Part shown: one piece after another, positions 1-64,000 of the stretch
Layout: every line of letters begins with the position of its first letter
Position numbering within the stretch: the stretch's first letter is position 1
Assembly: GCA_002633005.1 (NCBI GenBank)
Contig: NMRA01000433.1
Location: 1-64,000 of the forward strand
Source: Phoronis australis
Taxonomy: Eukaryota; Animalia; Phoronida
Reading direction: 5' to 3'
Length of the DNA: 64,000 bases
Notes under the pieces: model-generated
Seen by the model: only the letters and a program-made list of their open reading frames with translations
Database searches by the model: none
What the model was told of the DNA's origin: nothing
Made by a program: the position numbers and the translations under genes

Positions 1-355
1 AAATTTGGTGAAAATCGGCTGACCCCCACCTTGCCGCTCATGGCTGGTGCTCTCGTGGACTAGTACTTAATAGCTCGGTCCATGGACAACAACGAATCTC
101 GGGTTTGTGACCCTGAAATCCTTTCACACTAGTAACCATTTGGTCCCGAAGGCTGACTAAGGAAGGCATCGAGAGGTGTCATCAAACGTTATATGCATAA
201 AACATTTTAATTCTGAACGAACTGTATCTAACTGTTCACCAGTGCACATAATGCGAGCCATGTTACTTAAACGTTCAACTGCGTTACAGGGGCTAGGTGT
301 TGTGTCCTTTTTGAAATTCTAATGGACAAGATCATCACACTTTCTCTTGTTGCAG

Positions 356-491
356 TCTAGAAAGTATCCTTGATGATGTGGATATAAGCAATGTCGGATT
401 TGGAGATGAAGAGTTTGGTTGGGAGGAAATTGTAGGAGATAGCATCAATAGGTACCGCGATGGAGACTATGGCGACAGGTTCTACACATGA
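356..491 (+). CDS. Probable terminal coding exon of a gene lying upstream of the window (acidic C-terminus)
   Basis: Polypyrimidine acceptor ctttctcttgttgcAG (354-355), then an open frame LESILDDVDISNVGFGDEEFGWEEIVGDSINRYRDGDYGDRFYT* ending TGA at 489-491. No family recognised. Confidence 0.4.
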
Positions 492-2739
492 TTCCTTGGT
501 GTTCATAGGTTTAATGATGCAGCTGCTGCACACTCAGATGTGCATGAGAGCAAATTCATTGTTTTTATGACACCCTACTTACCCTGTCAAATCTCACCAA
601 CGTGTCTTGCAAAGAATATCAGCGATGTTCGGATTTCTTCGTCTGTTAAAGGCCCAACACTCTCTTGCTACAACCTTCTCCGAAAAGTGTCGCATTTACT
701 CATTTGCTCATTGCATTTATTCTTCTCTGAAAAAGATATTTTTCACCAATTACGAAGGGAGATATTTATCCCATCTTGTATTCTTATAATTCACATACAT
801 GTAGCTACAACCTCAGCTCACTACTAGAACAAACTGGAATTTTGTTCAATCGTTGATCTCACATCTTATTTTGCGCCATCAGACAAATAATAACCATATG
901 AAAATCTGTGTAAAATGTAATGGCTCCCAATTTCTTCAAGATATAACATGACATAGATCGTTAAGTATAGGAAGTTCTGTATTCCTACAGATCATACATG
1001 TAAATGCCACTCTAAACTAGAGTTTTGACATGTTCAGTATTCGTGACATGTACGTTAGTTTGACAAGATGCTTGCAGACCACGTTGAGCTGGGGTCACTG
1101 ATGCTGGACCAGTAGTATCTGTAGCGACTGACTTCCCTTTCCTTCCTCTACCTCTCCCACAAAATTTCACATAAAGTTTTGATGGTTATCAAAAACCATG
1201 CCTAACATTGGATGTAATGTAATTTCCTAACCAAAGCAAATGTTTCAAACAGGACTAGTAATGTGTACAAAAATTCTTTTTGCGACAGCATTCCATTAGC
1301 GAGTTCTCAGCCTCGGTCTGTTGGTGTAAGCTCTTGTCACGTTTTACCCCATGGATAGGTGGGCGCAGGTTGTTACCGATCGATGCTAATAGATGTTTGA
1401 TGCAATGGTAGACTGAACACTGGTTCGAATTAATCACTTTATTAATATTGGCTGTATGCTCTCAAGTCCATTCAAACAAAACGTATAATGTAATGTCTGT
1501 TCTAGGTTCAGGCAGTGCTACAAAGCCTTGGCTTGTGAATCACTTTCAGCACCTGCTACAACTGTTGGTTCAATAACATGCAACTCTTGAAAGATCTTTG
1601 TTCCCAAACCACACCTGACGTGTAAGAAAATTCTGTGCAATTGAGACTGCAACAGCTGATGTTGGAGCCAATAATTAATGCTGTGAACTACATGTATAGC
1701 AGTACCTCGACGTTGTGTTATTTTCTCGTCTGGAATGATATGATGCATCATGGACAGTAGAAAAAATATTTTCTATTAATGTTGCAGCAATTTCTGATGT
1801 TTTTACTGGGGCCAGTTTGCTGTTAGTGCAATGTGTCATTCCGTTTGTCCAAAGGTGTGTAGATTGAATATGTTATTTTCTTTCTCAACACAGTTATGTT
1901 GGTAAAAAGGCATGACCTCATATTTTATGCACTATGTAACTTTGTATCCTTCCATGAGTCCATACATCATTGTTTTTTTTTTGTAGTCAGATGTAAAAGT
2001 GGAGGTCACCTCAATAAAACAAAAGTTGATTGCAAACGACATTTGTGCAAATCCCTGAATTGCTAAGTGCTTAAAGTTATAGTCATTGGAAATGTGTAAA
2101 ATAGTTTGGAGAAAAGCACAATTATTTAGATCATGGTGTTGCTCAATAAAATAAAACGTTCTGAATGCTGTTGGGACTGAATGTTGATCATGATGCATAT
2201 TGCAAGCTATAGCTGGGTGAAAAATTGGGTCAATTATAGTTACCAGCAGTGCCTGGAACAGATGTGTCTTTGGTTTATCATCATCTCATTTTTCTGTGTA
2301 ATGACAATGTAAGGTATTGGATGACTGGAGTTAACAGCTTTTGAGAAATTAGCAGATAAACCTTGTTTTAGGCTCAAAAAGATATCAAAATTTAGCAGTA
2401 GAAAGTTATTGCTCCCTTTCTAATGTTTTATCACTGAGTCTGTGAAGCACCTTGTAATTGGTTAGAATTGCTGTAAATGACAGTGTGATTAGTATGACAT
2501 AGGTTTATGTAATTCAAAACTTGGTGAAGTCATTGCAGTTGGTCAATGCTCTGAATACATGCATTTTGGGCCCACTGAGTGCACTTGGCCCCTGAATTAA
2601 AAAAAAAACGGAGGAAATTTTGGGGGATTTTTAGTTGTATAAAGAAAAAGGCCTATGAAGGAAACATGCTCACTTGAATGTAATTTTTGTGCCTCAAGTC
2701 TCCACTAAAATTGTTTCATTGTTTTTATTCGTTAAGTAA

Positions 2740-3560
2740 TCACCAGGTCATTTGTTAAACGAACAGAGGTAAATCTACTCTGAAGCACTGACAGACAGCT
2801 ACCAACAGAATGATTCTATCATCACTGAAACCATTTTATGAACGAACATCAATACATGTACTGTACATTTTCCTATCCGATGAGTATGTAAAGCATTTTG
2901 TTGACCAAAAATTATGTTAATATTTTGATCTAGAAATGAACATGATGGCTGACACGAAATTTTAATGGACGGATTTTATCGAGATATAGTGCCTTTATGA
3001 GGGGAATGAATGATGCCAACTTGCTGAAAATAAATCTATTGATGACTACAAGATTTATTGTACAACAAAACGATTTCTTAAGTTGATTTAGGAACTAGGC
3101 CCTGGATGATAAAGAACATGATGAAACAATCTCTGAACATGATCAGCGCTCGACCAGCCAAGAAAATCAACACACCGCTCCGTTTGCGACCTGGCCAAAA
3201 TCTTTCAAACTGAAGGCGCATTTTCAAGGTCCAGCTGGCATTCGAAAATTGCTTGATCTGACATCGACCAGGATCCGATGACGATAGATAAAAATCACTT
3301 TGCTTTATTACTGGTCGATTTTTTTTGCCAATCTGAATTAATGTCACGATCCTTTGTATTCCACATTCTACAAATTGCATCATAGTCGACACTTTTATAA
3401 ATTTGCAAACAACATATATCTTCTTTTTATAGTGTAATGGCTTTCTTCGTCGAGATCAGATACACAACTGCACGGTTTCGCACACAGAATTTTTTTGATT
3501 ATTTCGTTATAATCCTTGGCCAGAGCATCGGTGTCTTCATGTAGAATCTATATTATAATA
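2740..3560 (-). mobile_element. Highly degenerate tyrosine-recombinase (DIRS/Ngaro-like) remnant
   Basis: Frameshifted minus-strand pieces IQIGKK-IDQ...YLSSSDPGRC and THRIG...NGFSDDRIILLG..AFRV resemble the SKTDQ..CPV and HSFRIG..GRW.S motifs. A related diverged copy lies at about 51788-52130. Confidence 0.35.
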
Positions 3561-4653
3561 TCGAGATTAAATACTGGTAAATTGTCCTATATCGGGATCG
3601 AACAACCACCTCAGCATTGTCCTGGGGATCCTAAATGACGATTCTAGCTAAAACTGGTGCCTGGATTATGACGAAAAAGACCGGGACACTTAGAGCCCGG
3701 GACACGTGGAAATCGAAATCCATAAATGGGACACAAGGAACCCTGGACGCATGGAACCCGGGACACAAGGGCTACGTTTTTCTGGAACAATACAGACTGC
3801 CCCTCTGACTGGTCTATGTTGTGTGTGTCATGCGTAAGACCAGAGATTTCGTCCATTGAAAATATACAGACTTGGCGGTCCACATTCTGATGTCTATGGT
3901 CCCACCTAACCTAAATCCGGCAATACAACGCTAGGCAATTTGAGAATTATCACAAACAAAAGAATTAACTTCTGAGTTATTTTTCAAATTTTTGATTGAG
4001 GCACAGCTCCAAATATAACCTCCACCAAACTGAAGCTAAAAAAATTGCATTCACAACTCTGCACTTACCAGTATTTGATGGCAGTCTCCACTGTACATCA
4101 CGGTATCGCAGCACGGTATCCAACACCTGCCTGGTATAATAGCCCAATACTAAAAGAAAATGCAGCAAAATCATTAGAGCTGTCAAATACATACTAATAA
4201 TATATTGTTTATTCCTATTCGTATTTTTCAGCTGCTTCCACAGTGGACTTTAAGGCGAAGGCAACCCTTTTTCATGTCATTTTTAGTAAAAAATAAGGTT
4301 CGTTGGTTATACGATACATATTTTTCAATTAATTACTGTAGAGCTTCTCGTCGGCAGCCCATCACACAGTGACTGTAACAAAGTGAGCAACGGAGATATT
4401 GTTCATTAGCGGTTCACTACAGAGGGGGCAGGGGGGGGCTTTAGCCCCCCACTTTTTTCAGTGCTGTGCCACCCATGTCATAGCAGTAGTGATTGTGTAT
4501 TTATTTTTTTTCACGGACGGCCAGTGGGTGGCTGTACTAGAGAGCTTCCTCCCTCTCCTTCTAGTCTGAGCCATATTGGAATAAACCACATATATACTGT
4601 TCCTAGTCAATCTGTGTTTATCTAGTGTCTATTATAACACTCCATAACGTAAT

Positions 4654-4656
<3 letters not shown>

Positions 4657-4716
<60 letters not shown>
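4657..4716. repeat. (TA)n microsatellite abutting an N gap
   Basis: Seen directly. Confidence 0.95.
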
Positions 4717-4809
4717 NNNNNNNNNNNNNNNNNNNNNNNNNNNNNNNNNNNNNNNNNNNNNNNNNNNNNNNNNNNNNNNNNNNNNNNNNNNNNNNNNNNN
4801 NNNNNNNNG

Positions 4810-7371
4810 TGCACTGTAATGCCGACCTCAATGGAATGCCTATGCTGTTTCCACTGGATGGTCACCTGAGCACCCAAACCGCTTACATACCGCCATGTGA
4901 CTCCTTCGCCACACGTACATACACCTGGCACCTTCTAAATAGCTTCAATACTTTAGACAAGTCTACAACAAACTTATCAACATTTGGCTCACAGGCCTAT
5001 TCATTGAACGACGAACTGTCCTCCTCACTGGGTGTCGAACTACATGCAGTGATGTAATGGTACACCTACATGTAGAGTGCGCGAGACGATAATGAGTACA
5101 TCCTGGTATGCGGCAACTATGTGGCATGTTGACTGACTCGTAAACAAAAGTAAACTATGATCAAACTGATCACAACCGTGATAGAACAATGACTGACTCA
5201 ACAGTTCTCACAATCAGACTATAGGGAAATAAGAATTCTGGACTCCCTGAAGGTCACTTTCGGAGTAGGGGACGAGTAATTAATTAAATTACATGAAGCT
5301 GTAATTAACTGAAAAACATGTCTGGTATAATCAACAAGCCTATTTTTACTAAAATGACATGAAAAAATGTTGCCTTTGTGAAGAACACTGTTCCCAGTAA
5401 TATTTTATGTACTATCGACACTAAGGCAAAAGAGACTTGTTTATAATAAGAGACCTCAACTCTACAGCATGCAAAGCATGACTGAGACAACACCGCTACT
5501 AGCATACACTATGTATAATGTTGTTGGCCATGATTAATTGCAGTTGACAGTACAATAAAGAATGAAGTACTGAGGTCATCATGTTACAACCCTCCCTCGA
5601 TACATGAAGTTCGTCACCTCTTAAACAAAAAAAAACAAAAATGTGAGGAAAATTATGAAGATTTTTTATTAAAGTCGCATTACCTTGACAAAAGTCTTGT
5701 CAGTCGCTGTCGGTCTAAACATATCGTGTAGTCCACATAGTACAGCTTCCTGTTCATCAGTGCCATCCTCCTCACCAACAGCTTCAGATGCTCCATGTAT
5801 TAACTATCCGCTACTGCTGCATAACTTTTAAAAGGTAAATAAAAACTTTAACTGCACAAAATGTTTATGGGATAAGGAAACAAGATTTAGTAGAATAACA
5901 CCATCAAGTCATAGTCACGTATTCATTTGATAACCTTGAAATAGACAATGCACAGGGCAATGACAGTATTTAACATTAGTATAATGTTCCATGTTAAATA
6001 CTGCCCACAGCTTAACATATTCTTTGAAGGAAACACAAGCAAAAAAAAGTTACACGTCACAAATAAGGTGAAGTACAAGTGCTTCTGCACATTACAAAAG
6101 AAACTGAAAATAAATATAATTGTTGCTTCAGATAGAAATAAGCAAGACGAATGTAGCATAAGGCTACTGCACATTATAAGCACAAGAAGCACCACCACTA
6201 GATGAAGAGGTTAATCGAAAGCTTAAAAGTTTTGGCAAAGGCGTGGCATACAGTGAGGAAAAGTGTAGCACTATTAGGTTACACACAAAATTACTAGACT
6301 GTCAACTGTAAAATGAAGGAATAATTACAAAATATTAACATTAGCTAAATGCTGTAATGACCAAGGGTTCCTTTATCTAGCATGTACTAAAAATGACTGC
6401 TTTGATTAATAAGAACATGGTTGAACTATTTGAAAGAGCAAATTATATTGAATTACACAGAGCATTTTTTCAATTCCAGTATCATACTGAATATGATAGC
6501 TGAACGCATTTATCTATATCCTCCTACTCATACTCTGAAGTTCCATTATGGTATCAAAGTGATCTTAAAAACAGTGAAGCAGGAGACAAAATGATGATAA
6601 TTCCTGGAACACCACTTGACTCATCCATCTACTTACTCATCCAGTCGTGGTAGAAGAAAAGACAAAAGTATAGCTCCACCAAATATTTTCCTGAAATTAC
6701 AAGGAGGAACCGTCGTAATTAAAATAGAAGCATGTGAATGCATTAAAGGACATCCTTGCAGTCCTGCAAAACTTCAATTGTTACTAAACAATTACACTTT
6801 TTGAGTATCGCAGCGAATATAAAACAAATATTTGTCACAGCAATAAGATTTCAAATCCAAATTCCAGAATGATGAAGTCATTACTTTGTGTGAATCGTCA
6901 TCCCGACTAAAATGGCATGCAGATTACTGCATATTGACAGGTAGTGGGAGTTGAACGCACGATAATTTTTTATCATAATTGAGAGTTCCGCCAGAAAGCC
7001 ATGAACATGAGAATGGTACTTAATGAGGAAAGCTAAGCTTGCAGATTATTAGTGCACTTAAGTTTGTTCATATGTACAAACTGACAATACTACCACAAAC
7101 ACTCCTTGACACACTTTGCATGAGGGAACACGGGTTATTCTCCACAATATGTCTTAAATATGGATTGCAGCAATTGGGACATGTTCTGCAGAATCGTTTA
7201 ATAAATGCACGCTGCACCCGTGAAATCCTTTACCATAACCTTTTACACCTTCTTTACCTGGCTGGCATGAAACACTGCTAATGCACTCTTTTGACAACAT
7301 CGTAGATCTTGAGGTTTGAATCTGCACCCAGTCAAACAGGTTGCCATCATACTGATACCCTACAAACAACC
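4810..7371 (-). pseudogene. Degenerate spliced gene, probably internal to a DNA transposon (Kolobok-like transposase N-terminal region)
   Basis: Exon-like pieces: 7371-7258 (AG..GT, GLFVGYQYDGNLFDW...), about 5815-5684 (GT donor, EAVGEEDGTDEQE...TFVK), and 5050-4810 (DKFVVDLSKVLKLFRRC..CTC..GAQVTIQW, with a stop and a frameshift). The last resembles the KFIVFxSxLxxLFxxCxxC motif of THAP-associated transposases. Confidence 0.4.
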
Positions 7372-8394
7372 CTGAAAAAGTATAATATATATAACAGATA
7401 TACAAGGCACGGTATGTTCGACTACTTTGAGAGGAATAAGTACATGCAGCCAAGTAAAGGTTTTATATTTATATTCTCAACAGTTGCCAACATTTGTTAT
7501 CGTTATGAAACCAGGTGATTCTAAAATTAAATAAGAAATATTTGCTTTTTTAGATTCAAAATGAATGGCTTGAGTCCCGCACACAGTATAATGTTGCTCT
7601 CGTGAAGGGGAATATACATAGTTTTCATTTAGGCTTAATCCATTGTAAATTTAACCACACTAATGTAAAGCATTGAAATTTGCACATGAGTGCAACTATG
7701 CCACAAATGGTATGCTTGGGGGGTGTTCATTAGTACCAAAATATGGTACATGTACATGTTCAAACAAACACGATGGCCGACAAAATTAAAGATGGACTCA
7801 AGGGTGTGCAAAGTACATCAAAACTGTCTGAAAAGGGGCTGGCGTATCCTAATATAGCAAAGACCCATAGAATCCATCAAATAACTCCTAAGACTGAGGT
7901 ATATGTGAAGAACTTAAAAATTAGTCACAAGACTGGCAAAGCGATAGTCGTATTGGTCAAAAACTCTTTGACATCAGTTGACAACTTCACAGGAATTTCT
8001 ACCACTGCGACTTGAGTGGCCGTAGAGATGAGGCTCCTCTAAGGGCTTCATGTGCCAGATGCTATTCGGCGAATAATGCCTCACAGTCACATCTAATATG
8101 TCGCAATGGGGGTAAGGTAATTGTCAGTCAACTGAATGGCAATGGTAGTTTATTCATTTTTCAATAAGCATAACCCAATTTCAATCTGTGAACAGCAAAA
8201 CAAATTCATCAGCATCAGGGTTCATTTACTAGGATGTAAGTTAAATAATCATACTGTTTTTACATTCCCGGAGAACAGACAGGGTGTTAATGACAGTCAT
8301 CGCTATCGACCGATGCTAGTTTCTGCCAATGAACCACTTTAACTGACTGTGCTTTTAGAATCCGTCTTCAGCAGTATCAGCACAGGATTCTTGA

Positions 8395-8490
8395 ATGGCA
8401 TCCTCAGCTTCTGATCGTCCCCAATATACTACATATATTTAGTATTTATATATAGTGTAATGGGAGCGATCAGAAGCTGAGGACGCCTGG
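8395..8490. mobile_element. ~95 bp palindromic MITE, shared with the right copy at about 20550-20645
   Basis: Arms tcctcagcttctgatcg...cgatcagaagctgagga. Confidence 0.75.
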
Positions 8491-8982
8491 GAATTCTTGC
8501 ATATTTCTGTCAGAGACAGAACCGGCTGTTGTTAGCCTTCACAGCTCCAGCAACGCATTTGTCCATGTGTTCACGGCTTATGCCCATTTGTTTGACCTAA
8601 CTGATGAGATAAATCATAAAAGTAGACAACAAATACACAGAAAAAAGTTAAAGCCAGCAGTAAGGAAGGAGCCTGGTTAGCTCATACACATGTCGAGAAA
8701 ATGAAGTCTGTAACAGTGCAACACACGTGTCTAATAACACTAAGAAACAGAAGAAAAATCTGTAGAAAAGAATCCCAGATTGAACCTAACACAATTCTTG
8801 TTAAAATTACCTTATATCTCACGAATTTAAGAAATCCTGCACGCTTCAACACACCAAGAGCAACGAAATAACAACGACCGCTCTTTCCAATACAGGCCAG
8901 AAACTACTTCCCGTATTGGAATGATGACGTCATTCCAATACGGGCCAAATTCAAATACGGGTCGGAAGATCATTGATGCAGG

Positions 8983-9633
8983 TGTAACAGGAGTGCCCTG
9001 GACATGATTATGTAAGTAAGATAAGTGCGCCCTCTAGTGGTCAAGCTGTGTATTACGTATGTGATTTTCCTATGATGTTGAGTCCTTTGGACATGGCCAA
9101 ATATGGTCAGAAGCTAGGAGCTATGGGCCTTGCCCTTCAGATCGTGTCTGATTGGTTGAAATTGTGTACTTAAGCTTTGTCTCTGTCAGACACGAGGAGT
9201 CCAGTCGCAGAGTTGAAGAAGCAAACATTTACACCTTCACTCACACCAAATTGCAACTGTTTGTGCAGCTTTCGGGCTCCTCCCGAACTTGGTTGCCAAC
9301 AGTTTAGCCCCATGCAATTCTCGGGCTCCTCCCGAGCTTGATTGCATCTCACCTTTCGGATCTGAATAACCAAATTGCCCCGTTCTTGCACACACAACTA
9401 TTAATCAGCGAATGGCTTGCCCGTGTATCAGAACTGTATAAATCACAACGCTGCGATACTAAATCATGGAACAACTGGATTGCTTGTAAGTGTGGAATAT
9501 TGTAGTTATACATGTATATTCTTACAATAAACCTATGTATTATCCACCAACTTTAAGTTTTCAATATCACCCTCAGTCCGCACAGGGCTCGTAAAATCGG
9601 GGCGCCTTGGTCGTAGATACCGCCCCCGTTACA
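8983..9633 (+). mobile_element. Solo LTR (Ty3/Gypsy-like), 651 bp
   Basis: TGTAAC...GTTACA termini, perfect 4-bp target duplication CAGG (8979-8982 and 9634-9637), internal TATAAA (~9438) and AATAAA (~9526). Absent from the partner repeat copy. Confidence 0.85.
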
Positions 9634-10754
9634 CAGGCAACAATATGTTCCAGAGAAACACTTCAACTGAGATGTAATAATTTTATGGACTCACCCTCAT
9701 TCTCATTTGATTAATTTATTGAAGGTCAAGCGTCTGGAAGTGTACAACCAAACGTAAAAGTTACTGGAACACTTAAATAATATGAAAATTAATACCTAAC
9801 GAACGGTTACTAACAACTAAGTCTAAGATTACAAAACAATTTTCTCAGTAACAGTATCTAGACTTTAAACACGGAGCTGCAAACTAAAGATAAATGACAA
9901 ATTATGCACTACCACGTAATTAAGATTTTACAACTGTAATCTTGAACACGTTAACAATTATAAGTAATCAGTAATTTTGTAATAGAAGACGCAAGGCAGG
10001 TAAATGTCGCTTGTATATTCGCTTTCAATCGCAGTCTGTTTCTGCACCAGCAAAATGCCAGAATCAGAAAGAGGTCAAAGAGCTACATCCGGTAATACGC
10101 TACCTGGGCGCTAGATGGCGCGAGAGTAAAAAAGGTTATTTTGCGACTCGGTCACGTTTGCGGTTTTTCCCATGACAGCGGCGCTGTATTCGCTGATCCA
10201 CGAGAGGACTATAATTCTGGTAACAGTTCGAGTTAAATACAGTGATAGATCAAAAGAAAGCAACAGGTTATGTTGCATCCGTTTGATAAATTAACATATT
10301 TTTAAGTTTTCCGCCGGATTTCTTACACTGCAACAGGACCCCAGATTAATTGTTGCACCCAAGGTGAAGTATTGTCTTCTAATTAATAGACGAACAATAC
10401 GTTTCAACAGTTTGAATGTATGGAGTTAAAAGTTGGCGACAAAGACGTTTAACAATCATTTGCAATTGCAACAACAAATAGGTCTTTTATTCAGTTTATG
10501 GAGCGAGCACCACTCGTGACCCGGACTAATCTCCGCCTGTGAGCTGACAACTGAGGCAAGCGATTGACTTGTATCGGACTTTGTCGTCCGCCGCAACGTA
10601 GCTTAGTTTCACCGGAAGGTATCATAGTGAAATCGTGGTTTGAATAAGCACACGGGCCTTTTATTAAACCGCTTGTTTAGTATTTCTATTTGCTTCGATC
10701 TGCCGGTTGTGACGGGTCATTAGTCACGACAAATTTCCCAACGGGCGTGCTTAT

Positions 10755-11370
10755 GGCGAAAAGAAATTGAAACCACCGTCAGGCCGCAAACATTGTGGGG
10801 AAATTTAATGTTAATACGCTTTCTGAGTAAGCCTTAGTGAGTAATTTTGGAGAAGGAATGAGTTATAACAATTCATCAGGTAGGAAGGTACTTTATAAGC
10901 AATAAGTTCCCTCTTCACAAAGTATTGAACAGTATACACATGTAGGAAGGGTAGTAAATTCGGCACTATTATGGATACGTGTATTGTATGCCAAAATGGC
11001 CAGAGCTAGTATGTGTATGCTTGCACGTGTTGAGCTAATGATAACAGGCATATATTGACAAATAGAACTCGGGTCCAGTTTTATTGACCAGTTTTAACTA
11101 ACCAGCAATTTAAAAAAGTGTTTTCTTATTCTGTGCGGCAACTTGTTCAAGTAAATTCGGTCTCCCTTGAAGAGGGCGTGCAATCCCAGTTAATGACATG
11201 CGTGCACTTTGAGCCACTGTGCATACCAACAACCATGTTGGCCACAACCAGGACTGGTTTCGATTTGAGCATTTGCTGCGAAGGATTGTTTATAAAAAGC
11301 CTGTGAGTGTTCGTCGTTTTTTGATTCACTTTAAGTGGATTCGACCAGATTACCAAAAAATCTGTCGTTG
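10755..11370 (+). promoter_or_regulatory. Non-coding block A with ISRE-like and kB-like motifs (paralogue of 13280-13850)
   Basis: GAAAAGAAATTGAAACC 10758-10774, GGGGAAATTT 10797-10806, candidate donor catcag|GTAGGA at 10880. Colinear similarity to block B. Confidence 0.4.
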
Positions 11371-13279
11371 TGTCGTTCTTTTATCATAAACTTACTTATA
11401 AAATACTGAAATGTTATTTTATAGACATATTATTTAATCATTAATTTAGTTTATGTAAATTATACTGCTTCGTCCTCATTATCGTTTTGTGACCGCCTTT
11501 GTCCATCCACTATTGGTTGATTTTACCACGTGACTTCTTTTTTTCGTCGCGACGTGTCGTCATCCATAATTCCCTTCAATTTTGTATTTTCAGTCATTTT
11601 TGTATATTTTTTAGCCCTCCCCGTGTCTTCACGTCTGACAGGTATTGTAACATTTTCCTGATTTATTGTAGACTAAACATGCCAGCTAGATGTTTGATTT
11701 CGGCAGTTCTTACTGTACGACCGTTGGCTGGACGTCCATCTTAATTCGCCCTTGGCGACAGCCCAGGGCCTTTCCAATCTGGGCTTTCACGGGTCCTACG
11801 TACCTGTCAACCCCCGGGGGTTATCCAAGATCACACTCGCCCCTGGCCCCCGTTCTATTCCCAGTTTAACGCTAGCCATTGCCCAGTTCTTGGCCGATTT
11901 AATCTTCCTGCATGATCGCTCGGAACGACCTGCCTATCCCACTTTAACCATGTGTCTGTGCCTTACGACCCATTTAATTTTCCGAGTCTATCCTGCAATC
12001 TTACTCTTCCGTTCACTCGGTCATCATTGCCATGATATTCCAACGTTTCCACGATGACGGCACATTTAATCAAAGTTCCCAATCCTTTAACTTCCATCTC
12101 AAACGCCTCATCACCAACTCCTCACAGCCTACCTTTGCACCCAGGGTGCGGTTTCTGGGAGGAACTTACATCTTCATCGCTCTGACCTAGCCCATTTTAA
12201 CCTTCAATGCGTCCGCAAGCAAGCTCTCAACATCCAATTCGCTTTCGGCCACCACCTCTAAGGCCTGGACGTCCTCTAATAACTGCCCTACCACATTCCT
12301 CCTCCTTATCCATTGCTTGTACAATTTCAGTATTCCCGTTATTGTCTTACTGTCACGTTCACCGGTCACCTTTCACAACGGTTTCTTCCATTTTCTTCGC
12401 TACTAACGTATCCACTTACTCATTACCGTAATCATTCATTGCCAATGAACAGCTGATCGAATTGCAAGAGCTCAACATCATCACACCTTTTCTCCACAAC
12501 TGGGCTCCTGTGTTGCCAAAGCTCCTTCCCACACAACAACTCCTTTCATCATAGGGGTAACTGTATTGGAAGTGTCCCTTTCGGTACCCATCTTCATCTC
12601 AGGGGCTACTGTGTCGGCAGCGTCTCGCGTCGCTCTTCAGCATTTGCTATTTTATGGGCAACTGTATTGCCAGTCCTTTTCACTCACCCTCATTTTTCAC
12701 CCTTGGGCACCTGTATTGCCAGTGTCCTGATTCACTCACTCATCGGGCCACCAGTATTACCAGTACCCAGGCCACTTTTCATCGCCAACTTACCACTAAA
12801 TGTTACAGGGCCCTTCCCTCGCGACACCTATTCCAGTCCTTAGTACATGTATACTCGAGCCTATCCATAGTTATTCTCTCCTTAGCATTTTTGTACCGTA
12901 GATTACACAGGTTTACATTTAACGTTACCTCCGGTTGATGTCCCTTATCTGCATGTATTTCTGTCTGTATACTTCTACTGTACATGGTAACATTTACGTG
13001 TACATGTACCACTCTATGCGGCATTCATCGCATGCATGTATGTTATGTCTGTCACATTATTGAAATACAGTATATTCCTTGTTTATTATCACACCATGTT
13101 AGCTTGTACACCTCTTAGGTTTGGGTGCTCTCATTTCGACACCGCGTTGAGTCGCTTATAGAATTTTTTAATGTCATGTAATCCCGCTATTTAACTCCAT
13201 GTTATTATTTTTCTTATTATTCACCACTTGACTGTAGCGAATCATTAGTCATTATGTTCTCTCTAACGTGCGTATACAG

Positions 13280-13850
13280 GCGAAACCAAAACTGAAACCA
13301 TTGTGAGCAAAAAAACCCGAACTGGGAATTTTTATTGCACATTTTGGTGACGTACATAAATAAGATTTCATCAGGTAAGATGATAGCCTAGTTTATAAAG
13401 CATTCGATTTCGCGATAACATATCTCTTCACATAGTCTTAACATGACTGGACGGGTAGAAAATTTGGCACCCAGCTAGAGATCTTGCGTACATGTACAGT
13501 AATTTTAACTTCTGATTGAAGGTGCGTACAGTATTTACAAATAGAAAACGGAGCCCAGATTTCTTAACTAGTAGTCAACACTTGAAACAGTGTTTCCAAT
13601 TCTATGGGACAACATGTTGAAGGTAAATTCAGTTTCTGTCTTTTTCCCCCGTAATATCGGTGTGCAGCCATACATGTAGCTATTAAAACGTGTTTTAGAG
13701 TATGCACACTGCCTTGTTGGGCACGGCAAGGCCTGGTTTCGATTCCGGTACTTCTTAGAAGGACTTATTTATTGAGAATAGATGAATGTTCGTCGTTCTT
13801 TGTTCCACTTTAAGGGTGTTCGACACTGTTTCCAAGAGTTAATATCCTTC
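13280..13850 (+). promoter_or_regulatory. Non-coding block B with ISRE-like and kB-like motifs
   Basis: GAAACCAAAACTGAAACC 13282-13299, GGGAATTTTT 13324-13333, TGACGTA and TATA-like CATAAATA at about 13348-13362, candidate donor catcag|GTAAGA at 13375. Confidence 0.4.
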
Positions 13851-15984
13851 GTTGTGGTGAAACATTGAAATATGATTGTTATATCTAATGGCACATTACT
13901 TGGATTGAAATTTCCAATTTAGCGTGGTTTTTGTTATTCTAACGTCTGATAAAAGCGCGCTATATTAAATTTCACGATGACGTTATACCAAACTAAAAGC
14001 CACACCCAATGGTCCAGACTACTTATAAATAAAAGAAACGGTAAATTTGCATTTTGTTGTGTGTTTTTGTGTCATATAAGAAACAATTTGTTCAATTCAT
14101 TATAGTCATTGGTAAGGTCCTGTGAAGAATTTTACTCTGTCAGCAGTATCATTTTTCAACCTTTTTTATTTGTATTCCAAAGATGTGTCCTGCTCTGAAA
14201 TGAAAACTTCCATGGATATTTGTTGAAAATTACCTATATTTCTGTCTCTGTTCATTGATTATTTTACAACCGCTGAGTCTCTACAACAATGTCGTGGCTG
14301 CGTGTGTTGAAAGACTCTTACACCAACGACAAAACTTTCACTTTCTCATTCTCGCCGTTAGTTTAGCTAACCCATTTTAACAGACGTATTAGTGTAAAAC
14401 AAGCATCTAATCTTTAAACCAAGGTACATTTTAAAAATCGGTAAAGTTTTGGTCGAATTTGAAACTTTTCATTATATTTTGGTTATATTTTGAACTTAGG
14501 TACATGTAAATATCAGCCTTGTTTGACTCTTAAAGTGGAATTGTCGTGTGAAAACTCTTTGTCGTATTAATTTGTCAAATGTGCCACGCAGTGTGTGAGG
14601 TGTTCGAGACGACTACCACAACTGTACCTTGCAAGTCGATTTCCGGTCTTACAACATTTGTGGGGGTTTTAGTATATAAGGCCAACCTATGAAACGCTTA
14701 TTGGCATGTATTTGATGCTACAACTTGTGGTGTAATTTATACAGATGGTGAGGCGTTTATTCGGAAAATTTCCTCTTAAAAGCCCACTCCCAGTGAATTT
14801 TTTTTGTCACAAATTCAGTTTTATGTACTGTTTATCATTTATAAAAACGAGCAATGTGTTGGCGAACTATGCATTTGTTAATATAGAGCATAGAATGCAG
14901 TAAAAATGTCAAAGTGGGCACAACTATGAACTTCCGTTTACACGTTCCCTTCCTGAATAAACACCAGGGCGTTTAGTTGGTGTCACTAAAACGCCTGAAA
15001 ATTTTCATTTTCCGAATGCAAGCCAGTGGGGCTTACCTGCAGAAAATCCCGGTATTACTTTTGACATATCAAGTCTTTAGTAGTTAGTTCAACTTCAAGA
15101 AAGCGCACAACTATTTTCATTTTCTTAGACGGAGGGGACAATGTATATCATACTTTTGTTTACCATCAAGGATTAGCTGTTCTTAAAATATCTGGAAATC
15201 GGTTTAAAAAAGATTTGTGGTGCTGGTATTTCGGTTGTTTGAGGCAAATCGAACTATTTTACATGTCATTGACTAATAGAGTATTCTGTCATTCAGTTTC
15301 AAGTCAATGGCAAGGTAACCATTGGGAATTGTTAGACACTACAATGTATTTATTCATAGGTAAAGTGTATGTGTATTTTATGCATTCAACGAACCTAATT
15401 TCATGTATATGTATACGAATAAGAAGCGTTTTGTAAGCGGCTGCTCGCCAACTCAAGTGTATCTCAAGAGCTTCTTACGCCGGAACGAATCATTTCATTA
15501 ACAAACACTCAAATCTTCAGTATATTCAACTGCATTAAGTGGGCACAAATATTATGCTTCATGATCTGGAAATTTGGTTTCGAACTTAATTTACGTCTGA
15601 TGCAAGCTTCTATTGGCATAAGCGTAATCGCAAGTGGTCTAAACAAAACGTTATAGGGCCTTGTTACGTGGCAGGCCCGGCGACTGAAAGGCAGGACCCG
15701 CCCGTGTTTGTGCCAGATCCTGTGAGGTAACTTAAATGATGATCAGGCAAGCCCAAAACATCTCCTCACAGTTCCATGCTGATTTTTAAATGCTCACTAT
15801 AAAATACAATAAATATACATTTCTAGAAAGCGCTAAGAGGCATTGTATCTGGGTAAAATAAATACAAACAGATCTATATAAAATTATCATACACAAATAT
15901 ATCAATGAGAAACTGATGTTTAGGTTACACTGACATACATGTATCATTAAGAATCATTTTCATGCACAATAAATATAGACCATT

Positions 15985-16824
15985 ATACCACAATATTAGC
16001 CTCGAATGGCAGATACAACCGTGTAATAAGACATAAAGTTATCTCACTAGTGATATATCATTTTGGTGGGAAACCGAACCCGGGCCGAAACAGTTGCGAG
16101 TCGCCGACTTTACCACTACACCACTCAGCGGCTGACGTCATCGAACGGAAAAATAGAATACTTAAATGAGCACGCTACAATCGCATGCTCAGCAAAGGGC
16201 ATTGCACCGACATTTATACGCTCTGAAAAATATGACGCATAATTTCCATAAAAACGATATTTTAATTCAGTGAAATTTTTCTCTCGTGTTCTCTCACTTG
16301 CAAATCACCGATCTCCAATTTGAATGCCGGTACCGTGACGTCGGGTTCGCTTGACTGAGCATTATAGTCAGTTACTAGTGGTAACCTACTTTAGCAGACG
16401 ATATTTTCCCGGTCGAAGCTTGGCGTGATAAAATGTGTAGTAACCTATAATAGTTGGTAAACCTTAACTTTATTTCTACTTTGTTTAATTTTCCAATTGG
16501 TTTTCAGTATAAGCATTATTTGACAAAAATAGCTCGGCTTTTCTTAAAAGGTCACGACCTCCGACCCCGGCCTCTGACATAGAAAGTAGCTACAAAGCCG
16601 AGGCGAGTCGAGGAAGGTAGATCGATTCATTGCAATGTTTCTCGTTTAGTATTTGGTATAAATAGATTATTACATGTTCTCAGTCGTTACCCCCCTTATC
16701 TAGACCCCTCGTGGATTTTGGAGAATTGTCACCGGGGCTAACGCCCCTCGGGCGATAATTCTCCAAAATCTACTCGGGCTCTAGATAACGGGGGATAACG
16801 TCTTCGCCATGTAATAATCTATAT
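15985..16824 (-). mobile_element. Hairpin-terminated non-autonomous element with internal tRNA-like cassette, copy A
   Basis: ~160 bp palindrome TAGATTATTACATG...CATGTAATAATCTA at 16663-16822. Body matches copies B-D. Confidence 0.85.
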
Positions 16825-19081
16825 TTATTCCACAATATTAGCCTCGAAAGGCAGATACAACCATGTAATAACCCATAGTGTTATCTCACTAGTGAGATAA
16901 CATTGTGGCGGGAAACCGAGGCCGGTTTCGAACCCAGGCCTCAAGAGTGTTTTAAGTCGCCGACTCAGCGGCCGACGTCATCGAACGTGAAAATAGAATA
17001 TTTAAGGTTATTTCAAACCTTATTTAGTGGCCTCTATTCTAACTCGTATATCAAAAAACTAACCTTGTCAACTAGTAAAAGTATATATTTTCTGAAAGAA
17101 CAGAGACCAGGAAATATAAATATACTTTTTGTATTTATTTGTCATTGTTAGTTTTACGTAAAAACCTTTTTTAAGTAAAAATTTCATTTTTAAGAAAGGT
17201 ACATTCATAGCAAAATAACCCCTCGGTCGATTTTAACGAAACCTTTTTTAAATGAAAACTTCATCAATTACCTCAAAAATGCTGTTAGGAATTTTCGATT
17301 AGTTTGTTCGTTTGGTTTCTATGACAAATAAACTCGCAAAACGTAAGGTATTTTTGTAAAAAATTGAAGTCGTGTTCGTCTTTGCCACATTACACAAAAA
17401 CTAAGCTTTTATATCAAAAATCCTAACAACGTTTTTGAGATTGGTGACTAAATATTAAGTTTGAAAAGTTTCAGCGATATCCTTCGAGCCATTTTTGAGA
17501 ACTCGTGTTCCTAAGTTCAAATAAAGTCGATTTGCCGAAGCCGAGAAAAGGCCGATTAAACTGGGACACGTCTTTGGTTAATTATTCTGTGGAAACTTGT
17601 TTTCAGTATACATAACCTATAGAATCCTTAACTCGGTCACCTATTTCAATGTTTTCTTGCAATGTCAACTAATTTTGCAGTGCGTAACTAACTTAAATGT
17701 CATTAAAACCCCAATAGACCTATCTTTCGCAGCCAACTTCTGCCGTTTTGTACGACTTACTTAGAAAAGTAGGTCACATTTCATAGCCTGTACACATCAC
17801 GTGCTGGGAGACTGATACCAAACCAAGTAAGAAATGGATAACAAAAATTGAACTGGTGGTTAAAGTAAGTCGTTATCATGAAATCGAAACATCGAAATGT
17901 TAACATAAGAATTGAATTAAGGAATAAATGTGGGGATTTATTTTTTTCACAACTTTCTGTGTTCATGAACAGACTGAGGCCTGAGGCAACTCGTAGCATT
18001 CGTTTTCAACGTCAACTGTCGTATGCATGTAGACGCACAACTCCCTTAGGAACAAAACTACTGTACGTTTTGTCTTCGTTTTCCCCGTATCATAACCACA
18101 CCTCGTTGGTTCAATGTTATGGCGAATTTGTGAATGAAAGGACTGAGGGTATACCGAAGCTGTTCTGTACCTGGCGGGAGACTCGGTTTACTTGAAAGCC
18201 CTTTAACCTTTGACCTTGGATAAGTGGTAAACAAATATCCACGCGGTTGTGCGGTTCCAAGGTGGTTCTGCTAAATCTTTTTTTTTCTCGCTACGCAGTA
18301 TATGTTTCGTATTTGAAGTTCCCCGAGAATGAAGATAAGGTATTTTGCTACACACAAGTGAAATAATGTAAAAATGGTCAATTTTTGTGAATAAAGTTGG
18401 AAATGAGCACGAGCAACAATCGCATGTTCAGCAAAGGGCATTATACCGACATTTATAGACTTTGAACAATAAGACGCATAATTTCCATAAAAACGATATT
18501 TTAATTCAGTGAAATTTTTCTCTCGTGTTCCCTCACTTGTAAATCACCGATCTCCAATTTGAATGCGGGTATCGTGTCGTCGGGATTCTTTGACTTGAGC
18601 ATTATAGTCAGTAACTAGTGGTAACCTACTTTAGCAGACGATATTTTCCCGGTCGAAGCTAGCGTAACGTGATTAAATGTGTACTAAGCTATAATAGTTG
18701 CTAAATCTTAATTTACAGATTCACTTCATTTCTATTTTGTTTAAATTTCCAGTTGGTTTTGAGTATAAGCATTATTTGACAAAATAGCTCGGCTTTTCTT
18801 AAAAGGTCACGACCTCCGACCCCGGGCCTTTGACCTAGAAAGTAGTTACAAAGTCAAGACGAGTCGAGAAAGGTAGATCGATTAATTGCAATATTTCTCG
18901 TTCAGTATGTGGTATAAATAGATTATTACATGCTCTGTCGTTACCCCCCTTATCTAGAGCCCTCGTGGATTTTGGAGAATTATCACCCTCGGGGATAACG
19001 CCCCTCGGGCGATAATTCTCCAAAATCCACTCGGGCTCTAGATAACGGGGGTAATGACTTCGCCATGTAATAATCTATATT
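16825..19081 (-). mobile_element. Same element, copy B (tandem to A), split by a 1.4 kb insertion
   Basis: Homologous to A over 16825-17005 and 18401-19081. Terminal palindrome at 18919-19078. Confidence 0.85.
17006..18400. mobile_element. TTAA-targeting non-autonomous DNA transposon (Kolobok-like) nested in copy B
   Basis: Interrupts the element's aatagaata(c/t)TTAAatgagcacg at TTAA. Left end is GGTTATTTCAAACCTTATTTAG; right end gtgaataaagttggaaat is an imperfect inverted match with the outer bases deleted. Confidence 0.65.
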
Positions 19082-19222
19082 TAGCCGAGCTATTTTTGTC
19101 AAATAAATATGTTTTGGAATAAATCAAAACTTTATTGTTTGAATTTTGTACAGTATCTCAATGTATTGTTTCTGTGTTAACAAAGCCCTTGTATTGATCA
19201 ATTACACGATTGTCTTTCAGCA

Positions 19223-19744
19223 ATGGCAGTCACCCTAGAGGATGTAACTTGTGCTATCTGTAAGGACGTCTACGAAACACCAAAGGCTTTACCATGTTTG
19301 CATACCTATTGTGAGCATTGTATCGCTGATTATTTCAAGGCTACCAATTCCGGAAATACGATAACGTGCCCAGAATGTAGAGAAGATCATTTACTGCTGG
19401 AAGGTGTAGCTGGTCTTCGCAACAATTTCCAAGTGGAAAACATGTTGAAGAAGTATCATCAGAACAAAGGAAACCTTTCAAGCAAGCAGACAAGTAAGCT
19501 CTACTCTCCGACCATGCAAGTCCTCGTAAAGACGATCCACGATAAAACTGTAGCCGTCGAAGTGCCTCGCACAGGAAGTGTCCTTGATTTAAAGAAGAAA
19601 GTAGAGGAATGGGAAGGCGTGCCTCCTCATGAACAACGGCTCCTGTTTTGTGGAAAACAGCTTAGAGACAACATGTCGCTTTCTGATTATCAAATAGAAG
19701 ATGATTCGTGCGTGAATTCCGTTCTCAGACTTTGCGGCGGTTGA
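19223..19744 (+). CDS. RING finger (C3HC4, TRIM-type) fused to a C-terminal ubiquitin-like domain with a free di-Gly end, 173 aa
   Basis: RING: CAIC...LPCLHTYCEHCI...ITCPECR. From Met98 (19514) exactly 76 aa, MQVLVKT...EGVPPHEQRLLFCGKQL...LSDY...VLRLCGG*, 36/76 identical to ubiquitin by hand alignment. Acceptor tgtctttcAG (19219-19220) lies 2 nt before the ATG. Confidence 0.92.
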   Translation: MAVTLEDVTCAICKDVYETPKALPCLHTYCEHCIADYFKATNSGNTITCPECREDHLLLEGVAGLRNNFQVENMLKKYHQNKGNLSSKQTSKLYSPTMQVLVKTIHDKTVAVEVPRTGSVLDLKKKVEEWEGVPPHEQRLLFCGKQLRDNMSLSDYQIEDDSCVNSVLRLCGG

Positions 19745-19934
19745 AGTTATACTCAAGGAAATAGCGGAAATGGAGCTTGTTTTAGAAGCGTTAGTGCTGC
19801 CTCTAGCGACATTATATGAATTTATGTCTTAGAAGTGTTTAGTACTTCTTCTAGCGACAATTTATGTAGTCGTGAACTATAACGATAGACTGCGAAACTT
19901 AGTATTTTATGTTTATGGTCAAGGACGGACCAGT

Positions 19935-21593
19935 GTTTCAGCATACTATTATTGTCCTGCAATGTTGCTCCGACCTGTATTCGATCCTGCCCGTATTGGA
20001 AGGAAGTCATCATTCCAATACGAGAAGTAGTTTCTGGCCCGTATTGGAATGAGCGGTCGTTGTCGTTTCGTTGCTCTTGGTTTGTTGAAGTGTGCAGGAT
20101 GTCTTGTGTTAAATTCGTGAGATATGAGGTATTTTTAACCAGAATTGTGTTAGGTTTAATCAGGGATTCTTTTCTACAGATTTTTATTATGTTTCTTAGT
20201 GTTATTAGACACGTGTATTGCACTGTTACAGACTTCACTCGACATGTGTATCACAGGCGTCCTCAGCTTCTGATCGTCCCCAATACACTACATAAAAATA
20301 CTAAATATATGTAGTGTTTTGGGGACGATCAGAATCTGACGACGCTTGTGATGTGTATCAGCTTGCCAGGCTCCTTCCTTACTGCTGGCTTTAACTTTTT
20401 TCTGTGTATTTGTTGTCTACTTTTATGATTTATCTCATCAGTTAGGTCAAACAAATGGGCATAAGCCGTGAACACATGGACAAATGCGTTGCTGGAGCTG
20501 TGAAGGCTAACAACAGCCGGTTCTGTCTCTGACAGAAATATGCAAGAATTCCCAGGCGTCCTCAGCTTCTGCTCGCCCCCATTACACTAAAAAATACTAA
20601 ATGTATGTAGTGTATTGGGGACAGTCAGAAGCTCAGGATGCCATTCAAGAATCCTGATACTGCTGAAGACGGATTCTAAAAGGACAGTTAATGTGGTTCA
20701 TTGGTAGAAACTAATATCGGTCCTCAGAATCTGATAACGATGTCTGTCATTAACACCCTCTCTGTTCTTTGGGAATGTAAAAACAGTATCATGATTATTT
20801 AACTTACATCCAAGTAAATGAACCCTGACGCTGATGAATTTGTTTTGCTGTTCACAGATTGAAATTCGGTTAATGCTTATTGAATGAATAAACTACCATT
20901 GCCATCCAGTTGACCGACATTTACTTTACCCCCATTGCGACATCCTAGATCTGACTGTGAGGCATTATTCGCCGAATAGCATCTGACATATGAAGTCCTT
21001 AGAGGAGCTTCATCTCTACGGTCAGTCAAGTCGCTGTGGTAGAAATTCCTGTGAAGTTGTCAACTGATGTCAAGGAGTTTTTGACCAATACGACTATCGC
21101 TTTGCCAGTCTTGTGGCTAATTTTTAATTTCTTCACATGTACCTGAGTCTCGGGAGTTCTTTGATGGATTCTCTGGATCTTTGCTTTGTTAGGATACGTC
21201 AGCGCCCTTTCAAACAGTTTTGATGTACTTTGCACAACCTTGAGCCCATCTTTAATTTTGTTGGCCATCGTGTTTGTTTGAACATGTACCATTTCTTTGG
21301 TACTACTGAACACCCCCCGCAAGGCATACCATTTGTGGCACAGTTGCACTCATGTGCATATTTCAATGCTTCACATTAGTGTGGTTAAATTTACAATGGA
21401 TTAAGCCTAAATGAAAACTATGTATATTCGCCCTCACAAGAACAACATTATATTGTGTGCGGGACTCAAGCCATTCATTTTGAATCTGAAAATCAAATAT
21501 TTTTTATTTAATTTTAGAATCACCTGGTTTCGTAACGATAACAAATGTTGGCAACTATTGAGAATAGAATTATAAAACCTTTACTTGGCTGCA
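19935..21593 (-). repeat. Right (inverted) copy of the ~1.6 kb repeat
   Basis: Reverse complement of 7443-8982 plus 9634-9665. Confidence 0.9.
20252..20350. mobile_element. 99 bp MITE with 8-bp target site duplication (hAT- or P-type signature)
   Basis: CACAGGCGTC...GACGCTTGTG termini, ATGTGTAT duplicated at 20244-20251 and 20351-20358. The orthologous site in the left copy (~8685) is empty. Confidence 0.85.
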
Positions 21594-24187
21594 TATATAC
21601 ATAAAGAGTAGACCCCTATGCCTTCGCTTATGAAGAAAAAAAGAAGCGTCAGTTCCAGTCTTTCTGGTGCCAGCCAGAATAAATCACATTTCGGGTACGT
21701 TGAATTATATTCAGTTTGGCGTTATAAGTGATTTACATCACACCCGTGGACTGACAATTTTCCTGCAGGAGACGTCTCGCGCAAAATAACTATGAAAACG
21801 AAATCTCCTTTATTTGATATTAGACCCGTGGTCAACCAAGTATTATAAGCAGTTTTACATAAACGTTTAACTAAAAATAGGACACTAAATTCTCAAGTTT
21901 TGCGAAAGTTACACAGGCCTTCAAATTCTTTGGTCAAGAAATAATTTTCTTCGACATTTTTAGTCTTAGCGAATTTTCAAGACATTTTTGATACGCCTAC
22001 GAATTGATAACTTTGTTTTGTTATATGGTTTGATAGGCATCTTATTTCAATTCACGCAGGATTCTCGTTCGTCTTGTTCCCGCATGCAGTAAGTAGTTCC
22101 TGCTGCATCTATATTTGTAAGTTCCTTGATATACTACACTATCATTACAGACTTTAAAAGCAGTCTTGTTCATCAAGGATTGATATTAGGTTTCACTTCG
22201 GAGCGCTACACGCGCTCAGGGCGCCTTTAAACAGTTTTAATCTGAAATGTTGTCCTTGGCGAATTATTTACTGAGCAAGAAAGAATAAATACCTTTAGTA
22301 CAAATTTTTCCCATTGTAGCTGTCATGGGCCTTTTTCCCACGGCGTGTGATTTTGTGAAATTGTTCCAGAATTTTAATACTTTCGTGATTCCCGCTAATT
22401 AATTTCGCAGCTTACTGGAACTTTCCTACCCCGTTCCTATTTTCACCGGGATCATCGCCTTCGGTCAGAACAGGGGTGCGTCGAGCATTTTAACTTATTA
22501 CGTACAACAAACTATATCTCCTTACTGGGAATATACCCAACCGAGTATTTTTATCCATTCGAGTATTTTTGACAGATTCTTGAAGGAAATTCAGTACAAG
22601 CGAAAAATAACACTCAGATCGGTGTGACGAAGAGCGTCTTCACCGCGAGTTGTCTCAGGTCGGGCTACGCCCAGGCCAGGAAATGAAACTCAGAAATATT
22701 TTAATCTTATGAATCAATTGTAAGTACATGTATCAATATAGTCTACAGAATGTCACTTTTTGAAAGAGGTTTTCACTAATTTGCCTTTCAACAGGGGACT
22801 CCCCGGTCCGATGCAGGAAAAACCCTCCACGGCAGTCACAGGGGCACGATCCCTACCTAGCTACGGGATTCCTCCCCGCAAGTAGAGAGAAAGAGAGAGA
22901 GAGCGAGAGCGAGACAGAGGGTGATAGGTTTATTAACATGAGTATTATTAGCGCATAATACACTTTGAAAAACATGATCATAACCCGCAAAGTGATATGG
23001 TGACACCGATGCCATAGGTGTGCAAGCCTAGGCATACCGCCATCGGCGACTGATTTGAAATAAGTCTAATTACAATTCATTTAACAATGTCTAACATAAC
23101 AATGACAATTGACCAAAATCGTTACATTATTACACACGTAGTGAACTTCTAATTTTAGGCTTATTTTACAGCTGTGCTTTGCCGTCTTCGATGGGGAGCA
23201 AATTTCACGGAGGAAGATATTTATCGTAATCTACATGTATTTTGCCCGGGGTACGCCACGAGCTATGTTGCAGAGTAAAACAAGAGGAGGATTGCAAATA
23301 ATGTCATTTATAAAAAATAAAGAGACACTTGTCAAAATAATGCATTTAACAATTTAAATTTAATTTTATGCCTTAGGCATAAAATAACTTCCCCTCAATA
23401 CCGCGCATGAGCAACAGGGTCGAAGTGGGAAGAAATTTTACGTGGCACCGGTACTCTAGTTTCCTAAATCGGCCTGCATCAAAGTATTTGTAAATGTTAA
23501 TGGCGCATGATCTGGAGCTTGCAGTAAAACAAGTTGAGTAGGTGGCAGAGAAAGGAATTTATATTCTGGGAAATTAAGCGTGAGCTGTTTGAAACAAATA
23601 CAGGTAGGGCTGATGCTCTTACATGTAAACCATGGTTGATTTAGAGGGTCCGAAGGGACGATGCCCCACCTAAAATTCGCTGCAACGTAGTAATTTTTCG
23701 CCGTAACACAATGCTCAGTTTCAATACACGATATACCTATTTGCTATCTAGCTAGAAAAAATGCGTTCAAACCAGCGATCACGATTAAAAGCGAAACAAT
23801 GAAGTATGTTGGATTGGAATTGACTCGTCACCGTGTGTTCTAGGTATATGTACCACAAACAACTTTCACGGAAATCTTTACTTCCAAGACCTATAAATGA
23901 ACTTGGGCAGAAATTTAATCAATCAAAACGCGCAGTGTCAAAACTAGTTGACCTAAGAAGAGCTAGCAGCGATGCTTATAGGAATGTCTTTGTATATGTT
24001 CAGTTTTAATGTTATCAATTATTAAGTGGAGACAACATTCTGCAGCCGTCTATTCATTTCTTCATGGATTAGTTCTTACTTCATTACATTCGTTCATGTT
24101 TCGTTTCCTTGCTTCCTATAGATTCTAGCTGTCTTGATATATTCTCTATTGTGTTAGATGTCAACAGGAGTTAGTGAGAGTGGTAAA

Positions 24188-24970
24188 TATATATTATTAC
24201 ATGGCGAAGTCGTTATCCCCGTTATCTAGAGCCCGAGTGGATTTTGGAGAATTATTGTCCGAGGGGCGTTAGAACATGTAATAATCTATTTATACCACAT
24301 ACTAAACGAGAAACATTACAACGAATCGATTTACGATTTCTGACTCTCCACGGCTTTGTAACTACTTTCTATGTCAGAGGCCCGGGGTCGGAGGTCGTAA
24401 CCTTTTAAGAAAAGCCGGGCTATTTTTGTCAAATAATGCTTTTACTCAAACCAAGTGAAAACTTAAATATAATAGAAATGAATTTATAAATTAAGGTTTA
24501 CCAACTATTATAGCTTAAAACACGTTTTTCCACGTTAAACTTCGACCGGGAAATTATCGTCTGCTAAAGTAGGTTACCACTGGTAACTGAATATAATTCT
24601 CAAGTCAAAGATCCTGACGACACGATACCCGCATTCAAACTGGAGATCGGTGATTTACAAGTAAGAGGCCATCAGAGAAAAATTTCACTGAATTAAGATA
24701 TCATTTTTATGGAAATTATGTGTCTTATTTTTCATAACGTATAAGTACAGTACAATGCGGTTTGTTGAACATACGATTATTGAGCGTGCTCATTTAAGTA
24801 TTCTATTTTCACTCTTGATGACGTCAGTCGCTGCATGGTGTAGTGGTAAAGTCGGCGACCAGCAATCCCAGGGTCCCGGGTTCGACTCCGTCCTCGGTTT
24901 CACGCCAAATCGTTATCTCACTAGTGAGATAACTTTATGGGTTATTACACGGTTGTATCTGCCATTTGAC
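24188..24970 (+). mobile_element. Hairpin/tRNA-cassette element, copy C (hairpin internally deleted)
   Basis: ttattacatggcgaagtcg...catgtaataatcta, then the shared body. A box TGGTGTAGTGG and B box GGTTCGACTCC at about 24836-24889. Confidence 0.85.
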
Positions 24971-26288
24971 GCAGCTTAAATTCTCAATCACCAGCCTCTA
25001 TTGTTAAGTCTTGACTTGATTCACAAACAACACAGTCCAAGCTTCTCACTCACCGATTAGTTTTGTATTTGGCGAACATTCATCGAATAAGTTCACTTGC
25101 AAGGAATGCAATATTTGTTATACTATACAGGGCTTGCGATTTTCCTCTTTTAAGAGTATTTCCTCTTTCTTCATCTTTCAGTTAAGTGTCACATTATCTC
25201 ACCAACCTATTTCTTAGTGGAGCGATGCATTACCTGGGAAATGTTCTTGTTTTTGTCATTTATCATTGCAAACCCTGGTAATTATGACGCCAGAAGCTTT
25301 TAAAACACATGTTTTTCTCTCTGAAACACCTCGGGTTTTTCCATTCTTAAAAGACCCACAAACTTAAATATTACTGAATAGAGTCTGTAGTGAAATGGAT
25401 TTCGAAAATGAGCTATCTGTACTTAGCGATATTAAAAAGTGCCAAAACTTTATGAGCAGCAGTCTTGCCTGGGCAGTTCATTGAGCGAAACTACTACCCG
25501 GAAAACTTACTCCCCCGTTAGCTGTGCTGTATAGGTCAGCCGGGTGAGCGTTATACAGCACACAACTGAGGTATTAGCACCTAACCCATAACGAAGCAAT
25601 CTCTCTGGAAACAGCCACATGAAAGTTGTCCTTTGTCCAATGCATGCCCACATGCCTGCCAGGGCCTACGGTATTCAATTTTCGGGCAAAGTCAGAGAAT
25701 GCCATGAGTCGACAAAATAATCATAAACAGTGAAGATGACTTGATTTATTCTAAACTTTTATTGTTTCAATACTCGCAATGCCTTCGAACAAAATCTCCA
25801 ACTCTCTGTACATTTTTTAAGCGAAATGATCAGTGATACAACTGAAGGTAGTGTTGTTCAACAGGGCGAATTCGCCGACTTGAATTTTTGGGCAGAAATT
25901 TTAATTTACACCTCCCATTTTTTCTTCGGCAGCCTTGACTCTCTTGAAAATCAGAGCAACGTGCGAAGCTGTCGGCGTCAGTTGATAGCTTTCGGGACTG
26001 CCAGTTTCCAAACTTTAATTGAGCTTCCTGTGAAACGCCTCACCGATTTTAATTGTTATTGATTATTTTGTCTTTTCATGACATTCTGTCACATATCATC
26101 ATATCATTCAGAAAAAGCTGTTAAAGAAATGTCATATGTGAGCAGGAATTTCTGATTTTTGAATTTGACCGTTAACAGGAAGCCAAGTGAAATCAATCAT
26201 GTAGACAAAACGTTTCGGTTTTGGGATTCCTACCAAAACGTTCCCAGTTAGTCTATTTTTATATGTGTGTGTATATACATGTATATAG

Positions 26289-26299
<11 letters not shown>

Positions 26300-26345
<46 letters not shown>
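26300..26345. repeat. (TG)n microsatellite
   Basis: Seen directly. Confidence 0.95.
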
Positions 26346-27224
26346 NTACATGTTTATGTTCTTGCTAAACTTTAGGTCATAGACCAGCAGTGCAGTTTCC
26401 GTAATTGAGACAATACATACAAAGAAGTTAATAAATTATTGTTTAGCAGGTAACTGCAGGTAAGACAAATTAAAAAAAGTGTTTTTTTGAAAATGAACAA
26501 GAGCAGACAATTCTGAGAACCACTGATTTCACAAATCAGCGTACATGTACTACCTGTAGACGCACACAAAATGATATTAACATCGTCCTCATGAAAACGA
26601 CTGCCTTAGGTATGTTAGTAAACATTTTCCCATTACATTTACGTAATAGTTAATTACTAATGGCTGTTGACGGAAGATAATTTTAGTTAAGTTTAAACGC
26701 CTTTTGAATTGCTTTACATGTATATGTTGACTTTGGCAACTGTGACCGCAATTGCTGTTTACATGTGACACGGACACGCACACGTGAGCGCCACTGTCAA
26801 ACTGCATTTCCACTGACCAATTCTACGTGAACTTTGATTATAACAATTCCATGAAATCCCCGGCTATAATATTTTTCGCCACATCGAAATGGTATTTTCA
26901 TTATTGCCAGCGCGAAACTATTCGCAATTAACGAACGAAGCCTTTTTTCGAGGTGAGGAAAGGCTTCTCATGTGATGAAAACCGGTTAGTTTTGTGTTTT
27001 GACCAACGTACCTGAAATTATTCAGTGGCTGTATTCCCACCTACAGTAACTGCTAGATCCATCACGAAACACGATCGTTCAGTAAAGCCGCTAAGGAAAG
27101 CAAGACCGAGACATTCTTTCAGATTACACGGACCAGTGACTAGGCCTGTATTGAAGGTGTTGGCTTAGCTGTAGCTCTTTTGTGCGAAGATTGCCTCGGG
27201 GCTCAGTGCTGAAACACCAATATG

Positions 27225-27791
27225 TTAGATGCTCCCTGCTTGGCCACAACTCCAAGTCCTTAAGTTCATAAAACAGAAATCTCAACCATGTTTTAAACAC
27301 ATTGTCAACTGTTTCTTGACTAATCTTGAAATCGAGAGCCAATCCATAGTCATCTTTTGCTTGGCGAAGCTTTATCAGACAGAGAAACAGTTCATTTCGA
27401 GGGTCGAGAAACTTTGATGAATAATCAAGCTGACTAATTGCAGGATCCGGCATGTTAAAAAACATATTAAAGTGTTCAAAAGTTTCAAATCTTGTGAGGT
27501 ACTTCATTGCTTTGGGTTGTCTGCATAATTTTCTACTCTCGTGCCATCTGTCAGAAAACTACAGTGTACTTCTGCCGAACATGTGGTAGTATTACACGAT
27601 GATGGTGTTTCATCCGAAACAATTTCAATATCGGCGCCAACAAGCAATGGATCAAAATCTTCCTGTATCTCCTCAGCTCGTTCTGAAGTTCTCTTCCGCA
27701 GCCTCTCTTCTCTGTTGGACGAAACTTTTTTCTTGAATGGGAACACAGAAGGCACAACTCCCCGTTTCCGTCTTTTGCTGCTTCCAAGTGC
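27225..27791 (-). pseudogene. ISL2EU/PIF-Harbinger-type transposase fragment (THAP C-terminus plus HTH_Tnp_4), disrupted and truncated before the DDE core
   Basis: KRGVVPSVFPF (THAP AVPxIF box), then KYLTRF..F..FF...LDPRNELFLCLIKLRQ...LALDFKISQETVDNVFKTWLRFL..LWPSRE. The ORF is broken at about 27505. Confidence 0.8.
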
Positions 27792-29264
27792 TTAAACAGA
27801 GCGAAAAATAGCTGTGACTTTCATAGGAAAAGTGTTTAATAACATGCCCCACGTGATTCATGCGAACACTATATTGAAATCTAGTGTAATTACAAAAAGT
27901 TCAATGTCTGAATCAAGAACACCAATCCCGTGTCGTGAGAGGATGAAACTACACGTACATGTAGTTCTCTAAATCTGTGACTGCTATATCGGACAAGTGC
28001 CCAGTGTGACATCAGCGAGTAGGCCTAAGATTGAAATGACCTCTACGTAGAAACGATGCGCGTTTAAATGCCAACAAATTACTTTACGTCATCTTCTACT
28101 TCATAAACTTGCCATAACTAGACGCAAAAAAAAAAATAATCACAAAACTTTATAGATTACGTATTTATTATCGACATCGGAGAATCGACTTCGACCATTT
28201 TGGATTTACCAGTGACACACTTGTACATAATTTAACCTCGAAACCTAAATAAAATTTTTCTATGTTGAAAAAAATATCGCAATTGAAGAACAATACTGTT
28301 CAACATTTTGCACAATACTCCCTTGCCTATCAAAGTTCTAGCAGTCTTCAAATAAAGGGACGCACAGTGAATCTGCAGGAAATCGACTGATCATACAGGT
28401 CTTTAATTTCACTAATTTCCTTATAAAGCAGGGAGATTGGAAGACTTCCCCTATGAGGACACTACTATCGCGGAGGGGTTCACGTGAGTTATGATCAGCG
28501 CAATGGGCCTGCCATGTGGCTTAAGCACGCATCAACGCCAGAAATATTTGACATAGGCAGTGCGCATGCGCAGCCAGCAGCTAAATATCCCCCCACAGAA
28601 ATACACACAAGAAGGGGTTTTCCGAGGAATTTTGATTTAGGGGAGACAACTCTGCAATTTGCCGATAGCTAGCGAGAAAAACATAGATCTAAGGATTCAT
28701 TATGCTGAATATTGGAAATATTGGTGAAGATTTTTCGGTGTCCATTGAAGTTTGAAGTTTGGCCATGTTGATGGTACACAGCCAATCGCCCGGAAGGCAA
28801 TTTTTGAGCCCAAACCCATTTTCAAATCAAATCTGTGGAGAGTATAATTCAGTTCCGTTGTTTGCCGATAGCGGAGGTGACGAACAGTGTGACCTATATA
28901 TCACAAATGCTGTTTTCGAACGAATTTTCTGAAAAAAAACGGTGTCCAACAGGGTGTTGAAAACGGGTTTGCGGCCAGAAATGTAAAATACAGTCACTTT
29001 AAGTTTCGTGATCTGCAGTACGATTTTCAAGCCCTAATGAGGAAGATTTAGCCTGGATTGATTATGCTCATTCCTAGTAGTGCAACAAGAAGCACGTCGG
29101 TCATGTATTTTGCTAAAAAATGAATTCTGAAATTATTGCACATAGAGCACTTCATGAGACGCAGCTAGGTTAAGGTTGTACTAGTCCTTTTTAACATTAT
29201 ATTTCTGTTTTTAATTTATGCTGTGTTGAAGGTATCACATTTATTAAAAAAGAACTCATACCCA

Positions 29265-29610
29265 TAGACGGATCCATGGAAGTGGGGGCCCCGACCTCAA
29301 TTTCCGAAGGATAAACCTTCCTAATAGCCTTGCAAGGGGCGTGACGTCAATTTTTGTAGGAAAAACCCTCGCGAGATCCCTGAAAACGAAAGGTCGGCGC
29401 CATTTTTTAACCGTGTGCAGAATGAGGGAGCCCTGGGCCCCCTCGGACCCCCTATATCCATCCATGCAGCGTACCGTCACGGTTTGATAGGCGGATCCAG
29501 GGGGGTAAAAGGGTTCCGGATCCCTTTTTCCCTTGATTTTAGTTATGTAAAATCTAGAATTTTCGAATTGCTGATTTGAACCCATTTTTGAAAAACCTGG
29601 ATCCGACCCT
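29265..29610. mobile_element. Two adjacent small GGATCC-tipped MITEs
   Basis: gacggatccatgg...tatccatccatg and ggcggatccagggggg...cctggatccgacc. A similar element lies at about 54849-55003. Confidence 0.55.
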
Positions 29611-32422
29611 GCGTTTGGTTTCAAAACAGATTGTGCTGGTGAGTGTACAGATAAATAATATGGAACGAAATTTTATCATTCCGGAATCAGTAGTAGGTAT
29701 CAGAAATGGCTAAGGATTTCAGGAACTGAAAACGACATGTCAATGCCATTTTTATCATGTGCGAAAGGGAAGCCTAAATCCACTTATGTAGTGTAAAGTT
29801 TGGTTTCAAAACAGATAGCACCGGTAAATGTACAAGTAACTAATATGGAATGGACATTCCAGCAACAGAAACAGGAGTTCATATAGTATCCAGAAAAAAA
29901 ACAAATGAGTAATTTTTGTTCAAAACTTTATTTTTTATAACGATAAACATACAAAATGCCACCAATGCTGCTTTAAATACCAGTGTTCAGATTTAAATAG
30001 TAAATGACTAGAATGGAAGATTTAGCCAGTTCATATGACACCAATAATGTAGGGCCACTCAAACCGCTAAATGCCCCACTGCATTTCTACACTTACACCG
30101 ACCAAATAGCGGCCCATGGGCCGCCGTTTTGTCATCGGATGGGCTAATCTACCGAAAACCCCGGTACAAACCAATTTGACTTCGCCAACCTTCCTCCTAG
30201 TTTGCTATCGTAACCCCCGGTCCCTCGTTCGCTGGATGTCACTATATTTGTATCGAACCCGGCCTTCACGTCTCGATAGGTGGGGGTATTACTACGGGGA
30301 TGCAGCCATCAGGACTTGAGTAACCGTGAACCAACAAAGATTCACGGAGAGTAAGGATGGGTGAATGCACCGAGCGCATGCACTGACGGGTACTGAGCTG
30401 GGAGCTGCCTGAAGTAACTATAGCTGGGTCGAAGGTCAAGATTCCTTTGATTAATAGCCAGTTTCGGGAAAACTTCATTTTATTATGGCCATTATTTGAA
30501 GTAATTTTTAGAAAGGTGAGGTCCCGAGGTGCCTGGTATAAGTGCCTTCGTGGCCGTTTCAGAATCTCTTGATGAAACACAGCCGGTAGTCCAGTTTGTG
30601 GTTGCTAGGTAAAATGATACAGGTCCAAAATGTACGCANTTAGCTAGTTGTCCCTTCCTGGTTATCTCTTCCTGATATTAGCCATATTCTGTCAACAATT
30701 TCAGTACAAATTGTCCGTAGTTTGGTTTTATGAAAGTAAGATCCGCTGCCGATTATTTTACACCCGTTTGCGAATGCATATGGCTAGTTTTAGTGAGTAA
30801 CTATTTTATTTTGTCATTATAATTTAAAATTTCGCATCTAAACATGTAAAAAATTGTGATCGTGCTTAATTAAAGATAATTTTAATTTTGACTGACACCT
30901 AGTGTCTGAAATTGAATCTTGTTCAACTGGACAACAAATGTCACTAAAAAACTTGTCACACCAGTTTATTGCACACATTTAAAAGATTTGTTATTATCTC
31001 GAGTGTAGTGTTTGTGGAATGCATGCTCCCACGTCGCACGCTTGTGTCAAGCTTAAAATTACATGTACCGTATCTATCGAATAAAGGACACGAGGTGGGT
31101 TGGTATAAGAGCGACTGCCTACTGTTAATCTACAATACGTTTACCAGGCTCCTGTTCGAATAAGCTAGCGAAATTCCATCCTGTTTCCCTACAAAAATCA
31201 AAGAAATCCAGATTATTCAGAACTGGGCGCTGAGAATTACTCTCGGGCAGCCCAGAAACACCCGAACTGACGCATTCCATGAGGTTCCCGAAATAAAGGC
31301 TGTCTCCCACAGACTGCAATGACTCTGCGAAGCTAAATTAAACCGAATTTTAGTGACAAGCCTGTAATAAAAGCACCTAAGGGTTCTGCCCCTTCTCACT
31401 GAAGTGGTGATAAACTGTGCAGACGGGTCAGTATAGATACAGCTAGAGGCAAGCATGACCTCTCTTGCTATTCAGCAAGCGATTCATGTATACCCTGCCT
31501 TCCAGCCGATTTCTTGCTAATCGGGCCACGTTCATCGCAAATACAGTGAGGGTCGAAGGCAATATTGTCCGCGCTTGCGAAGCTGTCCGGGGCTTTGTAC
31601 ACGATTTACATGTACTCGTCACCTTTTTAGGGGATTTGACAAAAGTTACTGCTAAAATTGAACGCTAGAAATTTGAGACGAGTTTTCAATTAGTATTGCA
31701 GAGAACTCTGAGCTTATGCGTGACCGACTTTTGCGTGTACCAGTGAATCAAAATTTACTGTTTTGACAGTAATTTTTGGTGAAATACATGTAAGTACAGT
31801 TTCATGCGAAATGCATATATATGCAAGGTGAGGAACAAGAAAAGGCCTTTACTTTGGACATTAATTTTATTTACACTGAAAGCAAGTGAATGCGTAACGA
31901 CAACAAAAATTTCCATGTAAGTCACAATCAGCGTTGGCATGAACATGTGACGAACTAAATCATAATTACGGTGCAACCGCTGTTCTACTACACTTACTGT
32001 TGCCATACTGCACTCATTTGTCAGCTACTTCACTACTGAATGAAGTCAACATCGTGATGCAATTTCTTCCACTGGCTCAAGTAGCATTGGATTTAGTCAC
32101 ATTAAAACTGGAGAATTGGTTCTTAATAGGGCAGATTAATCAAAGGAGCGTCACTGCTGTCCCGTCTTTTAATCTATCGCCGTAATAGTGAAATTAAAAA
32201 AACGATAGTAATAATCGCAGTAATTTTGTTTTTAGATTCACAGAATCGTGCAAAAAATAATAAAATTTTACAATATGTTTCTGCTGTCCGAATGTGATAT
32301 TTGGTATTTTCCTAATTTGCAAGGAAACAGGCAACATGAAAAGGTTTTGGCACCACTCTCAAAACTAAAAAAGTTACCTAGAAAAGCAGAAATCCCATCG
32401 TGTTTATTGTATCGAAGGAAGC

Positions 32423-32935
32423 TTAAAGGCAAAGTTACTGCCCCGTTGATATGACTAAAATCTTTATTTACGCGGATTTACAGTTAAATGTGTAATCGGC
32501 TTAAAACTGCACATAAATGAACTGAAATTGTGATACCGACAATAGAACTGTTCATATCCAGTACTAGTGTTTTTAAGTACAGTAGACCTCATCTCTATTA
32601 TAACATCATGTCTTGAACTTGTTGGTTTTCGTATAACAGCCTCAAGCCCATTTTCATAGGTACGAGGTTTCTTTCCGTCATTTCTCCGTTGTTCTAAGAC
32701 GAACGAGTATCGTTAACCGCTACACTCTAGACGGTTACTGACATTGTCTTTGTCCTTTGAAATGGTGGGACTTGAACCTGGTACCATTCGTTTTTTTAGT
32801 CCAAAATTCCAACTTCTAGGCTCCTTTTCACTTCGAAGGAAGTTCATTATAATCATGTCTTCCTCATTACAAAAGAAGGACTGGCTTGGATTCTTGTTAG
32901 AAAGACTTGGAAAATTGTCGCTTAGCTTCACGCTG
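32423..32935 (-). mobile_element. Degenerate THAP-like transposon fragment
   Basis: Minus-strand LKKRMVPGSSPTIS resembles the THAP LKPxAVPTIF box. A TTAAAGG Kolobok-like terminus lies at about 32423. Confidence 0.3.
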
Positions 32936-33609
32936 GAACAGCTTCATTGGTCTTTTTTTTGGCTCAGATTGTTTCATTGTCAAGCACCACGATGTTATAC
33001 CACAGGATAATTATTTGTATCTATTTGGAGAATGTGCTCTGCTACACCCCATGAACTGTTGCCTTCGGTGCAGCCTTTCGTGTGTTCAGCAATCCAGCCT
33101 CTCGTTCAGTAACGCTAGCTCCTCGCTAAAATGCAAGGCTTCATGAGATTACGTGAGATATTGCCGTGTATTTCAAATGACTTTGGCTAGATTTTAGCTA
33201 GGTCTTAGCGTATGTCCTAGCGTTACTGAATGCACGCCTGGTTTCCAGTGGCCTTAGTGTTTCGCCGATAAATGATTCCACACATTCACAGGCGATTCGA
33301 TTCAGGATATTCATCGTTCTCCCCATGTGTGTTCTGGATTTGATGTTGGTCAGTCGACCCCAGATGTACATGTATGAGCTAGACCGTTATAATTTTGAAC
33401 TTCAAGAAAGTGTATTTCACAGTTTCCAGGTACCTGTTTATATGGAAGGTAGATCGTTTACTGTGTAGGGTGTTCTTCTACCTCCTATATTCTTGGTGAA
33501 GCTACCGTTGATACATTTTTAAAATATTAAAATTTAATCCAGCGGGTTTTGGGTTAAAACCGTCCGTCCAACCAATTCGTCAAAGTGTCACTGGAATAAT
33601 AATGAAAAA

Positions 33610-35866
33610 TTACGAGAGAATTGGTCTGGATCGTTCGATCGGTGTTTCATTGTTTCCGTGTATTAGTTTTGGACAGTTGATAGAAGAGAACGTATAGATA
33701 TGCGGATTGAGTCCTGCGTTTATTGGCAAAACAAAGACCACCATCCACACTGCCACCTGGGGATCTACGTGTACACCAAATGCGGAGATGACGCCAGTGA
33801 CCACTATGGGAAACCAACAACAGAGATCGGTAATAACGATCCAACTGAGTTTCTTCGCTAATGCAAGTTCTTTGTTACTCGAAGCACGGCCACTGTTTTG
33901 TTGACTCTGTCGTGATTTCATGTAAATACCAGAATAGCATATGATCGTTAATAAAACCGCAACACCGTTGATTACGATCAAGCTTAGTTTGTATTCGTTG
34001 GAGGAACCCCTTATCAGTGTGAAAGGGAGGCAGACAGCGGTGTCGCCGTAGAAGGCGTTTAATTTCCCAAAGTACGGTAACTCTGTTAGAGGCAACCCTG
34101 CAAAGACACAACAAACAATCCAACCACAAGCCATTATGTACGTGACTGACTTCGTTGTCAGTCGCCGGGCTTGGAATACGAACACAATGGCTATTGTTCT
34201 GTCGATTGTTATTACAGTCAGAACAAACACTGACATCTGACAAGCTACGAAGGAAAAGAAACCAGCAAACTTGCACCCAGTGCCTGTACGCCATATTGGA
34301 TCGTATACGTAATACATGCCGGTCTTCAAGAAGTACAAATCAGCTGCAGCTATGATCAACAGATAGACACCCATAAAAAAGTCTGACATGGCAAGGTTTA
34401 ATATGAGCACTGTGTTGGTACTCCTAATCTCAGACATAGAAACCTTACATCTCCACACAAATACAACGATGTTACCTACAACTGCTGACGTTGCTATTAC
34501 CCATATAAAGACACGGAGCACAATGTTTGACATGAGATCCGAGCAAGAGGAAAATGGATCCGACGAAGGTGTGCAGTTTACATTTTCTTTGACAAGGCAA
34601 CAGAAACGGAAGCTGTCCGTGTGGAGATTACTTACATTCAACGCACTAAACGCATTTTCTTCTATTACAAGGAAGTCGTCGCTAAACTCCAGATTCAAGG
34701 TACCTATGGACATAACTCCTCTGAACGAATCATGGGAAACATGTACCAATCCATTGCGGCTGAGATCTAGATCATATAATCTCAAAGCGAAAAAGACATT
34801 GCCGGTTAGCGTTCGAAGATTGTTACCTGTTAAATTCAAGTGGAAAAGATTAACCATCTTAGAGAAAGAGTAAGGAGGCAACTGCAGAAGATTGTTAAAT
34901 GATATATCTAGCACGCCGATCAGAACATAATGGTCAAATGTTTTCTTAGTTAACCTCAGCTTGTTACCTGAAAAAAGAATTGCTCTCATTCTATACGACA
35001 TTTCGGGAAGTTTACGAAGACCTGCTTCATGACAGTCAATAACATAACCATCACACGAACATCCTAAAGGACACGTGATTTTGGTGTCGCAGAATCTTTC
35101 GTCCTCCCCTGTCCCAATACAGTCAACATGACCATCACATACGCGGGATTGGTCTAAGCACCACTGTTTATCCTGACAATGAAATTTTCCAGGACACGTG
35201 TAATTAGTGCAACTAATCTCGTCTGCCCCATCGGCACAGTCCAACACACTGTCGCACACAGCATGACGCGGTATACAATAACTAAATGGACATTTAAACA
35301 TGCCAGGACACTGTATTTTTTCACACCTAACTAAATGACTTAAGTCGCCACAGGTGCTGTAAAAGTCGTTTTTATCATAAATACAAACACGACTTCGTTG
35401 ATAGCACGCTGGGTGGTCCAACTGACACCTTGTTTGTGTTGATGACGAACAAAAAGGTTGGAAATTAGCGGTGGTGGCGATGCCAATCGGATCTTCAATT
35501 TGAATACTGCCTCTTTTGACGTCAAATTTCGAGAATAGTTCATCCTCCTGTGTTGAGCCCTCGCAATCAACTGTCATATCCAGTCTCTTCTTTCCCGGAA
35601 TGCATGTTCCAGAATAGCATAAATATCCGCCATGGCGTGTACAATTGTGGCGCCAGTCGCACGTCACTTCCAGCTCATCTGATCCGTCCATGCAGTGCTT
35701 CACGAAGTCACAAGCCTTGCTGTTGAGTATGCATTGACCAGAATGGCACCTAAATTCTTCAATCGAACACTTAGGGTGATTACACCTAGTCTCGTCACTA
35801 CCATCGGAGCAGTCTCTCTTAAAGTCACAATAATGCGACATATGGATTTGTTTTCCGTCGCTGCAT
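33610..35866 (-). CDS. GRL101-like LDLa-LRR-7TM GPCR, coding exon 2
   Basis: Several LDLa repeats (CDFKRDCSDGSDE, CDFVKHCMDGSDE, CDSVLDCADGADE, CDGHVDCIGTGEDE), LRRNT CPLGCSC, LRRs, hinge FRFCC..DPFSSCSDLM, and 7 TM with NLAMSD, IDRT, CWFP, NPHIY. Acceptor gttttccAG at 35868-35867, phase 2. Confidence 0.93.
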
Positions 35867-36885
35867 CTGGAAAACATGATTCTGGTTAAGACTTTGGTGA
35901 TAAATCGTTTGGATTGGTTTGTCTGCCAACTGCACAGCTTCCTTTACAGGAAAGTGCTCTGTTTATGCATACACAAAGACACACGAGTGTGCATGTCAAG
36001 GGTAGATACATTTATTCACTGCTCAATACTCCTTCAGACTACCCGAGAAGTGTAAAACCTTGCAAAATGAAAACACCTTTAGTTCGTAGTACTTAAAGAG
36101 GCCTGGAACGCGAGAATCTAAATTGAAATATCTCTGCCACTGAAATAGACTTCAACTTGCTCATCAGATATTTTTAGAGTTTGTGCGTAAACATTTTCAA
36201 TTTCTGTTTCAAATTTCAAAAAGTAGACCTGCCAATTGCTCGCCACTTCGTCGAGTTTTCCCCAACAAGGCAAAACACCAGTCTACAGCAGACTTTTCAA
36301 GATTTCATTTTCTTCAGGAATTGTTTAAAAGATGTTTTGACGAGCTTTTGCGTTCATGCCTCTTCAAGAAAGCTTGACTGAAATCAGTTCCAGTTCTAAA
36401 GCTCGAGCACACAAACGTCAAGACTAGTACGTGGAACTGCAATTTAAATGGAAATGCATTTCCAAGATAACCAGTTATCAATATTTGTACCAAACGTCAC
36501 ATCAAACAGTGTTGCTACCCGCTTTAAAACAGCTCAAATTTTGATGAAATATGGCACGCCAGTCAAGATTAATCACATGTTTTCGCGCTGATGAGGAGCT
36601 TGCGAAGTAAGGATGAGGGAACTTAAAAATAGATAACTGCGATACTCTTCAAAGCGAGAGAAGTGTGCAACCTAAGTTTTGTGAACTACGCACACGTGTT
36701 TTAAAACGCAATGATATGGCATGTTTTAATCATGTTTTGGCATTGTTTCAAATTGTTTTTTTTTAATTCCTTATTATCATTCACGGTGATGACAAAGCCT
36801 TTTTTTAATGTTTATTACGAATTCTTCAGCATACAATGAATCTACATAACCCAGAAAGCGCCAAAACTGGGTAAAAATACAAAGG

Positions 36886-37835
36886 AGGATTTTGGAGAAT
36901 TATCGCCCGAGGGGCGTTAGCCCCGAGGGTGATAACTCTACAAAATCCACGAGGGCTCTAGATAAGGGGAATAACGACTGAGAACATGTAATAATCTATT
37001 TATACCACATACTGAAACAGTGCAATGAATCGATCTACCTTTCTCGACTCGCCTTGGCTTTGTAACTACTTTCTATGTCAGAGGCCCGGGGTCGGAGGTC
37101 GTGACCTTTTAAGAAAAGCCGAGCTATCTTGTCAAATAATGCTTTTACTCAAAATCATTTGAAAAATAAAACAAAATAGAAATAAAGTGAATCTATAAAT
37201 TAAGGTTTAGCAACTATTTTAGCTTACTACACATTTTATCACGCTAAGCTTCGACCGGGAAAATATCGTCTGCTAAAGAAGGTTACCACTAGTAACTGAC
37301 TATAATACTCATGTCAAATTAAGGATCCCGACGACACGATACATGCATTCAAATTGGAGATGGGTGATTTACAGGTGGGAGAACACGAGAGAAAAAGTTC
37401 ACTGATTTAAAATATCCTTTTTTATGGAAATTATGCGTCTTATTTTCATAGCGTATAAATGTTGGTGCAATGCCCTTTGCTGAACATGCGATTGTTGCGC
37501 GTGCTCATTTAAGTATTCTGTTTTCACATTCGAAGACGTCAGCCGCTGAGTGGTGTAGTGGTAAAGTTGGCGACTCGCAACTCCTGAGATCCGGGTTCAA
37601 ATCCGGCCTCGGTTTCCCGCCAAAATGTTATCTCACTAGTGAGGTAACTTTATGGGTTATTACACGGTTGTATCTGCCATTCAAGGCCAATGTTGTGGTA
37701 GAAATATAGATTGTTACATGTTCTCAGCCGTTATCTCCATTATCTAGAGCCCTCGCGGATTTTGGAGAATTCTCCAAAATCCACTCGGGCTCTAGATAAC
37801 GGGTAATAACGACTTCGTCATGTAATAATCTATAT
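36886..37835 (+). mobile_element. Hairpin/tRNA-cassette element, copy D, with hairpins at both ends
   Basis: Left hairpin to about 37000 (5'-truncated), right hairpin at 37706-37833 in flipped orientation. Confidence 0.85.
37545..37614 (+). ncRNA. tRNA-derived Pol III promoter cassette within the element (not a functional tRNA)
   Basis: GCTGAG/CTCGGT acceptor-like stem, A box TGGTGTAGTGGT, T arm CCGGGTTCAAATCCGG. The anticodon stem pairs poorly. Confidence 0.65.
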
Positions 37836-37849
37836 TTATTTTACACGAA

Positions 37850-38500
37850 TACATAAATAAAAAACTGATGTTAAGAATACAATGATTTGACTACGAACAG
37901 ATGTATAAAATTCTATCCACACAGACAAAAAGATTTAATGTTATCAAGAAATCATGATACTATTTCAAATAAAACCTTATTATCATTTGAGTTAAGTTCT
38001 TGGCATCCATAAAGAAAGAAATTAATTTTGTTTCACAATTGCGGAATTTCAGAATATTTTTGTAAACATTGGGGTATTGTTTGAGTGTCTGGAAAAGCCG
38101 TATCCTTTCCTCCTTGCATACCTCACAAGCAAAGAAAACATGACGGTATGTCTGGGTATCTCCATAGGAACACAGAGGCAAAATATATTTAAAATTATGT
38201 CTAAATTTCTCGTTGTTAAGGAATAGACCGCATCTTGATCTGTATAGGGTTTTTCAAGGTTGCGAGGAAGTTGGAATGATTTCAGTGGGACTGGCACGTC
38301 TTGAGTAGTGGTATGCATTTTAAAGCTATTTTTGAGAGTGGCGATTGAAGTGCTTTCTTTCAATTTGAATGGTAAGGAATTCCAGTTGCCAATACAAGTT
38401 AATGTCGTTGATCTATGGAATAGTGTGCATATGACTTTGCCGCATTCCTGGTCTCGTTCCTGGTCTTTTGTAGGAGTCAAAGAGGGTTTTGTTAGAGTAA
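37850..38500 (-). mobile_element. 3' end fragment of a CR1/L2-group non-LTR retrotransposon
   Basis: WNSLPFKLKESTSIATLKNSFK and a C-terminal CSYG..TYRHVFFAC..C..ER zinc knuckle, frameshifted. Confidence 0.7.
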
Positions 38501-39899
38501 TTGTTTATGTTGGTTAAGACTTTGAATGTATACATGGACAGGTGACAAAGCCTCGTAACAAACCTGGAGGTGGCGCTGATGGGTTTAGCAGTTTGATGCT
38601 TGGTTAGGGGGAAAACTTCTAACACAACGATTTGCCGCTGCATTGATGTCATTAAAACAAAGACAGGTTTTAAATATTTTTACAGCTGTTGCTACAATTC
38701 ATGAACCAGAAGGCTTTGCTTTGGTTATTGGTTGAAATAAAGGTTGCTTGCGCTTATTTTCAATTCTTTTTTATTAATATTATCATAGAAATAGGCCATT
38801 TTTGCAATATTTGAGACCTAAATTGCTACAATATACCATTAGTTTTCATTTTTATATTATGCTGCAGAATGTTTTAAAGTTGATACAACTTTCTATTACT
38901 CGTGATGTTCCGAAAATTTCCGTAAAAACGATAGAATTCTCATTTGAATTTCCCTATCCAAGCCTCAAATGACTAAACTTTGAGCCTTGGAGTAGAGGCT
39001 GGGTGACGATATTTCTCAAACCGGTGTACACTATTTTTGCAGAGACCCCGGTGGGATTGCTTTTTACATGAAACATGAATATTTTACAAAATATTCATTG
39101 TGAATTATCAAGAATAAACACTGCCAACACGCAGGTATCACGCAGTGGCACGCGCTTTAGCATTGGTCTGTAACCTCGGCAGTCATTGGTTAGCTTTACA
39201 ACACCGTGAAAAAATGTCGGACTGTGAACGATTCTTAGCCTTGTCATGCAAGAGGCGTCTCAGCAACTATTTCGTTTTTGTAGTGGTGCTTAATAGCCGC
39301 GTCCTTGAAGCACACACATGTACAATAAACACATATCTGGCCGGTTTAACCGGTGTGTTAATCATACTGTATAAATACATGACACTATCGTAAACAAAAG
39401 TCATCGACAGTAGAAAGATGCACTCCGCAAAGGCGCAACCACAATTTCTAGGATTCACTTTTCCTGAACATGAATTTTAAGCACCGATCTGTCTGTAAGA
39501 CGACGTTTACACTTTAGTCAATCACTCATGCCAGTTTGTTTGCGTAGAGCGCTGCCTGTTGAGAATTCAACCAGCCAATCAGAAACGCCGATGTGCAAAA
39601 TTAAGTGATACCTGCGTGCTGGCGCGGCTACCGCCCTACCTTGAGCACGCAGGGAACCAGCGGGGTAGTGGGTTTACTCGCCAGACAAGTACAAATACCT
39701 AAGTTGAGCTAAAACATCCCACCAGGTAGCCGTTCGAAACCAGTTGCACGATGTTTAGTAAGATGCCACACAATTTCAACAGTGCACTCCCACTTCAGAC
39801 AAATTATAAAAAATTGAAATAAAGTTCATGATAAACCAAGTCACGCTGAATAAGTTCCACATTGAGTAACCAGGCACTTTGATTATCAATACACCCAGT

Positions 39900-41300
39900 A
39901 AGTCCGCCCGACACATGGGCCACTAAACAAGATGAAAGGTTTTTGTTCGCATGTTTGCGTCAGGGCATAAAAAAACAGAAACATCGTGCATGAGGTTGGA
40001 GGGACCAAAACAGGGCCTGGTCAAACTATGCGACAAAGTTAAGAAACACTTCTTAGTGACATCACGCTCAAGAATGAACTAACGTACATGTTTAGTGGGA
40101 AAATCGTGTTTGTTTCTCACGTTGGCGACTGCTACAAGCTCTTACCCGTCGATAACCACTAGATAATGGTGACAAAACCTGCCCATCAACGTGACCACGA
40201 GCAGGCAAACACGTTGACTACGTTCCACATCGCAAACATGCATGTACAGTAGCTATCGGGCATGTGATAGTGAGGGCTTCAATTACAGATGTTTTAGTAC
40301 CCTTGATTGGTACATTTGCAAAGCAGCGGCTAGAAGTACGATCCACGATCAACGTGTCATGGGCTCTGTGATGGGAAATAGCCGGAACCTATCATTTCCA
40401 ACATAGCAAGTGTACTTGAAGAGTGCAATTGCGGACTTGCCAGAGCAATACCGTGCCTTCATCGGTTCTCATTACACATCTGCCTTCATTAGCTATGTTT
40501 TCGAAATTTTGGTAATTGACGAGACTTGATTCAATGCAAATTGCTGTGATTACGTTTGCCATGTAAATGAAGTCTAAGCAACGTTTAATGGTTGCCTCTT
40601 TTGAGTTAAAACGATTGCTATCGTGAATTAGTCTTATACGTCATTTATTATTTTTGGAAAAGGCAAAGTCAAGCTCTTGAACGTTACTGAACATGATGAA
40701 AAGTTCATCCATAGGTTCACTACTTTTGTAGACGTGCATGGCAATATCGGTGTCGGTATAGTTGATGAATTCGTGTGTCAGAAGAACACAAAAAGCAAGC
40801 TCAAAGGTGTTACGAGGTCCGAATCGTCAATGGACACGACTGGCAAAGTTGCTGGGATCTGTAGTGACATCCCGTAAACAATATAGCTATTCAATCTGAT
40901 ATTGTATAACTACCGTCAAAGTCACCTAGTGTAAGTGTATGCTTGTATTTTTCAATTTTCTTTCAGAAAAATCCGCAAATGTAAAACGAATTGACTGAGC
41001 GTTGCTCCCACCTTGCCTTCGTAGCCTGCAGATGAAGATTCCTCAACTCAGTACGTCACAGCACTATGTACCCGTGCTGCGACAGCATATCCTGGGGGGA
41101 CTGACACCAACTGATTATGGTTGTCATGCAACTGAAGCTCACACGCTACTGCTAACTTGGTTTGAGGGATCTATTATCCCTGACATATTGCTCAGATCGA
41201 ACGCAGAAGTTCACAACAGTGACTTTGGGAATAAAGCAACTATCATTGGAGCTGTCAGATTCCGAAGATGAATTAAGGAGTGAAGCCTCCGACTCGGATT
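39900..41300 (+). mobile_element. Degenerate Academ-like transposon gene (XPG/PIN-like region)
   Basis: Ordered motifs DHEQANT..FHIA (~40194), VIVRASITDVLV.LIG (~40264), GKGKVK (~40656), LPPCLRSLQ..DYG..L.WFEG.I.P (41002-41185), matching the HEEAD/SDTDV/GKGK/LPPC pattern. Many stops. Confidence 0.7.
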
Positions 41301-41683
41301 GTTCTAAGCCCCCCTCGACCCCCACTACACCCCTTAACCCTCTCGACCCACGACCCCCTCGCCCCACAACTCTCTCGACCCACGACCAGTGGCAATAGAG
41401 TTTTTTGCCCTTTTTACACAAGTCTGGTGATTAAAAACAGAATTTGACGTGAGATCACGATATAGACTAGTGCATTAAGAGCTCACTATCGTTGTCACGG
41501 AAATAGTTCCACGAATGGCTACCAACGGCTCAGTTCTACTAAACTTAAGAGAGATTTCGTCAATGTGAATGTACACAATTTTGCATTTTTACTAGTTACT
41601 TTCTGTTGTTTACTCGTTTACAGTATACTCCACATAACGTTGAAATACGTTTAGTGAACAGCTGGTTTTTTCAAACTGTATAA

Positions 41684-44389
41684 AACAGCTTCTTATTTAA
41701 TGTGAACTTTTCTTATCTAGTAAAAATTTGCTTTTCAAGGACAAAAATGGAGACACCCACATAAATATATGTGTTTGTACGTAAAATATGATTATAGGTG
41801 GGTACACCTGTCAGTAAATGTTGATTAGCGAAGTCTCTCTTTGTAACTGGGTACACCAAATTCGGGATGGGTCTATCTAATAACTGGACCCGCCGTGACG
41901 GGTCCAGTTATATTTATATAGCATGACCCGCAGTGATGGCAGTTTGATTTGAGCAGCGTTATGGTGTAACTGAAAAGTGGTGTATTATCTTTTTGGGTCT
42001 TTGCAATGAGTAAATAGGACAATAAGTCATGCTCTGTTTGAAATTGCTTGTTTTTATGTTAGTACGTGCGTGAAATAAAAAGAAGCTGATAGTATGGCAT
42101 GTAAGGTAGTTCTTTCACTCTTAGCTAAACTTGACTATAGAGTTCAGTGTACCTCAAACAAAAACCTGCACATGTACTTATTTTGAATACTGTGACAGTG
42201 AACCTAGTAAGTTAAGCAAAATTGAAACATTTTTGCACTAGGTTGTACTGCACTAAAGAAATTGATTCAAAAAGTTGAAGTCTCAGTAAACTTTCCTGGG
42301 AATATTGTCATGGCATGGACATTTCAGCATTGAGAACTGCATGGAGGTCTCTGCCATATAGCCTTTAGTGTGGGGAGTGACGATTTACAACAAAACATGT
42401 TTTGCAAGGTTTTTGTACAGACTTCATGGGGTATAAATAGAGTGCTAATAAAGTGGCNGGTATAAATAGAGTGCTAATGAAGTGGCGAGGATATCTCTTT
42501 TTCTAAAGTGAACATGCTTTAATTCTGAGATTTAGACTTTCCCCTCACAATAAGTTGGGGCAGTACTCAAATCCTAACTGGTTTTTCATGTGCATAAACA
42601 TGGTGTCAGGGTCTTAAAATCTAGTCTAACTGGAAACGTTATGGAGACTGCTAAATGGCACCTTGAACATTGTCCTTTTAAAGCTTGACTGTTGAGTTCC
42701 CCGTTACTGCTTCTCAGTTGGTTTAGTATACATATTTTTTGGATAGTGATCAGCCTGTTGGCTTGTATTGCTAGCCACGTCTGACATGGGGCTGCACATG
42801 TAGTTGGGGCACTTATCTGCTGTGTGATCACTACAGATTTTCAAGTTTATTTTTTAAGGCTAACTTGCAATAGTACGACTAAAAATTTATTTTGCGAGCT
42901 TTGTTGGAATAGGTGCCAAAACCACATAATAGCCTGACACAATGGTAGCACAGCCCAGAAATTATTTTGTTTAGGGTATCTCTAGTTCCACTGTGATAGT
43001 ATCTACCACTATAAAATTTTATGCATCCAGTTATATTTCACCATTCAGATATTTCTTAACGATGTCATGTTTGCTAAAGTTGAGTGACTGTGCTCTTACT
43101 AGATGGACTTCAGTCTGTAAAGAGAAGTTGACACTCACAACAGCCAGAGTACCAATGCAAATAAAATGAGTACAATTTGATCTGTCATGGTGAGAATTAT
43201 GTACATATCATGGGCATGTCTGTATGAACACTGCTCATATTGGTTCTATCTATATAACTCAATGAACAAATACAACTCGATAAAGAATGCATTGACGCCT
43301 TTCAATTTTCTGATGATTATGACGAATTAAGCGCCACCTAGTGGCCATTTTTATTGTGATATCCTTTTGTGTTTTCACCGAGAAGAACATGACAAACAGT
43401 GATTTTTGGACATGTCAGTCTAGTGTGGCGCATCCTAGTGGCAGTTTTCCTTTTTCCTCTATGACCGTCTCCAGTAGCAATTTAATTTTTCACATTTTTC
43501 TCTATGAGATGATGAGTTTTTATTGTGTTTAGCAAATGCAATAATACCTTCATATTTCCGGATAGATTTGATGTATTGCATACCCCTTAGTGGCCATTTT
43601 TATTACTTTCAAATGTTTCTTTATGACACCATGTTTGCTAAAGTTGAATGATTGTGGTTTTACTAGATGGACTTCAATCTGTAAAGAGATGTTGTGACAC
43701 TCACCATAGCCAGAGTACCAATACAAATAAAATGAGTACCAGTGGACCTGCCATGGTGGGAATTATGTACATATCATCGGCATGTATGTATGAACACTGC
43801 TCACAATAGTCTATCTACATAACTCTAAACAATGCTTGAGTCGCCCCTACTGGTGGTTACACCTCTTTGAAAAGTTAAAACTGCCGAGGTGGGTCTATCT
43901 GGACCTGCTTGGATGGGTCCACCTGTTGCAGTGGTGTAGATCTGTCATGATGGGTCCAGTTATATATATAAATATGGATTGACCCACCTTGATGGGTCAT
44001 GCTATATAAATATAACAGGACCCGTCACGGCGGGTCCAGTTACATTAATATAGACAGATCCATCACTGCGGGTCACGCTATAAAAATATAACTCGACCCG
44101 TCACAGCGGGTCCAGTTATATTTTTATAGACAGACCCATCACTGCGGGTCATGCTACATAAATATAACTGGACCCGTCACGGCGGGTCCAGTTATTAGAT
44201 AGACCCATCCCGAATTTGGTGTACCCAGTTACAAAGAGTCTTCGCTAATCAACATTTACTGACAGGTGTACCCACCTATAATCATATTTTACGTAGAAAC
44301 ACATATATTTATGTGGGTGTCTCCATTTTTGTCCTTGAAAAGCAAATTTTTACTAGATAAGAAAAGTTCAAATTAAATAAGAAGCTGTT
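41684..44389. mobile_element. 2.7 kb non-autonomous element with ~255 bp terminal inverted repeats
   Basis: 41684-41939 is the near-exact reverse complement of 44136-44389. Subterminal palindromes GGACCCGTCACGGCGGGTCC are repeated at 43890-44195. Internal ~190 bp direct repeat at 43066 and 43630. Confidence 0.85.
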
Positions 44390-45859
44390 ATGAATACAAT
44401 TTTCTCTGTTCCACGCGCTCTGCGCAACAAAGGTTGAATCTGCCATTGACTGAAGAGCAGACGAAACGATTACACTCTGGTGAGGACAACATTTATAACT
44501 TTGGTAGGTATTTGATTTGATTTGGTCGCGTTTTCTTTTTTGTTTTTTGTCTCTGGCTTTCAAACTTGCCGAATCGACTCATTTAGTTGCAAAAAAGAGG
44601 GAAAATGCAGGTGAGATCGCGGCCCAAAACAGTTTTCCTGCAAACCAGCGCTTGTTCAATCTAGAGACTGAGTCGAGTTTGTGTAGACTGGGAAAAGGGG
44701 ATTGAAGGTCGTTGGTCGAAGGTTCGTGTGTCGTGGGTCGTGGATCGAGAGGGTCCAAGGTTGAGGGTGTCGTAGTTCGAGGGGGTCGTGGGGTGTGGGG
44801 GTCGAAGAAGTTTTAGAACAATCAAGAGAACAAACAAGAGAAATATTTACGACACTTTGGTCTTTACTAAAACATTCCCAGTGAATAAGTTGCCTTAATG
44901 GAACGAGATAAATATTGGTTATAGCGATGAGTCTCATTTTTATGTTTGTTTTGGTGTTTTCCAAAAAAGCTGAGAACACCTCTGCGGCGCTGACATTGGG
45001 TTCACATGATCGTGTTAGATTACGTGGAAACTATCAAAGCTTTAACGCCGACAAAACCCTCTGTTCATGTTGCGAACGTGTTATTCGCAATTCGTGGGAA
45101 TAGAGAGTCCTTATAATTTTCAGATATTTTTAGATTGACAACCAATTCATTTGCATGACACAGATATGCCGGCAACAAAACTGTTCGCTTATTGTCTTCA
45201 TAATGCATGTCAGACGATGGTCTGTGTGGGTTTGTTTAAAAGGTAGCTATGCTTTGAAGTTGTGCGTAGATGGAGAGTGAATGATCAAATCCAGTAATTG
45301 ATTTATTATATGATAACCCCTAATTAGACAAATGAAACCTATTGTTAATTAAGTAATCAACTACAAAGAGAAACTACGCTAGCGCCCTCTTTAAAGATTA
45401 CTTTAATCAAACAACCAAACGATCAAGTGTCTTATCTGCTATNNNNNNNNNNNNNNNNNNNNNNNNNNNNNNNNNNNNNNNNNNNNNNNNNNNNNNNNNN
45501 NNNNNNNNNNNNNNNNNNNNNNNNNNNNNNNNNNNNNNNNNNNNNNNNNNNNNNNNNNNNNNNNNNNNNNNNNNAGTACTTTGACCCCAGAACCCAAAGT
45601 TGTAAACACCATCTAAAAATAGATTTTGACGTTAAAATACATGTCAACAAGTCTGACCCCATGATTTAAAAGTACATATGCACAAATTTTGGGCAACTTA
45701 AAATGGATCTATTCTTACTAATTACTTAATCAATATTTATTCTGACAATGCAAATAAAAGAAAAATTCTAGTTTATATTTCACCTTTTTTATCTTTTATT
45801 ACTAGGAGATTTGCATTGAGTAAAGAAAGAGGGGCGTCCGATAAAATGTCGCCCATGCA

Positions 45860-46420
45860 TCGACCAAACATCTGTCTGCTACTTCCCCACTTTTGTTGCA
45901 TGTGGAGTGTTTCTGTAGATTATGCAAATGGTTTCAAGCGTTGGTGGGGAAATCTATCTCAAAAAATACATGGAATTATGTAGACTATTTTGCAACTGGT
46001 TTCATGTAATTACATTGTACCTCTTGGTTTGATTTAGCTCAATTTTAAACCTTTTGTTATCGTCTGGTAGAGACATCCACCGCTGAAATTGTCTGGCATC
46101 TTAGTGACGTGTGATGTGCAGAGATGGTGAACATCGTGCAATAGGTTTCAAATGGTTAGCTGGTGGTTTGATTTAGCTCAGTTATTTGAACGTGTCTAGT
46201 GGGGCTAATCCACCACTACATTTGTCTGCCAGTGTTTATTCGCGATACCTGGGCTGACGGTGATTATTTTGCAACTTGTGGATCAAGCTAATTTTTAACC
46301 TGTTTATATAACCGCCTGTCTGATACTTCCCACCACTAAAGTCGTCTGGCAGTAGTAGGTATAGAAAGCAGTTTTGAGTGGCTACCAGAAAGGTTGATCT
46401 ACCTCAATTTTTAGTGTCAT
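45860..46420. repeat. Degenerate minisatellite (~130-140 bp period)
   Basis: Recurring ggtttgatttagctca...ccacc(a/g)ct...gtctg(g/c)c. One inverted copy lies at about 39665-39730. Confidence 0.6.
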
Positions 46421-47004
46421 TCACTTGGCTCCCCTGAGCACACCTGGCACAGCAAAGCTGCCAGAGTGCGATATCCAAGCATGAGGATACGCATCGAGCA
46501 CTGTGGCACCAAAGAAAAGTTTTTACCTTTTCATGTCCAAAAAGCTCTCGGATCCCGGTCTAAAATTGTGGTTCGTCTCCATTTGAATGAATGTGGATAT
46601 GGATTTTGCCGCCGAAGATGGGTCTGTTTAAGAAGTTATTTGGTTTTCTTTCCGATTTGGAGTACGTACAGCCGTGCATGATACCGCTGCTTTGGAAGTC
46701 ATGCTGAAAGGTGCTGGATTGTTCGAGGTGAAAGTTATAATGCTGGAAATTATGCAGTGCTGAGACTGACTGAGGCCCGCAGAATGCCGATCGATTAAAA
46801 GTTCACTAATTGGTTGTTCGTAGTATTAAGTTGATAAAAAGTCATCATGAAATTCAATAACTACTAGAAAATCAACGTCGTTAAAGGGGTGTGTAAGATA
46901 TAAGCAAACGCAGTGTCAGCTTAACAATATGTGTTTGTCGTCGTCGCCGCCATAAACTGCTTTAGTTGAGGAATTTCTATTTTCAAAATATTCACTTTAC
47001 TTAC

Positions 47005-50000
47005 TTGAAAAAGTCTAACCCGCGTGTGCAATTGACTTCGTCTTCACCACTACGACAATCCATGGCACCGTCACAACGATTAGTTATTGAGTAACACGAT
47101 CCGTCGTTGCACTGTCCTTGGGTTGAACTACAAACGTCAAAACTTTCCACAGCTGGATACTCGCAAAGTGCATTGAGAGGCATCCTTTTGACATCAATAT
47201 TTGCCGTAACATTACAGTCAGTCTTCCACACTTCCCACTCTGTGACGTCATCTGTTATAACATCCCAAGGACGAGCCGTCGGTCTCAACAACTGGCAGTC
47301 TTTCGACGCATCTTTGCTCAGCCATATTGAGCCGAATATGTCGTGATGATTCCAAAGATGTATAATGTTTTTTAATGTGTTAATGTCAGAGAGATTTGTC
47401 AGGTATCCACTGTTTTCGTAACACATTGACAGGGCGTCTTCGTATGAAACTGCGACGTCAATAGGCTTTGTGCTTGTTACCATTTGAATGCATCGTGACA
47501 TTATGAAGTTCCAACCTTTAGGGCACATTGCTGGTGTTTTCAATCCATGTAGCTCTTCAACCAATGTTGTCGTTTGGTTGACAGGGTACATCCGGCAGAT
47601 AGCGGAGCCATATTTGAGAGGAAAGTTACACGGCACCATGAACCAACTCTGCCCATAGTAAGGGTTGCGAATGAGCATGAGTCCACATCTGTTCCCAGGA
47701 TTTTGATTCGGCTGTCGCAACTTTGCACCCATAATAGGTTTCATTTGATTCAAGCGAAGGTTAATAAATTCATCATCGAATGGTGATACAATATTACCGG
47801 CAGTATACCAACTAGAGAACGTTAATGGCTTCCCATTCGACCATCGAATGTTTTTACCATCAGCTACGAGACCAATAAAAACTGCAACGTACGGAACATA
47901 AGAATAAACATAACGCTTCCAGTCAGTTTTGAATAAGCTCATCACTTGCTGCATTTCTTTTTCATTTTGAATGTTCAAAAGATCACTACCGTCTGAAAGA
48001 CACTTTTTTCTTGCAGACATCCACGAATTAGTGTCTAGATAAACTTTGTAACAGCTTCCCTGGATGAAGATGTAGTCTCTTCTTCCACAGTAAATGGTGT
48101 TGTTAACTCGTTCAGGTATGTCCGTAGGGCGAAAGAAGTATTCCATAGTAATGGTAGCATCCAATGGTACAGGGTTAACGGTGATGACCACAAAATCGGC
48201 TGACACCGTGTATACTCGTAAACGCTTGGGGCCTTGTGAGGAGCAAAGGTGTTTGTATGCGTAAGTTGACGAATGTTTGGGGTGGCCAGTATGAAAAATC
48301 GGAAAGGGGTTCAATGGTTCTGTCTTCACCAGATCATTAATGAGAATGTTTTGGCAACTCCACGAATGGAATATTAATTCATAATAAGACGGAAACACAT
48401 TTTCTTTCGAAGTACTGTAAAACTTCTTGTGTTTAGAATAAAAGGTTGTGATCATCCACGTTATTATGTTATTTGCAACTTGCACAAATCCGCATGCTTC
48501 CTCAAGTTTAGCCGAGCCGCGTAACACCATATACGGCGGATACAGCGAACATGTCGTATTCCATTCAATGCTGAAAAATGTGAAGTTAAATCGTATGGCA
48601 AGCGTGGTATCTGTCGTGTCGAATTTTGTCATGAATGTGAGAGCACGTTGGACTGACGCATTGGTAAATAATCTTTTGCTAAGCGACGGCTCACATTGAG
48701 GAATACTGTTTCCAATTCGAAAAAACGATGCGTAGGTAGAATTACACCCCATTCCGTAAGAAAACAGCGTACTTGCTGTGTAGGTGTACCCTAAGTCTGA
48801 ACCACCCAGAAATTCTACATACTGGTATTCTTCAGTATTTTGTGACGGAATTCGCTGAATAACAATGCAACTAGCAACAGGTAGAACGTAATAACTGTAA
48901 GTACCAATTAGAGATAAACCCTTGCAATCAAATTCTTGTACTATGGCGTCAACAACGTGACTTCCAAGTTTTACGACTATGCCTCGTACGGCATAATACG
49001 TTAAAGTAAGATAACGTGACGACGTTATGAAGTACTTGATGATACGTCCGCCGCTTTGTTCATTTCTGGAGCCTGAAAACCTTCCACAGTAAGGACCAAA
49101 AGACTGTGACGTTTCCACGTCTTTGCCATCGAAAATAACTAGTCCTTCGTAAGAACACTCGTCTACAGAGTTCAGGTTCAATTTTGAAAACACAATTTGA
49201 AGGTAGCTCGTAGCACGTGCCGCCATAAATTTCCAAACACATTGCCCCTGGAAGTCTGCAAAGTCTTTCACGATGGAAAAATATAAAAGTGGGTCTACAT
49301 AGGACACTATTTGGTGGATACTTTTACGGTAAAGATGACGACACACCGTTGCTAAGGTCGTGACAATCTCGAAGTCGACCCTCAGTCTAACATAAGCAAG
49401 TCTGAAAGGGTCAGGAACTACAATCTTTACCATGTTATGCGTTAGATTCGACCGAATAAAGTACTTGTTCAAGACGTCGTTCAACTGAGCGCTAAACAAT
49501 GACATGTTTGAAAATGGATGAAAGCCACTAAAAACCTCAATAGTACCGTTCAATTGTTGGTTAGCAACTTCAATGAAAAACAAACTTGATCGAGCACTGG
49601 ATGAAACAATGTGCCACAGGTAAATGAAATCTGTATTCCTTTCGAAACGTTTAATGAAGGACGGCTGATGACTGTCCGTAAAGAGTACCGTCGTCGATAA
49701 ATTCACCGCTATCTTGTATTCTCCGACCTCAGACACATTAGTATCTCTGAGAACCTCTTCATATGTCGCCCTCAACCGTCGGTTTTCAGCAGTGAGAAGA
49801 ACCTCAATGTATACCCGTGAGGTTTCTAAAATAACAGTGAAGGGATACCTTGGCGCGCGATAACGTTTAAGAACTGTTTTTTGACTATTTGTTCCATTAT
49901 ATATCACCATTGTGGCCCTAGTAGAGCCCGTAAGTGGTGTAAACCAGATACCTTCACCCACTGTAAACTTTATATAGCTTTCATTCTCAAAGCTGATGTT

Positions 50001-50483
50001 AAAACCGCATAGCGATTCACGAAAACTCTCAACAAATGACGACTGAAATAGAACGTCGTAAGTTCCATTAGAACGTATTGAAGAAACACGACATGGGCTC
50101 AGTTTTCTTCGGGTGTATTTCAGAAGAAACTTTACCGGCGATGCGACTCCGTTTAGATGAAGGGAAATGGTGAAATCACCTGTTATACCAGTTGAAAGAA
50201 TTGTCGGCTTTTCAGCGCACTGACGTGGTTGAATTACTTCATGAACCTTCTCGCCTTCAATGCGGAGTAGCACGAGGTGACATTCGGTAATGTTGTCTAT
50301 CTCAAATTCATAGATGGTAAGAAAAGTCTCTTGCGAATGTTCTGATGTAACTGTCCAAAGTTTGACTTCGTTTTTCGGTGAGGATGAATTGCCTCCATAA
50401 CCACCAGTTATTGTTACACTCTCATGAGCACTTGTATGTAAATCGTGCACAAGCAAAACCAACATTTGCCAGAGAATGCACAT
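47005..50483 (-). CDS. GRL101-like receptor, coding exon 1: signal peptide, CUB-like domains, two C-type lectin domains, first LDLa
   Basis: 3.5 kb uninterrupted ORF. CUB (CVWKF..LQIVF..CSYEGLVIFDG..FGPYCG), CTLDs (GSCY..SWMSARKKC..FIGL..WSNG..W..VPC; CPKGW..YEDALSMC) and LDLa (CDGAMDCRSGEDE). Donor TTC AA|GTAAGT in phase 2 joins exon 2 to give FFKCSDGKQI. Confidence 0.9.
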
Positions 50484-51787
50484 GTCGTAATGGCAGTTAC
50501 GTTATAATTACTGCGATAAAATCAAAGCTTTACCATAACACTCGGTAACCCAAACACTAAATTAATTTGTATGTAGCATTGACATCAAATCACATAAATG
50601 TTTTTTTCGATGGAAGGTCTTCTGTGAATGAAGAAGTTGGGATATGGAATTACCCACGTGTGTTTGAGTCTGATGTAAATATACTTGTTTTCATTGCTCG
50701 AATGTCCTCTTCACACTTGCACTGCTCTCAAGCCGAAATGTTCGCGGCTCCAAACAATAACGTAGTCCTCAAGGATAACGTGTGATCGGTTATTTATCAA
50801 CTTCAACTTACTTAGAAATTTATGTGATACCATGAGTTTACGTAACGCGTACATTACGTTCCATGCAGTGTAGCACGAATGAAGTCAAACGGATGCACAA
50901 CGCAGCCTCAGCTGCTCGAAATCAAAGGTGGCATTCCAGATCTACAGTACTGTAGGGTGGTTCTTTGGAACCAATGGCCAATATGAAGGAGAAAATCAAA
51001 CATTTGTTAACTTCGAACAGAGACAAAAGCTGAGACAGGAGCACAATTTATATCAGCGTGGTGACAACGAATGGGCGGATCTAAATTTGATAGATCGCAT
51101 TTGAACAAATCATTTCAGTTATTTCAATGTTTAACGTTTTTTATGTTACTACCATATCATGAAAAAGTTAAGTTTGAGCTAAAAACGTGACATCTTGCTA
51201 ATCCAATAAATTATTTATAAGCGAATATGTAACAAAAACATAATTTGGTTTATATACATTTAAAAGGAACCGAAAAGAAATTTTACGTTGCTCAATGTAC
51301 ATCAAATAAATAACCTTTGTCACTTTTGCATCAGATGAAAGGACAAATGTTTAATTTTGGGAAAAAAACGGGCATGCATATTTTCTGGTTTGCATGAGTT
51401 CTTCTTACTTCTACCGGAGTCTTAGAAGAATCGTTGCTTATTATAGTAGCTGAAGATGTAGATGAATTCAATGAACATGAAATATATGAAAGTCGGCAAC
51501 AAAACTTAGACAAGTGAGAAAACGAATCTTTCGCACATATATTTCGATACAATACTAAAAGTACGTCTTACCTAGTGAGACCTGACCCGCACCATGTACT
51601 TCTTGCTTTTTATACGTTACTTTGTAATGTAAGCAATAATATTTTTCAATTTTCCACAATGAGAGGAATAAAAATGCATTACATGTAAATGAACGTATGC
51701 GGTTGGACTTAGATTAAGACCATTTAATGTTATGCGTCCGTAGTAACATTCCCATTTGTTTCATTGTTTTTATGCGTGAAATATTTC

Positions 51788-52130
51788 CCAGGTCATCAGC
51801 AAAATGAACAGAGGTAAATGTACTCCGGAGCACTGGCAAGTACCTACATAGTACTTAGAGAATGATTGTAGCATCACTAGAACATGTTTCATGAGCGAGC
51901 ATCACTGCATTACCCTATCCGCTTAGGAAGAAAGGGTTTTTTTCGTCAACAAAATATCTGTCGTTTTTATTCAGGAAAGAGCATGCCGCATGACACGAAA
52001 CTTTAATGGACGGATTTTATCTAGATGTTTTGTCTTCAACCTGTTGAAACTAAATCTAATGAAGATTTTAACATTTATTGTACAACAACATAAATGATAT
52101 CTTAAGATGATTCATGAAGTAGGACTAGGA
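51788..52130 (-). repeat. Diverged copy of the 2740-3090 repeat
   Basis: Shared gaacagaggtaaat, tgacacgaaa..ttaatggacggattttatc and tttattgtacaaca. Confidence 0.75.
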
Positions 52131-52818
52131 TGGTAAATACAATCTCCGATCTGGATCTTAAACTCAATCCGTTTCATAGTTCACGTTCCACTTTAGCGTG
52201 AACTCAAGTTGCTTGCTTGTAATACTAAGCTCAAGTACAATATGATTTGTATAAACAAGTACATGTACATCGATCCAATTTCTCCCTACCATTAAAACTT
52301 TTGAAAAATAAAATCTTGCATTCAGGGGTTAGCAAGGTCAAACTTGAATTATTCACCCTTGTGAATAAGCCGAAATGAACTCATGCAATATATCAAATGC
52401 GTATCTAGAGCTCTAAGAAACCAACTAAAGCTGAATATATCAAAATGAAATGAAATTTGCCATGGAGTATACGAGTTTGGAAATTCTATTTTGGCCCAAA
52501 CGACTGAAGACACTTACCAATGCAAGAAATGGATATAATAAAAACGACGAGTTTGCTGTTGCATCAAATAATAGGATATCTGCTATTATTTTACTTTTGT
52601 CGAAACGAAATTTCGCGATCGAATCGATTCTTTAAGAACAGTGGCTACTGTTTCAAACTGGATAAGGTTCATTATTTAATGATAGAATAGATTCAACGTT
52701 CATATATTGTGAACAATGAATTCCTTGAACGAGCTAAGTTGGCACATGGACAGACTGTCATGTCGACAACGGTCAAGTCCGCATCGGGGATGGCACTGTA
52801 CACGACTGGGCAAGTCTG

Positions 52819-52902
52819 ATATAACGTGCCCGTATTTTGAGAACCAGTTTATGCCAGTCATTCAGTGGAGAAACTGGTTCTCAAAATTCGGGCACGTTAT
52901 AT
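52819..52902. repeat. ~32 bp-arm inverted repeat (MITE remnant)
   Basis: atataacgtgcccgtattttgagaaccagttt ... aaactggttctcaaaattcgggcacgttatat. Confidence 0.8.
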
Positions 52903-54489
52903 TATACCATTTCCCACGACTGTTCAAAACTATAGAATTGAACCCCAACAATATCAACGACATGATCATTTTATATAAATCATCAAGGGTAGTATAACAG
53001 CTCTTCGTTGACACAAACTTCGTTGAAAACACGACTAAACACTTTTTGTTGGTCCCCACTACACAGTAAAGAGTAATTTTCAGGAATGTTTATCATTCAA
53101 AAATGTTCCCTTTGACCTTAATGGATCAGCGTTGTGTGTACGTGTAAGTGTTCCATCAACGTGTAATACTGCAGATAACGACCATTCACATTAAAATTGA
53201 GAAAGGTGTAACTCGTTTAATAGGTTCCATATAATCAGGGGTAGACACGAATCACTTTTTAGATTTATAATTTTTGGAGAGGAAATTATCTCGAAGAAGC
53301 TCCTGCCATTCCAGCATGACCAAGCCATCCTCCAGTAGTAATTATGTGTAATCACTGCTGATTCGTATGATTACAAAGATTTTAGTTTGGACTGTTAAGC
53401 ATGAGCTCTGGGAAAGATCAGTGCTTAGACACATGTTAGACCAGTGCTGCAGCATGCATGTCATAGTTCTATGCTTATGCATGTAGTCTGATTAGGCGAG
53501 ATCTGGTGAGAATTCTGTTGCATCCCGTATACAACATAGATCACCACGCAGCTCGATGCTGTGCCTAAAACTTATAAAACAAAATGATTTCGACACTTTT
53601 GTTGAGAATAGTTTTTTTTCACTTTATTACTGGAGTGAAGTGAACGGTAAATCATCTCAACCCGCGGGTAAACATAATGAGGACGTTTAGTAGAAAGACG
53701 CATTCCTTGATAAAACAGAAAATCACCGCCACAAAGCGCACATGACACATAATGCTCCGGAGAAGAGCAAAACTAATACGTTATTTGTTTATTGTGTTTG
53801 TGTGTGCGTGTGTGTGTGTGTGCGTGTGTGCGTGCGTGTGTGTGTGGTTGAGTTAAGTGGTGCTCTAATCAGCGCTGATTAATTGCGAAATGAGATTCAC
53901 ATGTCGCAGCTGCGATATGCTCAAAATCAAACAATTACTTAATTTGTCAACGATGACAAACGATGTCTGCTCTGAAATGCGTAGAAGCGCGTCCCCTGGT
54001 GGTAGATGTGGGAATCCCGAAAAGATGGGGGTTGCACCGAATAATCTGTGTGCCTTCCTTCACAGCAAGGTGCAGCATACAGTAAGCACTGGCCTATAGT
54101 CTAATGCAAGGGAACTGAGTTTGAACTACCGGCGTTGAACTGAAATGTGGCTACATTTACATTATTTTTGAAGATATACACTCGATCTNTGTGTGTGTGT
54201 GTGTGTGTGTGCGTGTGTGCGTGCGTGTGTGTGTGGTTGAGTTAAGTGGTGCTCTAATCAGCGCTGATTAATTGCGAAATGAGATTCACATGTCGCAGCT
54301 GCGATATGCTCAAAAACAAACAATTACTTAATTTGTCAACGATGACAAACGATGTCTGCTCTGAAATGCGTAGAAGCGCGTCCCCTGGTGGTAGATGTGG
54401 GAATCCCGAAAAGATGGGGGTTGCATCGAATAATCTGTGTGCCTTCCTTCACAGCAAGGTGCAGCATACAGTAAGCACTGGCCTATAGT

Positions 54490-55690
54490 CTAATGCAAGG
54501 GAACTGAGTTTGAACTACCGGCGTTGAACTGAAATGTGGCTACATTTACATTATTTTTGAAGATATACACTCGATCTGCTCTTAAGCGACTGCATTGGCA
54601 CCTTTCACTAGCACCGCCGTGATAGAATTGCGTCGAGAACTTCTTCGACGAGGATGCAAAATGCATGGAGTTGCAGTCTCTCGTATTTAAAATCTCAAAT
54701 TTATTGGTGTTAAGAAAAGTTTCTCTCAAATGTTCAGATTGAACTTCCAACGTTTTCTTCGTTGTTCTGATGTGATGAATGTATGCACCAATTACTAAAA
54801 CAGTCTTGAGCACGTTCCTGTACATCGTGAACAAGTGAAGACCTCAGAGGCGGATCCACGATTTTGAATTAGGGGGGCAGGGCAGACTATTTGCCAGGAT
54901 TTTTCCCGTCAGACTTTCAAACTACCGTACAGCCAAATGGAATCTGGGAGATTTTAATGGGACCAAGACCCCTTTGTCCCCCGTAATCTCTCACTGGACC
55001 CGCCAAACGGTACAGGGGAATAAAATGGTGGAACTGCGATCTGCAATAACTTCAAAGATTTACCACATCACTCGGTAACCCAAACAATAAAATATTAGTT
55101 TAATGTGCTTGTGCAATTTCCTACAAATTGATAAATGAGCAATTATCGTTTGCAGATCTCGGAATGAAGCCATTACGATTACTAGTGTCACACCTGTGTT
55201 TGAGAATGTTTATATATATTTGTTTTCAATGATCAAATGTCCACCTCACACTCGTTCGGCGCACGACCGAAATACGCCTAAATTCAATAGCAAGTAACAA
55301 CGCCAGAACAAACGAATGCACCCAAGTCATGCGCATGTGCAGCGCGAGAATACAGGTGATATTCCAGATCTACATTTTTGTGGTGCAAACGTACCAACGG
55401 ACCTGCCACTGTAGGGCTATTCCTTGGAATCAATAGGCAATATAAAGAAAAAATAACAAAAAACATTTCGAGTACTTCAGAGACAAAGTCTGTGACAGGG
55501 GGCTCTCAATTTCATAGATCACGTTTAATGAAATCATGTCACGCCTTTCAATGTTTAATGTTTTTGCTGGTTCTATTGCCATGCATGAAAAAATGTTAAG
55601 TTTATTTTGAAAAAATGACATTGTGTTTATTCAATAATGTCCTACACCAATTTAATTTATTTCTAATTGAAAATATGTCAACAACATAAA
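54490..55690 (-). pseudogene. Decayed paralogue of the receptor's 5' end (upstream region plus start of exon 1)
   Basis: EVQSEHLRETFLNTNKFEILNTRDC versus receptor TVTSEHSQETFLTIYEFEIDNITEC. 55050-55690 is similar to 50520-51240 (shared cactcggtaacccaaaca). Confidence 0.7.
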
Positions 55691-56167
55691 TAGGCATCCT
55701 CCAGAAGATGGGTAGAGTTCAATAAGGTTAGTACCTCGCTAAAAAGCAAAACTTTGCCAGATTACGCGAGACATTTCTGTGTATTTTAGACGAGAACACC
55801 TGATTTTGGCAAGATTTAAACGATATCCTACATGGAGCTTTACTGAACACTACCATGCTATTGCAGGTAAGACTTTCTCAACAGGTACAGGTATAAAGAG
55901 GTGTTGTGCAAGGACGATTTAGCGTAGACAATTTGGATTTACTAGCCATTTCTAATGATTTTTCAAGTTAAATCATAACAGCACCCCTTTCATTTTGGAA
56001 AGGTTACTCTTCAGCCAGAGACTTGGAGTAATAAAATATTTAAACAGGGGCCGTCATTTTTATAGTATTTGGTTGCTTCCTTGAATACGATATTGTGTTG
56101 TTTTGAAAGAGAGACAGTCCCCTCAGCACCTGTTTCTTGAAGTTAGATGCTGAGCATCATGAATGTC

Positions 56168-56392
56168 TTATTTGATTACGTTTCTCCAGAGAATGCTTAG
56201 ATACTTTGGATTTCGTTGAGCCCGGGGCATTTTAAATTGGCATGCGGATGCACGCTCGTTGTCTCCGAGTATCATTTCCCGTAGTGTGGAGAAGGTCCCC
56301 CGTTTGCACTGGTACACATCCATTGGTTCTAAAGATCCTTTCGACCTGATAATGTCGTAGAGTTCATGGGTTTTGCGCAGGCTGTCGTCGAA
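56168..56392 (-). CDS. GHDC: GH3 domain-containing protein, last exon
   Basis: Acceptor ttctAG; FDDSLRKTHELYDIIRSKGSLEPM..KRGTFSTLRE...QFKMPR...VIK*; 225 nt, phase 0. Confidence 0.85.
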   Translation of the reverse strand, partial: FDDSLRKTHELYDIIRSKGSLEPMDVYQCKRGTFSTLREMILGDNERASACQFKMPRAQRNPKYLSILWRNVIK

Positions 56393-56801
56393 CTAGAAAT
56401 TACAGAACACTTGGTTGTTTAATCAGAAACCAGCGATACATTAGTTTAGACCAAGCGCAAATGCAGTAAATAGCACAATTAAGGTACCTCCGCCAACAAG
56501 AAGGCGCTAGGACATCATGGTGACTGCAAGGGGCCTACCAATGTAGATTGTTATTCAGCGGTGCCCCTGCCAGCCTCTAAGCGTCACAAGGCACTAAAAT
56601 ATCAAGATGCCGTAAAGCCTGGTATGTCTTTTGTTGGTGAATTTGCAATACAAAACACACACTGATAACGAAATATATTTGAAAATTGAGAGGAAGAGAT
56701 TAAAGTTACAGTGTACTTAAAGCGCACAAAACACCAAATTAAGTTCTATTCAAACGCAGACTGCACACTAGACAATAAACGTCAAATGGAACTACTCCTA
56801 C

Positions 56802-56893
56802 CATGGCCAGTTGCTGCTCTGTTAACACCGCTGCCTCTTCCAAGACTTCGATGAATAATTTATACCCTCTTTTGTTTGACGCAACACGAGTTC
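56802..56893 (-). CDS. GHDC: GH3 domain-containing protein, internal exon
   Basis: AG..GT, 92 nt, phase 1 to 0; GYKLFIEV...LTEQQLAM. Confidence 0.8.
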
Positions 56894-56959
56894 CTGAAAA
56901 TAAAGCAAGAATAACGTCCATCATAACCAAATCCGCTATTATCACACATCGACCTCATC

Positions 56960-57295
56960 GTCTACGCAGTCTTCTTCATGACTATCATTATAATTCCCAC
57001 CATCATCAACATCGAAATAATGAACACCATCATCAACACCATTATAGTCATCACCACCACCATATTAATCACCGTCATTTTCATCATCCTCATCATCGTT
57101 ATCAACATTATTGTTAACAACGTGGTCAACGTCATCATCGTTATCATCACAGACAAAATCTCCATCAATATTTCCATCATTCTCGCCATTCTAATCATCC
57201 CCACTGCCATCCTCATTATTATCATCATCAGTATTATCGTGATCATCCTCATCAGTGTCACCACCGATACCATCTACATGTATCAACATGTCATT
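56960..57295. repeat. Degenerate (CAT)n low-complexity tract in a GH3 intron
   Basis: Seen directly; it explains the His/Ile/Met-rich ORFs. Confidence 0.9.
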
Positions 57296-57339
57296 GCAAT
57301 TCTAGAAGTAGCTATCGCCGTTGAAGCCGAAAATGAGCC

Positions 57340-57700
57340 CCAGACAACGGCGAGATTAATGTATGCTGTGGGATGCGACAGGTATTTACACTTGTCAGAA
57401 GACCAGCACAGGAGCGAAGACTTCTTTCTCAGTACTGTCGAGAAGAATAGTAGCGATGGTTGCCAACGAGTATATCAATACCTCTGTGCACAAGGGCTGA
57501 GGGCCTGGATTATCAGGATATTCGCAATATACGAGTGCCATCAACCAACTGATCAGGGAAGCTGATGTGGCTAACTACGGAGACTTCAGGCCTTCAACCA
57601 TGGCAATCACGATGGGGTGTGGCTCGATCTAGCTAACGCACATGGATCCATTCCACATCAACTAAGCATGTGCAGAAAATGATCTAGAACTACTATTTAG
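57340..57700 (+). mobile_element. HERO/R2-group non-LTR reverse transcriptase fragment
   Basis: FSVLSRR..ANEYINTSVHKG*GPGLSG..QYTSAINQLIREA...VWLDLANAHGSIPHQL. Confidence 0.75.
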
Positions 57701-57916
57701 ACTTGTTCATCAAATTTACAATACCTAACTTCCGAAGGGAACTGTACACACACACACGCACACACACAAACACATACACACATACAGGAAGAACTGGAGA
57801 CTTGGGTCAAGGGCCTAGGAAGGAGTTCAGATGGACTTGAACCATTGACTTTAAGAACAGAAGAAGAACTCCCAGCCCATCCAACCTACGGGTATACTAT
57901 GTAAATTGACACGCAC

Positions 57917-58065
57917 CTTCCAAACCACTGCAATTAATGTTCTCCGTGGCAGCGAAGTCCCGCAGGCTGACTTTGTCTCCCCATGCACGTACGGTCATAT
58001 TGATAGCCTCCATGAATGAGCTCTCTGGAGTCTTCTCCCAAAAGGCATTCAACATTTGACCAATT
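57917..58065 (-). CDS. GHDC: GH3 domain-containing protein, internal exon
   Basis: AG..GT, 149 nt, phase 2 to 1; RIGQMLNAFWEKTPESSFMEAI..W..LRDFAATE. Confidence 0.85.
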
Positions 58066-59810
58066 CTGACGAAAACCAATAAAACTATTTAGCATCACAC
58101 ATATCACACCACACAACCCCAAGAAAAAAAACATTGTGATGCATGCTGTAACCCCCCTTCGTAAGGGGCACACGTTAACGTAGAAGGGCTATTGAATATA
58201 TTTTTGAGAGACATTTTTCAACAACGGTTTCATTGAAATTCACTCGTGTTTTAGTAAGAGTAGAAACCAGGGTATGACAGCATGTCTGCATTTCTGCTTA
58301 GAGTCGCCACGAAATAGATTATGAGAGAAGCTCACACGATAAGGACATACGATTGCGGTAGAGGCTTAGACGAACTCCAAATCATATGGATTGCGCACGA
58401 AATATTGAATAGTTACAGGAAAAGTTTGAGAAGGTCGCCTGATCTACCAGAAGCGCAGGCTTGCAGACACACTGTGAAAACAATGATTGAGACCCATGGC
58501 CAGCGGCGAGTTATCCCCCTGGGGTCTCACCTCGTAGCAACGGAGTTGATTTGAAATCTGTGTCCGAGGAGGGATCCTGCTCTGAAATTGTGGCGCGATA
58601 AAAAGTTGGGGGCAGGAGTGTAGACTGGAAACTTTAAAATCACGATATCAGATTGCCTAAGACATCTCAAAGCTTAGGTTCCCGAAAAAACTTAGGCCTA
58701 CTCCAGGACTGCCACTGACGTACGAATCGCGTCGTCATGGATTTACATGCATATACTAGTTGCGAGAAGTAAGTGTACATGTAGCACACTAGTGTATTGG
58801 AATAGGACAGTCGANCCACGAAATAGATTATGAGAGAAGCTCACACGATAAGGACAGACGATTGCGGTAGAGGCTTAGACGAACTCCAAATCACATGGAT
58901 TGCGCACGAAATATTGAATAGTTACAGGAAAAGTTTGAGAAGGTCGCCTGATCTACCAGAAGCGCAGGCTTGCAGACACACTGTGAAAACAATGATTGAG
59001 ACCCATGGCCAGCGGCGAGTTATCCCCCTGGAGTCTCACCTCGTAGCAACGGAGTTGATTTGAAATCTGTGTCCGAGGAGGGATCCTGCTCTGAAATTGT
59101 GGCGCGATAAAAAGTTGGGGGCAGGAGTGTAGACTGAAAACTTTAAAATCACGATATCAGATTGCCTAAGACATCTCAAAGCTTAGGTTCCCGAAAAAAC
59201 TTAGGCCTACTCAAGGACTGCCACTGACGTACGAATCGCCTCGTCATGGATTTACATGCATATACTAGTTGGGAGAAGTAAGTGTACATGTAGCACACAA
59301 GTGTATTGGAATAGGACAGCCGAACGTGAAAAGCACGGCTGGGTTGTACATGGTAGGAGTCCGTGTTATATCAGCACAGCAGGAATGTAAAACGTCAAAA
59401 ATACAGGGCGACAAAGACACACTAGATAACATTTAACGAGGCAATTCTGTCATCCTTAACCATGTAAGGTATGAGAAAAATTTCCGCCTTATTGAAACAA
59501 TAGAGAAAAATTTGTTGTGCGTTTCATTCGATTCTATTGTTGAAATAAGGCGGTAATTTAGCTTAAAGATACCGCCGTAGATGGTTTATGATGAGCGAAG
59601 TGCTGTGTAAATATGTAACATATCGGTAGAATACATGTACATCTCAGCTTTATCATCTGGATTGCTTATTTGTTGTCATATTGTCTTTGGTATACCTGCT
59701 GCGACATCTGACCACTGGCGATAGGCAAAGAGGACGACAATATAAAAACTGGTGATTAAAAGGGGAAAATAAAAGACAAGTGGCATGTTTGAAGACACTT
59801 GGTTGAAAGA

Positions 59811-59912
59811 AAAGGTGCTATAAATATCCGTGTAAGTATACACAAAAGGTGCTATAAATATCCGTGTAAGTATACACAAAAGGTGCTATAAATATCCGTG
59901 TAAGTATACACA
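59811..59912. repeat. 3 x 34 bp perfect tandem repeat
   Basis: aaaggtgctataaatatccgtgtaagtatacaca repeated three times. Confidence 0.95.
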
Positions 59913-60009
59913 AAACGGTAGATACCTGCTCACTCAAATAAGTATTCAGTGATTGCACATGTTAATTTTTACGTAACCTATAATAGTAAACAAAATATAA
60001 AACTCTTAC

Positions 60010-60137
60010 CGGTATTTAAACGTATATACAGGGACATCTTCGTCAAACTCCACTACTTGGATCACATCTCCGAGGCGGTATCGGTACAATCCAAAGACAG
60101 TAGTTATAACCATCTCATAACTCTTGCCAACCTCTAC
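60010..60137 (-). CDS. GHDC: GH3 domain-containing protein, internal exon (motif III)
   Basis: AG..GT, 128 nt, phase 0 to 2; VEVGKSYEMVITTVFGLYRYRLGDVIQVVEF..PVYTFKYR. Not in the ORF track. Confidence 0.9.
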
Positions 60138-60339
60138 CTAAACATGTAAAATGTTGGCGAATGAGAAACAGGGCCCGATGATCTAACATTTGCACTGTAA
60201 ATCCAACTGCAAATCATTTTTCACATTTTTCGCTCCACATTTGTGCGAACTCAAAACGAATGCTTATCATTCAGTGTTTGAGTATATTATGGCTTACGTA
60301 TGTGGGTTTCTTGTCTAAGGTCGCACTTGATGATCCATG

Positions 60340-60341
<2 letters not shown>

Positions 60342-60432
<91 letters not shown>
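60342..60432. repeat. (TG)n microsatellite
   Basis: Seen directly. Confidence 0.95.
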
Positions 60433-60435
<3 letters not shown>

Positions 60436-61960
60436 CAGTATACTGTATGTGTGTGGGCTACAATTTCGAGATTTCGACTTTGCAATATAACATAAAGCTT
60501 TAATGCTAGATCAAGCGCGAAGGAGGGTTAGATTGCCATCGCCATAAGTCACGATGCCTATAATCCTTATCTTGAATTTGTACCAAAATGTCAAAAACAA
60601 TTTCGTGTTCGATTTCGAATGTAAATATTATACCCGGGTCCTGGTCTCTCAGCACCAATACAACGGAGATGGCAACTACCACGAGGAACCAAACTCATAA
60701 AGTATCAGACAGGACACACTATCTGTGTTGAATTGACGGAGAGGTTTCCGCAAGACGGTGCCAACCCCATTCAGTCGCTGTACAGTATACTCATCCCAAG
60801 TTCACCAGGCATCCAAATTTGAAGGTGGGACGTTTTACGTGAGTTTTGGCACATAGATGGTATAGATTACACATAAAAGTAATGCTACATTTCAAAAAAG
60901 GCACTACACCACTGTTTCCATTTGTACACTATAGACTAATCAATTCTCCCTCTGCCATACAAGCAGAGTTGTCTCCCCTTTTGCTGGTACTGAACACCAA
61001 GTTCCACACAAAAGTAAGACATCAGTTCACCCGATACTTAGAAAATGACCAAGCAGGGAAAATATGTGATCCTATTATAGTCATAAACAGATCAATCGAT
61101 TCCTGAATTGAAATATCTCTCTGTAAAATATAAGGCTCCATGAATTGGATGGTTGCAATATTCTTCTTTCGGTTGGATTCAGATGTCAACCCTCACATGT
61201 GGCAACTATTCAATTTTGGACCTGAATTTAGTTTCCGATTCTCGTAGCTGTGAAACTTAATTCCGAAACTAAAACAATGCATTCTCGCAGTTGTGGTACC
61301 TTGACAATGCAGGAGGAGAGCAATTACCATTCTCTGCAAAACACTGCCACGCACAGCAAGCAATCTTACCCGACACGAAATACATATACCTGGGCATGGA
61401 ACACGAACAGCATTGTTCAGTACACGGCATCTGTGCAGTGTACGGTTGTGAAGGACAGCTTCGTGAATAAGGATTCTTCGGCTCAAGACAGGGTTCCGAC
61501 GTCATTGATTTTTGGTTTTGCGGCGAGTAGCACATATTCCACTTTTTATGTTCAACTACATGTGTGTGGTTCGTGGTGAGGGTCCAAATATACACCAGAA
61601 GTAATTTGGGATCTTTGCGATTTTTTCAAAATTTAATTAGTTCCTCAACCTCGAGATTCGTTAATTTCCTCGACCAGCCTTTTGGTGCCACGGTACCAAA
61701 TGCAGATCGTACATTTAAGTAATTTATATTGGTGGTTTAAAAATTGTCTACGTGCAAAGGCTGATTATATTAACATTTTCAAAAGAAAACAGCCTTTTTT
61801 CAAGAATGTACATAAGGAGAGCTCAATGATGCAGTGATCATCGACCAAAATATTAAAGCGCTTTTTACCTAATTCTCATCTCTTACCACACATACCAACA
61901 TTACCAATAACCAACTATGCATTGTTTTTTACATGCAGACGCAAGCATACCAACTCGTAC

Positions 61961-63183
61961 CTGTTGTGGCAACAATGTTGACGGCTGGTCTTCCCCTAAG
62001 TCTTCCTCCGGTATGAACTCAAAGAACACACCTGTTGACGCCAAGGCATAACGTATGGTTTGATCTGCAGGCCAGTAATTGTAACCAAACTTGCCCTCTG
62101 TGGACGCGTGATAAAGACTGTAAACTGGAACGTCCCCAAAATAAAAGGCCAGGATATCGGCATAATAACTAAATGAACCGGACAACGTACACGAAATACA
62201 CTTTGCTCTGGGCCAAACGCGACCTACGATTGCCTGCATTCCTTTCCTAAACTCAATTCTGAGCTCCTCGGCCCTCTCCAGATTCGGTTTCAACAGCGAT
62301 TCAAGTTGCCTTCGTTCGCCTGGATCAATGTTAATGTCATTGCTGATCAAACCGCTCGCGATATCGTCACAAATGCTCTGCCATTCGTCTTCGAGAGTTA
62401 CGTAAAAAACATATGCGCTAGACGCAAGACTATGGATGATAGTAGATATGGGCTCCTGCAAGCAAAATATGGCGGAGACATAATAGAACTCGCGTTCCGT
62501 ATAGCTGGTAAGTCTTCTGGGTGAGAACACTGTCTTTGGAGGGGTGGTACAAATTGCAGGTTCGTTTCCCAAAGCCATAGCGAGAATAGTTCCCGTTTCG
62601 ATGCCACGTTCGGTTTTCTTGTAATTAGGAACGGGAACGAGTAGAGCAAACCCTTCTAAAGGAAAGTTCATAGGGGAATAATTCTTAAATAACTTCGCTG
62701 CAAACTGCAATGATTGAATTGCGGCATATTTCGAGGCTATCAGTTTATAATTACACGGATAGACCTTATTCTTGCCGGATGTACCCGACGTCCACGCAAA
62801 ATAATCAACAGGATACTTAGCATTAAACATGACGTTGGTTTCACCGTTTAAACACCTTTCGACATACGGCCTATAGTGCTCGTATGACGTAAGAGGATGT
62901 CGTGAGCGAAACTCCTCTACTGTCGTGACGTCTGCAAGATTATGATACACATTGTATTGTGACTTCGAGTTCAGGTTCAGACACCACAATAACCATTTCT
63001 CTTGGTATTTTGCAATGCTGCTTTTCCCGATTATGAAGGGCAGTAGACGGATTGCCAAAGCAGACAATGAAAAATATGTCCACAAACCTATTAATTCTAA
63101 GCACGATCGTGAATCGCTCGGATGGCGTTGTGCTACATCCAAACATATCCATCCGCACAGCAACAAAACAGCTATCAGCAAGG
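61961..63183 (-). CDS. GHDC: GH3 domain-containing protein (acyl-acid amido synthetase family), large exon
   Basis: FRSRHPLTSYEHYRPYVER, motif I TSGTSGKNK, motif II YHASTEG, VFFEFIP. Donor CAG|GTACGA at 61960, likely acceptor ttttggttttcAG at 63185-63184. True start not resolved. Confidence 0.9.
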
Positions 63184-63472
63184 CTGAAAACCAAAAAAAA
63201 TAAATTATCACAAAAATTCCGGCATCTCGGCAACAACTTTAAGTTTAGATTACTTTGTTTCATCTCTTTCATTTGCGTATGTCATTTATTGGAATGGAAA
63301 AACAGCTTTCGACAATCGACTTTCAGGGAATTACTACTTCTAGAGCAGAATTTAGTATATAATTAATTTTACCAGGCAGAATTGTTTACTAGTGTGTTCA
63401 CATTCATAGTTCGGATGCCAATACAATACAATCGTGCAACGTCCTTTTAAGACGTGTATGTCCAACCAAGTT

Positions 63473-63612
63473 GCGATTACTTGAGTGGTTTGAGCTCCGG
63501 ACTCCCGTTTCGGAGATCCAGGTTCAAATCCTGGTATTACTGGCTGACAATCGAGCATTGCGCAAAGGTGTCTTCTACTCCACTGAGTTCGGTCTTACTA
63601 GTGAATGTATGC
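63473..63612 (+). mobile_element. tRNA-derived SINE
   Basis: A-box-like TGAGTGGTT, stem tccgga..tcgga, B box CCAGGTTCAAATCCTGG, followed by a non-tRNA body. Confidence 0.55.
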
Positions 63613-64000
63613 AAAAGCAATGAATGAAAACTTGGGGCCGCATACCTTGGGTTCCAAGATATAACAATTGTCAATGTCTCCCTTATAAAATCAATGTGGT
63701 CTATGGTTTGTTCTGTTACGGCAGCGCCAATGAAAACAGATAATTTGAATTAAAGACGCTGCAGACTATTTTGGCGAACATCCGACGACTTTAATTCACA
63801 TATCATTTGTTCTTACAAAGGGGATTTTTCCTTAAACCAATACCAATTGCCAGTATTGTCATGGCAACAGAAACTAATCCAAATAGCTACATGTAATCAT
63901 TGACCTGGTATGAAGCAATCAAGTGACCTGTGACTTGTTCTCGAGCACAGAAACAATTTCCAGCCTGAGGCGGAAAAATGAGATTCAGTAGTACATGTAG

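What the first reader, a model, noticed from the sequence alone, without database searches (positions are those of the whole stretch)
19223..19744. RING E3 domain fused to a conjugation-ready ubiquitin-like domain (ends LRLCGG-stop)
Seen: an intact C3HC4 RING, a ~45-aa linker with no internal GG, then an exact 76-aa UBL whose di-Gly is the natural C-terminus. Relative to ubiquitin it keeps R42, R72, V70, K6, K11, K27, K29 and K48, but has L8I, I44L, H68N, K63D and R74C. Established: UBL-RING E3s such as Parkin, UHRF1 and HOIL-1 have an N-terminal, non-conjugatable UBL; R72 versus A72 discriminates the ubiquitin and NEDD8 E1s; ISG15 and FAT10 are immune modifiers conjugated through a C-terminal GG. 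Inference: this protein could be activated by an E1 without processing and ligated to targets, delivering its own E2-recruiting RING and seeding chains on whatever it tags. It could instead act as a DUB or viral-protease decoy. I know of no characterised protein with this layout.
Basis: partly seen in the sequence, partly recalled or inferred. Interest (0 to 1): 0.85.

Follow-up and report, generated by a model that had tools for sequence, protein, structure and literature searches.

The report
RING ligase ending in ubiquitin-like tag
A transcribed gene of what is likely an invertebrate animal joins a ubiquitin-ligase-type RING finger to a ubiquitin-like tail that ends in the two glycines used for tagging proteins, so the ligase would likely be attached to other proteins as a tag itself, which is untested.

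Summary
The ORF at 19223-19744 (+) encodes a TRIM2/3/56-type RING and a 76-residue ubiquitin-like domain ending LRLCGG-stop. Stranded RNA reads from one study cover the whole ORF (depth 15-40 in two of three runs) with no internal splice or variant. Loose read ends match two upstream GT donors about 5.6 kb away. The RING keeps all eight zinc ligands, the linchpin Arg and TRIM2's essential Phe, but has lost the B-box, the coiled coil and part of the dimer surface. The tail keeps R42, R72 and GG; 1 of 213 similarly diverged ubiquitin-like units does so. No RING-then-UBL relative appeared among 130 RING homologues or 160 loci, but the three neighbouring genes tested are also absent from the protein collection. 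Best reading (0.4): a conjugatable RING whose covalent attachment replaces the lost TRIM clustering parts. Closest precedent is avian OASL. No biochemistry was possible.

The parts
13289..13299 (+). IRF-type consensus site upstream of the 5' exon (motif recalled, chosen after seeing it; function untested)
   Evidence: one of 2 matches in 64 kb, 1.21 expected
13497..13521 (+). End of the 5' non-coding exon, donor A (GT follows); an in-frame stop lies upstream, giving the 173-aa form. Exon start not mapped
   Evidence: loose read ends (9 reads, run X2); exact single match; donor and frame
13596..13622 (+). End of the 5' exon, donor B (GT follows); holds an in-frame ATG at 13604 that would add 7 residues (180-aa form)
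   Evidence: loose read ends (18 reads, run X3); exact single match
13623..19220 (+). Intron (5598 nt from donor B, 5699 nt from donor A), repeat-rich, ending in a pyrimidine tract and CAG; inferred from loose ends
14334..14344 (-). Second IRF-type consensus site, in the intron (function untested)
18401..19083 (.). Palindromic dispersed repeat in the intron, with three further long copies in the window
19223..19744 (+). Single coding exon: RING-UBL ORF, 173 aa plus TGA
19250..19378 (+). C3HC4 RING core, aa 10-52
19379..19468 (+). TRIM2/3/56-type post-RING segment, aa 53-82, with linchpin R53, F69 and the dimer helix
19469..19513 (+). Flexible linker, aa 83-97
19514..19741 (+). 76-aa ubiquitin-like domain ending LRLCGG
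19745..20900 (+). Probable 3' UTR; the end is tentative because it runs into a repeat from 19960
   Evidence: one-strand coverage; AATAAA at 20887; repeat

Best explanation
This is a spliced, transcribed gene for a TRIM2/3-type RING joined to a ubiquitin-like domain with a free C-terminal Gly-Gly, and it likely acts as a conjugatable ligase that an E1 and E2 would attach to lysines. Shown: the sequence, the two domains, the transcript, and the loss of B-box, coiled coil and NHL parts. Inferred: (1) the host ubiquitin E1 (UBA1 or UBA6) adenylates the tail with no protease step; (2) the protein passes to an E2; (3) it is ligated to lysines, probably mostly on copies of itself as with chicken OASL, and on neighbours, possibly catalysed by its own or a partner's RING; (4) several attached copies bring weakly dimerising RINGs together, doing the job of the lost coiled coil and substrate-binding domain, and these build ordinary ubiquitin chains on the tagged complex. 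An immune setting is a weak further inference. Origin (inferred): a ubiquitin-derived sequence replaced the part of a TRIM-NHL coding exon that follows the RING.
For: Transcript: ORF depth 15-29 in X2 and 18-40 in X3, all first mates on the minus strand, no joints; upstream donors. RING: best solved match is TRIM2 (E 6.5e-18; Z 12.0, rmsd 1.8 over 77 residues). On my mapping it keeps the equivalents of TRIM2 I25, L39, H40, Y50, P61, R64 and F81; mutating R64 or F81 abolishes TRIM2 activity (PMC9732051, passages). Tail: R42, R72 and GG are all kept, against 1 of 213 units at 35-50% core identity from 55 stored poly-UBL proteins (GG alone 13 of 213). Neutral drift to 46% identity keeps these four residues in 5.6% of 5000 runs, and keeps them with an open frame in 0.5%. 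GG-stop is rare among ubiquitin genes seen here: 1 of 150 proteins, 2 of 74 viral ORFs. The E1 tolerates changes at positions 71, 73 and 74. Precedent: chicken OASL is conjugated through its C-terminal UBL, mainly to itself. TRIM RINGs need dimerisation or clustering. Both IRF-type sites of the window lie at the gene's 5' end.
Against: Non-native residues at Arg74 block E2-to-E3 transfer for HECT and RING/U-box ligases (PMC3731359, section 12; cysteine is not named there). Overexpressed R74 mutants harm yeast growth, which the authors read as stalled transfer (10.1101/831503, passages). L69S alters ubiquitin binding selectivity and slows yeast growth (PMC4497613, passages). I44, R42, K48, K33 and Q40 hold the closed E2~Ub state in the TRIM2 complex; here I44L, K33W and Q40E. 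The dimer surface is weakened: Q70 where 32 of 59 homologues have F, K77 at TRIM2 V89, only 9 residues before the first cysteine, and K14 where 38 of 59 have L. No orthologue or paralogue was found, so selection after the fusion is unshown and both halves may have inherited their constraint from parent genes. The background set is mostly internal units and is not phylogenetically independent. The IRF site count itself is ordinary (33 of 100 shuffles reach 2). One run had only 10 reads.
Confidence: 0.4

Rival explanations
1. E2 trap or decoy. The tail is activated and loaded on an E2 but not discharged, and the tethered RING holds that E2, so the protein dampens a ubiquitin pathway. Alternatively the free tail occupies host or viral deubiquitinases.
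For: Arg74 variants form E1 and E2 thioesters but are blocked afterwards. R74 mutants are harmful when overexpressed. The E2-contact residues of the RING are kept while the dimer surface is weakened, as in monomeric TRIM3, which still binds E2.
Against: The linchpin R53 and F69, which serve catalysis, are kept. FAT10 is conjugated with a CYCIGG tail, so R74 is not required in every system. Many DUBs read R74 (recalled), which makes LRLCGG a poor DUB decoy.
Confidence: 0.22
2. Ordinary small RING E3 with a non-covalent UBL. The UBL docks on the proteasome, p97 or ubiquitin-binding proteins, or recruits substrate; the GG is a relic or a C-terminal degron that keeps the protein short-lived.
For: Most UBL domains in E3s are not conjugated (established knowledge). 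A hydrophobic patch is kept as I8, L44, V70. Terminal GG is the consensus degron of KLHDC1 and KLHDC2 (PMC11568203, passages). The UBL is only 46% identical to ubiquitin, and ISG15 shows that a right tail alone does not secure activation by UBA1.
Against: The tail is better kept than the body (6 of 7 residues at 70-76 against 29 of 69 elsewhere, p 0.025), and the stop follows GG directly. Diverged UBL units seldom keep R42, R72 and GG (1 of 213).
Confidence: 0.23
3. A young chimeric gene without a selected function: a TRIM promoter and RING captured an already diverged ubiquitin-like retrocopy and is simply still transcribed.
For: No homologue of the fusion was found. The locus is flanked by repeats. 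Ubiquitin fusions arise often and may be neutral (PMC11354881, passages). No genome is held in which to look for the parents.
Against: The 519-nt frame is open and in register across the junction, the eight zinc ligands are intact, and both domains are predicted to fold (mean pLDDT 90.3). Expression is 10.2 and 14.7 reads per kb per million in two runs. No reads at 90-95% identity mapped, so no close expressed parent covers this stretch.
Confidence: 0.15

Closest known systems
Avian OASL (OAS enzyme plus tandem C-terminal UBL; PMC8764230, passages; PDB 7sbi, Z 14.6, rmsd 1.0 over 75 residues)
   Same: An enzyme domain sits N-terminal to a UBL with a di-glycine motif, so the whole enzyme can be the tag. 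Chicken OASL is conjugated, mainly to itself.
   Different: The cargo there is a synthetase, here a RING. OASL has two UBLs, an intact LRLRGG and a short extension that must be cleaved; here one UBL, R74C and no extension.
TRIM2/TRIM3/TRIM56 (TRIM-NHL-type RING E3s; PMC9732051, passages)
   Same: RING core and post-RING helix (E 6.5e-18), linchpin Arg, essential Phe.
   Different: No B-box, coiled coil or NHL repeats in the ORF or elsewhere in the window. Short N-terminal helix; the F82 and V89 equivalents are polar or charged.
ISG15 and FAT10 (two-domain type I modifiers; PMC12355090, passages)
   Same: C-terminal GG on a beta-grasp domain with another domain N-terminal to it; FAT10 also has cysteines in its tail.
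   Different: Their N-terminal domain is a second UBL with no catalytic role. No dedicated E1 is known for this protein.
Algal ubiquitin-zinc-RING fusions of Bigelowiella natans and Guillardia theta (PMC6332867, section 4 and supplement search) and Barrevirus 'Ring and ubiquitin domain protein' A0A3G4ZQ93
   Same: RING and ubiquitin in one chain.
   Different: One algal case is stated to have N-terminal ubiquitin. The order in the others and in the viral protein was not visible to me (figure not held), and none is characterised in what I read.
RING1/PCGF (RING plus C-terminal RAWUL), RBBP6 (N-terminal DWNN), Parkin, UHRF1, HOIL-1
   Same: RING ligases with an integral ubiquitin-fold domain; RING1/PCGF have the same order (recalled).
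   Different: RAWUL lacks a terminal GG and is a binding module (recalled). In the others the UBL is N-terminal (recalled; RBBP6 seen only as search listing PMC1360078).

Membership tests
TRIM (RBCC) E3 ligases | N-terminal C3HC4 RING with TRIM-type flanking helices | tested here: met
TRIM (RBCC) E3 ligases | B-box and coiled coil after the RING | tested here: not met
   The ORF ends after the UBL. Sixteen TRIM-like proteins hit only the RING in the window, apart from one hit at E 0.029. No reads splice out of the RING exon.
Active RING E3 (TRIM2-type) | Eight zinc ligands, linchpin Arg, E2-contact residues | tested here: met
   C10 C13 C25 H27 C30 C33 C49 C52; R53, I12, Y37, P50, F69; K14 is atypical
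Active RING E3 (TRIM2-type) | Four-helix dimer surface | tested here: inconclusive
   M74 and V8 are hydrophobic, but Q70, K77 and a short N-terminal helix depart from TRIM2; no dimer model was obtained
Active RING E3 (TRIM2-type) | Ubiquitin discharge from E2~Ub | not testable with these tools
   needs an assay
Type I conjugated ubiquitin-like modifiers | Beta-grasp fold | tested here: met
   Pfam E 3.7e-21; model matches ubiquitin chains at rmsd about 1-2 A
Type I conjugated ubiquitin-like modifiers | Free C-terminal Gly-Gly in the expressed product | tested here: met
   GG-TGA in DNA and unaltered in reads at depth 22-25 in two runs; the protein itself was not observed
Type I conjugated ubiquitin-like modifiers | E1 recognition residues of ubiquitin (R42, R72, R74, L8-I44-V70 patch) | tested here: inconclusive
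   R42, R72, V70 kept; R74C, L8I, I44L, L69S changed
Type I conjugated ubiquitin-like modifiers | E1/E2 thioester and isopeptide conjugates | not testable with these tools
   needs an assay
Ubiquitin proper | Near-invariant sequence (over 90% identity) | tested here: not met
   35 of 76 identical
NEDD8 | Ala at position 72 | tested here: not met
   Arg72; A72R abolishes NEDD8 activation by NAE
ISG15/OASL-type inducible immune modifiers | Induction by infection or nucleic acid | tested here: inconclusive
   Two IRF-type sites at the 5' end; 1.1, 10.2 and 14.7 reads per kb per million in three samples of unknown condition

The most novel reading that the evidence does not exclude
A one-gene, self-ligating immune tag: an IRF-induced modifier that carries its own E3. 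The RING catalyses transfer of its own UBL tail from E2 to nearby lysines, with R74C and the other surface changes keeping other ligases from using it. The attached RINGs then cluster and polyubiquitinate whatever was tagged. This would be an invertebrate answer to ISG15 in which modifier and ligase are the same molecule.
Probability: 0.18. Interest if true: 0.9.

Novelty: new variant of a known kind. Interest (0 to 1): 0.66.

Why it matters
If the protein is conjugated, it would be a natural case of an E3 ligase domain delivered as the tag itself. That turns a one-step modification into a local source of ubiquitin chains and replaces TRIM substrate recognition by covalent attachment. It would extend the avian OASL principle to a ligase and suggest that an invertebrate built an ISG15-like modifier independently. 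The protein is 173 aa and single-exon, so thioester, delta-GG and linchpin tests are cheap. The E2-trap outcome would also be of interest as a natural brake on the cascade. The limit is that it is known from one locus in one species.

Tried and rejected
Artefact of ORF calling or a spliced-out UBL: rejected. A donor-like site at 19493/4 in the linker showed no read use at depth about 20-29. NEDD8 identity: rejected by Arg72. First exon of a longer TRIM gene: no further TRIM exons in the window.

Homologue searches found no fusion. P0001 near length: 2 hits of 29 candidates. Longer: 10 of 275. RING profile: 536 of 5889, best 120 seen; 0 of 130 seen carry a UBL, 416 were not seen. Representative search: 28,826 hits, best 150 seen, swamped by poly-UBL proteins; one has a RING after polyubiquitin. 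It is therefore uninformative on RING-then-UBL proteins. Metagenome: none with P0001; 0 of 80 kept RING loci (of 83) hold a UBL, 71 with 600 nt or more downstream. Viral contigs: none; 0 of 74 ubiquitin ORFs in the best 80 of 591 loci hold a RING. Phages: none. The exact sequence is not in the collection, nor are 3 of 3 neighbouring ORFs, so coverage of this lineage looks poor.

No RNA holder was listed by index; the 2015 contig run does not cover the ORF. The single-sequence fold failed (pLDDT 41). The second model used an alignment that was noisy over the RING. No whole genome, Atlas result or dimer prediction was obtained. The bacterial promoter scan is not relevant. Two recalled papers on ubiquitin mutants were not held. 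Ten paper searches showed no characterised RING-then-UBL-GG protein; the library lacks most subscription papers.

Full report
Observation. The stretch 19223-19744 (+) is one open frame of 173 codons ending LRLCGG-TGA. Pfam places a C3HC4 RING at aa 10-52 and a ubiquitin domain at aa 100-170. The UBL is exactly 76 residues, aligns to ubiquitin without gaps and is 35/76 identical. An AlphaFold2 model from a 54-row alignment, noisy over the RING, has mean pLDDT 90.3 and pTM 0.50, with two domains and a disordered linker around aa 83-97. Its UBL matches ubiquitin chains and its aa 1-79 match the TRIM2 RING (Z 12.0, rmsd 1.8, 77 residues).

Gene and transcript. Three raw RNA runs of one study were laid, about 18-19% of each. 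On 19110-19950, 109, 140 and 10 reads mapped, of which 103, 129 and 8 were at least 99% alike. Depth over the ORF was 15-29, 18-40 and 0-4, with all first mates on the minus strand, which in most stranded libraries means a plus-strand RNA. No joint, indel or substitution was listed inside the ORF. Coverage starts at the acceptor before the ATG. The loose ends there (9 and 18 reads) match single window sites ending at 13521 and 13622, each followed by GT. The junctions are inferred from these ends; no lay held both exons. Donor A gives the 173-aa form and donor B would add 7 residues. One-strand coverage continues to about 20900, near AATAAA at 20887, but runs into a repeat from 19960. Levels were 10.2, 14.7 and 1.1 reads per kb per million; sample conditions are unknown, and the RNA may come from the assembled animal.

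Setting. Neighbours are a long LDLa-LRR-7TM receptor ORF, a CUB/C-type lectin/LDLa ORF, a GH3 ORF and a transposase remnant. With the TRIM-type RING and the 5.6-kb intron this points to an invertebrate animal (inference; not identified further). No whole genome is held.

The RING. Its best solved relatives are TRIM2, TRIM3 and TRIM56 (E 6.5e-18 to 2.7e-14). In TRIM2, dimerisation through a four-helix bundle is needed for activity, R64 and F81 are essential, and TRIM3 is inactive alone because it stays monomeric (PMC9732051, passages; PMC11992055, passages). On my mapping, the protein keeps I12, L26, H27, Y37, P50, R53 and F69. It has Q70 where 32 of 59 homologues have F, K77 at TRIM2 V89, K14 where 38 of 59 have L, and 9 residues before the first cysteine against 8-62 in homologues. 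It looks catalytically equipped but weakly dimerising (inference). No B-box, coiled-coil or NHL exon lies in the window. In 40 of 80 related metagenome loci a B-box pattern follows the RING in the same frame, so here the UBL stands where the B-box usually does.

The tail. R42, R72 and R74 guide ubiquitin's tail into UBA1, and Arg72 is the specificity filter (PMC12355090, passages). R42, R72 and GG are kept here. Among 213 units at 35-50% core identity from 55 stored poly-UBL proteins, 13 keep GG and 1 keeps all of these; that set is mostly internal units and not independent. Residues 70-76 are 6 of 7 identical against 29 of 69 elsewhere (p 0.025). Neutral drift to this divergence keeps the four residues in 5.6% of 5000 runs, and keeps them with an open frame in 0.5%. 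A stop directly after GG was seen in 1 of 150 poly-UBL proteins and 2 of 74 viral ubiquitin ORFs. This is moderate evidence of selection on the tail, but it could predate the fusion.

Evidence against ligation. Ubiquitin variants with native Arg72 and changes at 71, 73, 74 or 75 form E1 thioesters, yet non-native residues at Arg74 block transfer from E2 in HECT and RING/U-box reactions (PMC3731359, passages and section 12; cysteine is not named). R74 mutants harm yeast when overexpressed (10.1101/831503, passages; its supplements are closed and may hold R74C data). L69S shifts binding selectivity and slows yeast growth (PMC4497613, passages). I44L, K33W and Q40E fall on contacts of the closed E2~Ub state. 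FAT10's CYCIGG tail shows that R74 is not universal. A terminal GG is also a KLHDC1/2 degron (PMC11568203, passages).

Promoter hint. A recalled IRF consensus occurs twice in 64 kb, against 1.21 expected; 33 of 100 shuffles reach two. Both copies lie at the gene's 5' end (13289 and 14334), with loose NF-kB-like and CRE-like words at 13324 and 13348 (25 and 26 such words in the window). The chance of two IRF sites in a given 1.2 kb is about 2.5e-4, but the motif was chosen after I saw it and the start site is unmapped. It is a lead, not support.

Relatives. No RING-then-UBL protein was found: 0 of 130 RING homologues seen (416 of 536 hits unseen), 0 of 80 metagenome RING loci, 0 of 74 viral ubiquitin ORFs, and nothing. 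The representative search was swamped by polyubiquitins. The protein and 3 of 3 neighbours are absent from the collection, so absence partly reflects coverage. Four look-ups of earlier scan notes gave no note with this layout. The nearest, e1-7448718, is a RING-TRAF-4xUBL-peptidase fusion, which I did not check.

Mechanism. I put 0.40 on a conjugatable ligase. E1 activates the unprocessed tail, an E2 carries it, and it is ligated to its own kind and to neighbours. Multiple attachment then clusters the RINGs, as substrate-induced clustering does for TRIM21 (PMC7900206, passages), to build ubiquitin chains. All of these steps are inferred. Rivals: a non-covalent UBL adaptor with a relic or degron GG (0.23), an E2 trap or decoy (0.22), and a young chimera without function (0.15).

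Comparison and novelty. It works most like avian OASL, an enzyme conjugated through a C-terminal UBL, mainly to itself (PMC8764230, passages). It is not a TRIM (no B-box or coiled coil), not ubiquitin and not NEDD8. RING-ubiquitin fusions are listed for two algae (PMC6332867, passages, section 4 and supplement search; figure not seen) and a Barrevirus protein is named so, with order and GG unknown to me. RING1/PCGF have a RING before a GG-less ubiquitin fold (recalled). Ten paper searches showed no characterised protein of this layout, within an open-access library. Verdict: a real, expressed, unusual gene; new variant of a known kind; interest 0.66.

Noticed in passing
window 33610-35943 (-): Long single ORF for a receptor with four LDLa repeats, LRRs and a rhodopsin-type 7TM domain (755 aa from the first ATG).
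   Followed up: no
window 47001-50501 (-): Uninterrupted 1160-aa ORF with CUB, C-type lectin and LDLa domains; it ends in an LDLa repeat and may belong with the receptor ORF 11 kb downstream on the same strand.
   Followed up: no
window 61904-63238 (-): 445-codon open frame with a GH3 family N-terminal domain (E 7.4e-58) that stops early in the central domain.
   Followed up: partly
window 27124-27900 (-): Broken transposase-like remnant with an HTH_Tnp_4 domain.
   Followed up: no
window 16164-16827, 18401-19083, 24271-24795, 36887-37510: Four copies of a dispersed repeat with a 58-nt internal palindrome, 85-89% alike, abundant in RNA reads on both strands.
   Followed up: partly
window 7441-8975 and 19960-21597: A 1.5-kb segment duplicated in inverted orientation (88-91%), supplying most of the probable 3' UTR of the RING-UBL gene.
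   Followed up: partly
window 19493-19499 (+): Donor-like site in the linker that could drop the UBL by splicing; no reads use it.
   Followed up: yes
BFVD entry A0A3G4ZQ93 (rank 32): Barrevirus 'Ring and ubiquitin domain protein', 434 aa; domain order and C-terminus not seen.
   Followed up: no
L123, L124, L133, L135, L141, L144, L148, L159 (ubiquitin match and the frame after it): Viral ubiquitin ORFs continue into a 53-61-residue basic tail that looks by eye like an HMG box; ubiquitin-HMG fusions are listed for Guillardia theta.
   Followed up: no
window 53869-54485 and 58318-59060 (+): Two local tandem duplications of a few hundred bases, seen as near-identical translated frames.
   Followed up: no
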